A program made the translations under genes and the position numbers. From Victivallales bacterium (GTDB lineage: Bacteria > Verrucomicrobiota > Lentisphaeria > Victivallales > UBA1829): a stretch of 64,000 nt of DNA. The notes under the pieces are model-generated. The model was given only the letters and a program-made list of their open reading frames with translations, was not told the origin of the DNA and did no database searches. Below, piece after piece: positions 1 to 64,000 of this stretch. Within the stretch, counting starts at the first letter, position 1, and each line of letters starts with the position of its first letter. Location of the stretch: the NCBI GenBank assembly GCA_045592785.1, contig JAZNVL010000060.1, positions 2,045 through 66,044 of the forward strand, written 5' to 3'.

Positions 1-41
1 AAGACATATCTGGTTATGGTATAAAAATCCCGGAAGTTGCA

Positions 42-1403
42 TTGCTGTTTGGTTCAATAAATAAAATGCCTAATATTTCTCCAATAGAAGGAATCGTTCA
101 ATATGGACCGTATTCATCTCCTGTTTTAACAGCATTAGAACGGAAAGGTATAAAACTCGGCATAGTAACCCCGAGTGGGGATGATGCTCAAAAGTTGTTT
201 CGTTTTTTGGGAAGAGCGAATGAAAGCATAAAAACAGAAAATGTGCGTGATTATATTTCAGATTTTCCAGGTTTTGAAAAAGCATTCAAAATTTCATTAG
301 ACATACCACAATGCAATTCTGATCGCTGCGAATATATTTCTGAGCATCTTTCTATAAAAGAACTCGCTGATGAAATTTGCCATGCGATTGATAGAATCAA
401 TAAGCGGGAAAGTCAAGATGTTATTTTGATTTATCTTCCTAAACGTTGGGGATTCCCTATTCGCGAAGAAAATGATCATGAATATTTTGACCTACACGAT
501 TTTGTAAAATCTTTCTGTGCACAAAAAGGGATAGTCACCCAATTTATTGCTGAAAAAACAACACCATTTAATACTCAGTCATGCAGAGTCTGGTGGTGGC
601 TTTCTTTGGCAATATATACGAAAGCAGGTTATACCCCGTGGGTTTTGAAGGCTATTGATAATAAATCTGCATTTGTCGGAATTGGATATGCTTATGCAAA
701 TAGAAAGGAATCTTCGCAAATCGTTATTGGTTGTAGTCATGTATACAATGAAATGGGAGAAGGCCTTAGTTTTCGCTTAAATCAGCTTGAAAATCCTTTT
801 TTCGACAAGCAAAAAAATCCTTATATGTCCAAAGATGATGCAAGACGTGTTGGGGAATCAATAATACAACTATTTTACGAGCAAAAAAATAAATTACCGA
901 AAAGAGTTGTTATTCACAAGCGTACTCCTTTTAAATCAGAAGAAATAGAAGGCTTGCTATTAGGATTAAGTAAAATTCCGACAGTAGATTTATTGGAAAT
1001 CAACATTGCCTCTCAAATGCGTTTTATTGCTTCTGAATTTAATTTTTTTGAACAGAAATTCAACTCTGAATATGGTTATCCTGTTGATCGAGGAACTATA
1101 TTACAGGATGGGGATTATGGGGCATATTTATGGATTCATGGTTGTGTACAATTTCCATTTGGAAAATATTATCAGGGGAAAAGACGAATCCCGGCCCCTA
1201 TATATATAAAACGACACTACGGAACAACAGACTTATCTACCATATGCGAAGAAATTTTGGGGTTGTCCAAGATGGATTTCAACAATATGGATCTTTACAG
1301 TAAAATGCCATGCACCATTAATACCGCCCAAAAAATCGCAGAAATAGGAGCATTGTTAAGCCATGTCTCCAACAGAAGTTACGATTACCGCCTTTTTATG
1401 TAA
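42..1403 (+). CDS. Prokaryotic Argonaute (MID-PIWI), predicted catalytically inactive; 5' end may lie outside the window
   Basis: Frame 3 has no stop from nt 3 to 42, so the ORF is open to the window edge. The track start is TTG; the first ATG is at 66. MID 5'-end pocket pattern: YFDLHDFVK...GIVTQFI..K. PIWI landmarks: YTKAGYTPWVL; AFVGIGYAY, where the usual GxDV Asp is Gly; VVIHKRTP, where the usual RDG is KRT. The C-terminus ends ...YDYRLFM. Confidence 0.85.
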   Translation: MLFGSINKMPNISPIEGIVQYGPYSSPVLTALERKGIKLGIVTPSGDDAQKLFRFLGRANESIKTENVRDYISDFPGFEKAFKISLDIPQCNSDRCEYISEHLSIKELADEICHAIDRINKRESQDVILIYLPKRWGFPIREENDHEYFDLHDFVKSFCAQKGIVTQFIAEKTTPFNTQSCRVWWWLSLAIYTKAGYTPWVLKAIDNKSAFVGIGYAYANRKESSQIVIGCSHVYNEMGEGLSFRLNQLENPFFDKQKNPYMSKDDARRVGESIIQLFYEQKNKLPKRVVIHKRTPFKSEEIEGLLLGLSKIPTVDLLEINIASQMRFIASEFNFFEQKFNSEYGYPVDRGTILQDGDYGAYLWIHGCVQFPFGKYYQGKRRIPAPIYIKRHYGTTDLSTICEEILGLSKMDFNNMDLYSKMPCTINTAQKIAEIGALLSHVSNRSYDYRLFM

Positions 1404-1463
1404 CCGCAAAAATCAAACACCTGAACCATAATTTTAATAACAATATTTGGTGGAGAAACTAAT

Positions 1464-2733
1464 ATGGTAGAAAAACAAATATTTCAAACATTTGTTACAG
1501 AAGTTATCATTCCATTTTTTTCTGGGACTAAAATCAATTCGGACAATGAGCCATTACCTTTGAGAAATAGAAGTAAGCTTGTAACTCAATGTCCACGTAA
1601 AGGGGCCAATTATCAAAAACTGATGCCATCAGAAAAAGCTGATTATTGCCTTTCGATCCAACGATCTTTACCTTTTTCGCATGATGAAATTTCTTTTCTT
1701 CAGCTATTTCTCAAGGCAGCAGAAGAAATAAATATATACAAAGATATGGATAAGGCGTATTTTCTAGATCGCATTAATTCATTAACTACTTTTACGATAG
1801 CTAAAACATTGGGATTCGAGAATATTTCATACCAAGTAATCTATAATATGATAAATTGGTCTCAACAAACATACGAAGGCCAAAATATCGCCATGTGTAT
1901 TGGAATAGATTCCTCATTGCCTCAAAATGGTAATTTATTTAATGTATCGTTTAATAACATTGTTGATGAAGACTTTTTAAAGGTGTTAAGTAATGGCTAT
2001 GACACAATGATTCAACTTGATGAAAATGGTATCTTTCACAATTTGACGTCATTAAAAGAAAATAATGATGAAAAGGTTTACGCCCCATTCCGTTTTTCTA
2101 AAGTTGCACGATGGACTGCTGGAAATCAGAATATTGCCTTTGTGTTAAACAGAAATGGAGAAATTTTGATTTTTAAGAATGGTGAGTTAACATTTGCTCG
2201 CCGCAATGGAAAATGGTTTTTTTACTCACATATGCAAGCAATAAAAAAAAATAGCGGAAGGTACTGGACGCAGTTTTCCTGCAGATACTCGTGAAGCAAT
2301 TTACTTAACGGCTTTAGATGTTGCATTTTCACGCACAGGAGGATGTATCGGTTTTGTCAAAAACAATAAAAAAAGCTTGTTTAATCAATCATCAATTTTA
2401 TTGGAAGAAAACAACTTTAATGCGTCAAAAATGGATGAAAAAACAAAAGTATTGTACTCAATTGTAGGTAAAAAGAAATTTTATGAAATTCCTCGATTAT
2501 TACGAATGGAATTAGCAGCTATTGATGGTGCAACTCTTATCTCTCGAGAAGAAAAGTTTATTTCCATCGGAGCTATTTTACGGTTACACGACAATGAAGT
2601 TTCCAGTACAGGGGGCGGACGAACTCTAGCCGCAATGTCTCTAGGAAAATTTGGATTGGGTATAAAAATTTCGAATGATGGTTATATAAAATTTTATACA
2701 GATTCATCAGACCCCATTTTGGAAATAAACTAA
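1464..2733 (+). pseudogene. pAgo-adjacent gene with a C-terminal DisA_N/diadenylate-cyclase-like region, split by a frameshift in an A9 run
   Basis: ORF 1464-2294 (frame 3) and ORF 2377-2733 (frame 1) fuse if one A is removed from the A9 run at 2243-2251. The fused reading is ...HMQAIKKIAEGTGRSFPADTREAIYLTALDVAFSRTGGCIGFVKNN..., about 422 aa. The C-terminal ~150 aa line up with my recollection of DAC-domain landmarks: GGCIGFV ~ GALIVI; AIDGATLI ~ HDGAVII; GGGRTLAA ~ GTRHRAA; GIKISNDGYIKFY ~ vivVSEetG.is. The gene starts 60 nt after the pAgo stop on the same strand. Confidence 0.55.
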
Positions 2734-2986
2734 TGCAACGTATACGAAAATTTAGACATTTTCTTGGAGTTTTGTTGAATTTTCGCTTTTTATTTGTAAA
2801 AGTCGCAAGTTGATATCTTTTTTCGGGGCATTTTACAGTAGTTTCGGAGAAAATGTCCTTTCGGTTGAGCTGAAAATTTTTCTCTGGTGCATAAAAAAGC
2901 AAAAACAGAGATATTTTCGCGAGTTGACGAAGCGATGGATAACGTCCGACAAATTGCGCACATTTTGAAAAACAGGACTTAAAAAA

Positions 2987-3048
2987 AGCCTGTTTCCATG
3001 ATTGATTATAATATCCACAAAACAACCAATCAAGAAAGGAAACAGGCT
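2987..3048. repeat. 11-bp perfect inverted repeat (AGCCTGTTTCC / GGAAACAGGCT) with a 40-nt spacer
   Basis: Read directly: 2987-2997 is the reverse complement of 3038-3048. It lies in the convergent intergenic region between the pAgo operon and brxL. Confidence 0.8.
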
Positions 3049-3194
3049 ATGAACAATGTAGCGCCAAAAAACGAAAAGTCAATCGTCGGAGCAAATCTAT
3101 GCCTCCACAAAACGACCTGCTCCTCCGGAGCTTCCCGGTCGGGTCGGTCGTTTTGTTACGGCTATGCCTGATGCACAGGTTTATAATCAATCAT
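2998..3194. repeat. 14-bp perfect inverted repeat (ATGATTGATTATAA / TTATAATCAATCAT) bracketing ~170 bp
   Basis: 2998-3011 is the reverse complement of 3181-3194. The enclosed segment is non-coding and contains the hairpin at 3107-3156. Confidence 0.75.
3107..3156. terminator. Hairpin between convergent operons; possible bidirectional terminator
   Basis: ACAAAACGACC (3107-3117) pairs with GGTCGTTTTGT (3146-3156). The loop is GC-rich and contains the CTCCGGAG palindrome. T/A runs are part of the stem on both strands. It sits between the pAgo-partner stop (2733) and the brxL stop (3245). Confidence 0.4.
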
Positions 3195-3244
3195 AAATGT
3201 GCGCAAAATACCGTACACTACCTGTTCCCTTATGCAGAAAGACA

Positions 3245-5293
3245 TTAATTTTTAACATAGGTAATACCAAAACTTTTGCAAGATCGATACTCCTGGAGAG
3301 AATTTTGCAACGCAAAAGTATTATTACCATCGTAGTTCTGGAAAATATCCAAGCCGCGCCCCAGAATTATTTTCCAACCGGTATCCGTGGTTATTTCCCG
3401 ATCATGAATGGTTTCATCAAATGTGTAACTGAAATGGATTCCAGCTGGCATTACCGATGTAGCAATCTGGTCAAAGAAGTCTATTTGTTTTTCAGAGCCG
3501 AAGTCATCTGCCACAGTAATGAGGTTAATGGTAATTTCTTCATCTGCAGCCTTTGTTTTGATTAATCCTTCAAACAGTTCCATAAGATTGCGGATTTGCC
3601 AGTAAGTACGCAGATACGGATCGACAATCGTTACTGTTCTTGCACCTTTGAGATGGGGAACCAGTAATTTTTCAAATGATACCCCTTTACAGTTTTCTTG
3701 AAAGGTCAAGTTACCTTCAAAAAGTTCTGCTGTTTCTGTGGATGTTACACTGACTTGCGTCAATACGGGTTGATTGGGGACATTGTTGTTCTGTCCACTG
3801 CATGTATCGTCTTCAATATCGTTTCCAGAGGAGTAATATTGTGGATATTCAGTTTCTTCCAACGTCTGTACCTTAAACGTTGTTCCCGCTTTGTCAAAAT
3901 ATTGAAATATCGGTTTTGAATAGGTATGGTCAAAACGCATGATCTGATCTTTTACCCGTTTTCTTCCTTCGACCGCAAATGACAATAATTGTGCTGTTTC
4001 TTCGGGAGTCGCATCATTATTCGGGAAAATGATTTTCATCAGACCGGACATCGTTTTCTGAACAGCATCTCTGTCGCGGGTTGAAATGGACGCATCAAGT
4101 GTAAAATACTTCTGATAATCGGCAGACCGGTCATCATCACGGAATGCTCTGAGAATTTCAGCCAGATAATCAACCACAAAACCGTACCCATCTGAAAACA
4201 TTTCGCCACGGATGATATCAACTTCCCATCCGGGAATGTAAAAGTGAATGCGGTCCAGAAATGCGGAGTCATGATATTCTTTGGGCAATTCATCAAATAA
4301 ATCTGAATTTTTAAGCATATACGGAACGCTGTGCTGCGTGTTGCCTACAAATATCATAGATGCTTCGGCACTCAATGTTTCCACGCCGCGAGAAAACGAT
4401 TTGTTTGCCATATAGTTTTTCATTATATCGACAAGACTCTTATTCGGCTTTTTCTGCTTCCCGGCAAATTCATCAAATGCGATGGCATCCCAATAGCCGA
4501 CCAGACCAAGTTTTCCATTGGAGTTATTTACAAATAATTTCGGAACGGTTACTTCTCCCCCGGATAACAAGATCCCGTGAGGTGAAAATTCCGAATAAAT
4601 GTGCGATTTACCAGTGCCTTTAGGGCCTAATTCAATCAGGTTGTAATTGCGCTCACAATAGGGAATAAGGCGCATTAACTGGAATAATTTATTGCGTGCA
4701 CCAAACATCTCCGGATTGAAACCCATACTTTGGATCAGCAGATCAATCCATTCCTCAGTCGAAAATTGTTTTCTTGATTCCAGATAAAGTTCCCGGTCGA
4801 AATAGGACAGCTGAATCGGCTTCAGTGATTCCAATACCCAGGGGCATTGCATTTTATCGTCAGAAGGCATATACTCCAATGCGGCTATACACCAAATGCC
4901 GTTAACCAATAATTTCGGATGACTTTTGATCGTCTCGGCTGGAACTAAGACCTTGCTGATTCCCAAGTTAGAAAAAGTTGCTTCGTAAACATCGGCTTTG
5001 TCATTCAGCGCAACACTGATTTTGTCAATGACTTTGTGTCTGCCTTTTTCCTTGATCGTAGACCGGATCAATCCTGCTTCATTCCGATGTACATAATGTT
5101 CCCGCAGAATGTTTTTGACAGATTCGATACCTGTTCGGATGGATTCTTCATCGCTCGTTGCGCAATATTGCCCAAGTAAATATTCAAGGACATACGTTGG
5201 CACAATGGCATTGCCTTTTACTTCCTTTACTAAATCTTTGCGAACTACAACGCCGGAAAAAGCGTTACAAATTTTTTTATCAAAGTCTGTCAT
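3245..5293 (-). CDS. brxL: BrxL-family AAA+ protein; C-terminal ~150 aa are MIT_C/PLD-like rather than a Lon protease domain
   Basis: The N-terminus MTDFDKKICNAFSGVVVRKDLVKEVKGNAIVPTYVLEYLLGQYCATSDEES closely matches the BrxL N-terminus as I recall it. Walker A is GPKGTGKSH. The C-terminus reads VTIVDPYLRTYWQIRNL...IHDREITTDTGWKIILGRGLDIF, and I saw no GxSxG/Ser-Lys Lon motif. Confidence 0.85.
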   Translation of the reverse strand: MTDFDKKICNAFSGVVVRKDLVKEVKGNAIVPTYVLEYLLGQYCATSDEESIRTGIESVKNILREHYVHRNEAGLIRSTIKEKGRHKVIDKISVALNDKADVYEATFSNLGISKVLVPAETIKSHPKLLVNGIWCIAALEYMPSDDKMQCPWVLESLKPIQLSYFDRELYLESRKQFSTEEWIDLLIQSMGFNPEMFGARNKLFQLMRLIPYCERNYNLIELGPKGTGKSHIYSEFSPHGILLSGGEVTVPKLFVNNSNGKLGLVGYWDAIAFDEFAGKQKKPNKSLVDIMKNYMANKSFSRGVETLSAEASMIFVGNTQHSVPYMLKNSDLFDELPKEYHDSAFLDRIHFYIPGWEVDIIRGEMFSDGYGFVVDYLAEILRAFRDDDRSADYQKYFTLDASISTRDRDAVQKTMSGLMKIIFPNNDATPEETAQLLSFAVEGRKRVKDQIMRFDHTYSKPIFQYFDKAGTTFKVQTLEETEYPQYYSSGNDIEDDTCSGQNNNVPNQPVLTQVSVTSTETAELFEGNLTFQENCKGVSFEKLLVPHLKGARTVTIVDPYLRTYWQIRNLMELFEGLIKTKAADEEITINLITVADDFGSEKQIDFFDQIATSVMPAGIHFSYTFDETIHDREITTDTGWKIILGRGLDIFQNYDGNNTFALQNSLQEYRSCKSFGITYVKN

Positions 5294-5304
5294 AGCAATT
5301 CACC

Positions 5305-7812
5305 TCAAAAATCCAGATCTACCAACTGACGGCGCAGCTGATATTTGCGGGTTAAATATTCGTTATAATAAGTCGTACCAGACTCAAGTTCAAGAAGCTT
5401 TAATATGATTTCCTGACCATTGTATTTTTCGGCATCGCGAGTCAATACCAAGCCGCAAGTCACTTCTCTGTCACGGGGTTCTTTGCTGGTCAAATCGAAG
5501 AATATTTCATGCTCATCAGAAATCAGCTTGTTATCTTGCGAGTAGAGACCCACTTTCAACTTCCGCGGCAGCAACTTTCCTTCTACCGGCTGCTGCTGAT
5601 AGAAACGTACCGCCATTTGACCGGATGTGATAACTTGCATACCGGAAATAATATCAATATCGACGTAAGAAAGATCCCCTTCGCGTTTTTTATTGATTTT
5701 CAATATCGGAACAACGATTTCCTGCAGTGAGGATCCACCATGCACAAAACGGCTGCCGGCTCCTTTGACTCTCAAACGATTGATGGATTTTGCGATTTGG
5801 ACTTCACAGTTCCCATTCATCTCAAGTGTTTCAAGATCGTATTTTTGCAGACCATCAACAGGGGTGAGATCTTTACCTATAACAAAGCGGCGATTCACCT
5901 TGCATACTTCTGACCCTTGTGGTTCCCCGGCCAGAAAGTCGTTAGTAGGTAATTCCCGGTTTTGATAGATGAAACCGTGATCTGCGGTGACGATAATATT
6001 TGTGGCATTGTATCCGGCCAGACGCTTTACCATCGCTATAATCTCTGTAACAGCATCTTCGATCGCTTCGCAAGTCTTTATTTCGGTTGACAAGTCATCG
6101 CCTGTTTCATCGATCGTATTGTGATAAATGTAAACGAGTTCATTTTCTTTTGCAAGGGTTCGACCTTCATCTCTTGTGAGATTCATCAGTTCACTGGCAT
6201 TCAGAACCGCTGATTTCGGAATTTTGCTGCTCAGGACTTTTGCTCTCGCTGCAGAACCAAGTGTGCTTAATCCATCGACTGTAACGGAAATATTATCGCC
6301 TTCGCCATTTAATTCTATCTTTGAATGAGGAAGCAATGCAGCCATCCCCAATGCTGTATAACTGGGGATCACACTGCAGGCGGCTTCCAACGTGGCGGTA
6401 TAACGATCCTCTAACATGATCTTGCGCTGCAATTCTTCTGCAATCTCGTAACGCAAAGCATCTGATATAATAACAAATACTTTCTTTTTCTCTACGGACA
6501 TCGGGACAATATTGTTGTTGAAAAATCTGTCCTGACGTTTCGCCCCCGGGATCGGCCATGTCTTATAGGCGGAAAGTCGGTCCTGCCAGAGATTGTTCAA
6601 TGGCAGGAGATAGTTGTTGGAATAAAAGTTTTCCACCAGATCGTAAAGTGCCTTAAGCAAATCGTTCTGATTCGCAGCATTCGCATGAAAAATAAATTTA
6701 CGGTACAATTGATCCAGTTGAAAATATTGTTTTGTGTAATTTTCGAAGCCGTTCGCAAGGGAATCCATCGTAATGGTCGTGGAACTCTGAAGACTCAAAA
6801 ACATCGATGCATAATCCAATGCCAGATACGCATGTTCCAATTTCTTGTACCAGAAGGTTTGACGGCGTTCCCGGATGATATTGGAACATTCAACGGCTGA
6901 AATCGTCCGGGAAATGATTCCTGATGCAAGATTCGTTAATATGTGTCGATCGATTTCCTTGAACAAATCCAGGGAACCGAGGTCGCTTAAATTGCGTTTC
7001 GCAAGATCTTCCACGATCGCATTCTGCAAAGTCTCTGCCACCATGGCTGAACATTTTTCAAATGAACTGCCGTATTGACGGCTGTCCTTGAAGCGTTTCA
7101 GAAATACCAGTGCTTCATCGTTCAGACGGATTTCAGACGGACAAGCGGTCGACAAGGTCATCAAATAACAGGCATGGAATAAACGGTAAGCAAAGTCTTT
7201 GACCGAGGGGGACTGTGAATGATACCCGTAATGTTCCGCTGCCTTTTTCCACAGAAAACCGCTTAAATTGTATTTTTCAATTTCTGTATACTTTGCATCA
7301 TCGCCTTCTGCGAGTTCCTGCAAAAGTCGTTCCAGGATCGAGTCCAGTCTGCGATCCACACCCACTGTCGCAGCAAGCATCTTCATGCGAATAGCGCCAT
7401 CGGAATCATGTTCTCCCAACAACTTCTTTAATGCCTGACGCCGTTTCGCAGATGTGAAAAATTGGGGATGCTCATCCGTGAGGAAGGCAAAACTGTAATT
7501 CAAACCCAGTTCGCTGAGCCAGAGAGATGCCTGATCCGCCTGGAATGTGTCGTAAGTCAGTTCCAAATTCAGCAGCCAGTTATCGCTGTCTTTGGGCGTT
7601 GGACCGGACGAAAAGACCAAAAAGCGTTTTCCTGGTTCAGCCTTTAATACCCGGTGCATGACCGCAAATTCATTGTTCTGGACTTCGATTTTTTCCACAT
7701 CGGGCAATTTTAATGCTTCAAATTCGTCATGCAGCTCACTCTTCGTATCGCGCCAGCAGACAATGCGACTCTTTTCAAATTTCTGCAGCAGGATTTTTTC
7801 GGTTGGTGTCAT
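5305..7812 (-). CDS. pglZ: PglZ (alkaline-phosphatase-superfamily BREX protein)
   Basis: 835 aa in the canonical position upstream of brxL. PglZ-domain region: VFVIISDALRYEIAEEL...TADHGF. Confidence 0.9.
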   Translation of the reverse strand: MTPTEKILLQKFEKSRIVCWRDTKSELHDEFEALKLPDVEKIEVQNNEFAVMHRVLKAEPGKRFLVFSSGPTPKDSDNWLLNLELTYDTFQADQASLWLSELGLNYSFAFLTDEHPQFFTSAKRRQALKKLLGEHDSDGAIRMKMLAATVGVDRRLDSILERLLQELAEGDDAKYTEIEKYNLSGFLWKKAAEHYGYHSQSPSVKDFAYRLFHACYLMTLSTACPSEIRLNDEALVFLKRFKDSRQYGSSFEKCSAMVAETLQNAIVEDLAKRNLSDLGSLDLFKEIDRHILTNLASGIISRTISAVECSNIIRERRQTFWYKKLEHAYLALDYASMFLSLQSSTTITMDSLANGFENYTKQYFQLDQLYRKFIFHANAANQNDLLKALYDLVENFYSNNYLLPLNNLWQDRLSAYKTWPIPGAKRQDRFFNNNIVPMSVEKKKVFVIISDALRYEIAEELQRKIMLEDRYTATLEAACSVIPSYTALGMAALLPHSKIELNGEGDNISVTVDGLSTLGSAARAKVLSSKIPKSAVLNASELMNLTRDEGRTLAKENELVYIYHNTIDETGDDLSTEIKTCEAIEDAVTEIIAMVKRLAGYNATNIIVTADHGFIYQNRELPTNDFLAGEPQGSEVCKVNRRFVIGKDLTPVDGLQKYDLETLEMNGNCEVQIAKSINRLRVKGAGSRFVHGGSSLQEIVVPILKINKKREGDLSYVDIDIISGMQVITSGQMAVRFYQQQPVEGKLLPRKLKVGLYSQDNKLISDEHEIFFDLTSKEPRDREVTCGLVLTRDAEKYNGQEIILKLLELESGTTYYNEYLTRKYQLRRQLVDLDF

Positions 7813-7817
7813 TGTGC

Positions 7818-8837
7818 TTACCCCTGTCCTTCAGAAAGTTTTTTGATCACCTTATCAAAATCAGAAACAATGGGCTGTGTCCGATTGAATACATCATATT
7901 CCGCAGTCGCTTTGGCTTTTGCCTGTGACATGGAAATTTTACCTTTATCGCCATCCATAAGGATTTGATATTTGCGGAATGCCAGAAATTCATTGATACT
8001 TGCCGCAAATTCTTCCATTGTGAAGGTGTTTTCCCGTTCGATCAAATCTTCAATGTAATCAAAATAACCGGCGACTGTCCGTTCCAATTGACGGATTTCT
8101 TTTTCCTGTAAATAATTCTTGGCAATTGTCACATCTGTCTTCAGGATCCTGCCGTCCGGTGAATTCTTCCAGGTGACCAAACCCATGTGATCTTTATTCT
8201 TGTCGGCGTGAGTAAAAACGATTTCTGCGGCAGTCTGTCCTGTGATCGCAAAATGAAACTTGTTTTGCACCATGGCGTAAAAACTCCGGGTCAATTCCGA
8301 TTCCCTGTCATAATCAATGCTGCACTCCGCAAAAATATCGGTGATCTGCTGCCAGATGCGCCGTTCAGAGCTGCGGATGGAGCGGACTCGTTCCAGGAGT
8401 TCCCGGAAGTAATCTTTACCGAAAAGAGTTTTCCCCTGCTTGAGCCGTTCATCATCCATGGCAAAACCTTTGATCATATACTCTTTCAACACTCCGGTCG
8501 CCCAGATTCGGAACTGGGTGGCACGGCGGGAGTTGACCCGGTAGCCCACGGAAATGATTGCGTCAAGGTTATAATATTTCAGTTTGCGATTTACCTGCCG
8601 ATTGCCCTCCTGGCGAACTACCGAGATTTCCTCGGCAGTTGCATTTTCTGCCAATTCTCCATCTGCGTAAATGTTTTGCAGATGGAGAGATATATTGTCA
8701 GAAGTACAATCAAACAGTGTCGCCATTCCCTTTTGAGTCAGCCAAATGGTTTCATCTTTAACGGCGGCATCAATGCGGATATCTTCTTCCGGAGTACTGT
8801 ATATGATAAATTCAAGTCCATCAGGCATAATTTTCAC
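7818..8837 (-). CDS. RhuM-family (virulence protein RhuM / Fic-DOC-associated) protein embedded between pglX(C) and pglZ
   Basis: Typical RhuM family text: ...IWLTQKGMATLFDCTSDNISLHLQNIY...NLDAIISVGYRVNSRRATQFRIWAT.... The track start is GTG at 8837, overlapping the pglX(C) stop. An alternative ATG is at 8828. Confidence 0.75.
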   Translation of the reverse strand: MKIMPDGLEFIIYSTPEEDIRIDAAVKDETIWLTQKGMATLFDCTSDNISLHLQNIYADGELAENATAEEISVVRQEGNRQVNRKLKYYNLDAIISVGYRVNSRRATQFRIWATGVLKEYMIKGFAMDDERLKQGKTLFGKDYFRELLERVRSIRSSERRIWQQITDIFAECSIDYDRESELTRSFYAMVQNKFHFAITGQTAAEIVFTHADKNKDHMGLVTWKNSPDGRILKTDVTIAKNYLQEKEIRQLERTVAGYFDYIEDLIERENTFTMEEFAASINEFLAFRKYQILMDGDKGKISMSQAKAKATAEYDVFNRTQPIVSDFDKVIKKLSEGQG

Positions 8838-10828
8838 TCCTCCTTGGCTTCGAGACCGGGGATTTTTTTCAGGGCTGCGCCGAATTTACAATAGTTGACT
8901 TTTACGCCGTCGTCAAGGTCAATGGCGATCTTTTGCTGTGCCAGAGGGAAGATGACATCACGCTCGTAGTCTTCCAGTTCGGCGAGCTGAGCGGTGTATT
9001 TGTCGATCTGCTTCAAATTCCGGGTCTTATCGGCGTTGTTGATGTCGGTACGGTTGTTTTCTTCAATGAGGTGTTTGATGCGGGTGCTGATCTTGGTCAT
9101 CAACTCCCGGAGATATTCATTGAGAACGATGCTGACGGTATCAGGCGTGTAGCGGTGCAGATAGATCAGGGCATTGAAAGAACCTTTCGGAGAACTGAAA
9201 AGCCAGTAGATGGGGCGTTTTTTGTACCGTTGGATGTGTTCTTTGTAGAAATCCTTGACAAAGTATTTGCGGATATCTTTACCCAGCACCGCTTCAATAA
9301 AGTCCATATTGGCAGTGAGGTTTTCTTCTCCAAAGGTCAACGCAACAAAAGCTTTGAATTGAGTTACGATATCATCAAAGAACCATTCTTCATCCAGTAT
9401 CGGCAATATGCCATCCCGATCCATAATAAAGTGTTTATTCTCTCCGATAACGGGATAGAAAGAGGCATAAGACGATGTTAATTGCTGCTGTCCGTCATTC
9501 GCAGAAAATGAAACCATTGCTGGATCCTGCGAAAAAATATTTGAGCCAGTCACAGTTGTTTCATAGATAATCAGGTCTTCTTCCTGACCGTTGGATTGAT
9601 TGGCAAGGATCAAGCCTGATTTTTCAGGCGAGTATCTCCCCATCAAACAACCAACAGCGTAGGAGATGAATTCTTTGATCGTATCTGAAAGCAGCCTGTC
9701 TTCCAACTCTTTATTGTAAGGAAAATTCGCAGACAATACCGGATATGCTTCTGTGGTAGCAATACCATTGGAAGAACATTCGCAAATACTGTAAACATTG
9801 TCAATAACCTGCAACTGAGATTTTTCTCCTGTAACAGCTGAAATGTGCGAAATTGTAGATGTACTGGATTTATCAAGCGTTTTGCCATATCTGTACCACG
9901 GATTACAAGTCAATGTGATTTCATCCCAAGGCACGTCAGAAGTCAATTCATCCTGTAATCCATAAGCATCTATAAAAATGCGATTATTGCTCATTTCAAG
10001 CTGACGCATCTTTTCACAATCTTCAGTCCATTTTCTGCGGACTGAATCGTAAATACTCCAAATCGGAGTCTGTTTTACCCAACGGTCGCTATTATACTCT
10101 GCGATCAATGGATTTTTCTGAAAATCCCAAGAAGTTTCATAAGAATCCCAATTGTTTTTAGAAGATTTTACGCATTTTTCAGCATTACTTCCCGCGAAAT
10201 CAGCTACAGAGTCGCAAACAGGCAATCTTCCAACAACATCAGCACCAGTATTTATTGTTGGATTAATTGTTTCCAATGCGTAGTTAAATACTTTGGTGCT
10301 CATATAGGCAAGGTATTTCATCATTTCATTTGCATTATGTGGGAAAAGACTTGCTGCAGCATGATCAAATAAAAAACCTTTTCCATAATATCTGCAATGA
10401 AATTTTCCCGATGTAATAGCAGACCAACTTATTGCCGGACGGTAATATAAATCAATATATGTTGTCCTCGGGCGATGAAATAACGCAGATAGCCGCCATT
10501 TTATAATGTACTCGTTATCCCCATACCAACGTCTGAAATCGCCACCTTTTTTACAAGGGACATATTGTTTGTCTGATTTTTCAAACTCTTGGTTATTCGC
10601 AAAATTAAAAGCAATCTCTGAGCAATCGACCTCATACCAATAACGCATAAAGCGATCATTGTCTCCTGTCGATAATCCAGAACGGATTATTGCTAAATTT
10701 TCAAACTTTTTATTATTTGCAAAGCAATTTGTCAACTTTTCTGCCCAATACGCAATCGGGCTGCCGGGGATTTTCTTAAAATCCTCAGCAGACACGCGGA
10801 AAAAGTTTTTCGATTTATCTTTAGTCAT
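8834..10828 (-). CDS. pglX: PglX C-terminal half as a separate ORF
   Basis: Starts MTKDKSKNFFRVSAEDFKKIPGSPIAYW...GLSTGDNDRFMRYWYEV. In full-length PglX/Eco57I-like methyltransferases this segment directly follows the methyltransferase lobe. No methyltransferase motifs are present in this ORF. Its ATG overlaps the upstream stop (ATGA). Confidence 0.85.
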   Translation of the reverse strand: MTKDKSKNFFRVSAEDFKKIPGSPIAYWAEKLTNCFANNKKFENLAIIRSGLSTGDNDRFMRYWYEVDCSEIAFNFANNQEFEKSDKQYVPCKKGGDFRRWYGDNEYIIKWRLSALFHRPRTTYIDLYYRPAISWSAITSGKFHCRYYGKGFLFDHAAASLFPHNANEMMKYLAYMSTKVFNYALETINPTINTGADVVGRLPVCDSVADFAGSNAEKCVKSSKNNWDSYETSWDFQKNPLIAEYNSDRWVKQTPIWSIYDSVRRKWTEDCEKMRQLEMSNNRIFIDAYGLQDELTSDVPWDEITLTCNPWYRYGKTLDKSSTSTISHISAVTGEKSQLQVIDNVYSICECSSNGIATTEAYPVLSANFPYNKELEDRLLSDTIKEFISYAVGCLMGRYSPEKSGLILANQSNGQEEDLIIYETTVTGSNIFSQDPAMVSFSANDGQQQLTSSYASFYPVIGENKHFIMDRDGILPILDEEWFFDDIVTQFKAFVALTFGEENLTANMDFIEAVLGKDIRKYFVKDFYKEHIQRYKKRPIYWLFSSPKGSFNALIYLHRYTPDTVSIVLNEYLRELMTKISTRIKHLIEENNRTDINNADKTRNLKQIDKYTAQLAELEDYERDVIFPLAQQKIAIDLDDGVKVNYCKFGAALKKIPGLEAKEE
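10783..10828. repeat. Direct repeat copy 1 (functional 5' end of pglX(C))
   Basis: cctcagcagacacgcggaaaaagtttttcgatttatctttagtcat. On the minus strand it encodes MTKDKSKNFFRVSAE. Confidence 0.9.
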
Positions 10829-11853
10829 TTTAAATTACCCTCAGAAATATTTTTATTGATCCAAACAGGGGTATCTGAATACGTAATAGTTTGAGTCTCT
10901 CCATCTATGGATATGTTCTCTATTTCATGAAGAGATACTGAACTCGTATGGTTGCATTTGGAAATAATAGAAGCAACTTTTATCATGTCTGATAATGTGA
11001 TTTTTTTAGGTGGCATGATATCATATAAGTCTTTTCCTGCTCTTGTCAGACGATGCCCAGTTAAAACAATATCATACTTAGATACAATTTTTAAAACATA
11101 ACCTGTTCTGATAAAAAAGATGATATTATTTGAATTTTCAGCTTTTTTACATTGCCTTTCGGCTTTTTGAGGATTGATCAACTCCGCATCTTGTAAAGTC
11201 AAAATATCACTGAACGTACCAGTGGCAGGCTCATCTTCTGCGTTTGTCAACAAAAAGCCTTCACTAATACCAATATTCAATTTTTCAAATAATTGCGCTT
11301 CTTCCCGAGATAATTTCTTCGCCACTTCCAAGGTACGTGGCGAGATGGAATGCGGCTTTTTTGTTTCTTCAACCAACAAATGAGCCCACCATTGCCGCAA
11401 ATCATCATCGTCGATCAACTCAGCTTCAGCCCGCCAGCGATTGAAAAAGGTTTGGTTTATAGGATCTGAAGATATGTTTTCTTCCGGAATTTGTTTTATT
11501 TCAACGCCTGCCGTAAAAATTGCAGCAGCCAAACGTTTTGCTTTCAATATGGAATCTACATTTACAATTTCCCGGCAAAGCATGTCAATACTTGACACTT
11601 CTGGCAAAGAAATCATTTTTTTTGCCGCAATATCGTACCTTGAGATGCCATCTTTAATTTCAGAAGCATCCCTTTCTGCTTGTGCTTCAATTCGTTTAGC
11701 TTCTCCGATCCTTTTTTCAACCAAAGGACCATAAGCTGCATAAAGGATTTTTCCAAATCCCTTATGCGTATCTTTGGTCATCTCGGTAATATCTTCCGCA
11801 GGCTTAGTCAAATCAGCATTGATATCTATTTTAACAGGCGAAATATCACACAT
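10825..11853 (-). CDS. Abi-alpha / DUF2806-DUF4393-like protein (candidate abortive-infection component)
   Basis: The central segment FFNRWRAEAELIDDDDLRQWWAHLLVEETKKPHSISPRTLEVAKKLSREEAQLFEKL matches the pattern I recall for these families (...W..f...a..vsd..mq.lWa.iLa.E...p.s.S.rTl..l..Ls..eA.lF..l). The gene is AT-rich and is flanked by the 46-bp direct repeat. Confidence 0.55.
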   Translation of the reverse strand: MCDISPVKIDINADLTKPAEDITEMTKDTHKGFGKILYAAYGPLVEKRIGEAKRIEAQAERDASEIKDGISRYDIAAKKMISLPEVSSIDMLCREIVNVDSILKAKRLAAAIFTAGVEIKQIPEENISSDPINQTFFNRWRAEAELIDDDDLRQWWAHLLVEETKKPHSISPRTLEVAKKLSREEAQLFEKLNIGISEGFLLTNAEDEPATGTFSDILTLQDAELINPQKAERQCKKAENSNNIIFFIRTGYVLKIVSKYDIVLTGHRLTRAGKDLYDIMPPKKITLSDMIKVASIISKCNHTSSVSLHEIENISIDGETQTITYSDTPVWINKNISEGNLK

Positions 11854-11905
11854 TTTTAGCCTCCGCCGACACCCGGAAAAAGTTTTTCGATTTATCTGTG
11901 GTCAT
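11846..11905 (-). other. 19-codon relic ORF (MTTDKSKNFFRVSAEAKNV*) bridging the 343-aa gene and the Abi-alpha-like gene
   Basis: Its ATG overlaps the upstream stop (ATGA at 11902-11905). Its TGA (11846-11848) lies 3 nt inside the next gene, whose ATG is at 11851-11853. The relic therefore preserves translational coupling. Confidence 0.6.
11860..11905. repeat. Direct repeat copy 2 (orphan duplicate of the pglX(C) 5' end)
   Basis: cctccgccgacacccggaaaaagtttttcgatttatctgtggtcat. 41 of 46 nt are identical to copy 1. On the minus strand it encodes MTTDKSKNFFRVSAE. Confidence 0.9.
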
Positions 11906-12933
11906 TGTTGTTCCTCGCGAATTTCAACATTGTATGCGACTCCGAATTTCGGAGGTTCATTATTAACTTCCTTTTTCTCAACGAGCGGTTCCCATTCAAA
12001 TATACTTTGCTGCCACATTACATCCGGAGCTGAAATTTTATTCTCGCTTATCCATAATGCAACATCCCTATAAATCAAATGTGAAATTCTAGAGGCCTTT
12101 GATAATATTTGTAATATTATCCCATTGAGTGAAAAGAGAATGAAAGGAAGCTTGTCTTTATTCAAGTATATTTCATTAACTTTTTTTCGCAATTCATCTT
12201 TTTTAATATTTTGAGGACCATGCAAAATAAGAGTTCCGTATTGAAAAATTTCTATAAGTTCTTTGTTCGTTGTTGCAAAATTTTGTGTAATTGATTGATT
12301 TGGAGCTTCCTGTAAAAAATCATTTATCTCCCGCACCTTATTCTTTAAAAAATCTTGCTTTTCAGAATTTGATGAATGTTTCTTAAATATATTGACTGCA
12401 TTTTTTATCATATTGTCATGATCGTCTATCAGTTGCCGAATATATAACAAGGCAAAAGCGGTCAGTTCTAATGATGGGAAATCACCGCGAGCCAAACCGT
12501 CTCCATTCATATTGTACTGAAGTATCGGTTTGTTTTTGTACCATGAACTATTTTGAATAACTTGTACAAGTTGGATAAAATGTGCAATGATATCAGATTC
12601 CTGTTGCGTCATATCTTTTCCAGTAGCATCTTGCTTATATGGATTGTTTAGATTATATATGTACTCCTCCATAGTAATCATTCTTTCCATATATCCGTCT
12701 TCATAGCAACGAAAAAGCTGCCCATTTTTATCTTTCAAAATAATACAATGCATTGCTTCACAATAAGAAATCAACGAATCCGGAGAACCATTTTCATCAT
12801 ATAACACTGCAAATTCATATCCATCTGGAATAGTAAATTTTTCTTGCATTAAGGTTTTCCATGTATCAATGCGTTCGCAACTGTTATCATTTTGCTTTTT
12901 ATATTCCTCTTCAGAAGATATATTGATATTCAT
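11902..12933 (-). CDS. Hypothetical protein, 343 aa, no domain recognised
   Basis: Long AT-rich ORF with 4-nt overlaps to neighbours on both sides. I recognise no motif. Confidence 0.6.
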   Translation of the reverse strand: MNINISSEEEYKKQNDNSCERIDTWKTLMQEKFTIPDGYEFAVLYDENGSPDSLISYCEAMHCIILKDKNGQLFRCYEDGYMERMITMEEYIYNLNNPYKQDATGKDMTQQESDIIAHFIQLVQVIQNSSWYKNKPILQYNMNGDGLARGDFPSLELTAFALLYIRQLIDDHDNMIKNAVNIFKKHSSNSEKQDFLKNKVREINDFLQEAPNQSITQNFATTNKELIEIFQYGTLILHGPQNIKKDELRKKVNEIYLNKDKLPFILFSLNGIILQILSKASRISHLIYRDVALWISENKISAPDVMWQQSIFEWEPLVEKKEVNNEPPKFGVAYNVEIREEQQ

Positions 12934-14228
12934 TTTCTATTCCCCTGCTCTTTACCTGATGATAAAAAGTTCTTCCTTAAGGCGATTTCTAATTCTTCGA
13001 TTTGCTTTTTCAAAGCAGCAATTTCAGCATAAAGTTTTTGTTTTTCCAGTGCGAATCCAGCAGTGGCAGCATTATATTTCTTTTCCAATCCGGAAAGAGT
13101 ATCCTGTGCTTTTTTCAAATCTGCCTGCAAGCGGTTTGTTTTCTGCATAAGTTTTACATCATCTTGTGAAACTATGGTACCTTTTTCTAATGCGACTTTC
13201 ACATTACTTGATTTTTCTATATGAATTTTAGGGGAACAAAAAGATTTGTTTTGCAAAATTTCAATAATTTTTTCATGGTTATCGGTACAATAATCAAAAA
13301 TTGCAAGTCCAATTTGTACAATAACACCAACAAAGGCAATACCAATCGCAACATATGACAAATTCGTATTTTTCTTGGCGTCAACTTTAGATGCTTTAAA
13401 ATTATTTTGAGATGCGGTAAGTAACTCATTTACCGTATTGCCATTTTTTTCTGCAGTTCTTACTTGTTCCGCAATTTTGTCATTGTTTTCTTTAGCTTTA
13501 TCTACCAATTTTTCAATATTTTTCTGCGTCAATTGAGACGCATTGAGCAACTTACCTGCATTTTCATCAAATTTAGCTAAAAACATAGACAATGTAGCAT
13601 TAATATCAGAAGTGTCTTGCTGTATCTTAGAAAAAGCAATCTCATCCGCCTTTAGTTCCGTTTTTTTCCGTAATTCACGAAAAGCTTCTTGTTCTTCCGG
13701 TTCATTCTTCTTTATTTTTTCTGCAGTTTCTTTCAATTCCTTCAAATCATGCCGGAGAACATTGTCTTCTTCATTTTCTTCTACAGAACTTGAATTGGAA
13801 AACTCTTGTTCAGCATTGATGGCCTCTTGAATATTCTTTTGATAATCTATAACCGTACTAGACAATGCGGCGTTGCATAATGCATCTCCCATTCTTTTGT
13901 ATGCAGCTATCGTCTCTTGCATCACATGGGGAGCTGCAAGAACTTTATTTACTTGTTGTTGAATTTTAGAATAATTTTGAAACAACTTTTGACGGATTTC
14001 ACTATCAACGGCACTAAGCAAGTTACAAGAGTTTTTTAATTTTTCATTCAAGCTGATTACTGCTTTTATTGCCTCTGGATTCCTTATTTGTTCCAACTTG
14101 GCTTGCATATTAGTTTTTTCACGGTAAAGGTTATGCAATGGATTATTATTGATTTTAAGGCTAGTCATACTTTTTTTATTCTCTTTTTGAGAAGAGGATT
14201 CTGTGTTTTTTTTATTTTCTTCACTCAT
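12930..14228 (-). CDS. Membrane-anchored coiled-coil protein, 432 aa
   Basis: One hydrophobic helix (LSYVAIGIAFVGVIVQIGLAIF), flanked by long K/E/Q-rich heptad-like stretches, e.g. the C-terminal LQADLKKAQDTLSGLEKKYN...AEIAALKKQIEELEIAL. A GGAAG lies upstream of the ATG. Confidence 0.6.
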   Translation of the reverse strand: MSEENKKNTESSSQKENKKSMTSLKINNNPLHNLYREKTNMQAKLEQIRNPEAIKAVISLNEKLKNSCNLLSAVDSEIRQKLFQNYSKIQQQVNKVLAAPHVMQETIAAYKRMGDALCNAALSSTVIDYQKNIQEAINAEQEFSNSSSVEENEEDNVLRHDLKELKETAEKIKKNEPEEQEAFRELRKKTELKADEIAFSKIQQDTSDINATLSMFLAKFDENAGKLLNASQLTQKNIEKLVDKAKENNDKIAEQVRTAEKNGNTVNELLTASQNNFKASKVDAKKNTNLSYVAIGIAFVGVIVQIGLAIFDYCTDNHEKIIEILQNKSFCSPKIHIEKSSNVKVALEKGTIVSQDDVKLMQKTNRLQADLKKAQDTLSGLEKKYNAATAGFALEKQKLYAEIAALKKQIEELEIALRKNFLSSGKEQGNRK

Positions 14229-14243
14229 TGTGTTGCTTCCTGA

Positions 14244-15287
14244 TTATGATTTTTTTATGACAGCGGTCTCTTTTGCTAACTCGGTTTCCAATTGCTCAAT
14301 TGATGGAAGAGATGATTTCAGATTTTCTGGAATAGATCGGGTCAATTCGTACTCTGAAATCCCGATTGGTTTATGAATATCCTGCAACGCATATTCTGCA
14401 ACAACTTTGTCTTTTGTCTTACAGAGTAAAAGTCCTATTGTCGGAGCATCCTGTTCACTCTTCAATTGACGATCAACTGCTGTTACATAAAAACTCAGTT
14501 GCCCGATATGCTCAGGCTTGAATGCCGCTGTTTTTAATTCAATAACAATGTAACAATGTAATTTGATATGATAGAACAGTAAATCTACATAAAAGTCTTG
14601 CTCTCCAACTTCTAAATGTACCTGTTTTCCTACAAAAGCAAAACCATCCCCCAATTCCAACAGAAAATTTGTTACATGTTGAACCAGAGCATGTTCAATA
14701 TCCCGTTCCTGAGCTTCCTGTCCTAATCCGAGAAAATCAAGTTTATATGGATCTTTCAAACACTCTATTGCCAAATCCGATTGTGGCGCAGGTAAGGTCA
14801 TAGAAAAATTGTTGGCTGCCTGTCCGATCCTTTTTGCCGTATCAAGTTCAATGTGGTGAACCATTGCATTGCGCGACCAACCATTTTTTACAGCAAGGCT
14901 CGCATATACAAGACGTTCTGATTTTTTAGAAAGTTTATCAAGTAAAGTTACCTGGTGATACCATGGCAATTGTCCAAGCGGCTCTTGGACAATTTCTGCT
15001 TCCGTCCAAGCCGCAGCAAATCCTCTCATATACATGAGGTTCGCCCGCGAAAAACCTTTCATTTCCGGAAAGGCGGTCCGCAAATCGTCTGCAAGGCGTG
15101 TAATTACTTTTGCGCCCCATCCTTGCATCTTTTGCCGTTCTAAAATTTCATGTCCAATTTGCCAATACAAACGGATAAGTTCAAGATTTACCGCTCGGGC
15201 TGCCTGTAGTTGAGTATTGGCAATTCGCTGTTTTAAATCGGATAACCATTGACTGTAATCTGAACTGATAAAATTAAAATCTTTCAT
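14244..15287 (-). CDS. DUF1016 / YhcG-like PDDEXK nuclease
   Basis: Family-typical N-terminus: ...LKQRIANTQLQAARAVNLELIRLYWQIGHEI. PD-(D/E)xK core: FYVDLLFYHIKLHCYIVIELK. Its ATG overlaps the pglX(N) stop. Confidence 0.8.
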   Translation of the reverse strand: MKDFNFISSDYSQWLSDLKQRIANTQLQAARAVNLELIRLYWQIGHEILERQKMQGWGAKVITRLADDLRTAFPEMKGFSRANLMYMRGFAAAWTEAEIVQEPLGQLPWYHQVTLLDKLSKKSERLVYASLAVKNGWSRNAMVHHIELDTAKRIGQAANNFSMTLPAPQSDLAIECLKDPYKLDFLGLGQEAQERDIEHALVQHVTNFLLELGDGFAFVGKQVHLEVGEQDFYVDLLFYHIKLHCYIVIELKTAAFKPEHIGQLSFYVTAVDRQLKSEQDAPTIGLLLCKTKDKVVAEYALQDIHKPIGISEYELTRSIPENLKSSLPSIEQLETELAKETAVIKKS

Positions 15288-17221
15288 CGTACCGCCTCCC
15301 GGAACATTGCGGCTTTTTCGGCTTCGTTGTTGCCGTCAACCAAACGGATGAAGGCTCCTTTGTAATCAGGGATGAGCGTATTGGTCATGGTAAAGGCTGT
15401 GGTCTGTACTACTTCGCCGCCGATGGAGTCAAAACCTCTGGCTCCCAAGTGCGCCATTGACAGAATGGTATTTTCATCCAGCAGTTTTGTCCGCAGTTTT
15501 TCAAAGGAAGAGAGAAACATCCAACTCTGCATAGTGATCATACCAATCGTTCCCTGATGCTGCACCAACTCCAAACACCGTTCAATAAACATGGCAAAGA
15601 GGTCGGATTTACTGTCGGAATAAAATCTTTCTGCAAAGCGTTTCAAGTCTGCATTCATACCTTTGCCGCCCATGTACGGGGGATTGGTCACTACTACATG
15701 GTATTTCTGTGAAAGATAGTCCGCCTGACAAAGCACTTTTTGAAGATTTTTATACTCTGCATCTTCAAAAAGTAAGTGATTAGTGGTTAGTGACCAGTTG
15801 TCAGAAGATTGCGAATAGCGATCAGAAAAGTATTCAGACAAAGCCATAAGTTTTTCGGATGAAAGTTTGGGGTGCAGCAAAGACCCCATGCAATCCGCTT
15901 TATCAAACATATTTATATCATGCAAGAAATCATCTGATTTACATCCAACTTGCTTACACGCTTCCTCAAACTGACCACTAAACACTGACCACTGACCACT
16001 GAAATTCTCCAGCACGCAAATCTGCGGGCGTGGAGAATTTTCTCGCCGCAGGAATCGGCTGTCATATTCTCTGGCTTTCATCGTCAGAGCAAATGCTGCC
16101 AGTTCTCCGGCTCGGGTGTCGATTTCCACTCCATGCAGATTTTTGAGCAATATCAGTGTTGGGATCTTCCGGCGGTCGTAGCCCTCTTCCTCATAAATTT
16201 TGACCAATAGATCAAAGGCATAGGTCAACATGTGTCCAGAACCGCAGCACGGATCGCAGATGCGAATTTCTTCCGGCGAAGAAATTTTTAAGTGGCTAGT
16301 GGCTAGTGTCCAGTGGTCAGATTTTTGCTGATTACCAGCCACTTCCCCATCACTAACCACTGCCCACTGATCACTGCCCACTTTTCCATCACTAGCCACT
16401 GAACACTGATCACTATCCACTGGAATATAGTATTCCATTTCGTCCGCTAACTTGGAGTTGGGGTGGTTGAGCATCCACAACCGTCCCAGAGAATTCTGCA
16501 CCAGATACCGCACGATCCAATCCGGCGTAAACAACTGGGTCGCCGCCGGAATGTCTTCGGTCTTGACGGTTTTGCCCATTACTTCATCTTTTTTTTCGGA
16601 AATATAGAACTGATAGAGCCATCCGATGACTTCCACGCCGTCCGCAGCCACATCTTCGGTAATGGCATCACGGGTCTTCATGAGTATAGAGTTCTCTTTC
16701 ATCAAATCATCGGGTAGCAGCAGCTCCGTATAATCATCGATTTTCTGAAACAGAAACGGCATCACCTTATTATAAGCGTTACACGCCGAAACCAGCAGCA
16801 GCTTATAGGCTTCAGCCTGACCATCTACCGCAGGGATTGAACCATCCAGCAATCCCTTGATACGCGTCCGATATTTGGAGTCGGCTACAAATGTTTCATC
16901 AATATTGCCGCCTTTGGCTTCTTCAAGGATCTCCGGCTGAAAATGCCCCGGCAAGGGCGAAACAATGCGAATGGAGTTATACCCCATCACATCCATAAAA
17001 CGCAATGCACAGAACCGGTTGAACCAAGTGTAAGCGATTTTATCGATCAACGCTTCATCGCCCAAGGCTTTGCGTGTTTTTTCCAATTCTGCCACAGCCT
17101 GCGGCTTTTCACGGCGGGCAGCACTGTTTTCAGCCAGCACCAACGGCAGAAGAGCCTTGACGATCTTCTGCAACTCCCGGCGGGCATCCTGGGCAAATCT
17201 TTTCAACCGATTCGTATCCAT
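15284..17221 (-). CDS. pglX: PglX N-terminal half (N6-adenine methyltransferase lobe) as a separate ORF
   Basis: Motif I: ICDPCCGSGHML. Motif IV: VVTNPPYMGGKGMN. The PglX-like N-terminal helical region (...WFNRFCALRFMD...) is present. The ORF ends just before the segment that pglX(C) begins with. Confidence 0.9.
   Translation of the reverse strand: MDTNRLKRFAQDARRELQKIVKALLPLVLAENSAARREKPQAVAELEKTRKALGDEALIDKIAYTWFNRFCALRFMDVMGYNSIRIVSPLPGHFQPEILEEAKGGNIDETFVADSKYRTRIKGLLDGSIPAVDGQAEAYKLLLVSACNAYNKVMPFLFQKIDDYTELLLPDDLMKENSILMKTRDAITEDVAADGVEVIGWLYQFYISEKKDEVMGKTVKTEDIPAATQLFTPDWIVRYLVQNSLGRLWMLNHPNSKLADEMEYYIPVDSDQCSVASDGKVGSDQWAVVSDGEVAGNQQKSDHWTLATSHLKISSPEEIRICDPCCGSGHMLTYAFDLLVKIYEEEGYDRRKIPTLILLKNLHGVEIDTRAGELAAFALTMKAREYDSRFLRRENSPRPQICVLENFSGQWSVFSGQFEEACKQVGCKSDDFLHDINMFDKADCMGSLLHPKLSSEKLMALSEYFSDRYSQSSDNWSLTTNHLLFEDAEYKNLQKVLCQADYLSQKYHVVVTNPPYMGGKGMNADLKRFAERFYSDSKSDLFAMFIERCLELVQHQGTIGMITMQSWMFLSSFEKLRTKLLDENTILSMAHLGARGFDSIGGEVVQTTAFTMTNTLIPDYKGAFIRLVDGNNEAEKAAMFREAVR
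15775..16001. repeat. Inverted pair of heptamer-periodic patches inside pglX(N)
   Basis: Plus strand 15775-15804: AGTGATT AGTGGTT AGTGACC AGTTGTC AG. Plus strand 15971-16001: CTGACCA CTAAACA CTGACCA CTGACCA CTG. They are translated in frame as SDNWSLTTNHL and SGQWSVFSGQ. Confidence 0.85.
16291..16423. repeat. Second inverted pair of heptamer-periodic patches inside pglX(N), just upstream of motif I
   Basis: Plus strand 16291-16320: AGTGGCT AGTGGCT AGTGTCC AGTGGTC AG. Region 16336-16423 is an array of NNNCCAC-type heptamers containing a 39-nt tandem duplication (VDSDQCSVASDGK / VGSDQWAVVSDGE). AGTGGCTAGTG (16291-16301) is the exact reverse complement of 16390-16400. Confidence 0.85.
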
Positions 17222-17239
17222 AAAAGTTTTATCTCCTTA

Positions 17240-20200
17240 TCAAAGTTGGATCCGCTTGCCGGATTTAAGTTTTTCCTGCAGATCTTTGCGGAGTTTTTCC
17301 AATTCACTCTGCCACAGAGCCATATATTCAGCAAGGTCTTCTTCGCTTTCCAGCCACGGTTTGCTGAAACTGACTTTCGCTTTGGGCATCGGAACGGATT
17401 CAATGGGCTTTTCTTCTACCACAGGATGTGCCAATGTGTAAAGTTGTTCCAGAAGTTTTTTGTAACGTTCATTTTCGAATTTTTGTAATCTTCCCTGAAC
17501 GCTGTAAATACTGTTCTGAGCATTGATATCCTCAAGGTTTTCAGAAAAGACAGCAAGCAACGCAGTTTGCTGCGCAGTATCCAGTAATGCGAAATCCGGT
17601 TTTTGTTTGAATTCCAGCTGCAAGTTTTCAATGCGTTTGTGACTGCAATCAATCTCATTGCGCAGAAGCTCGTTGAGCTGTTTTGTCAATAATTCCGTCA
17701 ACTCTTTCAAGCGATTCATCCGATTGCCTTTGAAGCAGTGCGGAGAACTCAATATATCTTCAAATTCCCGACGTTCTGCAACAAGGACATCCGACGGGAA
17801 ATCTATGTAGTTGTGCCGCTGAAAGTTTTTTGCTGTATCAAAAATCTCTTTTGCGTTGCCAGTCATGAAGGATATAACCGGATCGATACAGTCTTCTTTA
17901 TCATCGCACAGCACATCCAGATCACCCGGTTTACATTCGGTGAAGAAATATGCGGCAGGTTTACTTGCAAATTTTTTCAATCTGAGGAGCGGATCCAGCA
18001 ATTCACCCTGGAAAGGATAATGGCTGCGTGTGGCGTTATAGCCTTCCAAGGTCGCCACAAGCTCTTTCAGCTTCCGGATCAGGTCATTACCCAACTGCTT
18101 TGGATCTTCTGCATTGGCCGGTTCCTGGAAGTAGTCGACGTAGAATTCCTTGACACGTTTGACCTGATGGGGTTCGTAGTCCAATTGCAGTTCCAGCGTA
18201 ACGTTATCATGACAATGAGAGTTTTTCAGAGCTGCGATCTGTTTTTCTGCATCAAGCAGTTCTCCATCGGACCGCATTTCCAATTTATTACGGATCGACA
18301 GTTGTGCAAGCAGACAGAAGATCGCCGCATCATACCAGCCATAGGGACGGGCGGAGAGTTTATCTTTCAGGCTTTTAAGCGTTGTTCTCAACCCATTGTT
18401 TTTATTGGCGCGCAGTAAATTGAGGATCTCAGTTTCGGCTTCAGACAAGGTTGGAGAAAACAGGTTCGGGGTTGCATTCCGGTAATATGCAGGAATATTG
18501 TTTTCTGTGTATGGCGTGCCTTCAATCATTTTGAGGTTTGGATAGATCGTCTGGATCAACTCCTGGCATCCGCTTATGATCAATTGTTTTGCATTTTCGC
18601 TTTTCAGTTCACAAACACGCCCGTTGATAAAAAATTGGGCTTGGGAGATGAGTGATTCCGTGCGGACTTTGATCTCACGTTCTCTATCCCGGTTACCGAT
18701 CATTTTGTTATCCAGAATGCGTCTGATATTTTCGTTTTGCGTGTTGCCGTTCAGTTTTGCGTACTTTTCCGTTCTCAGCAGAAGGGTGACATCGACCATT
18801 AAACGGGAGTCAGAAGGCAATACGATAAACAGTTCCGCTTTGCCCATAGATTCCGTTAAGAATTCATCATACCGATACGATTCCTGCCATGGTGTAATAA
18901 CATGAATCGCCAGTTCCCGTTCCGCATTGAGATTGCGTCCATCCATTTTTTTACAGAATGTGTAATCATAGCCGGTCGTGACACAGCGGACTTTCATACC
19001 GCCGATGATCTGTTCAAAGATGATCTTGTTTAATATTTCCAAAACATCTGCGGTATCGATTGCTGTATTTTTGATTTCTTTTTCGATATCCTGTTCTTCA
19101 TCGGTCAGGTATTCGTAATATTCACCATTGCGCTGGATATAGGACTGGCTTTCCAGTTTATTGAGGGATTCCTGAACTCTTTTCAACAAATCCGGAGCGT
19201 TTTCAGCAAATGATTCCCGCATCAGCACTGTCATATTGCGTGCCGTAGCCCGGAACGTCCGTACATATTTGACCAGGAACAGAGTTTTCAATGTCCGGAT
19301 GGTGAATATATCATCCGGCATTTGATTTTCTGCCGTATGAATCGCCCGTACCGCATTGGATTTTACGGAATGCCTGATCCCCTCATACATCAAGTCAAAA
19401 GGTGCAATGCAGCCAAGCTCTTTTGATGCAAGATTTTTTGCAACCTCCTGAAATACTCCCAGCATAGAACGTTCCCCTACAGAATTGTGACGTCCTTCAA
19501 AAATGTTGTGTTCAGACAGATTCTGAATTGCGGTCTGGAACAACCCGAATTGATACGGGATAAAGGGATAACAGGAAATAAAATCCTGAGCATCCGTAAA
19601 ATTCTTGTAGACCGTTGCGCCGTCTGTAAAGTTGAACAGAGTCTTGAAGTTGTTGCTTTGTTCCGCATAGATCTTGTTCAGTTGTGGTACAAAGTCGTCC
19701 TTCTTAGCCAGCAGACGTTTGCGGATTACTTCATCGACGTTGGCACTGGTCAATTTCAATCTGTTTGCAAAACGGGCCTGGATCTTTGAAAAGTCGTTGC
19801 CTTGTTTTTTGCCGATTTCACCGAAAACGCTGGTCATATCTTCCTGGGCTGTCACAATGATCCATGCCTGACCACGGCAAACGGTAGCAAGTTCTTCTGC
19901 CAAACTTTGCAGATTGAGCATCAATTGGGTATTGTCTGCAATATACTGTCCCACTTCATCGACAAAAAAGTTCAAACGGAATCCTTTCGGTTGTTTATCG
20001 ATGTAGGACTTTATCATTTTTGCGAAATCTTCAATCGAAAGGTTATAGTCCTTACGATATTTATCGATGATCCCGTTTGCCGTTTCCACCGGTTCGCCGG
20101 AGACTTCAGCATAGGCCTTTGCAATATTGCGTCCTTCCAGGATGGCTTGTGTTCTCCCCTTATCCCAAGTTTTTTTGGATATGTTCTGGAATGCGTCCTT

Positions 20201-20737
20201 GAATTTTTCATACAAACCGCGGCTGTCAAGATCCCGCTCGAACTGCGCGATGTACCCTTGCTTGCCGTAATATCCGCACATTTCATCAAATACTTTTACG
20301 AAAACAGAAAGCAGTGCATCCGTTTGCTTGGTCGTGATCGCATCAGATTTTTGATCGATATTGAAAAGAATACTTTTTGACGGAGTACTGCAAGCCTTTA
20401 ATAAGGAAGCCTGTAACTCTGCATCACCTTCGCATTTAGGAATAAACAATTCGGCAACAGATTTTTCATCTACGGTGTTGTTTTCAAGCAGCAGAGAGAG
20501 CATTTTGAGCAAGTGAGATTTCCCGGAACCAAAGAAGCCGGATATCCACACACCGTTTTGGGTTGCTGCACTGTAGTCGTTGTACGCAGACAGAAACAAC
20601 GAAAGACTCTTCTGCACTTCGTTGGTCAATACATATTCTTCAATCTCGTTGAGAAGTGAACTGGCATCATCCGCCTTGATAACGCCTTCGATCGGACGAT
20701 TGATCCTTTTAGAAAAAATATCATTCAATATTGCCAT
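17240..20737 (-). CDS. brxC: BrxC/PglY P-loop ATPase
   Basis: 1165 aa. Walker A: GFFGSGKSHLLKM. Canonical position between brxB and pglX. Confidence 0.9.
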   Translation of the reverse strand: MAILNDIFSKRINRPIEGVIKADDASSLLNEIEEYVLTNEVQKSLSLFLSAYNDYSAATQNGVWISGFFGSGKSHLLKMLSLLLENNTVDEKSVAELFIPKCEGDAELQASLLKACSTPSKSILFNIDQKSDAITTKQTDALLSVFVKVFDEMCGYYGKQGYIAQFERDLDSRGLYEKFKDAFQNISKKTWDKGRTQAILEGRNIAKAYAEVSGEPVETANGIIDKYRKDYNLSIEDFAKMIKSYIDKQPKGFRLNFFVDEVGQYIADNTQLMLNLQSLAEELATVCRGQAWIIVTAQEDMTSVFGEIGKKQGNDFSKIQARFANRLKLTSANVDEVIRKRLLAKKDDFVPQLNKIYAEQSNNFKTLFNFTDGATVYKNFTDAQDFISCYPFIPYQFGLFQTAIQNLSEHNIFEGRHNSVGERSMLGVFQEVAKNLASKELGCIAPFDLMYEGIRHSVKSNAVRAIHTAENQMPDDIFTIRTLKTLFLVKYVRTFRATARNMTVLMRESFAENAPDLLKRVQESLNKLESQSYIQRNGEYYEYLTDEEQDIEKEIKNTAIDTADVLEILNKIIFEQIIGGMKVRCVTTGYDYTFCKKMDGRNLNAERELAIHVITPWQESYRYDEFLTESMGKAELFIVLPSDSRLMVDVTLLLRTEKYAKLNGNTQNENIRRILDNKMIGNRDREREIKVRTESLISQAQFFINGRVCELKSENAKQLIISGCQELIQTIYPNLKMIEGTPYTENNIPAYYRNATPNLFSPTLSEAETEILNLLRANKNNGLRTTLKSLKDKLSARPYGWYDAAIFCLLAQLSIRNKLEMRSDGELLDAEKQIAALKNSHCHDNVTLELQLDYEPHQVKRVKEFYVDYFQEPANAEDPKQLGNDLIRKLKELVATLEGYNATRSHYPFQGELLDPLLRLKKFASKPAAYFFTECKPGDLDVLCDDKEDCIDPVISFMTGNAKEIFDTAKNFQRHNYIDFPSDVLVAERREFEDILSSPHCFKGNRMNRLKELTELLTKQLNELLRNEIDCSHKRIENLQLEFKQKPDFALLDTAQQTALLAVFSENLEDINAQNSIYSVQGRLQKFENERYKKLLEQLYTLAHPVVEEKPIESVPMPKAKVSFSKPWLESEEDLAEYMALWQSELEKLRKDLQEKLKSGKRIQL

Positions 20738-20748
20738 TTTTTAACTCC

Positions 20749-21354
20749 TCAAATTTCATAATGCGTTATGTCGTACGCACGATAATACTTATCATCCGGC
20801 AGTTTGCCAAACAACCGTAATGATGCGCCTTTTTCCAGAGATTGTTCATAAGCTCCCGGAAAGAACAGCAGCGTTGGGAATTCCTTTGCGACACGCTGCA
20901 AGTTGTTCAGCAGATTGTGCGTCCTGATGTATGGAAAGACTTCACCCACACCTGTGAGGAAGAGAATATCCACTTTTTCTGTGCTTTCTATGATCTGTTC
21001 GATTTCCGGGATCAGGACATTTTCGATGTCAAGAATGCTTTGAAGCGATTCGAGAAAATAGCCTTTTTCTGTATCGGGTTCGATTTCGCATAACTGTTCA
21101 AACAAATCATTTTTCTGCAGGTAATCAAGGCATAAATCGTAGAGATTGATATCGACTATTCCAAGACCGGAATCCTGAAGTTGCTTTTTTAGAAGCGGCA
21201 ACATCTTTTCAACTTCGAGTTTCTGTTTGACCGCAAAAGGACAAAGGAAGAAAGGCACTTCCTGGTTCAAGCCCTGCATTTTCAAAAAACACTCATTACG
21301 GAGGACTTTGAGCAGATGGTTGAATAAATCATTGATCTTCAAAAAACCGGTCAT
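20749..21354 (-). CDS. brxB: BrxB (DUF1788)
   Basis: 201 aa. C-terminal pattern: LFLTGVGEVFPYIRTHNLLNNL...LLFFPGAY...LRLFGKL...YYRAY. Confidence 0.85.
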   Translation of the reverse strand: MTGFLKINDLFNHLLKVLRNECFLKMQGLNQEVPFFLCPFAVKQKLEVEKMLPLLKKQLQDSGLGIVDINLYDLCLDYLQKNDLFEQLCEIEPDTEKGYFLESLQSILDIENVLIPEIEQIIESTEKVDILFLTGVGEVFPYIRTHNLLNNLQRVAKEFPTLLFFPGAYEQSLEKGASLRLFGKLPDDKYYRAYDITHYEI

Positions 21355-21950
21355 CGGATACCTCCATATTCATTTGTGGGAAAGTATCCCAATTCTTCTG
21401 CCTTTAACATGGTACGCAATTCCGAAGAACAATAGAATGCAAGTATTTCATTATTCCGTCCCAGAATATTGCATTCACGAAGCAATTTGAAAACGATCTG
21501 TTTGATTTTTTTTCTGGTCATGTCTGTCAACTCATTCAACTCGGGATGCAACGTGCTTTTCTTTTCAAAAAACAACTCATAATCGCAATCTTCTATGCTT
21601 TTCTGAAAAGAAATATATTTTTCATGGATCACTTCTTTTGCAAAATCACCGATAAAAGAGTATGATCTGCAAATTGCCAGCCACAATATCGCTTCACTAT
21701 TAGAGGGATCGTCATTTGCAAGAATTTGTAATTCCGATGTGGACAAATGTTTGAGACGTAATTTAATTTCAACATAAATACGCTTTTGACTGCTGATTGA
21801 ATTTAATTGCAAAATGTTATCAGATAAAACCTCATTATAAACTGCATCCCAGTCTGCATAACGCAAAAACAGTTCTGCGATTATGGCAGACTCCCTGCGG
21901 CGTAAGCTGGATGCTGTAAATGACATTGTGTATTTTTTCTGCATCTGCAT
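21351..21950 (-). CDS. brxA: BrxA (DUF1819)
   Basis: 199 aa, first gene of the operon, with a 4-nt overlap with brxB. Size and position fit BrxA. The start may be a downstream Met. Confidence 0.8.
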   Translation of the reverse strand: MQMQKKYTMSFTASSLRRRESAIIAELFLRYADWDAVYNEVLSDNILQLNSISSQKRIYVEIKLRLKHLSTSELQILANDDPSNSEAILWLAICRSYSFIGDFAKEVIHEKYISFQKSIEDCDYELFFEKKSTLHPELNELTDMTRKKIKQIVFKLLRECNILGRNNEILAFYCSSELRTMLKAEELGYFPTNEYGGIR

Positions 21951-22218
21951 ATTTATTTCTCTTGGTTACAATCTATCAAGAGCCATCAGTTACAGCTGTC
22001 TCCTGAAATTCATTTTGCTGTTTATTATATATTTTAGAGTAATATAAATGCAGAAAAGAAAAAGTCAATATTTTTAATCCCGAAAAGATTTAATTTTTTC
22101 AGATAAAGTCTGTAAAAATATGCTTAAATATGATTTTTTCTATTTTGTACAGGATTGAGCAACCGTTTTTCCTGTGTCAAGTGTACGGGGAAGGGGCCTG
22201 CTGCTGTTTGGCAAAGAA

Positions 22219-22257
22219 TAAGGGTATTACCTTTTAGTAAGGGTAAAAGTAAGGGTA
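22219..22257. repeat. Three copies of TAAGGGTA (reverse complement TACCCTTA) at the BREX / GC-rich-remnant boundary
   Basis: aaTAAGGGTAttaccttttagTAAGGGTAaaagTAAGGGTActgg. The core ACCCTTA differs by one base from the ACCCTAA core of the 25302-25380 array and is in the opposite orientation. Confidence 0.6.
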
Positions 22258-22375
22258 CTGGGGGATAATGCTGTGGTTGTCTGATAAACTTATCAGAGGG
22301 ACTAAAGAAAAAAAATAACGTTTTTCATTGCGAATGGTTTATATATTACCTCGGTGAGATAAGCTCTGATCGGAT

Positions 22376-22419
22376 AAGCCCCGTCGGTCCATGATGGATC
22401 GGCGGGGCTTTTGAATTTT
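22376..22419 (+). terminator. Strong hairpin followed by a T-rich tail (intrinsic-terminator-like), upstream of the clamp-like gene
   Basis: AAGCCCCGTCGGTCCAT / ATGGATCGGCGGGGCTT (22376-22409; the two mismatched positions can form G-U pairs), then TTGAATTTT. No plus-strand gene ends here, so its function is uncertain. Confidence 0.35.
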
Positions 22420-22449
22420 AAAATCTTAATCAAACATGGAGGTAAGTAA

Positions 22450-23100
22450 ATGAAAGTCGAAAAGAAAAATCTCAATGAGGCCCTGCGCGTGCTGGGCAAG
22501 GTGGTGTGCCAGACATCTCCGGTCGAATTGTATCGGGCGGTCCGGTTTGTCGGTAATGGCGATGGCGTTATGGCAATGGCAACGGATGGCATCGAAACGG
22601 TGTCGGTCGCAATCCAGGCAGAAGTGGAGAGTCCCGTGGATTTCTGTGTGCCGTATCGGGAGTTGAAGGAGTTGATTCGGATCAATCGCGCCGAGACGAT
22701 GGATTTGAATGGCAAGTTCATCGAATTTCCCGCCATCGATGACCCGGATCCGGATGCCATTACTGTTGAGTTGCCGGAGAACTTTTGCGAGTTGTTGGCG
22801 AATGCCGCGGCAGTGGTCGATCGCAACGGGTATCGTCAGGTCTTGCAGGGGATCAATCTTTCATCGGCAGGGATTACGGCGACCGATGGGAAACAACTGC
22901 TGCATCTGCCTTGAGCGTTGTCGCTGGAGAAAGATGTGACGATCCCATTTCCGGCGGCGTTAGTGGCGTTGAAAAGTGAGCAGTCCGGCGGTACGCTGCG
23001 CATCCGGAACAATCACTTTCTGCTAAGTCTTGATTTGCTTATAAAGTTTGGAGAAGCATTTACAGTCCCTCGAATGCGAAAATACTACCAGTCCGAATAA
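22450..23100 (+). pseudogene. DNA polymerase III beta-clamp-like gene with an in-frame TGA, 3'-truncated at a composition break
   Basis: Aligns by eye to the E. coli DnaN N-terminal half: MKVEKKNLNEAL...AMATDGIE; FPAIDD ~ FPNLDD; RQVLQGINLSSAGITATDGKQLLHL ~ RYYLNGMLFE...VATDGHRLAV. A TGA at 22912-22914 is followed in the same frame by ALSLEKDVTIPFPAALVAL.... Clamp-like sequence stops near 23020, where the DNA turns AT-rich. Confidence 0.65.
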
Positions 23101-23235
23101 CGAATTTAAGGATAGCATTTTGATTTTACATTCAAAGAAACAATGCAAAAATATCAAATTGTTTTTTTAATACCTTGTTTTTTGTTCTTGCTGTGGTATA
23201 TTGAAGGTATGACATATTTTATTCAGGAGATTTTT

Positions 23236-24105
23236 ATGAAAACACGCGGACGGACAATTACTTTGTTTTTACTTAACGGGTCAGTTACAGGTACAATTAA
23301 ATACACATTACCAAACTGGACGGGTGTCGTTTATAAAATTCCAAGAACGGAGTTGGAAAATTGTAAAAAGCGTGAAGATTTACAACACTGTGGCGTTTAT
23401 TTTCTTTTCGGTAAATCCGATGAGCAAGGAGAAAATATTGTTTACGTCGGACAAGCCGGTATTCGTAAAAACGGGAATGGCTTATTAGGCCGAATTCTTG
23501 AACATGCAAAAAATCCTGACAAGGATTATTGGACAGAGGTCGTCGCAATTACGACGACGAATAATTCGTTTGGACCGACCGAGATCAGTTATTTGGAAAA
23601 TCGTTTTACACAAATGGCGAGTGATGCAAAAAGATATATCGTAAAAAATGCAAATGATCCCAATTCCGGTAATATCACAGAAGAAAAAGAAAGTGAACTG
23701 GAAGAGTTTATCGATTATTCTAAAGTCGTCATGGGGATTTTAGGACATAAAGTTTTTATTCCGCTGGATGAGATCACAAATGATACTCCCGGCAAGCAAG
23801 CAACAAAATTACTGTTGAAAAAGCGCGGATCCGATGCCACTGGATTATTGACCAGTGAAGGTATTGTGGTGTGTAAAGGCAGCAAAGTGAATGCAAAACC
23901 GACACCCAGTTGTCCCGAATGGTTGAAATATTTGAGAAATATTCATTCTTCAAAAATAACAGAGAAAAACATTCTCACGGAAGATATTATTTTTAACAGT
24001 CCTTCTGCCGCTGCAGGCTTTTGTGTATTCGGCGCAGAAAACGGAAGAATATCCTGGAAAACAGAAGCCGGTAAAACGTTAAAAGAACTCGACGGCGAGA
24101 TCTGA
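23236..24105 (+). CDS. GIY-YIG nuclease with C-terminal DUF4357 domain
   Basis: GIY-YIG core: CGVYFLFG...IVYVGQA...LLGRILEH...E..LE. DUF4357-type tail: ATGLLTSEGIVVCKGSKV...FNSPSAAAGFCVFGAENGRISWKTEAGKTLKEL. I prefer the ATG at 23236 (AGGAGA 6 nt upstream) over the track start at 23143. Confidence 0.75.
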   Translation: MKTRGRTITLFLLNGSVTGTIKYTLPNWTGVVYKIPRTELENCKKREDLQHCGVYFLFGKSDEQGENIVYVGQAGIRKNGNGLLGRILEHAKNPDKDYWTEVVAITTTNNSFGPTEISYLENRFTQMASDAKRYIVKNANDPNSGNITEEKESELEEFIDYSKVVMGILGHKVFIPLDEITNDTPGKQATKLLLKKRGSDATGLLTSEGIVVCKGSKVNAKPTPSCPEWLKYLRNIHSSKITEKNILTEDIIFNSPSAAAGFCVFGAENGRISWKTEAGKTLKELDGEI

Positions 24106-24152
24106 ACATTGCAGTAATTCACAATAAAAACACAGGCGCAAGAAAAGTCATT

Positions 24153-25055
24153 ATGTTTAACGAATATGTTTGGAAATTATATCTGGAAGCAAATGGCAAA
24201 GAAACCGTTGAACGTTTTGAACGAAATTTCAAGCAAGCGCTTTCAGTGGATTATGCGCAATTAATTGAAGATTTACACAATGTTTATTCTCCACCGGAAG
24301 AACATCCTTCTTACTTGTTTACCATGTTAGACACACTCAAAAAAGGATTTCATTCAGAAAATGCAATTCTCGCGGCTGCATGTAATCGGGTGCTTGATTT
24401 GAGTGAAAGTCTTCATACTCGTAAACATATCTTTGATGCGTTTTACAAAGGATTGAAAAATAAAGAGTACAACATAATTACTGAAAATCAAATATTAAAT
24501 GAATTTTGTGCGGGGATATATTACTATACAACTTTTCTTGCTGTACGATATCCAGACTTTTTTGTGCCGTATTATTTCGTGTGCAATTACAATGTTCTCG
24601 AAAAAATTGCGCAGGATTTCGATATTGCCTTACCCGAAATTCCTGCCAAGAAGAATTATAAAGAACGTATATACCATTATCGCGATGTATGTGCTGTGTT
24701 GCATGATTTCAAAGATAAGCATGGCATGTCACCTTATGAGCTGTATGCATTTTTATATGACTTTGCGCCGAAATACATCGGTGGCATTGACAGTTACATT
24801 ATAAAAGATCTGCCCGCGCCCAAAAGTGTATTTTTTATTGGTGGCTCAGGGGATGATGTTTTTAATGAAGATGATTCTGATATGATAAGCAGTTGGCAAT
24901 GTAATCCCGATACAAAAGCCGGAGATTTGATCGTGATGTATCTGCGAACACCGATAAGCGCAATTGATTCCATCTGGCGGAGTGTATCTGTCGGATTTCA
25001 ACGATTTCAGGGCTTGGAGTATGACGGTTCAGCTCTTCGTTGCATATCTCGTTGA
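24153..25055 (+). pseudogene. Hypothetical protein with a PUA-like (EVE/ASCH-type) C-terminal fragment, apparently 3'-truncated near 25010
   Basis: WQCNPDTKAGDLIVMYLRTPISAIDSIWRSVSVGF resembles the W...GD.v..Y......i..i core of EVE/ASCH folds (weak evidence). The reading frame runs into GC-rich unrelated DNA after ~25010. Confidence 0.35.
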
Positions 25056-25278
25056 CCAGTTCAGGCAGGATCGTTCGGGCGACCATTCCCTGGACCGCAC
25101 GACCGAACAGATCCTGCAATCGTCTTCCGCAAGCCTGACACCGTAATTCTGTTGCCGGTGTGTCAGGCTGCTTCAGATTCCGGGCAATAATCTTCGGCAG
25201 ACAATCCCATAATTGTTTTGGCGTTTTCATCCAAAATCTAATACGTTTTCCTTCATTGCGATAATAGGTTTTTTTCAT
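25010..25278 (-). pseudogene. 5' fragment (~89 codons) of an unknown mobile-element gene (Rep- or integrase-arm-binding-like, speculative)
   Basis: ORF 24862-25278 starts MKKTYYRNEGKRIRFWMKTPKQLW.... Only the GC-rich part (>~25010) looks native; below that it is antisense to the preceding gene. The tandem array lies 24-100 nt upstream of its ATG. Confidence 0.3.
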
Positions 25279-25301
25279 GGCATCCTTTCGAGGACGGAAA
25301 A

Positions 25302-25380
25302 GTGACCCTAAAAGTAACCCTAAAGTAAATAAGAAGTAACCCTAAAAGTGACCCTAGAAGTGACCCTAACGACCCCACTA
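25302..25380. repeat. Tandem array of ~7 units of 11-12 bp (GTRACCCTAAAA)
   Basis: GTGACCCTAAAA GTAACCCTAAA GTAAATAAGAA GTAACCCTAAAA GTGACCCTAGAA GTGACCCTAAC GACCCCACTA. The units are contiguous with no spacers. Confidence 0.9.
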
Positions 25381-25485
25381 TGCTGTTTTGCGCAACAGGA
25401 TAAAGGATATGAGGAAAGATGTTAAATGCTTAAACGTATAAAGTTAAATGGAAAAAATGGAAAATGTGGGAATTTAAAATAAAAA

Positions 25486-25570
25486 TGGTGGTGGGGGATG
25501 GATTCGAACCATCGAAGGCATGGCCGGTAGATTTACAGTCTACTGCATTTGACCGCTCTGCAACCCCACC
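25486..25570 (-). tRNA. tRNA-Tyr (GUA), long variable arm, encoded CCA
   Basis: Reverse complement: GGTGGGGTTGCAGAGCGGTCAAATGCAGTAGACTGTAAATCTACCGGCCATGCCTTCGATGGTTCGAATCCATCCCCCACCACCA. Acceptor stem GGTGGGG/CCCCACC; anticodon loop CTGTAAA; T-loop GGTTCGAATCC. Confidence 0.9.
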
Positions 25571-25595
25571 ACTGTGGTGTTTCTGTTGAAGTCTC

Positions 25596-25669
25596 TGGAG
25601 CGGGTAGAGGGAATCGAACCCTCACAATCAGCTTGGAAGGCTGATGTTCTACCGTTGAACTATACCCGC
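25596..25669 (-). tRNA. tRNA-Gly (UCC), encoded CCA
   Basis: Reverse complement: GCGGGTATAGTTCAACGGTAGAACATCAGCCTTCCAAGCTGATTGTGAGGGTTCGATTCCCTCTACCCGCTCCA. Acceptor stem GCGGGTA/TACCCGC; anticodon loop CTTCCAA. Confidence 0.9.
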
Positions 25670-25777
25670 AATCGAGGAGTTCCTCAACTGAATGGCTTTA
25701 ATATATCACTCATTTTGTAAAATGCAAGTCGTTTTTCGCTTTTTTTTCAAATTTTTTTGTTTTTTTTTCTGCGATAC

Positions 25778-25806
25778 TTGACTTTTGTTTTTATCTATGT
25801 TATATT
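25778..25806 (+). promoter_or_regulatory. Sigma-70-like promoter with extended -10 (TTGACT-N17-TATATT, TGt immediately upstream)
   Basis: TTGACT at 25778-25783 and TATATT at 25801-25806, preceded by ctaTGt. A T-rich tract lies upstream. It sits 23-29 nt before the lipoprotein gene start. Confidence 0.4.
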
Positions 25807-25828
25807 ACAAAAATAAAACAGGAAAGGA

Positions 25829-28075
25829 ATGATCATGCCGAAAAATATAATTCTATGTCTGACCGCTTGTATTATCACGTTTCTCCTCGCCGGATGCGCT
25901 TCCTCGGAACGGATGATGCGGATGTCCGGTGGCGTGTTTTATGAGTACAGTGTCCCTACCAAACAACGGATCCGTTCGGAAAAGTTCCAGAAGAAAACGG
26001 AGCAATTCAACGCGGGCAGGAAGTCCGCCCGTCAGGAATTGGGCGGAGTGGATACAGCACTGGTCAATATCTGGCCTTTTTATTTCCGGTCCCGGGATTA
26101 TTTTTCTGTGATGTGGCCCATGATCGACTGGGATCCTTACGGGATGGCGATCCGTCCTTTTTACAATCAGGAAGGGGATGATTATTCTGTTCTGTTTCCG
26201 CTTTCCGCCTGGAATCCGCAGCGCAAGCATGGGTGGATCCTCAATTTGATCTGGACGACCGAGGGCGGCGGCTGGATCCCGCTGGTGTGGCATTCTGTTG
26301 ACGGGAAGAAACGTTTTACGATGGCGACGCCGTTATTCTGGCATAAGAGCGACCGTGCGGAACTGAAAAAGGATGTGTATTCTGTGAATGACACGTTTCT
26401 GTATTTTCTGCTGTTTTACTACGATCATTACAAAAAACTGGATCTCGGGAAATGGAATTTTCTTCTGCCGTCTCAGTGCAATTACAATACCCGTTTGAAT
26501 AACCGGATCGCTTATCTCGGGGAGAAAGTACCTGCCAACAAGGCGGAGTTTGATGCGTTGCGCAACAAGATCATTGATACGAAGTCGTCCGTGCAGGAAA
26601 AGAACAATAACGGGATCCCCATGATCTACCATTACAGTGGGGAATATGATGGCGGGTATTCGTTCCGCGGGCCCGGGTACATTACGTTCGGATTCGAGAA
26701 GAGACTGCCGCTTTATTCGGAATGGGATCTCTTCGGGGGATTGCTGGCGAAATATTCCCATCGCGGCGCGGATATGTCCGGCTTATCCGGCGAGAACACG
26801 CTGTTCTATTCGGTGGCACTGCTCACCCGGATCGTTGCGCGGCGTGCGCTGAAAGAGGAGGGTGATGTCCCCGTTCTGCGCAAACTCAAAAATCTTTGCG
26901 GTTGGTCGGAAGAATCGTTCCGGAAGAATCTGCCTGCGATCAAAGAAAATCTCAAAAAGCTGGGGATCAAAGAATTGCCTGCGACCGTCAAGGATGATGA
27001 AACATTCCGCATGTATCTTCATGATACGTTCGGGAACAAGGTTTATCCCCTTGAGAATCCGGCACGGGAAGGGATCATTGGTGGAATGTTCTATTATGGG
27101 TTCAACAAATACGTTTCCGAATGGTTTGCTCTGCCGCTGCTTACATGGTATTCCGAACGGAAACAGCAGGACCGTTTCTCTTTCTGGAGTGTACCGCTGT
27201 TGTCCTATGTGATGCGGGAACCCCGGAAAGACCGTACGATGGTACTGCCGCCGTTGCTTTATTATTCAGCGGGAGACCGTTACGATCATCTGACGCGTCC
27301 GGTTCATGGCCGCAGTGTCCAATGGGTATCGGATTATCGGAGTGCGGAAACTACGTCGGAATACATGGCATGCGGTTTGTTCTACCGTGGGAGTCATGCG
27401 TTTTATGTGGAAAAGGCAGGGAAAACGGACGTGGAAAAGATCCGTAAGAATTTGTATGAACTGCGCCGGATGCGGAATCAGAACCTGGCGACGGGCAAGA
27501 ACATCAAAGAGCGTCGTGACCGGAATGCACAATGGCAGACGAAGACGCGGATCGAGGAACTGCGGAAACTCATCGTGGTGGAAGAACTGAAACTGGCAGA
27601 AGACCGTCTGGAGAAAGACCATCAGAAGTACCGGAAACTGCTTGGGGAAACGGAAGCATTGTGTAAAAAGAATCAGTTTGCGTTTCAGGAGAAAATGATC
27701 CTGACGGATGCGGCGTTGAAAGATTGTGTGGCACGTCTGTTCCGGGAATGTGCGGAACTGCGTACGAAGTCTGACATCGGCAACGGGCTGATTTTCCGGA
27801 AAGAGAATTTTTATAACGGGGATTATAAATGGCATTTTTGCAGTGTGCTTGCGGGCGGTGAAAAGAAAGGCGATCTGGAATACAATCATGTGTTGTATTT
27901 CCTTTATCGCGACCGGAAGGAAGGTGCCCGTTCGGAAACATTGCTGTTCCCGTTCATCTCGATCCAGCGTGACGGTGCGGACGAACGCCGTTCCTTCATG
28001 GGGCGTGTGTGGGAACGCCGGATCAAAGACGGGAAAACGAGCGGATACATTCTCGGGATTCCGTACGGTGACTGA
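25829..28075 (+). CDS. Lipoprotein of unknown function (748 aa)
   Basis: Signal peptide plus lipobox: ...CIITFLLAGCASS. The C-terminal part is charged and coiled-coil-like. The ATG at 25835 has better spacing to GGAAAGGA than the one at 25829. Confidence 0.7.
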   Translation: MIMPKNIILCLTACIITFLLAGCASSERMMRMSGGVFYEYSVPTKQRIRSEKFQKKTEQFNAGRKSARQELGGVDTALVNIWPFYFRSRDYFSVMWPMIDWDPYGMAIRPFYNQEGDDYSVLFPLSAWNPQRKHGWILNLIWTTEGGGWIPLVWHSVDGKKRFTMATPLFWHKSDRAELKKDVYSVNDTFLYFLLFYYDHYKKLDLGKWNFLLPSQCNYNTRLNNRIAYLGEKVPANKAEFDALRNKIIDTKSSVQEKNNNGIPMIYHYSGEYDGGYSFRGPGYITFGFEKRLPLYSEWDLFGGLLAKYSHRGADMSGLSGENTLFYSVALLTRIVARRALKEEGDVPVLRKLKNLCGWSEESFRKNLPAIKENLKKLGIKELPATVKDDETFRMYLHDTFGNKVYPLENPAREGIIGGMFYYGFNKYVSEWFALPLLTWYSERKQQDRFSFWSVPLLSYVMREPRKDRTMVLPPLLYYSAGDRYDHLTRPVHGRSVQWVSDYRSAETTSEYMACGLFYRGSHAFYVEKAGKTDVEKIRKNLYELRRMRNQNLATGKNIKERRDRNAQWQTKTRIEELRKLIVVEELKLAEDRLEKDHQKYRKLLGETEALCKKNQFAFQEKMILTDAALKDCVARLFRECAELRTKSDIGNGLIFRKENFYNGDYKWHFCSVLAGGEKKGDLEYNHVLYFLYRDRKEGARSETLLFPFISIQRDGADERRSFMGRVWERRIKDGKTSGYILGIPYGD

Positions 28076-28186
28076 AAAAAATTAAAAATTTTTGTATCCG
28101 GGTTTGAAAAAAGCGAAATATGTGCTATGTTATACGCAATTTCTTACAAAGATAACAATAAACCTTAACATCTGGAGACAGAGATC

Positions 28187-28294
28187 ATGGGAAGACAGTA
28201 CAACAAGATCGAAAAAAGAGCACGTCGTAAAAACTACCTTGCACGGGTGAAAGCGAAACACAACGCTGCGAAAAAAGCTTCTGCAAAGAAATAA
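28187..28294 (+). CDS. Small, very basic 35-aa ORF (MGRQYNKIEKRARRKNYLARVKAKHNAAKKASAKK)
   Basis: Not in the track (<60 aa). ATG at 28187 with GGAGA 9 nt upstream. It ends 28 nt before lpxA. The composition is like small ribosome/RNA-associated proteins. Confidence 0.35.
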   Translation: MGRQYNKIEKRARRKNYLARVKAKHNAAKKASAKK

Positions 28295-28322
28295 TTTACG
28301 ATAAGCCGAGCGAGTATATCCC

Positions 28323-29126
28323 ATGGCAAAAATCCATCCCACAGCAATGATCGGCGACGATGTTCGCCTGGGTGATAATGTGGAAATCGGACCCTATGTC
28401 GTCATCGAAGACCATGTGTCGATCGGTGACGGCTGTCGTTTGATCGCACAGTGTCACATCGCCTCCTATACAGAAATGGGAGAAAACAATGTGGTTTATC
28501 CTTTTGCCTCCATCGGCGGTGATCCCGAGGATTATGCTTATGATCCTGCGCAGGGACCTTCCTATACCCGCATCGGCAGCAACAACAAATTCCGTGAGAA
28601 TGTGACCATCAACCGCGGGACTCATGCCGGGACCGAAACGATTGTCGGTGACGGCTGTTTCCTGATGGCGAATACGCATGTTTCACACAACTGCGTGCTG
28701 GGGAACGGTGTGATCATGGTTCCCTACAGCGGTGTCGCCGGATATTGTCAAATCGGCGACAAATGTCTGATCTCCGGCCTGTCCGGTATGCACCAGTTCT
28801 GTCGCATGGGACGTATGGCTGTCCTCTCCGGCGGTTCCACGATTTCCATGGATCTGCCGCCTTTCATGATCGGTGACGGTCGTAACGGCGGGGTCCGCGG
28901 GTTCAATATCGTGGGGATGCGCCGTAACGGATTCAGCCCGGAAACGATCCGTGCGATCAAAGACCTTTATGACATCTTCTTCCGTCACGGCAGCAGCATG
29001 AGCAATGCGATCGCGAAAGCCCGTGCTGAAGTGCCGGACCTTCCGGAAGTCCGCGAGTTTCTCGAATTCATCGAAAGCAGCAAACGCGGCGTATTGAGCG
29101 GGGATCGTCACGGCAGACGTGCCTGA
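28323..29126 (+). CDS. lpxA: Acyl-ACP--UDP-GlcNAc O-acyltransferase
   Basis: IHPTAMIGDDVRLGDNVEIGPYVVIEDHVSIGDGC hexapeptide repeats, ...NRGT...T.VG...F.MA..HV.HNC.LGN..., and the C-terminal helical domain (GFN.VG..R.GFS.E.I..IK..Y). Confidence 0.9.
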   Translation: MAKIHPTAMIGDDVRLGDNVEIGPYVVIEDHVSIGDGCRLIAQCHIASYTEMGENNVVYPFASIGGDPEDYAYDPAQGPSYTRIGSNNKFRENVTINRGTHAGTETIVGDGCFLMANTHVSHNCVLGNGVIMVPYSGVAGYCQIGDKCLISGLSGMHQFCRMGRMAVLSGGSTISMDLPPFMIGDGRNGGVRGFNIVGMRRNGFSPETIRAIKDLYDIFFRHGSSMSNAIAKARAEVPDLPEVREFLEFIESSKRGVLSGDRHGRRA

Positions 29127-29229
29127 TCCTGTCCGTTCTGATTTTTTACTGTAAAGCAGATCATCGGATCGCGCGCTCTTTCTATCTTTTTTAACACATT
29201 GATTTTTCAATAATTTTTTTATTGGCTGC

Positions 29230-29257
29230 TTGCATTTTCTTTTTGCCATGTTATATT
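29230..29257 (+). promoter_or_regulatory. Sigma-70-like promoter with extended -10 (TTGCAT-N16-TATATT)
   Basis: TTGCAT at 29230-29235 and TATATT at 29252-29257, preceded by caTGt. This is the same cYATGTTATATTA block seen at 25795-25808. Confidence 0.35.
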
Positions 29258-29297
29258 ATGATGTTTCACTACGATAATCCATAATAAGGAAAAGAAA

Positions 29298-31226
29298 ATG
29301 AAAGACTTATACACACTTCACGTTATGCCGCTCATTCCCGGTTCCGAAAAAGAACTCGCCCGGGATGCGGAGTACCTGCTCAAACATAAGATCTGCACGC
29401 ACATTGCATGCTGTATGACTCTGGTCCCGGAGAATGTTCCGCCTGCCGATAAAGCGGGTACTTACAGCGTGATATACAAGAAATTCCTTTCCCATTTCAA
29501 AGGAGATAAGAAGCATGTCGGTATTCTGATCCAGGCGAGTATCGGACACGGTTGGAAGCCCAATGTGCCCTGTGATTTCCAGAAGATCCTGCACGGATTC
29601 AACGGTGAACAATACCGGATGTGTCCCCTGGGATCCGATTTTCTTGCTTATCTGGATCAGCAGATGGATACCCTCATGTCTCTGAAGCCCGGATTCTTTA
29701 TGGTGGATGATGACTTCCGTATGCTGTCAGGGCACACCGGCTGTTTCTGCCCGCTGCATCTTGCGGAGTTCGAACGCCGTACAGGCGAAAAACATACGGC
29801 GGAATCCCTGCGTGACAAAGTTGCCTCCGACGAGGCGACCGCGCGGAAATATGATGAAATGATCCTGGATTCTCTGCTGGGCGCGGCGAAAGTGATCCGG
29901 GGCGCCATCGACCGTCATGATCCGGATATGGAATGCAGCTGCTGTATCTGCAGCGGTGATGTCCGCCACGCCGGACCGGTTGCGAAAGTTCTTGCGGGGA
30001 ATGGAAAAGCAGAACGGATCATCCGCATCAATAACGCCCGTTATCTGTCAGCGGAAATGCGTTCCTTCCCCCGCCGGATGTATGACGGCGCTTTGCAGAT
30101 CGCGGCATTGGATGATGATATCCGCATTCTTGCGGAAACGGATACCTGTCCGCAGACCCGGTGGAGTACTTGTGCCACGTTAATGCACTCTCATTACACG
30201 GGCTCCATTCTGGAAGGATGTCGCGGCGCGAAGCACTGGATCACCCAGATGAATACCTGGAATCCGGAAGGCGGGAAGGAATACCGGAAGATCCTGAAGA
30301 AGTATAACAGGTTTTATCAGACTCTGGCAGATACCCTTGACGATGCCGTGCCCTCCGGCGTGATCACTGCTCCTCTTTATCAGAAACCGGGATTCAATAA
30401 TCCCGTTACGGCAAACCGTGAGACCGGTGCGACTTACAACTGGCAGCAGCCGATGAGTGTTATGGGGTTACCCTGCAATTATTCCAAGTACCGGAAAGGG
30501 CTTCCCGCGTTTTTCGCAGAAGAAGACCTGGCATTGTTCACGGATGAAGAACTGACGAAGTTCGCGGAAAATGGGATCATTGTGGATGGTGCTGCCGCCT
30601 GTGTTCTGACGCAGCGTGGACTTGCTCATCTGATCGGTGTGGAAGCGCGCAAGTGGGAGAAGGAAACGATCTCCGGCGAATTTTATGGGAAAAAGCTGTT
30701 GAAAGCGGGGAATTTTTATTATGAACTGACACCCCTTGCGGGCGTGAAAGTGGAAGAAAAAGGACAGTTGTTCCACCGGAAATCCGGTACGGACTTTGAT
30801 CCGGCGGTGGTGGGTACTGCGCTTTACTTCACGGAACCTGCCCACGGCGGACGTTGTGCGGTCTTCTCTGTCTCCATGGATCTCAATGGTTTCAACGTGT
30901 TCAGTCTCCGTGATTTGATCCGGAAAGAACAGCTTGTGGAAACGCTTGAATATGTTACCGGCGGCAGGATTTCCTATGTTGCCGGGGATAATGAAGTGTA
31001 TATGAAAGAGTTTACGCACAAAGACGGATCCCGGATCATGGCATTTTTCAATCTTGCATTTGACCCGATGGCATCCCTGCCGTTGCGACTGGCGGATGTT
31101 CCTGAAAAAATAGAAGCGCTCCAGCCCAACGGGACCTGGAAGGAAGTCGCGTATAAGGGCGGGAGCGTGAAAGAGAAATTGCCTCCCGGATACCCGATGA
31201 TCCTGCGTGTCACGGGGATCCGGTAA
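29298..31226 (+). CDS. Hypothetical protein, 642 aa
   Basis: Long ORF with host-like GC content. AAGGAAAAG lies upstream of the ATG. No domain recognised. Confidence 0.6.
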   Translation: MKDLYTLHVMPLIPGSEKELARDAEYLLKHKICTHIACCMTLVPENVPPADKAGTYSVIYKKFLSHFKGDKKHVGILIQASIGHGWKPNVPCDFQKILHGFNGEQYRMCPLGSDFLAYLDQQMDTLMSLKPGFFMVDDDFRMLSGHTGCFCPLHLAEFERRTGEKHTAESLRDKVASDEATARKYDEMILDSLLGAAKVIRGAIDRHDPDMECSCCICSGDVRHAGPVAKVLAGNGKAERIIRINNARYLSAEMRSFPRRMYDGALQIAALDDDIRILAETDTCPQTRWSTCATLMHSHYTGSILEGCRGAKHWITQMNTWNPEGGKEYRKILKKYNRFYQTLADTLDDAVPSGVITAPLYQKPGFNNPVTANRETGATYNWQQPMSVMGLPCNYSKYRKGLPAFFAEEDLALFTDEELTKFAENGIIVDGAAACVLTQRGLAHLIGVEARKWEKETISGEFYGKKLLKAGNFYYELTPLAGVKVEEKGQLFHRKSGTDFDPAVVGTALYFTEPAHGGRCAVFSVSMDLNGFNVFSLRDLIRKEQLVETLEYVTGGRISYVAGDNEVYMKEFTHKDGSRIMAFFNLAFDPMASLPLRLADVPEKIEALQPNGTWKEVAYKGGSVKEKLPPGYPMILRVTGIR

Positions 31227-31235
31227 GGGGATCGA

Positions 31236-31589
31236 TCATTCCTCCGTTCCGGCTGCATAGGTATGCAGCGAAGCGGAATCGGGCGCAGAGCCTTCGATGG
31301 AGAAGGTGGCTGCGCCTGTATTTGTTTCATCGACAGAAGTGGACTCGATTCCGTAAGTCGTTCCGGCGTAAGTGATAGTGTCACCGGCTTTTACGGAAAG
31401 CGATTCACTGTCCATGACACCGGAGAGCGTGACTCTTTCCTCTCTGGAATAATACCATTTGTCGGTGACCGCGCCGGATTCATTCCGTGCTTCTGCGGTC
31501 TTGACGGAGGTGCTTCGCCTGACGGTATTGAGTACGCATCCGGCGATATCACCATCGGCATTGGAGACGATTCCGAATTGTCTTGCCAT
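31236..31589 (-). CDS. Small phage-associated protein (117 aa), unknown role
   Basis: Last gene of the head-module string. GGAGC at 31596-31600 lies close upstream of the ATG at 31589. No motif recognised. Confidence 0.5.
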   Translation of the reverse strand: MARQFGIVSNADGDIAGCVLNTVRRSTSVKTAEARNESGAVTDKWYYSREERVTLSGVMDSESLSVKAGDTITYAGTTYGIESTSVDETNTGAATFSIEGSAPDSASLHTYAAGTEE

Positions 31590-31606
31590 GGTTAGCTCCT
31601 TTCATG

Positions 31607-32017
31607 TTAAAAGTTTTTCAGATTTTTCCGGCTGAAAACAGGCGTTTCCATTTCCAGAAATGCGATATTTGCTTTTGTTTGCTCGGCGGCACCGGGCAGA
31701 CAGAATGATTCCTCGCGGATCTCTGTCAGCCGGGCACGGACCTGGGCGACTCTTGCCTTTACTTTTTCCGGGAAACGTGCGCCATCGGTCCGGGCGTAAG
31801 CCCGTTCCTCCGCCAGAGTGAGAGTCCAGCTTTTCAGCAGGGGCAGGGCACTCTGACAGGTCACGGGGATCTGATAGCGCATGGTCAGGACGCCATCGAT
31901 CTCCGCCTGGGCATCAAGCAGATCATCGATGGCGCGTTCGGTTTCCGGATAGATTTGAGTAAAGAGAGCGCCGAGCCTGTTTTTCAGATCATGCAGTTCG
32001 GCGTACATGAGGCTCAA
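31607..32017 (-). CDS. DUF1320 / Mu gp36-like head completion protein
   Basis: 136 aa immediately after the major head gene, with a 4-nt overlap. The N-terminal ...Y.....L..R.G......L... pattern and the size fit the gp36 family (from recollection). Confidence 0.5.
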   Translation of the reverse strand: MSLMYAELHDLKNRLGALFTQIYPETERAIDDLLDAQAEIDGVLTMRYQIPVTCQSALPLLKSWTLTLAEERAYARTDGARFPEKVKARVAQVRARLTEIREESFCLPGAAEQTKANIAFLEMETPVFSRKNLKNF

Positions 32018-32910
32018 CGTCCGCCGCGGAAGACCAGGTGCGGGAACGCACAGGCTGCGTTGCCGTACGCCTTGGTGCCGTAAATGATCTCGTCATATTC
32101 GAAGACGTTTTCATTATCCTGACGATCCAGTGCGGTGAGTTCGCAGTCTTTGGACTTCTGCAGGATGACGGGCTTGAGGATCCCGTTTGTCTGCATGAGA
32201 TACCAGTCATCGGCAAACGCGCCGCTGAGTCTGGGGTTGACCACGATCTCCACCAGATCAAAGTTCCGGTTGTCAATGACGGCACCGTTATCCCCGGAAA
32301 CGATTTTGGTGTTCTTGATGATGTCCCACGCCGTCGCCCGGAGTTTGGGGCCGACCATGAGGACATCGGGGCAGACTGCCAGTGTTTCGCCGTTATGGGA
32401 AGTGTAAGAAGTCATGCGTTCGTAAGCGGCTTCGAATGCTTCACGGGAGAGGGCATCGCTTGCGGTATTGCAGATGACACTGGAACCGTATTTGTGTTCC
32501 TGATGGAAAAATGCCTTGCCGTCGATCCACTTGCTGTTTCCGGTGAGAGCTTCCACTGCCAGACGGTCCCAGAGCTGTCTGCCGGCCTGTCCCATCTGTG
32601 CGATGAGTGCGGAATACTGCTGCCAGTTATCGGTTTCGATGTCGCGGACCCGGATCTTGACGGTATCTTCGAATGCGCGTTCCACGAGACGGATGGACTG
32701 GGATTTGAGGTTTTTGACCTGTCTGGGGCCGATCCATTCACGCATGAAAGCGAATGTTTCGAGGAAGGGAAATTCGATAGCGGAATGATTGGGATCGCCA
32801 TCGATCATGCAGAACTTTTCGTATACGGTGGGCGTGTTGTCGAATGCGTTCTGAAATTTGAGACTGTAAGAAGTCCGCATGGAGTTCAGAGTATCGGGAT
32901 TGAGTTCCAT
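32014..32910 (-). CDS. Mu gpT-like major head subunit
   Basis: MELNPDTLNSMRTSYSLKFQNAFDNTPTVYEKFCM...EFPFLETFAFMREWIGPRQVKNL is the characteristic Mu-like major head N-terminus. 298 aa. Confidence 0.8.
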   Translation of the reverse strand: MELNPDTLNSMRTSYSLKFQNAFDNTPTVYEKFCMIDGDPNHSAIEFPFLETFAFMREWIGPRQVKNLKSQSIRLVERAFEDTVKIRVRDIETDNWQQYSALIAQMGQAGRQLWDRLAVEALTGNSKWIDGKAFFHQEHKYGSSVICNTASDALSREAFEAAYERMTSYTSHNGETLAVCPDVLMVGPKLRATAWDIIKNTKIVSGDNGAVIDNRNFDLVEIVVNPRLSGAFADDWYLMQTNGILKPVILQKSKDCELTALDRQDNENVFEYDEIIYGTKAYGNAACAFPHLVFRGGR

Positions 32911-32940
32911 AAGATGATTACCTTTCTTCTTTGATTACGA

Positions 32941-33516
32941 TCAGGCGAGTTTGACCCAGCTCAAACCATTGTTCATATAGATTTCACCAGCGGCGGCTTC
33001 CGCAATGGCTTCCCCGCCGGTCCATGCCTTGGCAATGATGAGCAGTTTGCCGGGAAGTGAGGTCGCCGCCGGTTCCGGATCTTCACTGACCGTGAGCGCA
33101 ACGGGGACCGTCACCGGCAGATTGCCGATCTCCACGATGACTTCGTTTCCGTCCACGTCCCGGAGCATCCCGGCGACGATATGATGTTCGCCGCCGATTT
33201 TCCCCACGGTCTGATCGTTGACGATGTAAACGGTCTTGCCGATGTCATTGACCGTGAGTGCTTCCTCCGCTGTGCCGTTTTCCAGACGGAACGCACCGGA
33301 GCGGACGTAAGCGTGTCCGTTGAACACGGCTTCGCAGATCCCTGCGACGACGATCCCTTCGGAGTCAGATGCTTCGACGGCTTTGCCGAGGGAGTCGATG
33401 GCGACGATCGCCCCGGGGAAGATGACGGCGTTTTCTGCGATTTCGAGTTTCCGGTTGAATCCGGCACATCCGCAGATGATTTCCCGTGTATTACGGGGTT
33501 CTTTGAGTGTACTCAT
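32941..33516 (-). CDS. Phage head-associated protein (DUF2190-like, possible decoration/cement)
   Basis: Sits between the protease/scaffold and major head genes. I prefer the ATG at 33516 (MSTLKEP...; AGGAAAGG 9 nt upstream) over the track start at 33567. Confidence 0.45.
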   Translation of the reverse strand: MSTLKEPRNTREIICGCAGFNRKLEIAENAVIFPGAIVAIDSLGKAVEASDSEGIVVAGICEAVFNGHAYVRSGAFRLENGTAEEALTVNDIGKTVYIVNDQTVGKIGGEHHIVAGMLRDVDGNEVIVEIGNLPVTVPVALTVSEDPEPAATSLPGKLLIIAKAWTGGEAIAEAAAGEIYMNNGLSWVKLA

Positions 33517-33554
33517 GAGTTGTTGCCTTTCCTGTTGATTGGTTGTAAAAGGGT

Positions 33555-34724
33555 TCAGTCCATACATTTTTTCTTGTGCAGAAGATAATCCTCTTCCTTG
33601 AAGCCGAAACGCTGACAGGCGGCACGGTCTTCTGCGGTGAGGGTGGCATAATGATCTTCCGCGGGGAGTGCATCACGCCGGGTGGTCCCCTGGGGAATGA
33701 TCACGGGCGCAGCCGCAAGATGAGCGGAGAGCTGCACGTTGTCCAGTTTTCCCCACCACTCTCTGGTTGAGGGGGTGATCTTGCCGTCCCGGATGCCCTG
33801 TTCCAGCAGTTCATCATGTTGTTTCTTTTCCTGCTGGATCCGGAGCTGCTTCAATTTTTCTTCGGCGTCGTTCAATTCCTTCCGGAGTTTCTCCAGATCT
33901 TCGTCTCTGCTGATGAGTTTTTGCAGCGCGGGGACGAGAAGCGCATCGGGCACGTCATCCTGAAGATTGAGGATGCGTCTGAACTCCGCCAGCAGTTCCA
34001 CTTTTTCCGTGATGCCTGCTGCCAGCGATCCGTCATCGACAGAAGACGGATCGGCGGACAATGTCAGGGTGTCACGTCCCAGCAGACGGCTGAGTGCTTT
34101 TTCGACAGGTGTCATTGCATGTTCCTTTTGTTGATGTTTGTTATTGTGATCCGGGATATTCCCGGGCGTTTCCCGAACAACGGCGGATGCGGCAAGGGAA
34201 TCCAGATGATTGATCGCCGGTTCATTTTCCAAAGCCACGCTGGTGACCCGTAAAGGCGGCTGGACCAGACCACGGATCGCCGGAGAGAAATAACGGTAGA
34301 TCTTTTCCTGCATCAGACGATAAGCCGCTGGATTCCATTTGACTTTGATCCGCAGTTCATCCCCGCGGAGGAAGAGCGTACCGAATCCCATGGCAGCCAC
34401 GCCGGAGGGGATCAGACGGAGACATTCGGACTCCTCCAGATTTTTTTCATTTGCCAGATAATGGAGATAATGATTGGAGTCCAGAGGGATCAGTTCTCCT
34501 TTATCATAAAAGTATTGCATGATCGACTCCATGTCCTCCCGCGTGAGATACAGGACCCCTTTTCTGCCGTTCCGGATAAACGCATTTTCACCGATCCGTA
34601 AAAGAGTCCATTCCACCGGCACCCCGTTTTTGTCCCGGATCACATTATTTTCCTTTGCGGAAAGTGTGATCCCGTCATGGAGCATCAGCTCCGCGTGTTC
34701 GATTTCACTTACTTTCATTTTCAT
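33555..34724 (-). CDS. Mu gpI-like protease/scaffold protein
   Basis: The N-terminal part (...VPVEWTLLRIGENAFIRNGRKGVLYLTREDMESIMQYF...IPLDSNH) resembles the Mu-like prophage I protease domain. The C-terminal part is coiled-coil and scaffold-like. The start is probably MKMKVSEIEH (34724 or 34718), not 34817. Confidence 0.65.
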   Translation of the reverse strand: MKMKVSEIEHAELMLHDGITLSAKENNVIRDKNGVPVEWTLLRIGENAFIRNGRKGVLYLTREDMESIMQYFYDKGELIPLDSNHYLHYLANEKNLEESECLRLIPSGVAAMGFGTLFLRGDELRIKVKWNPAAYRLMQEKIYRYFSPAIRGLVQPPLRVTSVALENEPAINHLDSLAASAVVRETPGNIPDHNNKHQQKEHAMTPVEKALSRLLGRDTLTLSADPSSVDDGSLAAGITEKVELLAEFRRILNLQDDVPDALLVPALQKLISRDEDLEKLRKELNDAEEKLKQLRIQQEKKQHDELLEQGIRDGKITPSTREWWGKLDNVQLSAHLAAAPVIIPQGTTRRDALPAEDHYATLTAEDRAACQRFGFKEEDYLLHKKKCMD

Positions 34725-35946
34725 CCTTTCGTTTGAGATGGATCCCGAACCGTTTGCCGATCTCCTCGGGATCCGCTTCCAGTCCGGCACTGTATAATGA
34801 TGCCAGAGTCTGTGCAAAATGTGTCAGGTCTTCCGGCGGTTCCACACGGAAACGCAAGACCGGCACGGGGGCATCCGGCCCGTAATGGAACATAGTCCAC
34901 GGAGCAGCCAAACCGGAACGGATGGTGGATTCGATCTTCCGGGCATCGGCTTCGAGGATATCCTGTCTGACTTTGCTCTGTGCATCTCCACCGCTCAACC
35001 CCGAGGACCGTCCGGAAGTTGCCAGCTGTCCGAGGATGACTTTCGTAATGGCATCGCTCATGTGAGAAATAATGGCTTCGTAAACCGTTCCGGAGTTACC
35101 GGCAGCACTCTGCAACAGTTCGATCTCCATGGCTTTGGAGAAGACCCCGCCGCCCCGTGGTCCGAAATTCCGGATGGCGTTCTGAACAGCGGCACGGTCT
35201 TTGTCGTATGCCGCCCGATCCAGTTTTGCTACAAGGAATGGCATCCCGTACCGTTCCGCAAATGCCATCCAGTCTTTCATGGGATAGGATTGGAAACAGT
35301 GGAGCCATGCGAGGGTACGGATCAAGCCGCCGCGACAGATATCGCTGCCGATCCGGTGATGCCAGTGAAAAAGGAATTTATATGGGGGGAGGGGACGTCC
35401 TTCGGGAGCCGCCCGTGTGATAAGTTGCGGTCCATCCGGATTCCGGAAAGAGAAGTGTCTGCCTTCGATGCCGCGGAACCCGAGGAGTTCCGCACCGTCC
35501 CAGATGATCTCCGAGACGGCATAGGGTGCAATAACAGCGCCGGAAAGATCGTTGATGAGATCCTGAAAGGAATCGAATTCATTGAGTTCTCCGACGGAAC
35601 GCAATGCGTTTTCAAAATGTTGGGCGATCCGATATGCTTCGGGGGAATGTTCGGTCGCAGGCGGGGTGATCTGCCATTCACAACCAAGCAGCGTGTTGCG
35701 GCGGGTCGCCATGCTGTTCCGGATATCCCAGTTTTTTTCTTCCAGTTCCAGGGCAAGTTTACAGAGTTCCCCGGGTGATCCGTTATTGGCGCGCTCCATG
35801 AGATCGCGGATGGCGGAGGGGGTGAGTTCCTGTTGGATGAAACCGGCATTGCGGTCGATGGTTTCGTGAATGACACGATTGTTGGAGTTGTCGAATTGCA
35901 TGGGCTTTCCTTTGTGTGAAAGATGATCAAAATGATGTTTCTTCAT
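34705..35946 (-). CDS. DUF935 / Mu gp29-like portal protein
   Basis: ...LALELEEKNWDIRNSMATRRNTLLGCEWQITPP... is the DUF935 portal signature region. 398-413 aa depending on the start (35946 or 35901). Confidence 0.7.
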   Translation of the reverse strand: MKKHHFDHLSHKGKPMQFDNSNNRVIHETIDRNAGFIQQELTPSAIRDLMERANNGSPGELCKLALELEEKNWDIRNSMATRRNTLLGCEWQITPPATEHSPEAYRIAQHFENALRSVGELNEFDSFQDLINDLSGAVIAPYAVSEIIWDGAELLGFRGIEGRHFSFRNPDGPQLITRAAPEGRPLPPYKFLFHWHHRIGSDICRGGLIRTLAWLHCFQSYPMKDWMAFAERYGMPFLVAKLDRAAYDKDRAAVQNAIRNFGPRGGGVFSKAMEIELLQSAAGNSGTVYEAIISHMSDAITKVILGQLATSGRSSGLSGGDAQSKVRQDILEADARKIESTIRSGLAAPWTMFHYGPDAPVPVLRFRVEPPEDLTHFAQTLASLYSAGLEADPEEIGKRFGIHLKRKDENESK

Positions 35947-36188
35947 ATTAAATCATGAATGTTATATAAAATACAGTTTTTATTTGAAAAATGAGTTAAA
36001 AATAACATTTATAGTTTATGCGATGTAAATTTTTTTTAAAAATTTTTAATTTAAAACTTGAAAATATCAGAAATTATGTTCTATTACGCACCGGAGTCTT
36101 GATGCTTTCTTCTCCGGAAAGGAGTGTGGATAAAAAGAAGCATAACACGAGAAATATTCACAGTTTATACAATGGAGTATTCAGTAAC

Positions 36189-36395
36189 ATGACAAAACAA
36201 AAAAAAAAGCCGTCAACAAGGATCAAACGCAGACTGCGGGTTCTGGGGATCTCCCAGACGGAACTGGCACATCGGCTGCAGAAGAATGTGTCACTGGTCA
36301 ATTATTTCTGCATACATGGGGTGAAGACTGTGCGTGTTGCAAAAGAATATGCGCGCATACTTTGCTGTCGTCCGGAAGAATTATTGGAAATTTAA
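36189..36395 (+). CDS. Small HTH DNA-binding protein (Ner/XRE-like)
   Basis: MTKQKKKPSTRIKRRLRVLGISQTELAHRLQKNVSLVNYF.... Divergent from the portal gene across a very AT-rich ~240-bp region. I chose the ATG at 36189 rather than the longer track ORF. Confidence 0.55.
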   Translation: MTKQKKKPSTRIKRRLRVLGISQTELAHRLQKNVSLVNYFCIHGVKTVRVAKEYARILCCRPEELLEI

Positions 36396-36401
36396 CAGGG
36401 T

Positions 36402-36725
36402 ATGGTATTTGAAATGGAGAAAGAGGAACAGAAAGGCGTGACATTGCAGGATGTATTGTCATGCGCCGTGGAACATGATAAAGCAATGAACAGAAAAACG
36501 GGGGGCAGGGCACCGATCCTGACAGAACGGCGGATCGTTTGTGCGCTTGACCGCGCCGCACGGTATCCGGACTGGTGGCATGTGAACCGGATCCATTTTT
36601 ACAATCCGGAATTGAGTTACGGCAGGATCGCGCAACTGCTTGGGTTGAGCCGTCAATCGGTTTCACGCTGGATCCGCGATGTGGAGATCCCGGAAGATGA
36701 TTATGATGCGCTTCCCCAAATATAA
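36402..36725 (+). CDS. Small protein with C-terminal HTH
   Basis: SYGRIAQLLGLSRQSVSRWIRD is a helix-turn-helix. 103-107 aa. Confidence 0.5.
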   Translation: MVFEMEKEEQKGVTLQDVLSCAVEHDKAMNRKTGGRAPILTERRIVCALDRAARYPDWWHVNRIHFYNPELSYGRIAQLLGLSRQSVSRWIRDVEIPEDDYDALPQI

Positions 36726-36733
36726 ACTTGTTT

Positions 36734-38344
36734 TTACAGGTAGAGGATCCAAACAACAAGGAGTGCAAGTAATGCAAAAATAATCGTCGGAATGAGATTG
36801 AGGAGAAGGAGTTTACCTTCTTTTTTCTGCAATCCGACAGCGGCACAGGCAGCAATGATCCCGCTGATCCGGATCATGCTGCCGAGTCCGCCTCCTGTCA
36901 CCTGGAGTGCAAAGAATGTTTCCGGCGGATATTCCAGCAGGTGTGCCGTATTCAGCTGCAGGGAGGCAAAAAGAATATTGGAAACGGTGCAGGACCCTGC
37001 AAAGAATGTGCCGAGAACACCCAGGAAGGGAGAGACGGCAATAAACGCTTTGCCCATTCCATCGGCAGCTGTTTGTGCCATAATGGAAAGCATCCCCGGG
37101 ATATTCGCCGCGTTCTCATTGGAGAACACCATGATCTGCACCATTGCCGTACTGACGATGATCGCCAATGCAGCCATTTGCAGTTGCTTTGCAGTGTCAA
37201 TGACGATCTTCCCCTGTTCTTTCCAGCTTAACCGCATCCAGAGTGCAGTACCCAGTGCCAGCAACAGAAACGGGAAAAGTCCGGGATTATTGAGCAGCAT
37301 CCAGCGGAGTCCAGTACCCGATACATCAAAAAAGTCCGGAAGGTTCAGTATCCCATAGGAACGGAAGAACTTCCGCAGGGGAAGAAACTGTACCCGGGTG
37401 AGCAGCAGCAGAACAGTCAGCAGGATATAGGGCATCCATGCTTTCCAGACGGGGACTTCACCGGGAGTATCGGCGACACTGTTTATTTCGGGTTCATCGG
37501 GGAATCTCCACACATATTTCGGCACAAGGAACCGGAATTTGACACAGAATAACAGCAGTGGCAGACCGACAGCTGCGCCCATGATCGAGGGGAGTTCCGG
37601 TCCCAGATGGTTTGCGGTGAATTGCCAGGGCAGAATATAAACGGCGGCGGTCAGCAGTGTCAGGGGAAGGATCTCCAACATGGATCGCAGTTTCCGTTTT
37701 CCTTTGGAGAGCAGGATCATGATCACGATCGCACAGAATGGGAGCAACGCGCCGGAAAGCCCGGAAACGATCGTGAAAGTCTTCATCATCACTATATTGA
37801 ACTTTTCCGGTTCCAACCCCATATCAAGCAGATTCTGTGATGTCGTATTCAGTGCAGTGAAAAAAGGCGTGCCCACGCCGCCGAAGGCAACGGGGAGCGT
37901 ATTACAGATCAACGCAACTGCAACTGCTGTGAATGCGGGGAACCCCAGGCTGACCAGCAGGGGTGCGACCACTGCCGGAGCTGCCCCGAACCCCGCAGCT
38001 CCCTCCATCAACCCGCTGAAAAGCCATCCGATGATCAGGACCTGGATCCTGCGATCATCGCTGATATGATGAAAACTGTTGCTGATACTGCGGAGCATAC
38101 CGGTTGCTTTCTGCACATTGAGCAGAAGTACGGCACCGAATATGATCAGGACGATATCCAATGCTTTGAATATGCCGTTAAGGGTCGCCGCACCGATCAC
38201 GGCGCAGTTTACTTTCCAGAAAATCATTCCGTTGAGGACGGTGAAACACCATGCGGCGGCAAGGGATTTTCCGGGTGAGATCCGGAAAACGGTCATCATG
38301 ATCACAGCCGTGAGGATGGGCAATACAGCAAGAAAGCAAAACAT
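36734..38344 (-). CDS. L-lactate/glycolate permease family (LctP)
   Basis: DDRRIQVLIIGWLFSGLMEGAAGFGAAPAVVAPLLVSLGF...NTLPVAFGGVGTP and the C-terminal SPFLGVLGTFFAGSCTVSNILFASLQ align closely with E. coli LldP as I recall it. The start is probably MFCFLAV (38344). Confidence 0.85.
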   Translation of the reverse strand: MFCFLAVLPILTAVIMMTVFRISPGKSLAAAWCFTVLNGMIFWKVNCAVIGAATLNGIFKALDIVLIIFGAVLLLNVQKATGMLRSISNSFHHISDDRRIQVLIIGWLFSGLMEGAAGFGAAPAVVAPLLVSLGFPAFTAVAVALICNTLPVAFGGVGTPFFTALNTTSQNLLDMGLEPEKFNIVMMKTFTIVSGLSGALLPFCAIVIMILLSKGKRKLRSMLEILPLTLLTAAVYILPWQFTANHLGPELPSIMGAAVGLPLLLFCVKFRFLVPKYVWRFPDEPEINSVADTPGEVPVWKAWMPYILLTVLLLLTRVQFLPLRKFFRSYGILNLPDFFDVSGTGLRWMLLNNPGLFPFLLLALGTALWMRLSWKEQGKIVIDTAKQLQMAALAIIVSTAMVQIMVFSNENAANIPGMLSIMAQTAADGMGKAFIAVSPFLGVLGTFFAGSCTVSNILFASLQLNTAHLLEYPPETFFALQVTGGGLGSMIRISGIIAACAAVGLQKKEGKLLLLNLIPTIIFALLALLVVWILYL

Positions 38345-38475
38345 ACTACGATCTTTCCTTAAAAATTTTGCGTAATGTACACCTTTTTTTTCAGAAATCA
38401 AGTTGCAATTTGCGTAATGTCTGCTATTTTATAATAACCTTAATTTTTACCAACCCAAAACAAGGAAAAAAGAAA

Positions 38476-39618
38476 ATGGACACAGAAACAATGTGTAATG
38501 CTCCGGAAACTGCATGTCAGTTTTTCGAATCCATCGCCGAATGGTTTACTTCTCAACCCGGTAACCTTATTACGGCAGCCATCATCCTCGGTATCGCCGT
38601 GGTCGCAGCCGTGATCATCAATGCCGTTTGCCGTGCGATTGCCGGTAAATGTGTGAAAGATGGTGAGCCCACGACTGCCGGACTGATCCTGAAAGCAGTC
38701 GGCAAGCCCGTATTCCTGCTCCTGATCGCCAGCGGTATCGACGTCGCTCTGCATGTCCTCCGTATTACGGAACGTGCGGAAAACATCATCAGCCGTACTT
38801 ACCAGGCTGTGTTTATTGTGCTGGCTGTCTGGGGTGCGCTCCGTATCGTGAAAGTCATCAACGACCGCACCATTTCCAAACTGGAAGAAAAGAATGCAGT
38901 GTATAATGTGCTGTTGCTCAACCTGCTCCGCCGTACAGTCAAGGCTGTTGTCTGGGTCGTTGCGATCCTTTTCATTGCGAAGAACTCCTTTAATCTTGAC
39001 ATCACCGCCATGCTCGCCGGTGCCGGTGTCATCGGCTTGGCTATCGCTTTTGCCGCACAGAATACCATTGCCAATATTTTCGGCGCGATCACATTGATCC
39101 TGGATAAACCCTTCACCGTCGGCGACCGTATCCTTGCCGGTGGAAAAGATGGTATTGTGGAAAGTATCGGACTGCGCAGCACAACTCTGCGTACGCTCAA
39201 CGGGACCCGGATCGCGGTTCCCAACAAGGAACTTTCTGAAGTTTCCATTGAAAACCTTTCCAGCCGTTCCAACTTCAAACAGACCTTCGATATCGGTCTG
39301 GTATACAGCACCACCGATGCTCAGATGCGGCGCGCTGTGGAAATCCTGCATGAGATCCTGGATAACAATTACGGCTTCGATATGCAGAACTTCCCCCCGA
39401 AGATCGCGTTCGGCGAAATGAAAGACTTCTCCCTCAATATCGGGGTCGTTGTCTGGTTCCCCACCACGGACTTCTTTGAAATGATGGGACTCCGTGAAAA
39501 AGTCAACTTCGAGATCCTCAAACGGTTCAACGAAGAAAAACTGGAATTCGCATTCCCCTCTCAGACCCTTTACCTTGCCGGCGATACGGTCAGACCTGTC
39601 CTCGTCAAGAATTCCTGA
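38476..39618 (+). CDS. MscS-family mechanosensitive channel
   Basis: NIFGAITLILDKPFTVGDRILAGGKDGIVESIGLRSTTLRTLNGTRIAVPNKEL is the MscS beta-domain signature. I chose the ATG at 38476 (MDTETM...) over the track start. Confidence 0.85.
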   Translation: MDTETMCNAPETACQFFESIAEWFTSQPGNLITAAIILGIAVVAAVIINAVCRAIAGKCVKDGEPTTAGLILKAVGKPVFLLLIASGIDVALHVLRITERAENIISRTYQAVFIVLAVWGALRIVKVINDRTISKLEEKNAVYNVLLLNLLRRTVKAVVWVVAILFIAKNSFNLDITAMLAGAGVIGLAIAFAAQNTIANIFGAITLILDKPFTVGDRILAGGKDGIVESIGLRSTTLRTLNGTRIAVPNKELSEVSIENLSSRSNFKQTFDIGLVYSTTDAQMRRAVEILHEILDNNYGFDMQNFPPKIAFGEMKDFSLNIGVVVWFPTTDFFEMMGLREKVNFEILKRFNEEKLEFAFPSQTLYLAGDTVRPVLVKNS

Positions 39619-39625
39619 GTGAATC

Positions 39626-40102
39626 ATGCTGAAGACCAATGTAATGCGTCTGCTTGAACACGCCGTGATCAAACACGGCGTGCATGAGTATGATATCTCC
39701 GACGGCAGACTCGACGCCGTTTCCATGGCGGAAAAAATGGGCGTCGATAAGGACATGGTCTTCAAAACCCTGGTGACGGTCAACCCGGAAAAACAGTACT
39801 TCGTATTCGTGATTCCGGGTCCCGCCACTCTGGACCTCAAAAAGGCCGCCAGAGCCTCCCGTTCCAAAAGCATCGTGATGATCCCCCAGAAAGAGCTGTT
39901 CCCGCTCACCGGATACATCCACGGAGGCTGTTCCCCCATCGGCTTGAAAAAGCCGTTCCCTGTTTATATTGATGAGACCGCACAGCTCTTTGATGAGATC
40001 CGCGTCAGCGGCGGACATGTGGGTGTCAGTATTTCCATCGAACCGGAAACGCTCCGGAATTTTGTGAACGGCACATTCGCCGATCTGATCTCAATCGCCT
40101 GA
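39626..40102 (+). CDS. ybaK: YbaK/EbsC-type Cys-tRNA(Pro) deacylase
   Basis: Collinear with E. coli YbaK: ...VFKTLV...LDLKKAA...TGY..GG.SP.G.KK..P..ID......I.VSGG. Confidence 0.8.
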   Translation: MLKTNVMRLLEHAVIKHGVHEYDISDGRLDAVSMAEKMGVDKDMVFKTLVTVNPEKQYFVFVIPGPATLDLKKAARASRSKSIVMIPQKELFPLTGYIHGGCSPIGLKKPFPVYIDETAQLFDEIRVSGGHVGVSISIEPETLRNFVNGTFADLISIA

Positions 40103-41287
40103 TCCTTTGGCATCGATCGCCTTCCGGATGCCGTCAGCGGCAAAATTGAAACTGGTTACCGTGAGAAAGATCGCCAGTCCCGGCCATAACATCAGATTCC
40201 AGTAGGTCAGCGGGTCCGCAAACGCTTCCCGCAGAAGTTCGCCCCAGCTTGCCGAAGGATCCTGTACGCCGAACCCGAGAAAGCTCAAACTGTTTTCCGC
40301 AAGGATCGCTCCCGCCACATCAAATGCACAGGAGACAAAAATCGGGCCTGCCGCATTGGGCAGCAAATGAAACAGCAGGATCCGCCAGGTGGGTAAACCG
40401 ATACTCTCACAACTCTGGATGTATGCCATCTGCCGTTGTTTCAAAACTTCGCCGCGCACCAGACGGCACAGTCCGGGCCACCCCGTGAACCCCAGTACGG
40501 CGATCACAAGCAGGATGGATTGCCGGGAACCGTAGTCAAGCATCAGAGCCATCAGGATCAGCAGCAGAAGAAACGTGGGAAAACAGATCACGATCTCCAC
40601 AAGTCGCTGTACGATCATGTCGATGCGCCCGCCTTTATACCCCGAAAACAACCCGATCACGGTCCCAAGAAATAACGAGATCGCAGTCGCAAGAAAACCC
40701 ACTGCCAGGGAAACACGGGCACCATATACCATCCGCGCAAATACATCCCGTCCCACCTGATCCGTGCCGAACCAGTGCCGTGCGGAAGGTTTTCCGTAGA
40801 TCTCCGACGATGTTTCAAAGGGACCGTATGGGACCGGCGCAAAAATGGTAACGCATCCCCGTTCTGCACCTTCTTCCGCCAGCATCCGGTAATCGGATTT
40901 ATTCATCACGCTTCTGGAAAAGAGAAAGGGCAGGGCGAGCAGAAGAAGCAGGGCGGCCAGTCCCCAATTCCGCCAACGGTTTTTCCAGCGTTTCGTGAAA
41001 AAACAATACAGTCCGCCAAAAAGAAAGGCAGGGAACAGGTAGTTGAAAAGACGTTCCACCAATGCCTCCTGGCAATCCGGCGCGATATAATCCCGGAACG
41101 CTGGACTTTCCCATACGCCGTTCATATTGGTGAGCCAGGGACGTCCATTGACCAGAAACGGGGCAAGGATCGCCAGTGAACACAGGAGAACAATAAAGAC
41201 AAGTCCGGCGACTGCCGCTTTATCCCGGAAAAATTTCCGGATCGTCAGAGTGCGTGGATTCAGTTCACCGGTATTGGCTGGATTCAT
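40091..41287 (-). CDS. ABC transporter permease, OppC/DppC-like
   Basis: FGTDQVGRDVFARMVYGARVSL...GGRIDMIVQRLVEIVICFP...SIGLPTWRILLFHLLPNAAGPI. Confidence 0.8.
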   Translation of the reverse strand: MNPANTGELNPRTLTIRKFFRDKAAVAGLVFIVLLCSLAILAPFLVNGRPWLTNMNGVWESPAFRDYIAPDCQEALVERLFNYLFPAFLFGGLYCFFTKRWKNRWRNWGLAALLLLLALPFLFSRSVMNKSDYRMLAEEGAERGCVTIFAPVPYGPFETSSEIYGKPSARHWFGTDQVGRDVFARMVYGARVSLAVGFLATAISLFLGTVIGLFSGYKGGRIDMIVQRLVEIVICFPTFLLLLILMALMLDYGSRQSILLVIAVLGFTGWPGLCRLVRGEVLKQRQMAYIQSCESIGLPTWRILLFHLLPNAAGPIFVSCAFDVAGAILAENSLSFLGFGVQDPSASWGELLREAFADPLTYWNLMLWPGLAIFLTVTSFNFAADGIRKAIDAKGSGD

Positions 41288-41805
41288 TGGGCAATCCCGA
41301 ACAGCATGGCGAGTTCCCGTTGAAGAACGGGGGTGAGGTCGGCACAGTCATCCGCCTTCAAACGCCGGATGAGTTCCGCCTGCGGAAAGAAATTGAGTTC
41401 ATCGATTTCATCCGCAGGAAACGCGAATGGTCCGATCGACTCCATGCGGTATACCGTCACCAGTTCCGATTCCAATTCATTATGGATCCGGTAATCGAAT
41501 AAATGAACGAACGAAGTCATATCCGGTTTGAGTCCGATCTCTTCTTCCGTTTCCCGCAGCAATGCTTCTCCGATCGTTTCCCCGGCGGAAACGTGTCCGC
41601 CCACCGAAGAATCCCATTTGCCCGGCTGGATCAGTTTGTTCTCCGCCCGTTTCTGCAGCAGAATATCGCCTGTGACCGGGTGAAATACCAGAACATGGAC
41701 CGCGCGATGCCACAAGGTGTTGTCACCATGACACTGTTTCCGCGGCGCGATGCCGATGACTTCACCCGTATCGGGATTGAGGATATCCAGCATTTCTTCG
41801 GACAT
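41284..41805 (-). CDS. NUDIX hydrolase
   Basis: Nudix box: GGHVSAGETIGEALLRETEEEIGL. Confidence 0.85.
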   Translation of the reverse strand: MSEEMLDILNPDTGEVIGIAPRKQCHGDNTLWHRAVHVLVFHPVTGDILLQKRAENKLIQPGKWDSSVGGHVSAGETIGEALLRETEEEIGLKPDMTSFVHLFDYRIHNELESELVTVYRMESIGPFAFPADEIDELNFFPQAELIRRLKADDCADLTPVLQRELAMLFGIAQ

Positions 41806-41807
41806 GA

Positions 41808-44306
41808 TCAGGCATCCTTTTCTGCGGGAAGGAACAGGATCTTATTGTTGTCCAGAACGGCACGGATCCCTTCTCCTTTCCGGAATGTTCCGCGGAGGAT
41901 CACATCGGAAAGCGGATCTTCGATCATGCGTTCCACCATTCTGCGCAACGGACGTGCGCCGTACTCTGCCTGCACATCCTGATCCAGAAGATAACGGATG
42001 ACCTCCGGTTCCACCGTAAGTTTCTGTCCGGCTTCCTCAAGTCGTTTTGCGAGTTTATTGACTTCCAGCGTGATGATCTTTTCCAGATCTTCGCGGACAA
42101 GTTTCCGGAATACAACGACTTCATCCAGACGGTTGATAAATTCCGGCTTGAACCGTTTTTTTGCGATTTCCAGCAAACGGTCGCCAGTCTTCTGATTCTT
42201 TTCCACTTCACTCCCGGCAAAGCCCAGAGCACCGCCGCCCTTCGCAAGCACTTCCGCACCCACATTGCTGGTCATGATGACCACCGTGTTCCGGAAATCG
42301 ATACGCCGTCCCAGGGTATCCGTCAGCTTCCCTTCTTCCAGGATCTGCAGGAACATGTGCATCACGTCCGGGTGTGCCTTTTCGATCTCATCGAACAAGA
42401 CCACGCTGTATGGATGACGGCGTACTTTTTCTGTCAGTTCGCCGCCGTCACCGTGTCCCACATATCCCGGCGGGGAACCCACCAGACGGCTCACGTTGAA
42501 TTTTTCCATGTATTCGGACATATCCACCTGGATCAGTGCATCGGCACTGCCGAACATGAATTCCGCCAATGCTTTTGCCAGAAGTGTCTTACCCACCCCG
42601 GTGGGCCCCAGGAACATAAAGGAGCCGATGGGGCGTGCCGGATCTTTCAGGTTCGCCCGGGAACGCCGCAGGGAACGTGCGATGGAAGATACGGCATCAT
42701 CCTGTCCGATGACAGTCTGCGCCAAATCATTTTCCATATTGAGCAGGCGTCCGGTCTCGCCGGATTCCATTTGCTGTACGGGGATCCCGCTGAGTTTGGA
42801 AAGGACTTCTGCGATATCATTTTCGGTGATGCATGGTTTGGAGCGTTCCGTTTCATTTTTCCATGTGGAGACAGTGGCTTCGATCTGCTGTTTTAACGCC
42901 CGTTCCTGATTCCGGAGTTCCGCCGCTTCTTCGAATTTCTGCTCGGTGATGGCATTATCTTTCTGCTGTTTGATTTCTTCCAGCTGTTTCTCCAACGGGC
43001 GGAGATCCGGAGCCTTTTTCATGTTCTGAATACGCACACGGGCTCCCGACTCATCCATCAGGTCAATGGCTTTATCCGGCAGAAAACGTCCGCTGATATA
43101 CCGGTCTGCCAGTTTCACCGCAGCCTCAATGGCATCCGGCGTGTAACGGACACCATGATGTTCCTCGTATTTCCCTTTCAATCCCATCAGGATCTTAACG
43201 GCATCCTCCGGGGAAGGGGGATTGACGATGACAGACTGGAACCGACGTTCCAGAGCGGCATCTTTTTCAATGCCTTTCCGGTATTCATCCAGGGTGGTCG
43301 CGCCGATACATTGCAGTTCCCCGCGTGACAACGCCGGCTTGATGATGTTGGCGGCATCCATGGTCCCTTCGGGGGAACCTGCGCCGACCAGCGTATGGAG
43401 TTCGTCGATAAAGAGGATCGCCACGCCGGAGTTCTGTACTTCATCCAGTACCGCTTTGATCCGTTCTTCGAATTGTCCGCGGTACTTTGTGCCTGCGACC
43501 ATCAGTGTGAGGTCGAGGGAGAAGATCTGTTTCCCGGCAAGGATTTCCGGTACGTCACCGGCGGCGATCTTTTCCGCAAGACCTTCCACGATCGCGGTCT
43601 TGCCCACGCCCGCTTCCCCGATCAGCACCGGATTGTTTTTTGTACGGCGGCACAGAATCTGAATGACCCGTTCGATCTCATCCTGGCGTCCGATCACGGG
43701 GTCCAGCTTACCGGTTTTTGCCAATTCCGTCAAGTTTCTGCCGAAGGTGTTGAGAGCCGTGAGATTTCCGAATGGGGCATTGCTTTCCTGGGGCGGAGTC
43801 ACACCCGTTTTTGCCGATTCGGAATCGGGGGTGTACGTCGGCTCCAGAGCGGCAAGCACTTTCTTCCGCAGAGACTCTGCATCCACGTTCCGTTCAGCCA
43901 GGATCCGGGCGGCATTGCTTTCACCGTCATGCAGGATCGCCAGCAGAAGGTGTTCGGTCCCGATGTAGTTATAATTCATTGCTCTTGCTTCTTCGGCGGA
44001 GAGCAGAATGATCTTTTTCAACCGTTTTGTGATTGGTTTGTTCATCCCGGCGATCGCCAATGCGGCATCTTCCTCATTGACCGCGCGGACCAATTCATCC
44101 CGGAGCGAGTTCAGATCCACGTTCAGACTGCGGAGACTTTCCACCGCGATCCCTTCTTCCAGATTGATGATCCCGAGAAGAAGATGTTCTGCTCCGATAC
44201 ATTTATGATCAAGCCGGTTCACTTCCCGTAACGCGCCGATAAATGCCTGACGTGAACGTGGGGTAAGATTTTTCAAGCAACTGTGGAGAGCATCTAATTC
44301 AGACAT
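41808..44306 (-). CDS. clpC: ClpC-type AAA+ chaperone (Clp ATPase)
   Basis: Double Clp_N repeat. Two Walker A motifs: [15 protein letters not shown] and [18 protein letters not shown]-like [11 protein letters not shown] between D1 and D2. 832 aa. Confidence 0.85.
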
Positions 44307-44327
44307 AAAACGGAATCCTTCCTCTGT

Positions 44328-45524
44328 TTATTTTTCTTCCGCGGAATAATACCCGTTGTTTGCCAGTACGGACTGGAAAATACGATGGTGTTCCTGTGTC
44401 ATTGCAAAAAATTGCAGTGACACCTGTTTCTTCAAATCCTGGAAGATATGGGCTGGTACATGCAGTTTTTCCGCAGCTTCCAGAAGAACGTTCAAGGCGA
44501 ACAGCTGTGAATACCGTTTGCCGTTGCTCTTCAAATACATGACCTGCGCTTTGTCATATACTTCACCCCAGCGTCCCAAATGTTTAAGTATGTTGAGCCG
44601 ACATTCATATACACCCATGTCCCCGGGAATCAGTTGTTCGATCTGATCCAACAGTCCCAATTTGATTTCCGGGGTGAGATCCGGACGCATGACTTCCGCT
44701 CCAAACAGGACTGCCGCAGGGCGGACCAGTTCCACCGGGACAAAAAACTGTGTCCGGTTATGGATCGCCTGGTACAGTTCCGGGTAATTATCCCCGATTT
44801 CCCGGCGGATCGTGCGGTATTCTTCCATGTATTCCTTTTTGTGTGACATGGTGTATTGATTATCATGTTCCCGATACAGCAGACGGTATTCATCCACAAA
44901 CAGAAGATCTTTTTTCAATGCAAGGGAGACCCACATGGTCACATCCACAGGTCCTTTGATCTCCGTATGGAACAGAGGAGAACTGTATCCGCCCACTTCT
45001 TTCAAGTCGGACATGCGGATGAACATGGCATTGTGTGTGGTGCGGGGGAGGTAGGACATCACAAATACGCTGTGATCGCCGCCGCCGTTCCGGGAAAGGT
45101 CCCGGTTATCCTTGAAATAACGTTTCTTCCCGTATGTTGCCGCAATGTGCGGATTTGCATCCAGAAATTCCATGTTGTTATCCAGATTGAACGGAAGAAG
45201 AATGTCATCGCAATCAAACGGCATAAAATAATCGCCTTTTGCTTCTTCCACCAAACGGCTGTAGGAATATTTGATCCCTTTGTTACCGGGATTTTTCAAT
45301 ACACGGATAAATTTATATTGCTTTGCATATTCTCTGGCGATGTCTCCATCTCCGCCTTCCGGAGAGCCGTCATCGCAAATCAAAAGTTCCGTATCGGTGC
45401 GATCTTTGATCACTGCAAGAATGGAATCCAATGCAGAGCGGAAAAAAGGTTGTTTCTGATAACAGGAAACTGCTACTGTTAAACGGATCTTGCTTTTTCT
45501 TCTTTTTGCCATGATATTCACCAT
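44328..45524 (-). CDS. Family 2 glycosyltransferase
   Basis: LTVAVSCYQKQPFFRSALDSIL...ELLICDDGSPEG...FDCDD. The start is possibly MAKRRK at 45512. Confidence 0.7.
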   Translation of the reverse strand: MVNIMAKRRKSKIRLTVAVSCYQKQPFFRSALDSILAVIKDRTDTELLICDDGSPEGGDGDIAREYAKQYKFIRVLKNPGNKGIKYSYSRLVEEAKGDYFMPFDCDDILLPFNLDNNMEFLDANPHIAATYGKKRYFKDNRDLSRNGGGDHSVFVMSYLPRTTHNAMFIRMSDLKEVGGYSSPLFHTEIKGPVDVTMWVSLALKKDLLFVDEYRLLYREHDNQYTMSHKKEYMEEYRTIRREIGDNYPELYQAIHNRTQFFVPVELVRPAAVLFGAEVMRPDLTPEIKLGLLDQIEQLIPGDMGVYECRLNILKHLGRWGEVYDKAQVMYLKSNGKRYSQLFALNVLLEAAEKLHVPAHIFQDLKKQVSLQFFAMTQEHHRIFQSVLANNGYYSAEEK

Positions 45525-45645
45525 GCTTTTTCGCTTGCTTCTTTATAATAATAAAGGGGAATATAGCATCTATTTCACGCTTTTCAAGCAAAAATAAAAA
45601 AAATCCCGGAACCTTTTCCGGTCCCGGGAGAATGATATGTTTCCC

Positions 45646-48600
45646 TTATGCTTCCACAAGCACTTCCGGTTCATCCAGAAGCCCAAGCGGTACCAGGATC
45701 TTATCCGGATGTTCAAACTGTCTCAACTGCCAGGAGCCGCACCAGCCAGGCGTACTTTCTCCATTGGGCAGGTAGAACGGACCATGGGAGTTCCGGCGGG
45801 AGCCGTATACATTGATCACAAGTTTATTTTCACCGTCACGGATCAAATCTGTCACCTCCACTTCGTACGGAGCCCAGCCAACCGGGATCAGTTCCGAACC
45901 GTTGACGGATACTGCAAATGCACTTCCCTGCCAGCCATTGACTTTGATGAATGTGCGTTTGCCTTTTTCTGCCCGGAAACTGCGTGTATAACGGAGGGAC
46001 CCGGAATAATTGGGCAGCCCGGCATCGCAGACATCGCCGCAGGAGAACGTTGCGGGCAGTTCGATCAGAGTGTCCGTATTCTTTTCCACGCCGAATTCGC
46101 CCAGCAGGAACATGGATTCCAATCCGGGCAGGAGTTCATGGTATTTCCCGGCAAGTTCGATCACGTTTTCCCCTTCTTTCAACATTGCAGCAGGAAGTTC
46201 CAGACGGCGCAGGGAGGGATCGATCCACCAGGAGGCATCTTTCTGTTCCAATGTCGCGCCATTGACTTTGATCGTGTAAAGATCCGGACGTTCCAATGCC
46301 AGATACAGTTCACCGGTGGGCAGGGCCTTGCAGGTGAAATCATAACGCAGAACAAGATCCAGCTGTCTTTCCGGTGTTTCCTGATGTGCGGTCAGCCAGG
46401 GCTGCGCCATACTTCCGCCCCGGTCCGGTTTGTCAAGAACCTTGCGCAGTTCCGTATCCACGTTCAGAACATAATCTTTCGCTTTCCATTCGCCGCCATC
46501 AATACAGTAAGCGCACTGGTCGAGAACGAGTACGTTCTGTTCATCACGGTCGATCTTCCAGCCGTCGGCAGGCAGTTTGATACTTTGCAGGGAGACTGGT
46601 TTCTGCGGCATCGGTTTCGCTTCGATCTCTTTCTCCGTGATAAAGAACAACCGGGAGCCCAGTTCCACAAAAGAGGTGCGGATCGTGGCTTTCCCGTTCG
46701 CAACTTCACCGTCCGCATGATAGATCTCACCGGTCTTCAAGTTCAATTCATAGACTTTGCCGCTGACTTCATTCACGGTCACGGTGACACTGGGGAATAC
46801 CAGTTTACGATCTTTCACCCGCGGGGCTCCGTCATTATTCCGGGGCACTACACCCACATTGCAAAGGAAGATCGTCTGGAAATCTTCTCCCTTACGCAAC
46901 AGATAAAGCGCTGGCAGGATCTCGCCGCCGTCCTCCCCGGTCACAGAGACACGGCGCACCGCAGGTGACATCATTTCCACCATGTTGTCTTTCGTGACAG
47001 AAGTAAAGGCTTTGTATGTTTCCGCGGCTTCCGTGGAACGTTTGCCGTCCACATACGCCGGGGGAGTATCCAGATAGAAGACTTTGCCCCCTTTCGCCGC
47101 AAATTCACGCAGAAACGCCAGCGTTGTCCCGCGGATCTCCACCATGTGCGGGATGAGGACTGCTTTATAAGCCGCCTGTGCGATCCGGATCCTGCCTTCT
47201 TCCACAACGCAATGACGCGTCATGACTTCTTCATCCCCGTAGTCGAAGTCCAGGTGATGTGTCAACAGGATATTACGGGTTTCGAACATTTCAAGATCCC
47301 AGGGGGATTCCTCGGTGAAACTGCGGTCTTTCATCGGCATGACCGACCAGGCAGATTCTTCCGGGTGGATCACAAGCAGATCACGCTGTTCTTCGCCGTC
47401 AGAGAGTGCAGCATTCAACCGGGCAAAGTAGTCCTCCACCAGCGGAAGCTGTTTGTACCAGGAGGACTGGAACGAAATACTTGCCGGGTAATCCCGTTTC
47501 GCTTGTGCTTCCATGGAGTACCAGGCAAGATGCTGACAACGCAGGTTGATCCCCAGTGCGAACTGCCAGTCACCCAACGCTTTATGTCCGAAGAACGGGA
47601 AGTCCCAACCCGTACAGCCGTAAGTTTCGCTCAATCTCCAGCGACGTCCGAACTGATGCGCCATACTGGTACACTGTTTGGCGGTATCATAGATCAAGTT
47701 GTGTTCGGTCAAAAGGTCGATCCCGGGTGCCTGCATGTATTCGTAAAAACGCATGGCTGCGCCCACCTGAAGCTGCTGGGCAAACAGGGAATCTTCCAGC
47801 AGGACATGTCCCGTGGATTCGATCCCGGCTTTCTCGCAGAACTCATAGATCGGTTTCGCATAGGAATTCACAAAGAGTTCCGTGCTGATCTCCATATATT
47901 CACGGTGCAGCGGGGAAATCGCTTCCCCTTCAAAACGGTACAGCAGTTCCGGAAGACGCGCCAGAATGTCACTGCCGAATTTTTCTTTCACCAGTTCCGG
48001 GATCCGATCCGTCCATTGAAGTTCCTTGTGCGCCTGCCCGTGGAAGAAATTCGGTTCATCGGTGAAGATGCCCGGTATCGTTTTTCCAAAATACTTCCCG
48101 CTTTTTTCCAGATATTTTTCGTGGGTGACGCGGATGAATTCCGCCGTCGCTTCCGGATTCATGGTGTCCAGATACGTCTGATTGTTGAACCAGGAACTTT
48201 CTTGCGCAAGAACGCGGTGGAACACATAAACTTTTTCCCCTTCCTTGCGATCGGATTCCGCTTCGATCCTGCGGTATGACTTCATCGTTTTTTCATCGTC
48301 ACTCAATGTGATCGCAAAAAGTCCGAAACAAATGGAATCTTCTTCCTTGTACTTGGGAAGTTCGCCGCCGGGCTCGATTTCCACCGGGATCAGATAGCGG
48401 ATACGGAATTCTTTGTTTTTCGTCACAAGTCCGCCCGCCGCTCCGGAGGGCCAACGGTCTTCATCGTAAAGCCAGGCACGCATGTTCAGCTTTTCCGCTT
48501 CATCGGCACAGGCGTTGATACATTCAAAGAACTCATCGCTCAAATAAGGCGTATTCAATCCCACGCGGGCGTGCATGAAAAATCCACCCAATCCCATTTC

Positions 48601-48723
48601 GTGGAAGATCCGGATCTGACGGCGCAGTTCATCGGGGGAAAGTTTCGTGTTCCATGCCCAGAAGGGGGCGGCACGGAATTCCGACGGCGTGTTTTTCACA
48701 TTCTCAAGGATGTTGCTTAACAT
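45646..48723 (-). CDS. Large putative glycoside hydrolase, tandem paralog A (1025 aa)
   Basis: The N-terminus FRAAPFWAWNTKLSPDELRRQIRIFHEMGLGGFFMHARVGLNTPYLSDEF is typical of large cytoplasmic glycosidases. I cannot assign a family without a search. Confidence 0.6.
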   Translation of the reverse strand: MLSNILENVKNTPSEFRAAPFWAWNTKLSPDELRRQIRIFHEMGLGGFFMHARVGLNTPYLSDEFFECINACADEAEKLNMRAWLYDEDRWPSGAAGGLVTKNKEFRIRYLIPVEIEPGGELPKYKEEDSICFGLFAITLSDDEKTMKSYRRIEAESDRKEGEKVYVFHRVLAQESSWFNNQTYLDTMNPEATAEFIRVTHEKYLEKSGKYFGKTIPGIFTDEPNFFHGQAHKELQWTDRIPELVKEKFGSDILARLPELLYRFEGEAISPLHREYMEISTELFVNSYAKPIYEFCEKAGIESTGHVLLEDSLFAQQLQVGAAMRFYEYMQAPGIDLLTEHNLIYDTAKQCTSMAHQFGRRWRLSETYGCTGWDFPFFGHKALGDWQFALGINLRCQHLAWYSMEAQAKRDYPASISFQSSWYKQLPLVEDYFARLNAALSDGEEQRDLLVIHPEESAWSVMPMKDRSFTEESPWDLEMFETRNILLTHHLDFDYGDEEVMTRHCVVEEGRIRIAQAAYKAVLIPHMVEIRGTTLAFLREFAAKGGKVFYLDTPPAYVDGKRSTEAAETYKAFTSVTKDNMVEMMSPAVRRVSVTGEDGGEILPALYLLRKGEDFQTIFLCNVGVVPRNNDGAPRVKDRKLVFPSVTVTVNEVSGKVYELNLKTGEIYHADGEVANGKATIRTSFVELGSRLFFITEKEIEAKPMPQKPVSLQSIKLPADGWKIDRDEQNVLVLDQCAYCIDGGEWKAKDYVLNVDTELRKVLDKPDRGGSMAQPWLTAHQETPERQLDLVLRYDFTCKALPTGELYLALERPDLYTIKVNGATLEQKDASWWIDPSLRRLELPAAMLKEGENVIELAGKYHELLPGLESMFLLGEFGVEKNTDTLIELPATFSCGDVCDAGLPNYSGSLRYTRSFRAEKGKRTFIKVNGWQGSAFAVSVNGSELIPVGWAPYEVEVTDLIRDGENKLVINVYGSRRNSHGPFYLPNGESTPGWCGSWQLRQFEHPDKILVPLGLLDEPEVLVEA

Positions 48724-48837
48724 CGTAATATCTCTCCTATCATTGTTGTGTTTTATAACAGCTCATAACATACAGTATGATAGCATTCCGTGCAAATTTT
48801 TTTCCATAAAAAACAGAAAAAAGTTTGCACGTTTTGC

Positions 48838-51800
48838 TTATGCTTCCACCAATATTTCCGGTTCATCCAGAAGACCCAGCGGTGCCAGAATCTTATCCGG
48901 ATGCGCAAAACAACTCATCTGCGCCGGACCGCACCAGCCGGGGGAGATTTCTCCGTCATGAAGATAAAACGGTCCGTGTGAGTTCCGGCGGGAACCGAAG
49001 ATATTGATTTTAAGTTCATTTTCGCCATCACGGATGAAGTCTGTCACTTCCACTTCGTATGGAGCCCAGCCGACCGGGATCAGTTTCGAACCGTTGACGG
49101 AAACACCGAACGCAGTCCCTTCCCAGTTGTTGACTTTGATGAACGTGCGTTTGCCTTTTTCCGCCCGGAAATTGCGGGTATAAGTGAGTGCCCCGGAATA
49201 ATTGGGCAGCCCGGCATCGCAGACATCGCCGCAGGAGAACGTTGCGGAGAGTTCGGTCAGGGTGTCTGTATTCTTTTCCACACCGAATTCACCCAGCAGG
49301 AACATGGATTCCAGTCCAGGCAGAAGTTCATGGTATTTCCCGGCAAGTTCGATCACGTTTTCCCCTTCTTTCAGCATCGCCGCAGGAAGTTCCAGACGGC
49401 GCAGGGAGGGATCCACCCACCAGGAGACATCGTGCTGTTCCAACAGAACACCATTGACTTTGATCGTGTAAAGATCCGGACGTTCCAATGCCAGATACAG
49501 CGCACCGGAGGGCAGGGCGTTACAGGTGAAATCATAACGCAAGACGATATCCAGCTGATTTTCCGGTATTGCTTGCGCCGATGTCAGCCAGGGCTGTACC
49601 ATTTGTCCTCCACGCCCGCGGACTCCCAATGCTTTGCGTAAAGCCTGGTCCACTTCCAGAATGAACGTTTTCGGTTCATATTCCCCGCCGTTGATGGAGT
49701 AACTGCATTGGTCAAGGACCAGTACATTCGGTTCGTCCCGCCGGATCTTCCATCCATCGGCAGGAAGTTTCTGACTTTTTACGGAGGCCGGGAATAACGG
49801 TCTTTCCTTTGCAGGCAGTTCGTTTTCTGTTATGAAGAACAAACGGGATTCGATTTCGGAAAATGAGGTCCGGATCGTTGCTTTGCCGTCCACGACTTCG
49901 CCGTCAGCATAATAGATCTCCCCGGTCTTCAAGTTCAATTCATAAATCCTGCCGCGTACATCATTCACTGTGACAGTCGCGACGGGATAGACCAGATTAC
50001 GGTATCTTACCTGCATCCCGCCATTGTAATTATTCGATTTCATCCCCGTATTGCAAAGGAAGAGCGTTTGGAAATCATCCCCCTTACGCAACAGATAAAG
50101 TACCGGCTCGATCTCGTTGCCGTCTTCCCCGGTCACAGAAACACGCCGTGCCGCCGGGGATATACGCTCCACCATGTTTTCTTGTGTGACGAAAGTGAAG
50201 GCTTTGTAGGTTTCCGCCGCTTCCGTGGAACGTTTGCCGTCCACATACGCAGGTACTTCGCCCATGTAAAACACATGGCCGCCATTTGCCGCGAACGCAC
50301 GCAGAAACGCCAGCGTTGTCCCGCGGATCTGCGCCATGTGCGGGATCAGGACCGCTTTATAAGCTGCCTTTGCGATCCGGAGCTTCCCGTTTTCCACAAC
50401 GCAATGGCGGGACATGACTTCTTCGTCTCCGTAGTCGAAGTCCAGATGATGGATCAGCAGCTGATTGCGCATTTCGATAAACTCAACATCCCATGGGCAT
50501 CTTCCGGTAAAGTGACGATCCTTCAGCGGGGTGACAGACCAGGTCGATTCTTCCGGGTGGATCACCAGCAGATCACGCTGTTCTTCCCCTTCCGAAAGCG
50601 CGGCACCCAAACGGGCAAAATAATCTTCCACCATGGGAAGTTGTTTGTACCAGGAGGATTGGAACGAAATACTCGCCGGATAATCCCGTTTCGCTTCCCC
50701 TTCCATGGAGTACCAGGCAAGGTGCGGACAACGCAGGTTGATCCCCAGCGCATACTGCCAGTCACCCAACGCTTTGTGTCCGGAAAACGGGAAATTCCAT
50801 CCCGTACAGCCGTAAGTCTCGCTCAATCGCCAACGGCGCCCGAACTGATGCGCCATACTGGTACATTGTTTCGCTGTATCGTAGATCATGGAGTGTTCCG
50901 TCAGCAGGTCGATCCCCGGTGCGTGCATGTATTCGTAAAAACGCATCGTCGCTCCGACTTGCATCATTTGTGCGTAAACCGTATCTTCCTGCAGAACATG
51001 TCCCGTGGATTCGATCCCGTTTTGTTCGCAGAAATCATAGATCGGTTTCGCAAAGGATTTGACAAAAAGATCCGTCGTGACATTCATATATTCCCGATAA
51101 AGCGGGGAAATCGTTTCTCCCTCAAAACGGTATAACAATTCCGGAAGACGCGCCAGAATATCCGAACCGAACTGTTCCTTCATCACTACCGGGATGCGAT
51201 CGGTCCACGCCATCTGTTTTTTTGCATTGCCGCCATGGAAGAAATTGGGCTCATCCATGAAAATGCCGGGGACTGTTTTTCCGAAATACTGTTTACATTC
51301 CTTCTTGTATTTTTCGTGGGTGACACGGATAAATTCCGCAGTCGCCTCCGGATTCAACGTGTCAAGATACGTTTGATCGTTGAACCAGGAACTGGGCTGT
51401 GTGATGGTGCGCTGGAACGCATAGACCGTTTCCCCTTCTTTCCGGTCCGTTTCCGCTTCGATCTTGCGATAGGACTTCATCGTTTTTTCATCGTCACTCA
51501 ACGTGATCGCGAAAAGTCCCAGGAAAAGCGAGTCCGGATACGCGGGGATCTGCTCCCCGATTCCGATTTCGTCCGTCGTCAGAAAACGCAGACGGTACTC
51601 CTTGTTCTTCGTTACAAGTCCGCCCGCCGCACCGGAAGGCCAGCGGTCTTCATCGTAAAGCCAGGCACGCATGTTCCGCTTTTCCGCTTCATCGGCACAG
51701 GCATTGATACATTCGAAAAATTCATCGCTCAAGTAAGGCGTATTCAAGCCCACACGGACGTGCATGAAAAATCCGCCCAGTCCCATCTCGTCGAAGATCT

Positions 51801-51912
51801 TTATCTGACGGCGCAGTTCTTCGGGGGAAAGTTTGGTATTCCATGCCCAGAAGGGGGCGGCACGGAATTCCGACGGCATATTTTTGACATTTTCAAGAAT
51901 ACGGTTTAACAT
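48838..51912 (-). CDS. Large putative glycoside hydrolase, tandem paralog B (1024 aa)
   Basis: Collinear with paralog A from the first to the last residue (...GLLDEPEILVEA versus ...GLLDEPEVLVEA). Offset 3192 nt. Confidence 0.6.
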   Translation of the reverse strand: MLNRILENVKNMPSEFRAAPFWAWNTKLSPEELRRQIKIFDEMGLGGFFMHVRVGLNTPYLSDEFFECINACADEAEKRNMRAWLYDEDRWPSGAAGGLVTKNKEYRLRFLTTDEIGIGEQIPAYPDSLFLGLFAITLSDDEKTMKSYRKIEAETDRKEGETVYAFQRTITQPSSWFNDQTYLDTLNPEATAEFIRVTHEKYKKECKQYFGKTVPGIFMDEPNFFHGGNAKKQMAWTDRIPVVMKEQFGSDILARLPELLYRFEGETISPLYREYMNVTTDLFVKSFAKPIYDFCEQNGIESTGHVLQEDTVYAQMMQVGATMRFYEYMHAPGIDLLTEHSMIYDTAKQCTSMAHQFGRRWRLSETYGCTGWNFPFSGHKALGDWQYALGINLRCPHLAWYSMEGEAKRDYPASISFQSSWYKQLPMVEDYFARLGAALSEGEEQRDLLVIHPEESTWSVTPLKDRHFTGRCPWDVEFIEMRNQLLIHHLDFDYGDEEVMSRHCVVENGKLRIAKAAYKAVLIPHMAQIRGTTLAFLRAFAANGGHVFYMGEVPAYVDGKRSTEAAETYKAFTFVTQENMVERISPAARRVSVTGEDGNEIEPVLYLLRKGDDFQTLFLCNTGMKSNNYNGGMQVRYRNLVYPVATVTVNDVRGRIYELNLKTGEIYYADGEVVDGKATIRTSFSEIESRLFFITENELPAKERPLFPASVKSQKLPADGWKIRRDEPNVLVLDQCSYSINGGEYEPKTFILEVDQALRKALGVRGRGGQMVQPWLTSAQAIPENQLDIVLRYDFTCNALPSGALYLALERPDLYTIKVNGVLLEQHDVSWWVDPSLRRLELPAAMLKEGENVIELAGKYHELLPGLESMFLLGEFGVEKNTDTLTELSATFSCGDVCDAGLPNYSGALTYTRNFRAEKGKRTFIKVNNWEGTAFGVSVNGSKLIPVGWAPYEVEVTDFIRDGENELKINIFGSRRNSHGPFYLHDGEISPGWCGPAQMSCFAHPDKILAPLGLLDEPEILVEA

Positions 51913-52068
51913 CGTAATGTGACTCCTTGTTGTGTTTATTTTGTGTAACAGGCATTACCATACAGCATTATCACTTGTATTGCAAATTTCTTTTTCAAAA
52001 ATAATGCAAAAAAATCGCCGTACCCGTTTCCGGATACGGCGTTTGAATAATACTCTGTATTCGCAGTA

Positions 52069-54627
52069 TTATTTTTCCGTGGGAACCACGATACCGCGGA
52101 TGATGATGTTCTGGCAGAAGATGAAGACCAGAAGAGTCGGGATCGCAGCGATTACCAGAGCGGCAAAACCGACAGACTGGGATGCACGCTGCTGCAACTG
52201 ATACAGGTACACCATCATGGTCCACATGGATTCTTTCTGACAGAGCAGGAACGCCAGCATGAAGTTGGCGTATGCGCCTGTGAACGCACCCAGCGCAATC
52301 ACCGAAAGAATCGGCTTGGAAAGCGTCATGGCGATGTTCCAGAAGATGTTCCATTCGCTGGCACCGTCAAGCGATGCAGATTCAAAAAGTTCCTTCGGCA
52401 AGCTGTCGAAGAAGCCTTTCAGCAGGAAGATACTGTAACCATTCGCCATACCGGGCAGGATCAGCGCGGCAAACGTATTCAGAAGTCCGATTTCCTTGAC
52501 CAGGAGGAACTGGGGAATACCGAGCACCATGCTGGGGAATGCCATCGGCAGCATCAGGAACAGCAGGATCTTGTAGGAAGATGCCGGTTTGTAACGGGAG
52601 AGACCGTACGCACACAGCGGGTTCACCAGCAAGGCTGCGAGCACTGCAAGGAAACAGTAGATGATCGTGTTGACTGCTGCATTCCCGTTGAGGAAGAGCG
52701 TTTCGAAGACCATCAGATAGTTCCGTTTCAGATATTCGCGGATGAGGAGACCTCTGTTTTTCTCCAACTGCACAAATTCGTATTCCAGAATGGGCAGATT
52801 GACCGTTTCAAAGGATGCCGCAGACTTCTGCCATGCTTTGTTGAGTTCCGCAATTGAGTTGTTGTACTTCTTGGCAAGGAATTCTTCCCACTGGTGCTGG
52901 AAACGTTCCGGTTCCGCAACACGGTACATATCTTTCATCACGCCGGATTTGATCAGGTTGACATAGTTTTCTCTGACCTTGTCGGTGTAATGGACTGTAT
53001 CATCCGGGTAAGCATTGAATGCAGGGATCTCGTTGATCGCGGTGATCGTCATATCGAAGTCATTGGACATCTTTGTGAAGTCACATTTGCCGTCCACGGT
53101 GTAAAGTTTGACCGTGTTGACACGATATTCGGAAAGCGCCTGACGGTTGAGTGCGATATCTTTTGCGGGGAGAGATTCCACAAATTCACGCCAGTCATCA
53201 GAAGCTGCCAGGTTGAATTCACCGTACGCATTTTCCTGCAGTTTGATATCGCCAAAGGTCTTATAGCCGCGTTCGTAGGCTTCATTGTATTTCTGAATGT
53301 CGCCATTGAAACGGTTTGCCAACCATTTACGGTATTCAAGTGCAAGATGATTGATCTGCAAGGCATCCGCAGGGATTTCCGCAGTTTTGTTTTCAGCGAT
53401 CTGCTTGAGCAGTGCATCATAGTCCGCTTTCGCCTGTGCAGGGAAATCTGCGGGCAGGGCGGTAAAACCATCAAGTTCCGGCAGCTGATTGAAGGAGCGG
53501 TAGGTGACTCCCCACGCCTTGTTCAATGCTGCAACCGTTTTGTATTTGTCCTTGACAAAATTGATCCAGAGTCCACTGACCGTAGAGTTTCCGTACAGGA
53601 AGTCCATCCAGTCTGCACGGGTCACACCGGAAAGGGGTGCGACAGCAGGGAGAACCAGATCCTTATGTGTCTTGTCTGCAATGTCAATACGATAGACTTT
53701 CGCCATGTCTTCATAGCTGCCGTACTTCTTCAGCAGGAATTTCTTCCACTGTTCCGTGGCTTTTGCAGGATCCACGGTGATGAATGCGGGATTCAAAGAC
53801 GTTTTGACAAAGTCTTCCCACTGGGCAGCCAGACGGGGATTATCCGTCGGAACAGTTGCGGGGAGCACAACATCGCTCCAGCAGTTGTATTTTGTACCGA
53901 GTTTTGCATTGATCACATCCAGGTCATTGCCGATATTCTGACGGAGTACGCTGATGAATTCACCTTCCAGGTTCTGCCAGATGCAGGTCAGATCCGGGTC
54001 TTCAATGCTTTCTTTGAATTCAAGAAGAAGTCTCTGGAAGCCTTTGCTGTAATCGACCGTTGCACGGCGTGCAACAAAGGATTCGATCGGAAGACTGATT
54101 TCACTCCAGTGATTGTATTCCAGGTCAAACTCTTCATTGAGTTTTGCGATCCCGCCGGCATCGTCACCGTAAACCGGGTGATTCTCCAGCCAGGAACGGA
54201 AGCGGCGGACCATGAGAGGGTTGACCCCGCTTTCGAATGCCATACCGATACAATACCAGTAATGTCCTTTTGTTTCGCGCATTTCTTTGAGGAACAGCTC
54301 ATAATCTTTGATCTGCACCAGAGAAATGTCGTTCGGTATTTCTACCGTGTCGAGAGTATACAGCGGTGTTTTGAACGAGCGGAATGCCCGTGTGGTGTCA
54401 CCGTTGTATTTTGTCGAGATGTGCTTCCGGAAGAGTTCCCAGTCGTCATGCAGGTACTGCGGAACGACGGTGAAGTTCGAGAAGTCCACGTTGCTTTTGA
54501 AAGATCCGGAAAGCATAAGAAGAAGCGGGTACACCATTGTCGCAGATCCGAGGATCAGGATCAAATGGATACAGATGTTCAGGACTTTGACTTTCCAACT
54601 GCGTTTTTCAACTTGTCCAATAATCAT
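52069..54627 (-). CDS. CUT1-type ABC sugar permease (MalG-like) with a ~600-aa extracytoplasmic insert after TM1
   Basis: N-terminal TM: VLNICIHLILILGSATMVYPLLLML. The C-terminal ~230 aa are a permease core with the EAA motif ESASLDGASEWNIFWNIAMTLSKP. The large domain in between carries repeated W..F...KY.....LN.AW motifs. Confidence 0.75.
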   Translation of the reverse strand: MIIGQVEKRSWKVKVLNICIHLILILGSATMVYPLLLMLSGSFKSNVDFSNFTVVPQYLHDDWELFRKHISTKYNGDTTRAFRSFKTPLYTLDTVEIPNDISLVQIKDYELFLKEMRETKGHYWYCIGMAFESGVNPLMVRRFRSWLENHPVYGDDAGGIAKLNEEFDLEYNHWSEISLPIESFVARRATVDYSKGFQRLLLEFKESIEDPDLTCIWQNLEGEFISVLRQNIGNDLDVINAKLGTKYNCWSDVVLPATVPTDNPRLAAQWEDFVKTSLNPAFITVDPAKATEQWKKFLLKKYGSYEDMAKVYRIDIADKTHKDLVLPAVAPLSGVTRADWMDFLYGNSTVSGLWINFVKDKYKTVAALNKAWGVTYRSFNQLPELDGFTALPADFPAQAKADYDALLKQIAENKTAEIPADALQINHLALEYRKWLANRFNGDIQKYNEAYERGYKTFGDIKLQENAYGEFNLAASDDWREFVESLPAKDIALNRQALSEYRVNTVKLYTVDGKCDFTKMSNDFDMTITAINEIPAFNAYPDDTVHYTDKVRENYVNLIKSGVMKDMYRVAEPERFQHQWEEFLAKKYNNSIAELNKAWQKSAASFETVNLPILEYEFVQLEKNRGLLIREYLKRNYLMVFETLFLNGNAAVNTIIYCFLAVLAALLVNPLCAYGLSRYKPASSYKILLFLMLPMAFPSMVLGIPQFLLVKEIGLLNTFAALILPGMANGYSIFLLKGFFDSLPKELFESASLDGASEWNIFWNIAMTLSKPILSVIALGAFTGAYANFMLAFLLCQKESMWTMMVYLYQLQQRASQSVGFAALVIAAIPTLLVFIFCQNIIIRGIVVPTEK

Positions 54628-54631
54628 GATA

Positions 54632-57265
54632 TCATTTTCCCGTAGTTTTGAATTCCATGTTCGAGAGTCTCTTCAGGTTGTAGATCGTGAAGAGAAGGGT
54701 CGTGACGCCGAGGATCCACGCCATGGCGATAGCAGAGCCGAACCGCAAGTTGGTATAGGCTTCTTTGAAGATGTGCAATTCCGCCACTTCCGTGTTTGCC
54801 CGACCGAAGGTCATGATCATGATGTTGCCGCCGCTCTGCGCCGCACCGATGAACGCACCAACAAAGTTGATGATGATCAGCGATTTGATCGTAGGCAGGG
54901 TGACGTGCCAGATCTTCATGAAGAAGTTGGCTCCGTCGATTTCCGCAGCTTCATATACATCGTCCGGTACGCCTTTGAGAGCCGCCAGATAGATCAGACA
55001 GCCCGGTCCGGCACTCGCCCAGACCGAAGGCAGAATACACGCAAGCATTGCCCATTTGGAGTCTTCCAACCAGGCGATCGGCTGGAAGACCAGACCTTCG
55101 TAACCTTCGCTGAAAATTGAACCGATCGGCACCAGTACATAGTTGATGCCGTCCACGATCGCCTGAACGACCTGGTTCATGATACCGGCAGGGCCGGCAC
55201 CGTAGAACAAACGCCACATGTAGATCACCACCAGACCGCTCATGACGGCAGGCAGATAGAACAACGTACGGTACAACACCTTGAACCGGGAGACTTCCTG
55301 CAGCAGGATCGCCAGAATGATCGGGGCAAAGAAGCCGAGAGCCAGGATCAGGCACATGTAACGGATGGTGTTCCAGATGGATGCCCACCATTCTGTGCTG
55401 AACAGAACGTCTGCAAGGTTGTTCAGACCGATCCACTTGGATTCCCCGACGAACCGGAAATCCTGGAAGAGGATCTTTGACCCGGAGAACATCGGACAGT
55501 AGACCCATAGGAGAATACTGATCAATGCCGGGAGCATAATCATATATGCAGGCCATTTTTTCGCAAATTCAAACCCGCGTCTCTTGCCGGACACAACATC
55601 TTTCGGAGAGAAGATCATCCAGATCTTGTAAACGGCGACCGAGAAGATACACATAATAATGATCGCGGCAACAACAGCCCAGTTGTTACGACGCTGACGT
55701 TCTTCCGGCGGAAGATGTCCGATCATCTGGATCGTGGTGCTTGCCACGGATTTCTGCAGGATCTTCTGCAACAGGTCAAGGCGTTCTTCCCGGTCTTCCG
55801 GAAGTTTGCCGTCGCGGGCGAGCTGCAACGCTTCGTCCATGGGCTTTGTCAACATGATATAAACCAACTGACAGTTTCTGCCGTAGGGTTCAGGAACCCC
55901 GTTGGCAACTGCTTCGTTGAACACGCGTTCGAAATCCGGGGGGAAGAATTTGAGGTATTCTTCATAACCGTATTTGCGGCACCAGTAAGGAGAAAGAGAT
56001 TGTCCGGCACCTGCTGCGACCAGATAGTCAGCGCGGATCTGGTTCGCTTCGTCAGAATTCATGAAGGAGACGTAGAGCCATGCAGCTTCGCGGATCTCTT
56101 CCGCCGTGACGTATACGCCTTCACTGTTGTTACGTCCGTCGATGGCGGAGAAGATACCTTCCATACGGGCGTTGATTTCAGTTTTACCCTTGCCGCCTTT
56201 TTCTTTCGGCGGGAATGCGGAAACACCATAGAGTGCGGGGTTGATGTCTCCACCCCCCATCTTTTTCTGTTCCATATAGGGCAGGGTCATGGCGATCTTC
56301 CAGGCACTGGCACCGGCTTTTTCGTTCTGTGCGGAAAGGGAGGTATAACCTTTCTGCAATTTCTGGTCGGAGTCATACCAGGGTTCCGTCACCAGAGTCA
56401 CATAGAAGTCAAGCGCTTCTGCCGCTTCACGGGTCCCGTAAGCAGCGACCCAGTTGCCGTCTTCATCTTGCGCCACAACGTCTCCGCCCGCAGACCAGAG
56501 ATAACCGACGAAGTCCCAGGAGGACTGTGTGCCGCCGGCGACCTGGATCCCGAAACGGCGTTCCGCCGGGTCGGAAAGCTTTTTCGCATATTCGTGAAGT
56601 TCTTTCCAATCTTCCGGGGGACGGTCGGGGTCGAGTCCGGCTTCCTGGAAGAGGTCTTTACGCCACATCAGCACGCGGACCAGCAGGTCACCGGGGATAA
56701 ACCAGAGGTGATCACCTGCGGGAACGTCATGGATATCCGGCCCTTCGCGTTTTGCGACGGGGCGAATCGGGGCTGCCATATCTTCCATGAACCCTTCGAG
56801 CTTGGTGGGATAGTCACGATTGACGAATTCATCCAGCGGATAGATGAAGCCCTGCTGGATGTAGGTATCGGACATACGGAAGTTCACGTTCAGGATATCG
56901 GGAGCCATACCGCCGGCGATAGCCAGCATCAGTTTGGATTCTTCACCCATCCCCGGGATGGTGATACCGGAGAACTGACTCATTTCGATAAAGGGATATT
57001 TTTTACGGAAGGCACGGAAAACGGCCTGTTCTGCCATTTGACTGGGAGACGTGTTTTTCGGATCGGGGATCTGCAGAACACGCAGGGGGATCTTCTTTGT
57101 CCCATCAAAGGGATGATGGGGGATAAACACGGTCTTTTTGACCTTTGGCGCATCTGCTGCTGCTGCATCTTGCGCCAGCGTGCATGGAATCGCTGCGACT
57201 GCCGATAACATCAACGTTGCCGGCAGAAGAAGTGCTTTCCATTTCTTCCTGTAACTTACTGACAT
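54632..57265 (-). CDS. Fusion of an extracellular solute-binding protein with a MalF-like ABC permease (877 aa)
   Basis: Signal sequence: KALLLPATLMLSAVAAIPCTLA. An SBP-like domain of ~480 aa follows, then a permease with the EAA motif EAAEIDGANFFMKIWHVTLPTIKS. Confidence 0.7.
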   Translation of the reverse strand: MSVSYRKKWKALLLPATLMLSAVAAIPCTLAQDAAAADAPKVKKTVFIPHHPFDGTKKIPLRVLQIPDPKNTSPSQMAEQAVFRAFRKKYPFIEMSQFSGITIPGMGEESKLMLAIAGGMAPDILNVNFRMSDTYIQQGFIYPLDEFVNRDYPTKLEGFMEDMAAPIRPVAKREGPDIHDVPAGDHLWFIPGDLLVRVLMWRKDLFQEAGLDPDRPPEDWKELHEYAKKLSDPAERRFGIQVAGGTQSSWDFVGYLWSAGGDVVAQDEDGNWVAAYGTREAAEALDFYVTLVTEPWYDSDQKLQKGYTSLSAQNEKAGASAWKIAMTLPYMEQKKMGGGDINPALYGVSAFPPKEKGGKGKTEINARMEGIFSAIDGRNNSEGVYVTAEEIREAAWLYVSFMNSDEANQIRADYLVAAGAGQSLSPYWCRKYGYEEYLKFFPPDFERVFNEAVANGVPEPYGRNCQLVYIMLTKPMDEALQLARDGKLPEDREERLDLLQKILQKSVASTTIQMIGHLPPEERQRRNNWAVVAAIIIMCIFSVAVYKIWMIFSPKDVVSGKRRGFEFAKKWPAYMIMLPALISILLWVYCPMFSGSKILFQDFRFVGESKWIGLNNLADVLFSTEWWASIWNTIRYMCLILALGFFAPIILAILLQEVSRFKVLYRTLFYLPAVMSGLVVIYMWRLFYGAGPAGIMNQVVQAIVDGINYVLVPIGSIFSEGYEGLVFQPIAWLEDSKWAMLACILPSVWASAGPGCLIYLAALKGVPDDVYEAAEIDGANFFMKIWHVTLPTIKSLIIINFVGAFIGAAQSGGNIMIMTFGRANTEVAELHIFKEAYTNLRFGSAIAMAWILGVTTLLFTIYNLKRLSNMEFKTTGK

Positions 57266-57480
57266 TTTTTTCTCCTTATAAACAGCTAAAAGCTGGGCTC
57301 ATAATTTGGGGACTATAGTAATTTACTCTATCTTTTCAGAAAATCAAGTGTTTTTCAGGAAAAAATACAAAAAAAATGCGCATTGTTTTATAACGCATCG
57401 TATTTATAGTATGTTACAATAAAAAACAGCCAATGGAGTGATTGGTTTCACATCCATTGGCTGTCCGGTTGTCAGAACGA

Positions 57481-60400
57481 TTATTCCGCCGCGTGTATAC
57501 GCATCAGAACTGTTTCTTCTTTCTTGAGTTGCATACGGAATGACGCTGCATCTTTTTCCGTAAATACGGCTTTGCCGCCGAGATTTCCGGAAAAGACTTT
57601 TTCGCCGTCGCAGACATCCAGTTTATACTTCCCGGCAGGAAGCTTGGTACCGCAGTTGACTGCTGTATCCCGTTCGCTCCAGTTGACCACCAGAAGAAGT
57701 TTTTCTTTGTCGGAAACACTTAACATGTAAAGCTGTACGTCATGATCCCGGTCTCTTTCCAGATACAGGGATGCGCCTTTGGCTTTCAGAGCATCAAAGA
57801 GAGCGGCTTTGAATTTTGCACTAAGTTCTTCTGTGGCAGGTTCATTGATCGGGTCGAACGCAATGGTCGTCACCGGGATCCCGTCAAGTGCCGGACTCTT
57901 CCGCGGTTCGCCTTTTTCGTCCACTGTGCCGATGGGATAGCTGCCGACTGCGATGATCTTGACACCGGCATCGGCGGCTGCTTTCAGCGCATCGCGTTCC
58001 GCATCGGAGATGGCATAGGCAAAGGGCAGGATGATGACCTGATAATTCTTTGCAATATTCTTCCATTCTTCCGGACGGTGCATGGCGTAGATTTCATAGG
58101 GAACGGCGTTCCGGACCAGATTGGCGGCTGTCCAGAAGAACTGGGTGAAGCCCTGGATGCAGCGTTCTTTTTTGGTCAGCTGGCTGGCATCCTTCCGGAA
58201 TTCCTCCCGGAGATGCCACCAGTCTTCACTGGTCCGGCTGCGCAAGACGAGTACATCCTTCGGGATCTCGGCATTGCGTCCGCCCCAGGAAGAGAGGACT
58301 TTTGTCATAAAGCCGCCTTTCTTCACGGCAGCGCGGGTGGCCGGGGGCTTCATGTAAATGTAGTTGTAACGCCAGAAGTTGGCGTACTGTCCCTTATTGA
58401 AGTAAGTGACAAGGGGTCCTGCGGTATAAGCGACATCCGGATAATCATCGTAGACCAGCGGGTTCACGACTTTACCGTGTTCCATCTTCATACCCCAGTT
58501 GCAGTTGAGGGTCGCCATGGAAAGACGTTTGGGCGTACATGCGACCTGTACTGCGGTCTGGATCCCGGGACGATACGTTCCGGTGGGCATATCACCCACG
58601 CCGTAGTAAGTCCCGTCACCGCCGATGACGTCACATTTTCCTTCGAACCCCCAGGCATCGTGTCCGCTGACGTATTCGAAACGGTTTTTGTAGTGATCGC
58701 AACCGGCGAACCCGCCGAAGGTAAGCGCTTCGGGATTACACTTCATGGTGTCGTCTTTGATCTCCGCCATCCATGTTGCGACCCGTTTCAGGTTCCAGAG
58801 ATACCCCATACGGACTGCCAGAGTATCGGCTCTTCCCTTCGGAGGAAGTTCCGAAAGTCCGGACCACTGGAAGAACGCCTGTTTGTCTTCCGGTTTGACG
58901 GTGTGCCCGATGCGGATCTGATGTTCGTCGACACAGACGGGAACGCCATGGGTTTTCCGTTCCGCGATTTCCTGTGCGAAGATGACCTGTTTGAGCCGTT
59001 TGGTTTCCTTCTTGTGGAAGGACCAGGCACGGGGGATAACGAAGTTTTTGATCTCGTGTTTGTTACATTCTTCGTTGATCTGTGACAGCAGATCGACATC
59101 ATGGCTGACATGCCAGACTTTGCTGGGCCAGACAACGGGTTCGGGATATGCGACTCCGGGGAGCGGTTTGACTCCGGGAGGCATGACGGCTGTGCTGGGC
59201 GGGAAGTGAAGAATGAAGTTGGAATAGAGATCCTTGTAATCCTTCATCATATTCTGCCATTCCTTCCATGTATTCAGAGGCGGAACGGTGACTTTGGGGG
59301 CAGGGGCAGCCTTTTTCGTTTCTGCCTGTCCCAGTCCGGCATCTTCTTCATCGCCGAAGAGAGACGCATCATCCATGGCAGATGACATGGTTGGCTTGGG
59401 ATTTTTTGCCTTTTCCAGATCTCTGAAATACTTCTGGAATACGCCCTGGATCCCGAACATCCAGGATTCCAGTGTGAAACCGAAATAAAGACGGTCTTTT
59501 TTCTTTGCTTCTGCGGGAACGGGGAGTTCATTGCCCCGTGCGAAAGCGGGCGCATTGGAAAGCGCGGTTGCTGCCGGATATTGTCCTGCGGGCCCGATAA
59601 TGCGTACTTCATGCGCGCCGCCGATGTACTGAATGGCGTGGAAGGACGTGGGTTTCTCGAATTTATGGATGAACCAGATATAATCCTTCAGGTTGCCCCA
59701 TGTGCTGAATCTGGGCGCATTGAGCTTTTCGTTGATAACGGTCTCGAATGTGCCGTCTCCATCGGCATCACCATAGAGAAGCATGGTATCTTTGGGGATC
59801 GTGATCCGGATCTCGGAAATCTTTACGGCTTTCGGGAAACGGAAGATCACGGGATTTTCGTAATGTGTTCCAACGGATCCGTCGGAGAGATAACGGGTAC
59901 GCGCGGTGAAGTCACCGGGCGCGATCTCATCGGCGAAGGGCATGAGGTTTTCCATACCGGCGGGGATGGGACAGTCTCTGCCATCGAAGTATTCCGGCGG
60001 AATGAACTTTGCATACTGCTGATGAGGATTGACCTGATACGGAACAATGGGGTGTTCCGAAGAGGAGATCCGGATGTCGGAGACTTTAACTGTTCCGGTG
60101 GTGTTGAATTTGAGCGTGACATTTTCCGCATTGCCGGGGATCTCCGCAAAGAAATAACGGAAGGGCATACGGGTCGCCGAGACTTTTTTCGGGGGCGCGG
60201 AGACCGGTGCGATCACGTCATTTCCGTTGAACATGAGAGTTGCGGAAATGGTTCCGTTCCCTTCGGCACGGAATGCAGCCACGAGGGATTTCTTTTTGTA
60301 TTTGCCGGCATCGATGTCGGCAGTCATTTCATTTTTGGCGTTGGCATCTGCGCCGTTGAGTTCGCCTTTCCAGACAAGGTCATTGACGGGTTCGAAGTTT

Positions 60401-60990
60401 CTGGCGAAGATATCCCGTTTGAGAGCTGTGACTTTGAAATCATCCACAACAAGCTGTCTCATGTTGTCCATGATGTAGGGACGGTTTTTCGTTCGTTGCC
60501 CGAGGACGAAATCAATGGTCGTTGTATTTTTATCAAGCGCGGGGAAGATCATCCGGTGCCGTACGGGTGTCTTCACCGTTGTCCGTTTGAGACAGGTGGA
60601 ATAAAGCGGGCGGATCACAGTTCCGGTCGCTTTGTTGTTGACTACGGGCGAGATATAACTGCTGGGATTATTGTAGTAACCACTCATATCGAATTCACCG
60701 GCGGCGGTGAACGCGATTTCCAGGGGGAGTCCCCGGAGGTTTTTCGGGATCCGGATACGGAGCGTGACAGGACGCCATACGTTGAGCGATTCGCTGCCGG
60801 AGATCACTTTGTCGGGTTCCGCGGGAGCCCAGGAATCCTTCGGGAGGATCCAGTCGCCCCAGGTGTTGCCGACGATATTGGCTTTTCCGGAAATGGGATC
60901 GGGTTCGAACCCGGGATCAGAAATCGGAATATTCTGTGCCGTGACGGCAGATCCCGTCAACAGTGCAGCCAAAAACAGACAATGTTTCAT
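57481..60990 (-). CDS. Large secreted protein of unknown function (1169 aa), probably glycan-related
   Basis: Signal peptide: MKHCLFLAALLTGSAVTAQN. It lies in a carbohydrate-utilisation neighbourhood. No domain recognised. Confidence 0.6.
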   Translation of the reverse strand: MKHCLFLAALLTGSAVTAQNIPISDPGFEPDPISGKANIVGNTWGDWILPKDSWAPAEPDKVISGSESLNVWRPVTLRIRIPKNLRGLPLEIAFTAAGEFDMSGYYNNPSSYISPVVNNKATGTVIRPLYSTCLKRTTVKTPVRHRMIFPALDKNTTTIDFVLGQRTKNRPYIMDNMRQLVVDDFKVTALKRDIFARNFEPVNDLVWKGELNGADANAKNEMTADIDAGKYKKKSLVAAFRAEGNGTISATLMFNGNDVIAPVSAPPKKVSATRMPFRYFFAEIPGNAENVTLKFNTTGTVKVSDIRISSSEHPIVPYQVNPHQQYAKFIPPEYFDGRDCPIPAGMENLMPFADEIAPGDFTARTRYLSDGSVGTHYENPVIFRFPKAVKISEIRITIPKDTMLLYGDADGDGTFETVINEKLNAPRFSTWGNLKDYIWFIHKFEKPTSFHAIQYIGGAHEVRIIGPAGQYPAATALSNAPAFARGNELPVPAEAKKKDRLYFGFTLESWMFGIQGVFQKYFRDLEKAKNPKPTMSSAMDDASLFGDEEDAGLGQAETKKAAPAPKVTVPPLNTWKEWQNMMKDYKDLYSNFILHFPPSTAVMPPGVKPLPGVAYPEPVVWPSKVWHVSHDVDLLSQINEECNKHEIKNFVIPRAWSFHKKETKRLKQVIFAQEIAERKTHGVPVCVDEHQIRIGHTVKPEDKQAFFQWSGLSELPPKGRADTLAVRMGYLWNLKRVATWMAEIKDDTMKCNPEALTFGGFAGCDHYKNRFEYVSGHDAWGFEGKCDVIGGDGTYYGVGDMPTGTYRPGIQTAVQVACTPKRLSMATLNCNWGMKMEHGKVVNPLVYDDYPDVAYTAGPLVTYFNKGQYANFWRYNYIYMKPPATRAAVKKGGFMTKVLSSWGGRNAEIPKDVLVLRSRTSEDWWHLREEFRKDASQLTKKERCIQGFTQFFWTAANLVRNAVPYEIYAMHRPEEWKNIAKNYQVIILPFAYAISDAERDALKAAADAGVKIIAVGSYPIGTVDEKGEPRKSPALDGIPVTTIAFDPINEPATEELSAKFKAALFDALKAKGASLYLERDRDHDVQLYMLSVSDKEKLLLVVNWSERDTAVNCGTKLPAGKYKLDVCDGEKVFSGNLGGKAVFTEKDAASFRMQLKKEETVLMRIHAAE

Positions 60991-61014
60991 GTTGCAATTC
61001 CTTTATTGTTCGAT

Positions 61015-61785
61015 TCAAAGATCTTCGGGTCGTACCGGACTTCCGTGCGGGGAGATTTGAAATACTTCCGCATGCACGATCGTTCTGCCTTTTTCGGGGC
61101 CATACTGACGCATCAGCAGTTCCCGGTTGTATTCGGCATGACACCGGTTTTTGAATCCTTTGCGTTCTACGAGACGGGGATAGACTTCATCCCAGGGCAT
61201 TTCCCGTTCTTCCGGCAGGAGCATCTGATCCCGGTGCAGGGAAATGGCTTTCATCTTTTCTTCCAGATAAGGCTCGATATCCAGAGCCCAATCGCCGATG
61301 AAGTTGCGGTCACGACCGTCGACATCGGCGTGGTAAAGAAGAACAGGGACATGGGGCAGGGCAGGGGTATCCCGGCAGAAACCCGGGATCGCGGTCATGA
61401 ATACAGAATCCATAGCCAGGCGTGAGGCGGCACGGTGATCGGGATGATAATCATTGCCCGGGTGAGTGATCACCAGATCCGCGTTGCATTTGCGGATCTC
61501 CCGTACGACCATTTCCCGTATGGAGAGAGAAGGTTCCAGATAACCGTCGCGGATGGGGAGGATCGTGAGATCCACGTTCAGGAAGTCAGCGGCTTGCTGT
61601 GCTTCCCGTTTCCGCAATGCGATGGCTTCTTCCGGCGGGATCAATCCGCAACCGGATTCCCCGTTGGTCAATACGACGATATGGATCTTTGCACCGCGTT
61701 CGCGGAAATAGATCATGGTCCCGCCGCAGGAACTTTCTGCATCATCGGGATGTGCCATAAGAAAAACTACGTTCTTGATATTCAT
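61015..61785 (-). CDS. PIG-L/LmbE-family deacetylase
   Basis: VVFLMAHPDDAESSCGG...ITHPGNDYHPDHRAAS. Confidence 0.8.
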   Translation of the reverse strand: MNIKNVVFLMAHPDDAESSCGGTMIYFRERGAKIHIVVLTNGESGCGLIPPEEAIALRKREAQQAADFLNVDLTILPIRDGYLEPSLSIREMVVREIRKCNADLVITHPGNDYHPDHRAASRLAMDSVFMTAIPGFCRDTPALPHVPVLLYHADVDGRDRNFIGDWALDIEPYLEEKMKAISLHRDQMLLPEEREMPWDEVYPRLVERKGFKNRCHAEYNRELLMRQYGPEKGRTIVHAEVFQISPHGSPVRPEDL

Positions 61786-61811
61786 TGAACTGCCCTGCCG
61801 TTATCCTGTCC

Positions 61812-63779
61812 TCAGATGTCGAACTTGCCGGTGACTTCTGCTCCATCCATGACGAGGGTATATTCGCCGGTGATGAAGTTGACCAGAGCACTGTCGCCGT
61901 TGGAGTAGGTCGTCTTCTGGACCGCACCCAATTCATCCAGCATCTGCCAATCCGTGATGGATTCGTACCCGATCCTTCCGTGGAAGTCGGAAAGGATCTT
62001 CAGCCCGTTGACAAGTTCGCCGTCGGCATCGAAATCGTGATCCGGCGGGATCGTCATGTTTTCCTGGATATCCAGACGGTACGAAGGCAGTCCGCCCCAG
62101 AGGAGACACCACAGACGCATGTCGAATTTTTCGGGAATGACCAGACCGTCTTTGATCACCGCGCAACCGTTTTTCTGACGGTGTATGTTGATGTAGGCGG
62201 GGATCAGCAGGCAGTCATGCCATACCATACTGTAAAGCGGGATGCTTTTGCCGAATGTTTTCATGGTGCCGAGCAGCACATGGGGGACCACATCCGGCTG
62301 TACGGTATGACAGAAGTCCATCAGACCGACGCACCAGTCGTTTCCGGATTCGCTGCCGACGAGCAGACCGCGGTTGTTGTATTCCGAGAAGGAGGTCTGC
62401 CAGTGCTGTTTGGTATCGGAACGGGTACAGAGATGTCTCTGATCGTAACATTCCCGGAGATGTCCGATGGACCAGCAGTCCACATATTCGCCGTCGATCG
62501 TGCAATGTTCGGCGAGTTCATCCAGCGTGCGTTTCACATACTTGAGTCCCTGGGAAGAGCAGAGCCATTCCTGATCGCCGCCCAGCCATTCACGGGATTC
62601 ATGATGAAGTCCATCCATGTTCTGCACGCCGTCCGGATTGTTCTTGAAGGTTTCAGTATGCTTGTAGAAGTCCACATAGTTGTTGTGAAGCAGGAAAATG
62701 TTTCCGTCTTCGTGGATCGCTTTTTCGAACTCACAGAAACCCTTCCATCCGCCCAGTCGGGTGTCCGGAGGAAGAATGTACGGATGATCGAAGTCATACC
62801 CGTTGGTTCCCCAGCCGTCCACATGGACCATGATCTTTTTGATGTCAGAACGTTTATACAGTTCTTTGTAACGGCGGATCGCTTCCCGGAACGAGATATA
62901 GCGGACCATATCACAGTTCTTGGTGTCCCGGGCGCGGAAGACGGACATCAGCCACACGTTCCAGATGGCAGCACCCATCATGTGAGCGAGGATGGGTTTG
63001 TCCAGGACTTTTTCCCGCAGAGTGTGGGCGATGCCCATGATCCGGTCTGCATGTTGACGGTATACTTTCGCCATTTCGATGACAGACGTTTTCTTGAAGA
63101 ACTGGAATTCCATGTAGCGGGTATATTTCAACCCGCCCAGGGATGCCTGCCAGTAAGGATGACAGGTCCCACCCTGACCATTGGTTTTGTTGGTCATGTG
63201 GAACCCGAGGTCATCGGGAGTCCGTGTCAATGCAACAAATCCTGCTCCGTTCCTGTCCAGTTGTCCCCACCAGGGCATCTGGAAACCCGGTCCCACATAA
63301 ACGGGAAGGGTCAGATCGTATTCCGTTGTTTCATCCTTATCCACCAGGGTACCCTGGGAGATGGGCAGGACGAGATCCCCTTTGGAACCTTCGGGGAAGA
63401 GGAATCCTCTGGGATACCAGCTGTCGACGAGAGACGCTTCCAGCTGTTCCTGACGGTGGGGGGCAAGGTTGATGATGAGTTTATTGTTTTCGACTTTGTA
63501 AGTGACAGTGACACCGAACGCCAGCGGGCTCCACACGTTGGCGGAGTAGGGCCAGTGCATCAAGGTGCACTGCACGCTGCTTTCGCTCAAAACTTCCCAT
63601 TTCCGGGTCTTTGCCTGGCTGAACATGAATGTCTGGTAGGGACCGCAATGGCCCTTGACACCCAGGTCGCCGGGTCCGTCTTCGCACATCCGCCAGACTT
63701 GTCCGGCGGCATTGACGGTGACGGAAAGGGTGATGTCATCGATCATGACTTCCAAATCGTTGGAACGGATCGTCTGCAT
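61812..63779 (-). CDS. Hypothetical protein, 655 aa (possible TIM-barrel glycosidase-like)
   Basis: Long host-like ORF. The VHVDGWGTNGYDFDHP segment is reminiscent of glycosidase barrels (weak evidence). Confidence 0.55.
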   Translation of the reverse strand: MQTIRSNDLEVMIDDITLSVTVNAAGQVWRMCEDGPGDLGVKGHCGPYQTFMFSQAKTRKWEVLSESSVQCTLMHWPYSANVWSPLAFGVTVTYKVENNKLIINLAPHRQEQLEASLVDSWYPRGFLFPEGSKGDLVLPISQGTLVDKDETTEYDLTLPVYVGPGFQMPWWGQLDRNGAGFVALTRTPDDLGFHMTNKTNGQGGTCHPYWQASLGGLKYTRYMEFQFFKKTSVIEMAKVYRQHADRIMGIAHTLREKVLDKPILAHMMGAAIWNVWLMSVFRARDTKNCDMVRYISFREAIRRYKELYKRSDIKKIMVHVDGWGTNGYDFDHPYILPPDTRLGGWKGFCEFEKAIHEDGNIFLLHNNYVDFYKHTETFKNNPDGVQNMDGLHHESREWLGGDQEWLCSSQGLKYVKRTLDELAEHCTIDGEYVDCWSIGHLRECYDQRHLCTRSDTKQHWQTSFSEYNNRGLLVGSESGNDWCVGLMDFCHTVQPDVVPHVLLGTMKTFGKSIPLYSMVWHDCLLIPAYINIHRQKNGCAVIKDGLVIPEKFDMRLWCLLWGGLPSYRLDIQENMTIPPDHDFDADGELVNGLKILSDFHGRIGYESITDWQMLDELGAVQKTTYSNGDSALVNFITGEYTLVMDGAEVTGKFDI

Positions 63780-63815
63780 AAGACAGTTACTCCTGTTTCT
63801 TACTTCTGTTTTTGC

Positions 63816-64000
63816 TTATTTTGCCGCTTTGTAGATGCGGACAAGTTTCACTTCCTGCGGATTCAGTTCGATCATGAATTTCTTCAGATCGGCTGCGGGA
63901 ATCAGTTCTTTACCCTTCAACGCATTCTTGTTCAGCTGCATGGCGTCAGAGTTGAACGTTTCCATACGGTACGTTGCACCTTCTTCCACGGGGAGGCTGA
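63816..64000 (-). CDS. 3' end of a gene continuing beyond the window (…NPQEVKLVRIYKAAK*)
   Basis: I checked triplets from 63816 to 64000 by hand and found no stop on the minus strand. TAA is at 63816-63818. Absent from the track because no start codon lies within the window. Confidence 0.45.
   Translation of the reverse strand, partial: SLPVEEGATYRMETFNSDAMQLNKNALKGKELIPAADLKKFMIELNPQEVKLVRIYKAAK

What the first reader, a model, noticed from the sequence alone, without database searches (positions are those of the whole stretch)
1..2733. Dead Argonaute paired with a downstream DAC-like (DisA_N-type) protein instead of a known SIR2/TIR/nuclease/membrane partner
- The PIWI domain lacks the catalytic residues (GIGYAY for GxDV, KRT for RDG). 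Inactive pAgos of this kind are known to work through an associated effector.
- The only gene co-oriented and tightly linked inside the window (60-nt gap) is a ~422-aa protein.
- Its C-terminal ~150 aa follow the order of diadenylate-cyclase landmarks: G-rich strand, DGA, a G..R..AA helix, and a final V/I-S-x-x-G strand. DGA is kept but the RHR motif is not (GRT instead).
- Its N-terminal ~260 aa are unassigned and could be an APAZ-type adaptor.
- I know of no described pAgo system whose partner has a cyclic-dinucleotide-synthase-like fold. If real, it would suggest a pAgo that signals through or binds a nucleotide, or a new effector class.
- Caveat: the pAgo ORF is open at the window edge, so a conventional APAZ-effector could sit upstream or be fused.
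Basis: partly seen in the sequence, partly recalled or inferred. Interest (0 to 1): 0.8.

Follow-up and report, generated by a model that had tools for sequence, protein, structure and literature searches.

The report
Argonaute next to unrelated tandem-DAC gene
The inactive Argonaute at the window edge almost certainly carries its own fused SIR2 effector, and the gene after it is an independent, mobile, uncharacterised protein with two diadenylate-cyclase-like folds that occurs in many defence islands, prophages and restriction-modification operons without an Argonaute.

Summary
The sequence description is correct. An inactive MID-PIWI Argonaute ends at nt 1403. Sixty nt later a co-oriented ~422-aa gene starts (1464-2733). 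It is broken by one extra A in an A9 run (2243-2251).

The DAC-fold call holds. Pfam DAC gives a sub-threshold hit, and all top 50 PDB fold matches are DisA/CdaA/DacA-type cyclases. D355, G356, G385 and R387 are invariant or nearly so in 188 family members.

The pairing with the Argonaute does not hold.
- A metagenome contig 97.8% identical over window 1-1402 shows the Argonaute as a 1037-aa fused SIR2-APAZ-MID-PIWI protein, a known self-contained type.
- In that contig the identity stops at the stop codon and an unrelated gene follows.
- A second contig keeps the DAC-like gene intact. It sits behind a TIR protein and a 160-nt Argonaute relic.
- No other locus of the DAC-like family examined has an Argonaute nearby.

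New here: the "unassigned" N-terminal 262 aa are not APAZ. They also fold like a DAC domain, so the protein looks like a tandem pseudo-DAC plus DAC. The family has about 600 clusters at E <= 1e-30. It sits in defence islands and a prophage, and twice inside restriction-modification operons. Its function is untested.

The parts
1..1403 (+). C-terminal 466 codons (MID + inactive PIWI) of a short prokaryotic Argonaute. Its 98%-identical counterpart is a 1037-aa fused SIR2-APAZ-MID-PIWI protein. The ORF is cut by the window edge.
   Evidence: The ORF is open from nt 3. PADLOC PDLC02384 matches model positions 567-1030 of 1030 at E = 1.5e-172. L023 is 97.8% identical over window 1-1402 and encodes the full 1037-aa ORF with a SIR2_2 domain.
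1242..1403 (+). Last ~53 codons of the pAgo gene. This segment is shared with both L023 and L007. In L007 it survives as a relic behind a TIR-domain gene.
   Evidence: blastn and the DNA alignment show that window 1242-2822 matches L007 2646-4221 at 98%.
1404..1463 (+). 60-nt spacer with a GGAG ribosome-binding site 8 nt before the ATG. No terminator-like site is present.
   Evidence: Sequence; promoter/terminator scan.
1464..2733 (+). Gene for a ~422-aa tandem pseudo-DAC/DAC protein, frameshifted in this window.
   Evidence: P0001 is 97% identical and an intact 422 aa. The structure model has pLDDT 92 and pTM 0.92.
1464..2249 (+). N-terminal 262 residues: a small alpha/beta subdomain (about residues 1-95) followed by a degenerate DAC-like fold (about residues 100-262). 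Conserved motifs are TYEG, SNG-DT, AP-R and LNRNGEIL. The subdomain limits are inferred from secondary structure.
   Evidence: A model of residues 1-262 alone has pLDDT 92.8. Its top 50 Foldseek PDB hits are CdaA/DacA/DacM/CdaM-type cyclases plus one structural-genomics entry (2fb5), with a best E of 7e-5. hhalign finds no similarity to APAZ. hhalign also finds no sequence-level repeat signal against the C-terminal domain.
2243..2251 (+). A9 homopolymer. It has one A more than the A8 of the intact alleles, which shifts the frame and gives a stop at 2292-2294.
   Evidence: Alignment of the window with L007 and L008.
2269..2733 (+). C-terminal DAC domain, read in the +1 frame after the A-run. 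It contains DGA at 2524-2532, G-G-R at 2614-2622 and K-I-S-N-D-G at 2665-2682.
   Evidence: Pfam DAC matches residues 346-394 to profile positions 46-93. All top 50 Foldseek hits are DAC-type structures. Conservation in 188 members is.

Best explanation
Two independent defence-island genes sit side by side.

(a) The Argonaute. It is the C-terminal half of a single-polypeptide SIR2-APAZ-MID-PIWI protein, the fused short-pAgo type known as clade S1A or SPARSA-like. From established knowledge of that family, guide-directed target recognition by the inactive MID-PIWI module activates the fused SIR2 NADase and depletes NAD+. It therefore needs no separate effector.

(b) The downstream gene. It belongs to a separate, horizontally mobile, single-gene family of ~420-aa cytoplasmic proteins. 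Each has a small N-terminal alpha/beta subdomain, a degenerate DAC-like domain and a C-terminal DAC domain. The C-terminal domain keeps the universally conserved DAC active-site residues.

Inferred and not shown: the C-terminal domain still binds ATP or another NTP and probably makes a cyclic dinucleotide. The pseudo-DAC and N-terminal parts would act as the sensor or regulator. This would parallel the DACNG-DACNH-DAC proteins (CdaG/DS-2C) of CBASS-DAC systems.

The family's recurrent placement in defence islands, in a prophage, and between the subunit genes of type I and type III-like restriction-modification operons suggests an anti-phage or guard-type role.

In this window the gene carries a +1 A insertion. 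It is either inactivated or mis-sequenced in a homopolymer. Its position next to the pAgo reflects mosaic shuffling of the island, not a functional pair.
For: Shown for the pAgo:
- L023 is 97.8% identical to window 1-1402 and encodes a 1037-aa ORF. It covers the whole fused PADLOC model (1060 bits) and has a SIR2_2 domain.
- The window fragment scores 574 bits on that fused model, against 380 bits on the stand-alone short-pAgo model.
- Its closest database relatives are 700-815-aa APAZ-MID-PIWI proteins or SIR2-containing proteins.

Shown for independence of the two genes:
- In L023 the identity to the window ends at the pAgo stop and an unrelated ORF follows.
- L007 keeps an intact DAC-like gene behind an 824-aa TIR protein and a 160-nt pAgo relic.
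- No pAgo was found by tblastn in L001-L016. No PIWI-family product appears among the called genes of the later loci.

Shown for the contexts of the family:
- Inside a type I RM operon, between two hsdM genes, with overlapping ORFs (L017, L020).
- Between a Mod-like methyltransferase and a ResIII protein, with an ORF overlap on the Mod side and a short gap on the Res side (L029, L030).
- In a prophage (L025-L028).
- Next to GmrSD, a Schlafen/AlbA_2 protein, AbiJ-AAA_21, a NACHT protein, NYN, AAA_15, Mrr, HipA, IS elements and integrases.

Shown for the fold and the active site:
- In 188 members, D355, G356 and R387 are kept in 188/188, G385 in 187/188, and K402, S404, D406 and G407 in at least 185/188.
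- D, G, G and R are the four residues reported as fully conserved across all bacterial DACs (10.64898/2026.08.10.743972).
- The D-to-R spacing of 32 residues equals that of CdaA D171-R203 (recalled from memory).

Precedents: DAC proteins act in anti-phage defence (PMC13069673; 10.64898/2026.08.10.743927). DACNH is described as a degenerate DAC-like domain.

The region at 1-2000 has 34% GC, against about 50-54% for the part of the window beyond ~26 kb.
Against: - The window itself does not show the SIR2-APAZ part. That rests on a 98%-identical contig.
- No terminator separates the two genes, so co-transcription here is possible.
- The L007 relic shows that the pAgo-then-DAC order existed in more than one strain.
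- The DAC-like family has no conserved effector neighbour, which is odd for a signalling synthase.
- The H and the second R of the RHR motif are lost. Position 388 is variable and position 389 is A in 172/188 members. Canonical c-di-AMP synthesis is therefore not assured.
- The Pfam hit is below the gathering score (19.4 against 27 bits). A profile search of PDB sequences finds no DAC.
- PADLOC, NCBIfam and PHROGs have no model for the family. None was found in IMG/VR.
- The Gimesia locus has no obvious defence genes nearby.
- Defence-island association was judged from about 14 lineages only, not tested statistically.
Confidence: 0.8

Rival explanations
1. The DAC-like protein is the dedicated effector or signalling partner of the dead pAgo. 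Its N-terminal half acts as an APAZ-like adaptor.
For: - The genes are co-oriented with a 60-nt gap and no terminator between them.
- The same gene order must once have existed in the L007 lineage, as shown by the pAgo relic.
- The DAC fold is real.
Against: - The pAgo has a fused SIR2 effector in its 98%-identical counterpart.
- That counterpart has a different downstream gene, starting right after the stop codon.
- L024, L021 and L022 lack the gene.
- About 13 other lineages of the family have no pAgo nearby.
- The N-terminal region is not APAZ.
- The gene is intact where the pAgo is lost (L007) and broken where the pAgo is present (the window).
Confidence: 0.04
2. A guard or accessory module. 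The tandem-DAC protein is not autonomous. It monitors neighbouring defence systems (restriction-modification, BREX, pAgo) and signals when phage anti-defence proteins disable them. This would resemble PrrC embedded in a type I RM operon, or the decoy-signal logic of Panoptes/Panoptoo.
For: - The gene is embedded in two unrelated RM operon types, with ORF overlaps.
- In the window it lies between a pAgo and a BREX system.
- DAC enzymes are known to guard against immune evasion in Panoptoo/PanDA.
Against: - Most loci have no RM gene directly adjacent.
- No receptor or effector for a signal has been identified.
- The PrrC analogy comes from memory, not from a test made here.
Confidence: 0.2
3. 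A non-defence role. The family is a divergent housekeeping or element-borne c-di-AMP synthase, or a nucleotide-binding pseudo-enzyme. Its defence-island neighbours merely reflect that it travels on mobile DNA.
For: - The Gimesia maris locus lies among porin, mechanosensitive-channel and hydrolase genes.
- No defence library contains the family.
- RHR is reduced to R-x-A.
Against: - The distribution is patchy across phyla, with low GC in this window.
- The gene repeatedly sits next to defence and mobile-element genes.
- The putative active-site residues are under strict conservation.
Confidence: 0.15
4. In this window the gene is simply a dead pseudogene, so nothing functional is encoded at 1464-2733.
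For: The window has A9 where two 98%-identical contigs have A8, which truncates the product at 276 aa.
Against: - Single-base homopolymer errors are common assembly artefacts.
- The rest of the gene differs from the intact alleles by only ~2% and has no other stop.
- Slippage in an A8/A9 run could also act as an on/off switch.
Confidence: 0.4

Closest known systems
Fused SIR2-APAZ-pAgo short Argonautes (clade S1A of Ryazansky et al. 2018; SPARSA-type, for example the Paraburkholderia graminis Sir2-Ago studied by Zaremba et al. 2022; names recalled from memory)
   Same: - MID plus catalytically dead PIWI.
- Full-length coverage of the 1030-position PADLOC model of the fusion by the 98%-identical L023 protein.
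- A SIR2_2 domain at the N-terminus.
   Different: Only 40-48% identical to the nearest database relatives. NADase activity and guide/target preference are untested. The SIR2-APAZ part lies outside the window.
CdaG / DS-2C proteins of CBASS-DAC systems (DACNG-DACNH-DAC, ~550-575 aa; PMC13069673; bioRxiv 10.64898/2026.08.10.743927 and 10.64898/2026.08.10.743972)
   Same: - Defence-island-associated.
- Multi-domain, with a C-terminal DAC domain preceded by a degenerate DAC-like domain and a further N-terminal domain.
- The D-G and G-x-R residues are kept.
   Different: - About 420 aa, with no C-terminal helix bundle.
- No Pfam hit other than DAC at E <= 1.
- Never seen next to a CD-NTase, a patatin or a 2TM-beta effector in the loci examined.
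- The H and the second R of RHR are lost.
PanS minimal DACs of Panoptoo/PanDA (about 150 aa, with a PanE S2TM-beta effector)
   Same: A DAC fold used outside housekeeping c-di-AMP signalling. The same four invariant residues are kept.
   Different: Three domains instead of one. There is no adjacent PanE-like membrane effector. No evidence exists for constitutive decoy signalling.
Canonical diadenylate cyclases CdaA/DacA and DisA
   Same: - These are the best structural matches for both halves of the protein.
- DGA is kept, along with the first arginine of RHR and a Ser-x-acidic motif on the last strand.
   Different: - 11-20% identity.
- No transmembrane or DNA-binding modules.
- RHR is reduced to R-x-A.
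- The Pfam score is below the gathering threshold.
- The two DAC-like folds lie in one chain, whereas the known enzymes form the active site between two chains.
Abortive-infection genes embedded in restriction-modification operons (PrrC in the prr type I locus, RloC; recalled from memory)
   Same: The gene is inserted between RM subunit genes with tight ORF coupling.
   Different: No sequence or fold relationship. Functional coupling to RM is untested.

Membership tests
Short pAgo, fused SIR2-APAZ-pAgo type (S1A) | MID and PIWI domains without N/PAZ, and PIWI catalytic residues lost | tested here: met
   PADLOC class I short-pAgo models match end to end (residues 7-465 against positions 8-459 of 460). 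GIGYAY and HKRT replace the GxDV and RDG aspartates.
Short pAgo, fused SIR2-APAZ-pAgo type (S1A) | SIR2 and APAZ domains in the same polypeptide, N-terminal to MID | tested here: inconclusive
   This part lies outside the window. It is met in L023, which is 97.8% identical to window 1-1402: a 1037-aa ORF with SIR2_2 at residues 136-236, covering PDLC02384 positions 4-1030 of 1030. The source genome itself was not recoverable.
Short pAgo, fused SIR2-APAZ-pAgo type (S1A) | Guide-dependent NAD+ depletion | not testable with these tools
   Needs a biochemical assay.
pAgo-associated effector partner (APAZ-containing operon partner) | An APAZ domain in the partner | tested here: not met
   hhalign of the N-terminal profile against the APAZ region of L023 gives probability 0.09%. 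The top Foldseek hits are all DAC-type structures.
pAgo-associated effector partner (APAZ-containing operon partner) | Conserved gene neighbourhood with pAgo | tested here: not met
   The gene is absent downstream of pAgo in L023, L024, L021 and L022. pAgo is absent from about 13 other lineages of the family.
DAC / DisA_N domain (PF02457) | DAC alpha/beta fold | tested here: met
   The model has pLDDT 92. The top 50 Foldseek PDB hits are DisA/CdaA/DacA/CdaM/DacM-type structures plus one structural-genomics entry, with E as low as 8.5e-5 and TM-score up to 0.58 on the target.
DAC / DisA_N domain (PF02457) | Pfam gathering score | tested here: not met
   19.4 bits against a cut-off of 27 for the window protein. 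Twenty of 66 members reach E <= 0.01, the best at 3e-7.
DAC / DisA_N domain (PF02457) | Universally conserved D-G and G-x-R residues | tested here: met
   D355 188/188, G356 188/188, G385 187/188 and R387 188/188. These are compared with EcPanS D68, G69, G103 and R105, reported as fully conserved in all DACs. The equivalence is inferred from motif order, the Pfam match range and the 32-residue spacing.
DAC / DisA_N domain (PF02457) | Complete RHR motif | tested here: not met
   The motif reads R-T-L in the window. In the family, position 388 is variable and position 389 is Ala in 172/188 members.
DAC / DisA_N domain (PF02457) | Cyclic dinucleotide synthesis | not testable with these tools
   Needs an enzyme assay.
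CdaG / DS-2C (CBASS-DAC) | DACNG and DACNH N-terminal domains | tested here: inconclusive
   No Pfam family other than DAC matches at E <= 1 or at E <= 0.01 in 66 members. I could not confirm that DACNG/DACNH models are in the Pfam copy used. A degenerate DAC-like fold is present, as reported for DACNH.
CdaG / DS-2C (CBASS-DAC) | Operon with a CD-NTase and a nucleotide-activated effector | tested here: not met
   None of the loci examined has such neighbours.
Panoptoo / PanDA (PanS-PanE) | A minimal ~150-aa DAC with an adjacent S2TM-beta effector | tested here: not met
   The protein is ~420 aa with three parts. No Pfam-recognisable effector or membrane-protein gene is conserved next to it in the loci examined, though some adjacent ORFs have no family assignment.

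The most novel reading that the evidence does not exclude
The ~420-aa tandem pseudo-DAC/DAC family would be a third, so far undescribed class of defence-associated DAC proteins. It has about 600 clusters at 50% identity with E <= 1e-30. In this reading it is a single-gene or guard-type module. An N-terminal sensor plus a pseudo-DAC domain would control a C-terminal DAC domain with a remodelled RHR motif. The product would be c-di-AMP or a non-canonical nucleotide. The protein would act either through the host's own c-di-AMP targets or as a sentinel for restriction-modification and other neighbouring systems.
Probability: 0.3. Interest if true: 0.65.

Novelty: new variant of a known kind. Interest (0 to 1): 0.42.

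Why it matters
As posed, the finding would have been a new class of Argonaute effector. It is not: the Argonaute is an ordinary self-contained SIR2-APAZ-pAgo.

What remains of interest is the neighbouring gene. DAC domains were linked to anti-phage defence only in 2025-2026, in two forms: CBASS-DAC/CdaG and the minimal PanS.

A third architecture would extend that picture. It is widespread but rare. It has two DAC-like folds in one chain and strictly conserved catalytic-site residues. It is repeatedly embedded in restriction-modification operons.

Such a protein would also offer a natural pseudo-dimer for studying how DAC active sites are regulated or made asymmetric.

The three-way mosaic of the window, L023 and L007 is a clean example of defence-island cassette swapping, with breakpoints at or inside a gene's 3' end.

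Tried and rejected
- **Genome scan with the family alignment.** The search for related loci on genome contigs first failed because the 66-sequence alignment had no stretch conserved enough. It then returned only 6 loci.
- **Profile and single-sequence searches of PDB sequences.** Searches with the whole family, the C-terminal domain alone and two single members found no DAC chain. Residue equivalences to CdaA/DisA therefore rest on motif order, the Pfam match range and spacing, not on a printed alignment.
- **Internal repeat test.** hhalign of the middle domain against the C-terminal domain gave no signal, probability 2.3%. The tandem-DAC claim therefore rests on fold search only.
- **Recovering the source contig.** An exact BrxL look-up found nothing.
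- **Viral contigs.** IMG/VR scans with the family alignment and with the prophage variant P0043 found nothing.
- **Libraries without a model.** NCBIfam, PHROGs and PADLOC have no model for the family.
- **Galperin's 2023 DAC-architecture survey.** The paper (J Bacteriol 205:e00023-23) is not held. I could not check whether this architecture is one of its 22 families.
- **APAZ rejected.** APAZ identity of the N-terminus is rejected.
- **Programmed frameshift rejected.** The intact alleles simply have one A fewer.


Full report
**1. What is in the sequence**

An ORF in frame 3 is open at the window edge and ends at the stop codon 1401-1403. Its 466 visible residues match PADLOC pAgo models. The best match is PDLC02384, a 1030-position model, over positions 567-1030 (E = 1.5e-172, 574 bits). 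It also matches stand-alone class I short-pAgo models end to end. Pfam sees a weak Piwi hit.

The PIWI active-site positions read GIGYAY and HKRT.

Sixty nucleotides downstream, after a GGAG, an ATG at 1464 opens a co-oriented gene. No terminator-like site intervenes. The gene is split into 1464-2294 and a +1-frame continuation to 2733.

The cause of the split is an A9 run at 2243-2251. Two contigs that are 98% identical (L007, L008) have A8 and encode an intact 422-aa protein, P0001.

Beyond 2733 the minus strand carries a type 1 BREX operon: BrxL, PglZ, PglX, BrxC, BrxB and BrxA. Nucleotides 1-2000 have 34% GC, against about 50-54% beyond ~26 kb. The region therefore looks like a horizontally acquired defence island.

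**2. The Argonaute is a self-contained SIR2-APAZ-pAgo**

A scan of metagenome contigs with the pAgo fragment found L023. It is 97.8% identical at the DNA level to window 1-1402. L023 extends 1.9 kb further upstream.

It shows one continuous 1037-aa ORF. That ORF covers the whole fused PADLOC model (positions 4-1030 of 1030, 1060 bits) and the Aga_SIR2-PNTD1-PNTD2 model. It has a Pfam SIR2_2 domain at residues 136-236.

The more distant relatives (40-48% identity) agree with this.
- On long contigs they are 700-815-aa proteins that match the fused model from about position 230-330 onward, so they carry APAZ plus MID plus PIWI.
- One of them (P0164) carries SIR2_2 itself.
- Another (L021) has a SIR2_2 ORF directly upstream.

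From established knowledge of this family (Ryazansky 2018; Zaremba 2022; Garb 2022; cited from memory), target recognition by the dead MID-PIWI module switches on the SIR2 NADase. No separate effector is needed.

**3. The downstream gene is not a pAgo partner**

Three lines of evidence argue against a partnership.

(i) In L023 the identity to the window stops at the pAgo stop codon. What follows is an unrelated 321-aa ORF with no Pfam or PADLOC hit. tblastn with P0001 finds nothing in L023. L024 (83% identical pAgo, human gut) and the distant relatives L021 and L022 also lack the gene.

(ii) L007 is 98% identical to window 1242-2822. It keeps the DAC-like gene intact, together with the last ~160 nt of the pAgo gene. 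Upstream of that breakpoint it has an 824-aa TIR-domain protein instead of the pAgo. The gene is thus intact where the pAgo has been lost, and broken where the pAgo is present.

(iii) The gene belongs to a real family.
- 70 homologues were found by word-seeded search.
- An exhaustive profile search of 1.84 billion cluster representatives found 599 at E <= 1e-30 and 1267 at E <= 1e-10. Nearly all of the best 150 listed hits are about 390-455 aa with one matched stretch.
- I examined about 14 independent lineages. Only the window lineage has a pAgo.

The other contexts are as follows.
- Inside a type I RM operon, between two hsdM paralogues, with overlapping ORFs (L017 Desulfolutivibrio, L020).
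- Between a 1065-aa Mod-like methyltransferase and a 1045-aa ResIII protein on an integrative element. The ORFs overlap on the Mod side, and the gap on the Res side is short (L029, L030).
- In the accessory region of a prophage (L025-L028).
- Beside IS elements or integrases, two GmrSD genes, a Schlafen/AlbA_2 protein, an AbiJ-AAA_21 protein, a 1557-aa NACHT protein, a NYN protein, AAA_15 ATPases, Mrr and HipA.
- The Gimesia maris locus shows no obvious defence neighbours.

The picture is a mobile, stand-alone gene typical of defence islands, with no fixed partner.

**4. What the protein is**

An AlphaFold2 model built on 66 family members is confident (pLDDT 92, pTM 0.92). Foldseek against the PDB returns only diadenylate cyclases in its top 50: DisA, CdaA, DacA, CdaM and DacM, plus one Bacillus cereus structural-genomics entry. 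E-values go down to 8.5e-5 and TM-scores on the target reach 0.58. Pfam DAC matches residues 346-394 at E = 8e-4, below the gathering score. It matches 20 of the 66 members at E <= 0.01, with a best value of 3e-7.

| Position | Conservation in 188 members |
|---|---|
| D355 | 188/188 |
| G356 | 188/188 |
| A357 | 177/188 |
| G385 | 187/188 |
| R387 | 188/188 |
| K402, S404, D406, G407 | at least 185/188 each |
| 388 (His-equivalent) | variable |
| 389 (second-Arg-equivalent) | Ala in 172/188 |

A 2026 preprint reports that across all curated bacterial DACs only four residues are fully conserved: D, G, G and R, which are D68, G69, G103 and R105 in EcPanS (10.64898/2026.08.10.743972). These correspond to the D-G and G-x-R kept here.

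That equivalence is my inference. It rests on motif order, the Pfam match range and a D-to-R spacing of 32 residues, the same as D171-R203 in Listeria CdaA (recalled from memory). Strong purifying selection on these positions argues for retained nucleotide binding and probably catalysis. The product cannot be predicted.

Their top 50 PDB matches are again CdaA/DacA/DacM/CdaM-type cyclases plus the same structural-genomics entry. The best E-value is 7e-5, and TM-scores on the target are 0.4-0.5. This model contains none of the C-terminal domain.

There is no similarity to the APAZ region of L023 (hhalign probability 0.09%). There is also no sequence-level repeat signal between the two halves (probability 2.3%).

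I therefore read the protein as three parts.
- A small alpha/beta subdomain, about residues 1-95.
- A degenerate DAC-like domain, about residues 100-262. Its own invariant residues are Y137, E138, G139, P208, L228, R247 and W251, and it has no DGA.
- A C-terminal DAC domain.

There is a precedent. CdaG/DS-2C proteins of CBASS-DAC systems are DACNG-DACNH-DAC, and DACNH is described as very distantly DAC-related but without catalytic residues.

**5. How it probably works**

Shown: the fold, the conserved site, the mobility, the defence, mobile-element and RM contexts, and the lack of a fixed partner.

Inferred (my estimate 35-45%): the C-terminal domain is a regulated nucleotide cyclase or synthase. 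The pseudo-DAC and N-terminal parts would hold it off until an infection cue arrives. Because canonical DACs form their active site between two DAC domains, a pseudo-DAC in the same chain could either block that face or create an asymmetric site.

The absence of a neighbouring effector has three possible explanations.
- The protein acts through the host's own c-di-AMP targets.
- It acts through a receptor encoded elsewhere.
- It acts as a sentinel for adjacent systems. Its tight embedding in two unrelated RM operon types recalls PrrC in type I loci (from memory) and the guard logic of Panoptoo/PanDA.

None of this has been tested.

**6. Comparison with what is known, and novelty**

The pAgo is a new member of a known kind. 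The claimed new pAgo-effector pairing is not real.

The DAC-like family is absent from PADLOC, NCBIfam and PHROGs. It does not match the two defence-associated DAC classes described in 2025-2026: the ~550-575-aa CdaG/DS-2C proteins in CBASS operons and the ~150-aa PanS proteins with a membrane effector.

I could not read Galperin's 2023 survey of 22 DAC architectures. I therefore cannot exclude that this architecture is listed there. I rate it as a new variant of a known kind, with moderate interest.

**7. Verdict**

The DAC-fold interpretation is confirmed and extended to a tandem arrangement. The Argonaute-partner interpretation is refuted. Confidence in the independence of the two genes is 0.8.

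Noticed in passing
window 8834-17221 (minus strand): The BREX methyltransferase PglX is split into two ORFs exactly at model position 619/620. ORF 15284-17221 matches PDLC02521 positions 1-619, and ORF 8834-10828 matches positions 620-1173. A 4.4-kb cassette of four genes lies between them, with 4-nt start/stop overlaps at both ends. The cassette holds a YhcG/DUF1016 PDDEXK nuclease (PDC-S02), two unknown genes and a DUF2806/Abi_alpha protein. This could be a split PglX with embedded cargo, or an insertion that inactivated it.
   Followed up: partly
window 3245-5293 (minus strand): The BrxL homologue has the BrxL_N and BrxL ATPase domains. Its C-terminal 145 residues match Pfam MIT_C, a phospholipase D-like domain, at E = 7e-40. 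No Lon-protease-like family was reported for that region.
   Followed up: no
window 7818-8837 (minus strand): A RhuM-family gene (PADLOC candidate PDC-S05) is inserted between the PglX C-terminal half and PglZ of the BREX operon.
   Followed up: no
window 1-25000 versus 26000-64000: The first ~25 kb (pAgo, DAC-like gene, BREX and inserted cargo) has 33-47% GC, against about 50-55% for most of the remainder of the window. This indicates a horizontally acquired defence island. The lowest values are at 1-2000 (34%) and 12001-14000 (33%).
   Followed up: partly
L007 82-2864: In a strain 98% identical across the DAC-like gene, an 824-aa protein with an N-terminal TIR_2 domain occupies the place of the pAgo. 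A 160-nt relic of the pAgo 3' end is left in the intergenic region, so one cassette replaced another with a breakpoint inside the gene.
   Followed up: yes
L017 6484-14926; L020 6497-17217; L029 3807-11454: Members of the DAC-like family are embedded in two RM operon types, with 4-11-nt ORF overlaps at the upstream junction and gaps of 8-11 nt downstream. One is a type I operon (hsdM, the DAC-like gene, hsdM, hsdS, hsdR). The other is type III-like (Mod-like methyltransferase, the DAC-like gene, ResIII protein). The type I operon in L017 lies next to prophage structural genes. The type III-like operon lies on an integrative element with an integrase and a primase.
   Followed up: partly
L025-L028 (P0043, 349 aa): A shorter variant of the family, which lacks about 75 N-terminal residues, sits in the accessory region of a prophage between the repressor/integrase module and the lysis genes. 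It was seen on 20 contigs. No relative was found in IMG/VR.
   Followed up: partly
L023 3383-4348: The gene that follows the 98%-identical SIR2-APAZ-pAgo in L023 encodes a 321-aa protein with no Pfam or PADLOC hit. It is another unknown occupant of the same slot.
   Followed up: no

Follow-up and report, generated by a model that had tools for sequence, protein, structure and literature searches.

An MIT_C-type BrxL closing a BREX-1 operon carries a conserved pocket that may form a nuclease by pairing

Results

Genes and features of the locus

The window analyzed here is a 64,000-nucleotide stretch of contig JAZNVL010000060.1 from a Victivallales bacterium. Six BREX-1 components occupy positions 3245-21950, all on the minus strand, in the order brxA-brxB-brxC-pglX(split)-pglZ-brxL (Table 1). 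The stop codon of brxL is TAA at 3245-3247 (minus strand). Three terminator-like sites were found, versus 0.8 expected from shuffles.

The pglX gene of this BREX locus is divided into two genes around cargo genes. A split pglX is not mentioned in the available text of a BREX survey (PMC12839542, in which the word "split" occurs 0 times) or in passages of PMC12065111.

Table 1. Coordinates of the BREX-1 genes and of the brxL features in the window
Feature	Position	Strand	Evidence
G+C-rich inverted repeat with T-runs, 22-nt arms, ~90 nt past brxL stop	3107..3156	.	Terminator-like, both strands
brxL, MIT_C-type variant, 682 aa, last gene of BREX-1 operon	3245..5293	-	ORF translation, TIGR02688, PADLOC PDLC02508
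MIT_C domain of brxL, residues 537-681, predicted MITD1-type PLD-superfamily fold	3251..3685	-	Pfam PF16565, 7e-40
H630-x-R632-x4-D637-x2-W640-x5-R646-G-L-D649, putative HKD-like half-site of BrxL	3347..3406	-	Codons read directly; conservation
D558-P-Y560-x-R562 motif of BrxL, just past strand 2 of MIT_C domain	3608..3622	-	Conservation; predicted strands
brxL linker, poorly conserved, residues 461-536	3686..3913	-	Pfam match absent
BrxL AAA+ ATPase, residues 152-460	3914..4840	-	Pfam PF13337, 8e-128
BrxL_N DNA-binding region, residues 11-141	4871..5263	-	Pfam PF20442, 1.3e-48; aligns with 8EMC
pglZ, BREX-1 type A	5305..7812	-	TIGR02687, 769 bits; PglZ domain (Pfam)
pglX C-terminal half, profile positions 650-1209 of 1210	8834..10828	-	NF033452, 597.8 bits
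pglX N-terminal methyltransferase half, profile positions 1-645 of 1210	15284..17221	-	NF033452, 693.4 bits; Eco57I + N6_Mtase (Pfam)
brxC	17240..20737	-	NF033441, 1129 bits
brxB	20749..21354	-	PF08747, 2.1e-39
brxA	21351..21950	-	PF08849, 2.4e-46

We regard it as virtually certain that the open reading frame at 3245-5293 is brxL of a type-1 BREX operon with an MIT_C tail. The protein scored 616.5 bits against TIGR02688 (cut-off, 329.3) and 1103.3 bits against PADLOC PDLC02508, a full-length model of the BrxL-MIT_C architecture, with residues 1-682 placed on profile positions 1-695 of 698. An earlier note on this DNA, made from the sequence alone, had read the first ~500 residues as BrxL. Both Pfam matches to this part (Table 1) confirmed that assignment, as did a PDB sequence search in which residues 4-467 matched Acinetobacter BrxL (8EMC; 2.5e-131). 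The Walker A motif is GPKGTGKS, with K229, and the Walker B residues are D274-E275; E275 aligned to E280 of 8EMC, a Walker B residue mutated in the study of that protein (PMC10164562). The strings quoted in the note are all present in the BrxL translation: GPKGTGKSH (residues 224-232), VTIVDPYLRTYWQIRNL, INLITV, and IHDREITTDTGWKIILGRGLDIF. The N-terminal region and AAA+ ATPase are ordinary BrxL parts, followed by a variable linker of ~75 residues and then by MIT_C.

The note placed its claim at 3245-3710, which is the 3′ end of the open reading frame, about residues 529-682 plus the TAA, and took this tail for a PLD-like MIT_C domain. Pfam PF16565 matched here with 136.7 bits (cut-off, 25) over profile positions 1-142 of 142, a result far beyond chance, and residues 529-655 matched human MITD1 4A5Z in the PDB sequence search (3.2e-14).

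The C-terminal domain is not a Lon domain

The tail had also been said to lack an S16 Lon fold, and the searches bore this out. Lon_C gave no match in the whole of BrxL at E ≤ 0.01, nor in residues 520-682 (window 3248-3736, minus strand; the query in all domain-alone searches) at E ≤ 10, although a sample of 401 genomes from the phylum held 8 other BrxL genes in which it was readily found. TIGR02653, the model for Lon-type BrxL, scored 574 bits, under its cut-off of 628.25, and aligned to positions 3-469 of 675 only. With the C-terminal third unaligned and Lon_C absent, the Lon-related full-length BrxL form was rejected for this protein. The Foldseek matches listed for the predicted domain were MITD1 and PLD enzymes, and Lon was absent from them. 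A diverged Lon (S16) protease-like domain would fit the names given to homologues in public sources ("ATP-dependent Lon protease," "Lon protease-like protein BrxL") and the N-terminal 469 positions that are common to BrxL and TIGR02653, but the results above leave it next to no chance, and the Lon reading is already refuted. The public label "Lon protease" is misleading for MIT_C-type BrxL.

The MIT_C domain is predicted to fold like MITD1

Structure prediction, which the earlier note had proposed as a check alongside a Pfam search, gave an AF2 model of the MIT_C domain with a pLDDT of 91.9 and a pTM of 0.88. The top Foldseek match of this model was human MITD1 (4a5z_B; E 5.9e-15, TM 0.81/0.83 over 157 columns, 30% identity), followed by PLD2, BfiI, Tdp1, PLD3/4, Zucchini, and NgoAVII (E 1e-4 to 1.4e-3, TM 0.37-0.48). 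The MIT_C family profile matched MITD1 2YMB at E 9.7e-48. Two designed repeat proteins that matched the domain profile (E 4.6e-5 and 0.0016) were dismissed as noise; no single stretch passes. As modeled, the MIT_C domain has a PLD-superfamily fold.

Strands are predicted at domain residues 34-38 and 114-117. D558 is domain position 39, and H630 and R632 form an HxR motif at domain positions 111-113. In passages of PMC12065111, the family is defined by a D/E past strand 2 and an H-D/x-R motif preceding strand 5, and the domain has both.

BrxL does not have the classical HxK(x)4D motif of HKD domains but HxR(x)4D, with one motif per chain, and PLDc families gave no match to residues 520-682 at E ≤ 10. 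When the MIT_C alignment was compared by hhalign with 19 cardiolipin-synthase second HKD domains of relatives, the result was not significant (probability 0.36%, E 0.17). The H-x-R-x4-D-x2-W of MIT_C is in register with the H-x-K-x4-D-x2-W of cardiolipin synthase, and hhalign picked the same register; since only this motif register agrees, a sequence-profile link to classical HKD domains was not accepted. Searched by itself against PADLOC, the domain hit BrxL PDLC02508 and nothing else at E ≤ 1, with no match to DruE or other defense proteins. A ThsB match of a second sequence (PADLOC, E 0.021) was at chance level.

MIT_C-type BrxL is a common, published variant

The earlier note named a common, already catalogued C-terminus among the outcomes that would count against its claim, and the MIT_C tail is indeed such a form of BrxL; this takes the novelty from the observation but leaves it correct. 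All three of BrxL_N, ATPase, and MIT_C were present in 120/120 homologues listed. In the 401-genome sample, 13/30 BrxL genes had an MIT_C tail, and 8/30 had no C-terminal domain. BrxL with a C-terminal MIT_C or "HKD (HRD) endoDNase" is described in passages of Li et al. (NAR 2025, PMC12065111), and the BREX survey (NAR 2026, PMC12839542) reports it, in the part available, from 1030/2913 taxa. MIT_C-type BrxL, at ~35 to 43% of BrxL, is therefore a published variant and no discovery; already present in Pfam-annotated databases, PADLOC, and two NAR papers, the architecture adds little as a finding.

MIT_C-type BrxL stood at no fewer than two places on the ATPase tree. A single clade of all 13 was rejected (p-AU 6.4e-64), a rejection that rests on one long-branch row (L007) joining the short forms; without L007, a single clade of 12 is not rejected (p-AU 0.176). 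Among metagenome proteins, the fusion partners of MIT_C also include BrxA, PglZ, Helicase_C, GIY-YIG, and S1 with RuvA_N.

Pocket residues are near-invariant in a faster-diverging domain

Conservation was read from an alignment of 121 sequences, the query and the 120 listed homologues. D558, R562, Q566, and N569 were found in 121/121, as was K229 of the ATPase. H630, R632, W640, and R646 were each present in 120/121, the single miss being a gap, and D649, D637, and Y560 were present in 119/121, 118/121, and 117/121, respectively. The HDR motif named in the earlier note was right in its H and R, but the middle residue is variable (A in 90/121, D in 30/121), so the motif is HxR. Mean identity to the query was 79 to 80% in the N-terminal region and ATPase, 56% in MIT_C, and 33% in residues 470-535. 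The H, R, W, RGLD, D, and Y were invariant in 12 diverse sequences that are 30 to 64% identical, and PDB alignments place the pocket residues in human MITD1 as well.

Discussion

A candidate nuclease formed by pairing

Judging from sequence, the predicted fold, and analogy, we lean toward the view that the MIT_C domain of BrxL is a nuclease by pairing. The ATPase ring would load onto unmodified phage DNA. Each MIT_C domain would bear one half-site, made of D558-P-Y, H630-x-R632-x4-D637, and R646-G-L-D649, and therefore two domains would have to pair. HKD enzymes with one motif per chain need a dimer to make their active site. The simplest route to pairing would be a tail-to-tail contact between rings, as C-terminal domains make in Lon-type BrxL. 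Between them, the paired domains would create a DNA-cutting phosphodiesterase site of the PLD type, and this BREX would have another nuclease in addition to PglZ.

The near-invariant pocket in a faster-diverging domain, the HKD register, the PLD fold, and the precedent of Druantia DruE suggest such a nuclease, and the fusion partners, which are nucleic-acid proteins, point the same way. According to passages on DruE (bioRxiv 10.64898/2026.05.13.724313), its two MITD1-like PLD domains form one pocket that includes D1740, H1830, D1917-R1918-Y1919, H1999, and R2001, and the D1740A mutation abolishes both ATP-dependent ssDNA degradation and phage defense. That the swap may add a nuclease to BREX is a published hypothesis: passages of both published analyses (PMC12065111 and PMC12839542) propose an enzyme. 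In the passages of the top papers from a literature search, no experiment on any MIT_C-type BrxL was found.

Several points count against a nuclease. The catalytic lysine is swapped for arginine in MIT_C, the HKD profile link is nonsignificant, and PLDc is without a match. MITD1 is known, from the passages available, for membrane binding and midbody stabilization, not for catalysis. The equatorial chamber of Lon-type BrxL is described as ~80 Å wide (passages of PMC10164562), so sites on the chamber wall might miss the DNA. According to the available part of PMC12839542, Salmonella BREX can do without BrxL, and the main nuclease is now taken to be PglZ.

The loss of the lysine and the nonsignificant profile link also favor a different view, in which MIT_C is a noncatalytic assembly module that takes over from a dead Lon-like domain the known task of keeping two BrxL rings together tail to tail. 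The ligand of its conserved polar pocket would then be a phosphate, a nucleotide, or some other subunit of BREX, and DNA would not be cut. Catalysis of MITD1 is not known in the passages at hand, the Lon-type C-terminal domain mediates ring-ring dimerization without a catalytic motif (passages of PMC10164562), and the 8/30 sample genes without any C-terminal domain fit as well. We nevertheless consider an assembly module rather unlikely. It leaves unexplained the near-invariance of D558, R562, Q566, N569, H630, R632, and R646-G-L-D649 in the faster-diverging domain, as well as pocket residues kept from bacteria to human, and the DruE pocket, which is of the same kind, is reported to be a working nuclease.

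MIT_C could also bind membrane phospholipid as in MITD1, which would station BrxL at the site of phage DNA entry on the inner membrane. The PLD fold of MITD1 reportedly binds membranes, a finding attributed to Hadders in 2012, and MITD1 is matched by both the MIT_C profile (E 9.7e-48) and the fold (TM 0.81). We find this improbable, since the prokaryotic fusion partners are DNA/RNA proteins and not membrane proteins and passages of PMC10164562 describe BrxL as a DNA-encircling ring.

Returning to a nuclease by pairing, we tentatively offer a stronger form of it as a possibility. MIT_C would pair only once two rings have come together, tail to tail, around DNA, and the double ring would be an ATP-licensed nuclease chamber. 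BrxL would then be a true DNA-cutting effector, not a PglZ helper, in the third or more of BREX-1 systems that have this variant, and the domain would be a shuffled effector cassette, a notion based on the presence of MIT_C on BrxA and PglZ and at two or more places on the ATPase tree. BREX is without an agreed way of stopping phage DNA, and, as a possible second nuclease, a conserved PLD-type pocket on a DNA-encircling motor is a direct candidate that is cheap to test.

Comparison with known systems

The protein itself does not differ from published MIT_C BrxL (PMC12065111, PMC12839542, PDLC02508), as described in the passages available: it has the same three domains end to end and the same HxR...D motif, and it likewise closes a BREX-1 operon in which PglZ is retained. 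The locus differs by its split pglX and cargo. Acinetobacter BrxL (8EMC/8EMH; Shen et al. 2023, PMC10164562) aligns in its N-terminal region and ATPase (residues 4-467), with Walker A and B conserved, and is described there as a ring-forming, DNA-dependent ATPase. Its residues 498-679 form a Lon/RadA-like domain that lacks a catalytic motif and through which two rings are held tail to tail, each C-terminal domain touching its counterpart on the other ring. Where that protein has its Lon/RadA-like domain, the BrxL described here has a predicted PLD-fold MIT_C with a conserved pocket.

The C-terminal domain of human MITD1 (4A5Z, 2YMB) is homologous over the whole domain, and both proteins have D-P-Y-I-R, Q, N, I-H-D-R-E-I, G-W, and G-R-G-L-D. 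MITD1 differs in that, as far as the passages go, its N-terminal MIT domain docks on ESCRT-III, it acts at the cytokinetic midbody, and it has no motor domain, DNA context, or known catalysis. The single-HKD nucleases BfiI, Zucchini/PLD6, and NgoAVII R-protein have the same superfamily fold (E 2.8e-4 to 1.4e-3, TM 0.37-0.44) and, like MIT_C-type BrxL, one motif per chain; they have HxK, whereas MIT_C-type BrxL has HxR and no sequence-profile match to them. Druantia type III DruE, as described in passages of the bioRxiv report, likewise carries a MITD1-like PLD module C-terminal to an ATP-driven DNA motor and acts in phage defense; D, H, D-R-Y, and H-x-R lie in its pocket, and a mutant there loses both nuclease activity and defense. 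DruE has two such domains per chain on an SF2 helicase, whereas BrxL has one per chain on an AAA+ ring, and the likeness would be one of function, with no PADLOC link in sequence.

BrxL carries an MIT_C domain where Lon-type BrxL has a Lon-like domain

brxL is the closing gene of a minus-strand BREX-1 operon. Positions 3245-3710, described in an earlier note as a BrxL with its Lon-protease domain replaced by an MIT_C/phospholipase D (PLD)-like domain, are the 3′ end of the brxL open reading frame (ORF), and the protein strings quoted there were all present in its translation. As the note proposed, the N-terminal region and AAA+ domain are those of a BrxL: Pfam assigned BrxL_N and BrxL_ATPase, and residues 4-467 matched Acinetobacter BrxL (8EMC; 2.5e-131) in a PDB sequence search. 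In the same search, residues 529-655 matched human MITD1 (4A5Z; 3.2e-14), and the full MIT_C profile aligned to the C terminus. Lon_C was not matched by the whole protein at E ≤ 0.01 or by residues 520-682 alone at E ≤ 10. The protein passed TIGR02688, the short NCBIfam BrxL model (616.5 versus 329.3 bits), and missed the cutoff of TIGR02653, the Lon-type full-length model (574 versus 628.25 bits; only positions 3-469 of 675 aligned). The presence of MIT_C in place of Lon is confirmed far beyond chance.

Features of the defense island and domains of BrxL (window positions unless residues are stated)
Feature	Position	Strand	Remarks
pAgo-like ORF	3-1403	+	5′ end open, cut by window start
276-aa protein	1464-2294	+	Next after pAgo-like ORF; no family match
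Terminator-like inverted repeat	3107-3156		
brxL	3245-5293	-	682 codons; TAA stop at 3245-3247
BrxL_N	residues 11-141		Pfam, 1.3e-48
BrxL_ATPase	residues 152-460		Pfam, 8e-128
MIT_C (PF16565)	residues 537-681		Pfam, E 7e-40; 136.7 bits versus cutoff of 25; full profile 1-142
pglZ	5305-7812	-	
RhuM-family gene	7818-8837	-	PF13310, 3e-105; PADLOC PDC-S05
pglX, C-terminal half	8834-10828	-	Profile 650-1209 of 1210
pglX, N-terminal half	15284-17221	-	Profile 1-645 of 1210
brxC	17240-20737	-	
brxB	20749-21354	-	
brxA	21351-21950	-	
tRNA-Tyr	25486-25570		Island end
tRNA-Gly	25596-25669		Island end

The C-terminal 163 residues were aligned with the same region of 11 BrxL genes from genomes of the phylum (30 to 64% identity to the query), and an AlphaFold2 model was built from this alignment (mean pLDDT, 91.9; pTM, 0.88). 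MITD1 chains topped the Foldseek list for the predicted model against the PDB (4a5z_B; E 5.9e-15; TM, 0.81; 30% identity), followed by the PLD-superfamily enzymes PLD2, polyphosphate kinase, BfiI, Tdp1, PLD3/4, Zucchini, and NgoAVII (E 1e-4 to 1.4e-3; TM, 0.37 to 0.48). The list held no Lon protease. With the alignment profile, MITD1 was recovered at 9.7e-48, the match spanning the entire domain. A Lon-like role for this C terminus can be dismissed with near certainty.

Pocket residues are conserved, with an HxR motif

Conservation was assessed in the query and 120 homologues listed in a large protein collection. D558, R562, Q566, and N569 were present in 121/121 sequences; H630, R632, W640, and R646-G-L in 120 (the remaining sequence is truncated and has a gap there); D649 in 119; and D637 in 118. 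The same pocket residues were invariant across the 12 diverse aligned domains and are found in human MITD1. Since the middle position of the "HDR" motif named in the earlier note holds A in 90 sequences and D in 30, the motif is HxR. In the model, D558 lies just after strand 2 and HxR ahead of strand 5, the positions given by Li et al. (PMC12065111) for catalytic residues of such PLD domains. Identity to the query averaged 79% for the N-terminal region, 80% for the ATPase, and 33% for the linker. MIT_C, at 56%, diverges faster than the motor, its pocket residues staying fixed.

H-x-R-x4-D-x2-W falls in register with H-x-K-x4-D-x2-W of the cardiolipin-synthase HKD domains of relatives. hhalign chose the same register, with a match that was not significant (probability, 0.36%; E 0.17), and no PLDc family matched the C-terminal domain at E ≤ 10. 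Membership in the HKD family by sequence was rejected on these values. MIT_C and HKD enzymes have only the superfamily fold in common.

The architecture is widespread and already described

PADLOC BrxL model PDLC02508 spans the architecture end to end (1103.3 bits; residues 1-682 on profile 1-695 of 698), and the C-terminal domain by itself aligned to its positions 533-695. In the large-collection search, all 8,000 candidates scored were at E ≤ 0.001, and domains are known for at least the 120 listed. PF20442, PF13337, and PF16565 occurred together in 120/120 of these listed homologues, which are 65 to 100% identical, come from several phyla, and, where named, are called "BREX system Lon protease-like protein BrxL" or "ATP-dependent Lon protease."

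A less biased census used 401 genomes drawn evenly from the phylum, the window's genome included. BrxL_ATPase scored above its cutoff at 30 places in 29 genomes, 13 of which places had MIT_C in the same open frame. Leaving aside the window's own gene, Pfam sorted the remaining 29 BrxL ORFs into four C-terminal classes: MIT_C (12, one cut by a contig end), Lon_C (8, one partial), a 684-aa long form whose C terminus matched no family at E ≤ 0.001 (1), and forms that stop directly after the ATPase (8). With the window's gene, the MIT_C type made up 13/30 (43%) of sampled BrxL.

Li et al. hypothesized that BrxL and MITD1 are enzymes. A 2026 BREX survey (PMC12839542) reports an "HKD-endoDNase" with an HRD motif replacing the Lon-like domain in 1,030/2,913 BrxL-bearing type 1 BREX taxa and proposes an auxiliary nuclease role for it. 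Taken together, the PADLOC model, the listed homologues, the census, and these descriptions indicate that the variant was already known; the suggested departure from catalogued BrxL forms did not hold. The observation and its interpretation are correct, and their novelty is nil. Whether MIT_C of BrxL cuts DNA, and how this would be licensed, is the subject of a published hypothesis.

MIT_C falls in three places on the BrxL tree and occurs in other proteins

A maximum-likelihood tree was built from the N-terminal and ATPase regions of 29 BrxL (the window's and 28 sampled genes; partial L031 left out). MIT_C-type BrxL was spread over three parts of the tree: nine, the window's included, formed one starred clade; three formed another amid Lon-type forms; and L007 was a long branch beside short forms. 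A single clade of all 13 was rejected (p-AU, 6.4e-64); with L007 removed, a single clade of 12 was not (p-AU, 0.176). More than one domain swap is suggested, resting on that one long branch.

Among 1.84 billion representatives, MIT_C was found in 1,052 proteins at E ≤ 0.001; of these, 491 reached E ≤ 1e-10 and 51 reached E ≤ 1e-30. Pfam was run on 73 of the best 150, many of which were BrxL or BrxL fragments. Elsewhere, MIT_C followed BrxA (P0151, P0149, and P0159), a PglZ domain (P0269, a fragment), Helicase_C (P0202), IF2_N (P0175, P0216, and P0219), or PKD domains (P0208); accompanied DUF7669 (P0161) or DUF7669, DUF6884, and GIY-YIG (P0195); or stood as a tandem pair beside RuvA_N and S1 domains (P0162). 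These partners, known from metagenome protein sequences alone, are mostly nucleic-acid proteins, which would fit a nucleic-acid target. Within BREX, the consulted passages of the 2026 survey assign the HKD domain chiefly to BrxL, and BrxA or PglZ fusions go unmentioned there.

Weak MIT_C matches (E 2e-5 to 8e-4), confined to profile positions 57-125, occurred in open frames of 359 to 422 aa in G179, G263, G233, G308, G248, G059, G029, G335, and G349, mostly from one family of the phylum (f32). These may be a separate PLD-like family.

The operon has a split pglX and lies in a defense island

What makes this locus more unusual is its pglX, split in two around cargo genes. Between its halves (8834-17221) are four same-strand genes with overlapping stop and start codons: a YhcG/DUF1016 nuclease gene, genes for 432-aa and 343-aa unknown proteins, and a DUF2806/Abi_alpha-like gene. 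The last is flanked by a 47-nt direct repeat (10783-10829 and 11860-11906; 89% identical) that duplicates codons 1-15 of the pglX C-terminal half and looks like a cassette junction. Two adjoining 39-nt copies (16328-16405; 77% identical) lie within the coding sequence of the N-terminal half, and similar inverted copies occur at 15775-15793 and 16291-16407.

The same split with other cargo was seen in 2/10 sampled MIT_C-type loci with a visible pglX: L011 (SIR2 and HerA) and L014 (a 405-aa unknown). The RhuM-family gene that separates pglZ from the pglX C-terminal half has a counterpart in the same place in L011, from a relative of the same family (L011:5582-6616; 73% identity). In L014 (genome G142), brxC and the pglX N-terminal half are separated by a HEC-02A/HEC-02B candidate defense pair (L014:2554-4172; PADLOC 5e-107 and 5e-51), marking a second cargo site in the operon. 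In L011 (genome G055), brxC comprises a 1,045-aa ORF and a separate 149-aa ORF matching the BrxC C terminus (L011:13971-17518; PDLC02479 positions 1027-1170); either a frameshift or a split could account for this.

The island (1-25700), with pAgo, BREX and its cargo, and a DUF4357 gene, has a G+C content of 0.33 to 0.47 versus about 0.50 to 0.55 beyond 26 kb. The pAgo-like ORF aligns to long pAgo models over their C-terminal half (PADLOC PDLC02384; 1.5e-172; profile 567-1030 of 1030) and also matches a SIR2-fused class I model.

A nuclease site may form by pairing of MIT_C domains

In the Lon-type structure (PMC10164562), the N-terminal and ATPase domains are described as hexameric or heptameric rings round DNA, which the C-terminal domains join tail to tail, each touching its counterpart in the opposite ring. 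Since each BrxL chain has one MIT_C domain, pairing would be needed for a putative nuclease site, and the ring-ring contact would offer a ready two-fold partner. By analogy with Druantia DruE, we somewhat favor such a nuclease, formed as two MIT_C domains pair. Against it stands the K-to-R change relative to the HKD motif, and the literature searched yielded no experiment on an MIT_C-type BrxL. An assembly or ligand-binding role free of catalysis is an unlikely though serious alternative. The 80-Å-wide equatorial chamber reported for the Lon-type structure also counts against nuclease pairing, as does the dispensability of BrxL in Salmonella BREX noted in PMC12839542. A further point against it is that the role known for MITD1 concerns membranes, not catalysis. 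Membrane binding by MIT_C is improbable.

The account of DruE (bioRxiv 10.64898/2026.05.13.724313) describes two MITD1-like PLD domains forming one pocket that includes D1740, H1830, D1917-R1918-Y1919, H1999, and R2001, and D1740A abolished both ATP-dependent single-stranded DNA degradation and defense. A two-domain MITD1-type pocket can therefore be a motor-coupled nuclease. In DruE both MITD1-like domains lie in one chain, whereas each BrxL chain supplies a single one.

Follow-up and report, generated by a model that had tools for sequence, protein, structure and literature searches.

A widespread type 1 BREX lineage encodes PglX as two polypeptides, probably a working pair, with a cargo slot between their genes

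The BREX operon described here raises the question of whether a pglX gene present as two separately started ORFs about 4.4 kb apart is a dead gene or encodes a functional two-subunit enzyme. PglX of type 1 BREX places m6A at a 6-bp non-palindromic site and is needed for phage exclusion. BREX methyltransferases studied so far are all single chains, and reviews contrast this single-chain form with Type I systems; 'irregular' or disrupted pglX genes are said to have been noticed by Goldfarb et al. in 2015. In the window, i.e. the whole 64-kb stretch of Victivallales DNA that was analysed, the type 1 operon is intact on the minus strand in the order brxA-brxB-brxC … pglZ-brxL, with pglX as two ORFs, and brxA, brxB, brxC, pglX, pglZ and brxL are clustered, co-oriented and matched over their full length. 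The core genes are brxA (21351..21950; Pfam BrxA, E=2.4e-46), brxB (20749..21354; Pfam BrxB, E=2.1e-39), brxC (17240..20737; 1165 aa, of which 3-1165 align to 2-1172 of the 1172 positions of PADLOC BrxC PDLC02479), pglZ (5305..7812; PADLOC PglZ PDLC02547, E=2.1e-274, full length) and brxL (3245..5293; PADLOC BrxL PDLC02508, 1103 bits, full length). Moreover, a RhuM-family gene (7818..8837, minus strand; Pfam Virulence_RhuM E=3.2e-105, PDC-S05 E=3.7e-157) lies between the second pglX ORF and pglZ, and keeps this position in the related loci L001, L003 and L087. A promoter scan of the operon gave 43 promoter-like sites against 46 expected, and a terminator scan of it revealed no convincing internal terminator on the minus strand.

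Both ORFs were found on the minus strand where the initial annotation had placed them, each with an ATG start. The first, pglX-N (15284..17221, 645 aa; PDLC02521, NF033452, and Pfam Eco57I, N6_Mtase and MmeI_Mtase), encodes an N-terminal helical bundle and a gamma-class N6-adenine methyltransferase domain with the motifs DPCCGSGH (motif I, the SAM site) and NPPY (motif IV), which are invariant in 11 aligned N halves. Heptanucleotide repeats were observed inside this gene. The second, pglX-C (8834..10828, 664 aa; PDLC02521, NF033452), encodes the hinge motif, the target-recognition domain (TRD), spacer helices and the C-terminal domain, and its N-terminal segment includes DNDRFMRYWYEV. The two are separated by a stop codon, 4455 nt containing four genes, and a separate ATG. 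The PADLOC PglX model PDLC02521 (1174 positions) is matched at 1-619 by the N half and at 620-1173 by the C half, and NCBIfam NF033452 (1210 positions) at 1-645 and 650-1209, with both halves scoring above the 500-bit cutoff. The same picture was obtained with solved single-chain PglX/BrxX, to which the halves match with E=1.5e-124 (N) and 1.9e-93 (C), the N half aligning from residue 1 to ∼632-635 and the C half to Salmonella PglX 639-1215. The full domain set NTD-MTD-TRD-CTD is therefore covered jointly by the two ORFs in terms of profile positions, and since the halves run end to end on profiles and structures with neither overlap nor loss, they are complementary parts and not duplicates, as the proposed alignment check was meant to establish. 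In characterised type 1 BREX the TRD is integral to a single methyltransferase polypeptide; in the window it is carried by a second one. The combined length had been put at about one PglX; the joined halves amount to 1309 aa, compared with 1174-1225 for single-chain PglX, and the surplus is accounted for by in-frame repeat insertions in the N half and by insertions in the C half.

The break maps to about residues 636-640 of E. coli BrxX, where the hinge loops begin. Drobiazko et al. place these hinge loops at 638-675, and the break coincides with their start; the 'hinge' as defined by Went et al. (Salmonella 654-659, PGMPIA in the IPGxPIAYW motif) follows 13-18 residues downstream of the break, so that the hinge is assigned to the C half. 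The suggestion that the break falls between the two lobes was thus correct to within ∼15 residues, but the cut lies slightly upstream of the hinge and not at the hinge itself. Split loci share a conserved junction, …SEAEKxxMxxxAIxQ at the end of the N half and M…FFR(A/V)… at the start of the C half. In all split loci that were examined the C half has a start codon of its own, and fused relatives have an uninterrupted 6-residue linker of the NPNCGW type at this point. The first 28 codons of pglX-C together with 4 nt upstream (10744..10832, minus strand), which we call the C-head, form the right edge of the intervening region and the left edge of the variable recognition region; their DNA identity to L001 and L087 is 92-96%, compared with 77-85% elsewhere. 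The C-head is conserved in all split forms and corresponds to the segment linking the two lobes in solved structures. An AF2 model of the isolated C half, of only moderate confidence (pLDDT 64.9, pTM 0.41), matches the PglX lower lobe: PglX/BrxX structures were the best hits (E=7.5e-27), followed by the DNA-recognition domains of M.BseCI, CamA and M.TaqI. Confidence was low at residues 1-26, as expected for a segment that requires a partner.

Between the halves, the left slot edge is an ATGA overlap of the pglX-N end and the first cargo start (15284..15287, minus strand), at which DNA homology to L001 stops exactly, and the slot extends to a few nt before the C-half ATG. Four genes on the minus strand occupy it. 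The first (14244..15287) encodes a YhcG-like PD-(D/E)XK nuclease (DUF1016; YhcG_C E=3.3e-66, DUF1016_N E=1.5e-39), the PADLOC candidate PDC-S02 (E=1.3e-156). The second (12930..14228) encodes a 432-aa coiled-coil membrane protein with one hydrophobic segment and no match in Pfam, PADLOC or NCBIfam. The third (11902..12933) encodes a 343-aa protein, taken as partner of the DUF2806 gene from the context of its homologue in L087/L088, where a 422-aa protein 42% identical to it is encoded beside a DUF2806 gene in the slot. The possibility that the 432-aa protein is a conserved partner of the 343-aa protein outside BREX was rejected, as it has no similarity to the corresponding neighbour in L090. 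The fourth (10825..11853) encodes a 342-aa DUF2806/Abi_alpha-like protein (Pfam DUF2806 E=2.1e-14; Abi_alpha E=1.7e-6, below cutoff; weak PDC-S47). A fossil of the pglX-C 5′ end lies at 11860..11906 (minus strand) and repeats 10783-10829 in direct orientation with 89% identity. Over 46 nt it does not differ from the L001 C-head, and it now forms a 19-codon mini-ORF bridging the third and fourth cargo genes.

The initial annotation also held that both halves keep intact frames and are translationally coupled to their neighbours. The frames are indeed intact, and the coupling is borne out by ATGA overlaps at 15284-15287 (N half/YhcG), 12930-12933, 10825-10828 (DUF2806/C half) and 8834-8837 (C half/RhuM), with remaining intergenic gaps of 5-48 nt. 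Location on one strand and mostly coupled translation suggest that the cargo is expressed together with BREX. The PDC-S02, DUF2806/Abi_alpha-like and PDC-S05 genes lie on the same strand between core genes, as embedded defence genes do in Payne et al. 2024.

Searching databases for the same split, as had been proposed, showed this break in hundreds of loci from many phyla; in dozens of loci that are distantly related, the break point is identical and the junction conserved. The best 120 N-half homologues (62-97% identity) are nearly all 587-647 aa long, and of the best 120 C-half homologues nearly all measure 600-690 aa and are covered to 100%. Two scans covered 80 loci each, one of species-level genomes and one of metagenomes, and both halves of the split were present in 18 and 37 of them, respectively. 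These fractions overstate overall prevalence because both scans were seeded with split-type sequences; only ∼5-8 of the best 150 representatives at 50% identity end at the junction. Carriers include Pseudomonas oleovorans DSM 1045, P. mandelii 6A1, Halopseudomonas oceani, Zoogloea oleivorans and Massilia pinisoli, and the closest named genome match is a Victivallaceae MAG fragment (L085, 93% identical). In plasmid matches H1 and H5 pglX is fused, and in H5 cargo is located between pglX and pglZ; both were used for contrast only.

Among 59 split loci, the N half ends in [AGT]TGA in 53 and the first cargo ORF begins at the N-half terminal ATG in 34. The spacing between the halves ranges from 0.2 to 5.4 kb, and the cargo is nearly all co-oriented and mostly of known defence families. 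The slot contents include RT_UG5-nitrilase, HEC-02A/B, SIR2+HerA, SduA (Shedu), Dsr2 and SoFic, and further Helicase+DUF2290, PDC-S22, DUF6119 and SLFN_AlbA_2. Several cargo families are without annotation. DNA homology of the window to its closest relatives breaks exactly at the slot edges: L001, whose N half is 95% identical over aligned residues, has an RT in the slot and L087 has a two-gene cargo. A group II intron or mobile-RT origin of the split was rejected, since the RT of the relatives is a UG5 RT-nitrilase defence gene and the window has no RT. In L107 the slot is empty and both halves are intact, with a stop, a 208 nt spacer and a new start. The 4.4-kb gap is thus a case of a general slot in which accessory defence genes are carried, a point missed by the initial annotation. 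In intact split loci the halves always occur together and in the same order, whatever the cargo or none. Decay is evident in some split loci: opposite-strand ORFs cut the C half of L153 short, and several N halves in the two scans had no C half within reach.

Purifying selection acts on both halves. In comparisons with the window and L001, the N half gave dN/dS values of 0.09-0.12 and the C half values of 0.14-0.29, with synonymous divergence saturated (dS up to 2.8), and many invariant positions are common to 33 C halves. The variable target-recognition region of pglX-C (∼aa 29-270; 10019..10743, minus strand), delimited by identity to relatives, is only 15-45% identical to them, with flanks of 90-100% identity. 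Moreover, TRDs are just 15-40% identical between loci with an identical N half and RT. Diversification of the TRD beside identical N halves implies selection on specificity, which is sensible only if the enzyme works.

We conclude that a widespread type 1 BREX lineage makes PglX as two polypeptides, which probably function as a working pair, with a cargo slot between their genes. A functional two-subunit PglX in place of a dead gene had been the proposal from the start, and the recurrent break, conserved junction, low dN/dS, invariant motifs, swapped TRDs and L107 all speak for it, function itself being inferred. In the proposed mechanism, the pglX gene is interrupted within a short linker where the inter-lobe hinge begins; PglX-N would supply the N-terminal bundle and the SAM-dependent N6-adenine methyltransferase, and PglX-C the hinge motif, TRD, spacer helices and CTD. 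The two products would then assemble as a heterodimer that corresponds to single-chain PglX. Because the first ∼28 residues of PglX-C belong by homology to the methyltransferase lobe and hinge, they probably dock onto PglX-N. The heterodimer would recognise and methylate the BREX site, with the usual cooperation of BrxBC/PglZ/BrxL. Cargo and TRD may each be exchanged by recombination anchored in the conserved N-tail, in the 90-nt C-head and in the C-terminal region. The C-terminal domain of Salmonella PglX could not be expressed alone (Went et al., PMC11341690); stand-alone C halves may need adaptations.

A more elaborate reading, which we regard as unlikely, is that the split is a maintained docking site coupling cargo function to the state of PglX. 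Cargo effectors (nucleases, RT-nitrilase, SIR2-HerA, Shedu, the pair in the window) would be co-translated with PglX-N and PglX-C and perhaps be kept inactive by their assembly. They would fire once the C half is sequestered, or the heterodimer disrupted, by a phage inhibitor, e.g. an Ocr-type DNA mimic. Such a system would be the BREX counterpart of PrrC guarding EcoprrI, and if true, a free C half would permit exchange or sharing of specificity subunits.

It is more doubtful still that the halves are functional but act separately, PglX-C as a free DNA-site sensor for restriction with BrxC/PglZ/BrxL, and PglX-N in another role or with another partner, e.g. cargo. C-terminal mutations in single-chain PglX can genetically uncouple modification from restriction (review PMC12707154), PglX by itself shows no activity in vitro and depends on other BREX proteins (PMC11341690, PMC12707154), and the RT cargo adjoins the methylase half, methylase-RT fusions being known in UG25/UG35 (PMC9226505). 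However, site recognition by BrxX uses residues of both MTD and TRD around one flipped adenine (PMC11842806), and thus a methyltransferase lobe without the TRD would lose specificity. The invariable co-occurrence of the halves in order in intact loci, and a C-head which is the lobe-joining segment of solved structures, also count against separate roles.

That pglX is dead, i.e. that a low-GC foreign cassette inactivated BREX and the ORFs are remnants yet to decay, is very improbable. Cargo GC of 0.32-0.37 is below the 0.43-0.47 of the flanks, suggesting horizontal acquisition, and degenerate cases such as L153 exist; but an insertional pseudogene is difficult to reconcile with an identical break and conserved junction across phyla, intact frames under purifying selection (dN/dS 0.09-0.29), TRDs diversifying beside identical N halves, precise start/stop coupling, the intactness of all other BREX genes, and intact halves around the empty slot of L107. 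Neither a transposase gene nor repeats flanking the whole cargo were found.

Conditional regeneration of single-chain PglX, by cargo excision or inversion (phase variation) or by recoding, can be practically dismissed: pglX is a known target of programmed inversions, with a different split, in Brevibacterium casei (PMC9881135), and heptanucleotide repeats in pglX-N and the 47-nt direct repeat within the cargo might be read that way, but the operon has no recombinase gene in or beside the slot, the 64-kb window has no inverted partial or second pglX copy (its sole extra pglX-like sequence being the 15-codon fossil in direct orientation), the 47-nt repeat flanks only the DUF2806 gene so that recombination across it leaves three cargo genes, the stop codon and the separate start, and every C half examined, including that of L107 behind its stop and spacer, starts on its own. 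Excision-type reconstitution was rejected from the repeat positions and the lack of another pglX copy.

The split enzyme resembles single-chain PglX/BrxX (E. coli HS BrxX, PDB 9EWZ/8ZEK; Salmonella PglX, PDB 8C45/8Q56) in domain order (NTD, MTD, hinge, TRD, CTD) and operon partners (brxA, brxB, brxC, pglZ, brxL), and differs in being two polypeptides, cut at about BrxX 636-640 and encoded 0.2-5.4 kb apart. The initial annotation compared the halves with HsdM and HsdS. The comparison is apt for the architecture, with catalytic and DNA-specificity subunits from separate adjacent genes and a specificity part varying by TRD exchange, but the C half is homologous to the PglX C lobe and not to HsdS: HsdS has two TRDs with central and distal conserved regions, whereas PglX-C has one TRD and a BREX-specific CTD. 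Unlike Type I R-M, there is no HsdR, and restriction is left to the BREX machinery. In MmeI/Type IIG-related gamma-class N6-adenine methyltransferases the TRD is either fused or on a separate subunit, and among Type IIB enzymes BcgI (A2B) has a separate specificity subunit and its relatives AloI and CjeI are fused; unlike split PglX, these three are R-M enzymes that cleave, and they have neither BREX partners nor a cargo slot.

Embedded defence genes are known in BREX, DISARM, Type I R-M and Hma systems (Payne et al. 2024, 10.1101/2024.01.29.577857; BrxU in pEFER), and Type I operons, including EcoprrI with its embedded anticodon nuclease PrrC, likewise contain accessory defence genes (Payne et al. 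preprint). The cargo described here is co-oriented as in that study, which catalogued PDC-S02, PDC-S05, HEC-02, Shedu and SIR2-HerA; embedding there is between genes, whereas our site is inside a normally single gene at one conserved residue position, and the text of that study has no mention of PglX or a split. PglX of B. casei, encoded by two consecutive CDSs, was likewise read as functional (Milman et al. 2023, PMC9881135), but its break comes after the variable (TRD) region, separating the N-terminus and middle from the C-terminus, and is tied to recombinase-driven inversions, whereas here the break precedes the TRD, defence cargo lies between the halves, and there is no recombinase. A comparable case in Regnicoccus frigidus MAGs was taken for an interruption that abolished function (Panwar et al. 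2022, PMC9716671), in a study without analysis of break point, conservation or cargo; it is probably an equivalent observation from a different lineage.

A widespread natural two-subunit PglX would mean that the catalytic and recognition lobes can be made separately, and would be a natural template for engineering BREX specificity by subunit swap. The exact and recurrent cargo slot is a compact source for mining new defence genes, and lends itself to the question of whether embedded defences are simply co-expressed with the host system or mechanistically wired to it. Many loci annotated as having a 'truncated' or duplicated pglX would become intact systems.

A complete type 1 BREX operon lies on the minus strand (21950 to 3245), in the order brxA (21351-21950), brxB (20749-21354), brxC (17240-20737), pglX-N (15284-17221, 645 aa), a cargo of four unrelated genes (10825-15287), pglX-C (8834-10828, 664 aa), a RhuM-family gene (7818-8837), pglZ (5305-7812) and brxL (3245-5293). 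The initial annotation had described pglX as split into two ORFs 4.4 kb apart, and when the ORFs and protein sequences were checked, its coordinates, quoted motifs and distance were all correct. The two ORFs, with the methyltransferase part in pglX-N and the hinge, target-recognition domain (TRD) and C-terminal part in pglX-C, are exactly complementary on two full-length PglX profiles: the N half covers positions 1-619 and the C half 620-1173 of the PADLOC model (1174 positions), and the corresponding ranges on NCBIfam NF033452 (1210 positions) are 1-645 and 650-1209. Either half on its own exceeds the naming cutoff of NF033452, so that annotation pipelines label both ‘PglX’. Half-length PglX models also exist in PADLOC (607 and 593 positions) and were among the strongest matches to the halves, which gave the first hint of a recurrent split.

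The break was located by alignment to solved structures. The N half aligns with E. coli BrxX to residue 632 and then runs for eight further residues, and the alignment of the C half begins at residue 639 of Salmonella PglX. Published limits are 211-650 for the methyltransferase domain, 651-837 for the TRD and 638-675 for ‘flexible hinge loops’ (Drobiazko et al., PMC11842806), and the hinge has also been placed at Salmonella residues 654-659 (Went et al., PMC11341690), which in our alignment are the PGMPIA of a conserved IPGxPIAYW motif. Thus, the cut falls right where the hinge region begins, and the C half carries the hinge motif along with ∼15 residues before the hinge that are counted as upper lobe. 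In split relatives the N half ends with ...SEAEKxxMxxxAIxQ-stop and the C half begins with M...(ME)K(Y/N)FFR(A/V)..., while fused relatives, which encode a single chain, have continuous sequence through the same position.

This arrangement recurs widely. Almost all of the top 120 N-half homologues in a collection of 5.8 billion proteins (62–97% identity) are 587–647 aa long and share a common end residue, and almost all of the top 120 for the C half are 600–690 aa long with full coverage. Scans of genome and metagenome loci were seeded with split-type sequence and thus overestimate the prevalence of the split: with one genome per species, the same split with both halves was found in 18 of the 80 best loci (gaps of 1.3–5.2 kb; Gamma- and Betaproteobacteria, Actinomycetes, Kiritimatiellae, Victivallales and Melainabacteria) and a fused pglX in about 50, and among 80 metagenome loci 37 were split, 20 were fused, 6 ran off the contig end and 17 had an N half that stopped at the junction and lacked a C half in the available sequence, most of them near a contig end. 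Cultured strains that carry the split are Pseudomonas oleovorans DSM 1045, P. mandelii 6A1, Halopseudomonas oceani DSM 100277, Zoogloea oleivorans Buc and Massilia pinisoli JCM 31316. Only about 5–8 of the 150 best 50%-identity cluster representatives end at the junction. When 117 distinct N regions were placed in neighbour-joining trees, the split or fused state required 10–12 changes on the N-half body and only 5 on the last 80 columns, compared with ∼39 after shuffling. The state is strongly inherited and not monophyletic, and junction-proximal sequence clusters split forms more tightly than the N-half body does. This pattern is compatible with a junction spread by recombination, the alternative being convergence.

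The gap between the halves is in general a cargo slot with precise boundaries. In 59 split loci it is occupied by one to four genes, co-oriented and combined in modular fashion, drawn from UG5 RT-nitrilase (17 loci), HEC-02 A+B (17), SIR2+HerA (14–16), a SLFN_AlbA_2/HATPase_c_4 protein (13), an AAA_15/21 ATPase with a small partner (6) and Shedu SduA (4), with Dsr2, SoFic, Helicase+DUF2290, PDC-S22 (KilA-N) and DUF6119 as further families and several others without any match. The N half ends in [A/G/T]TGA in 53 of these 59 loci, and in 34 the first cargo ORF starts at the ATG of this end, independent of cargo type. One locus, L107 (11801-12014), has an empty slot: its N half ends in ATGA and is followed by 208 nt without a coding-strand ORF, then by an RBS-like sequence (GGGAGAAGG; GGGAGAAGGCAGATG) and by a C half of 591 aa that is intact. 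In five loci (L120, L140, L155, L165 and L166), short 3′ remnants (85–237 aa) of RT-nitrilase or HerA genes adjoin the C half and stand beside different present-day cargo. These remnants record cargo replacement and suggest that replacement of cargo proceeds from upstream, with the segment adjoining the C-half start retained. Split loci are not all healthy; in the degenerate locus L153 (11821-20086), two ORFs of 344 and 173 aa on the opposite strand come after the Shedu, SIR2 and HerA cargo, and the C half beyond them is 5′-truncated, without its first ∼50 residues.

In the window, the cargo consists of a YhcG/DUF1016 PD-(D/E)XK nuclease (PADLOC candidate PDC-S02), a 432-aa coiled-coil protein that has a single hydrophobic segment and matches no family, a 343-aa protein with no family assigned, and a DUF2806/Abi_alpha-like protein. 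The closest relatives of the window differ from it only in cargo and TRD. The loci L001 and L002, with an N half 95% identical to that of the window over aligned residues, have an RT in the slot; the slot of L087 and L088 holds a 422-aa protein and DUF2806, so that the third and fourth cargo genes are paired again and probably form one module. At the DNA level, homology of the window to L001 ends exactly at 15284, the N-half stop, and returns at 10832, 4 nt ahead of the C-half ATG, and the GC content of the cargo (0.32–0.37 against 0.43–0.47 for the flanking DNA) suggests that it was acquired recently. Moreover, a 46-nt fossil of the pglX-C 5′-end lies between the third and fourth cargo genes (11860-11906, minus strand; repeat partner 10783-10829) and is identical to the C-head of L001, i.e. 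the conserved first 28 codons of pglX-C and 4 nt upstream. The fossil ATG is overlapped by the TGA of the third gene, exactly like a real junction, and now opens a 19-codon mini-ORF, the stop of which overlaps the DUF2806 start. Hence, the cargo formerly ended with the third gene, and the DUF2806 gene came later with a new C-head. The fossil is a scar of stepwise cargo gain and direct evidence of accretion at the C-head anchor; a search of the other 58 split loci revealed no comparable pglX-C fossil.

The RhuM-family gene (PDC-S05) is a second, more stable embedded gene, which lies between pglX-C and pglZ throughout the clade of the window (L001 16742-17755, L003 16688-17716, L087 13756-14784) with dN/dS of 0.05–0.08; L087 has an extra 240-aa gene without family match between pglX-C and RhuM. 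Upstream of the operon, the stretch 21950-23140, from brxA to 23143, shows a GC-skew jump and no clean ORF; a hairpin at 22376-22410 (plus strand) has a 16-bp stem and then a T-rich tail, and tRNA-Tyr and tRNA-Gly genes (25486-25570 and 25596-25669, minus strand) lie 3.5 kb upstream of brxA. The boundary of the BREX island may lie near these tRNA genes or this stretch.

Within pglX-N, in-frame GGTCAGT-type heptanucleotide and 39-nt repeats, partly mutually complementary, were found at 16290-16421, 15970-16002 and 15775-15793; they sit in loops of the methyltransferase half and encode SDQWAVVSDG, SGQWSVFSGQ and SDNWSLTTNH. Their copy number differs in the homologues P0007 and P0014, and 592-aa relatives are without them. 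Since a one-unit change in the 7-nt array is a frameshift, phase variation is possible. Separately, the homologues P0020 and P0047 and the locus L056, otherwise close relatives, have an alternative C-terminal segment of ∼90 residues in pglX-N (...CHMA–NMVMGIAFGTSA...FCFVEYEDIENSKPVEFPP...) in exchange for the usual one (...AHLGARGFDSIGGEVVQTTAF...RLVDGN...), which is a mosaic inside the N half.

The initial annotation had proposed a functional two-subunit PglX, as opposed to a dead gene. dN/dS was 0.09–0.12 for the N half and 0.14–0.29 for the C half against the window and L001, and reached 0.46–0.51 only between the C halves of the TRD-swapped loci L003, L005 and L006; synonymous divergence ranged up to saturation. 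Motifs I and IV are invariant in the aligned N halves, and 33 diverse C halves have many invariant residues in common, including the hinge motif and C-terminal motifs. In L003, L005 and L006 the N halves and RTs are identical, and the C halves (14760-16760) are 100% identical in their first 28 and last ∼300 residues and only 15–40% in the TRD, the window counterpart of which is 10019-10743. These alignments show cassette-like TRD exchange; specificity switching in hsdS has this pattern, which would be pointless if the gene were dead. The C half was modelled with AF2 (pLDDT 64.9), and the model matched the lower lobe of PglX/BrxX (E = 7.5e-27), followed by the DNA-recognition domains of M.BseCI, CamA and M.TaqI, and its first ∼26 residues were of low confidence, consistent with a segment that would fold against a partner. 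Thus, the conserved junction, purifying selection, invariant motifs and TRD swaps support the two-subunit reading, and we infer that the two-gene PglX is functional.

Defence genes embedded in BREX were already known (Payne et al. preprint, 10.1101/2024.01.29.577857), and the text of that preprint mentions neither PglX nor the split; the terms ‘split’, ‘fission’ and ‘truncated’ are absent from a large 2026 survey of BREX diversity. Another PglX split, tied to inversions, has been reported in Brevibacterium casei (PMC9881135), but there the break comes after the TRD, whereas here it lies at the start of the hinge region and leaves the hinge motif in the C half. A 2025 review describes the BREX TRD as integral to the methyltransferase, in contrast to Type I (PMC12707154). 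As far as the searchable literature shows, the split is implicit in HMM libraries and annotations and has no published description as a two-subunit PglX of conserved architecture that includes a cargo slot.

Upon the observed gene order, break position and its conservation, coupling signals, cargo variability and selection, we place a model in which PglX-N and PglX-C would associate, probably through the C-head docked on the methyltransferase lobe, and the heterodimer would act like single-chain PglX inside the BREX complex. Cargo would be co-expressed by translational coupling, and cargo and TRD cassettes would be swapped by homologous recombination anchored in the N-tail, the 90-nt C-head and the C-terminal region. 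More speculatively, cargo effectors might monitor the integrity of PglX, as PrrC does for EcoprrI. For BREX specialists the split PglX and its slot should come as a surprise, but they are a variant of known themes.
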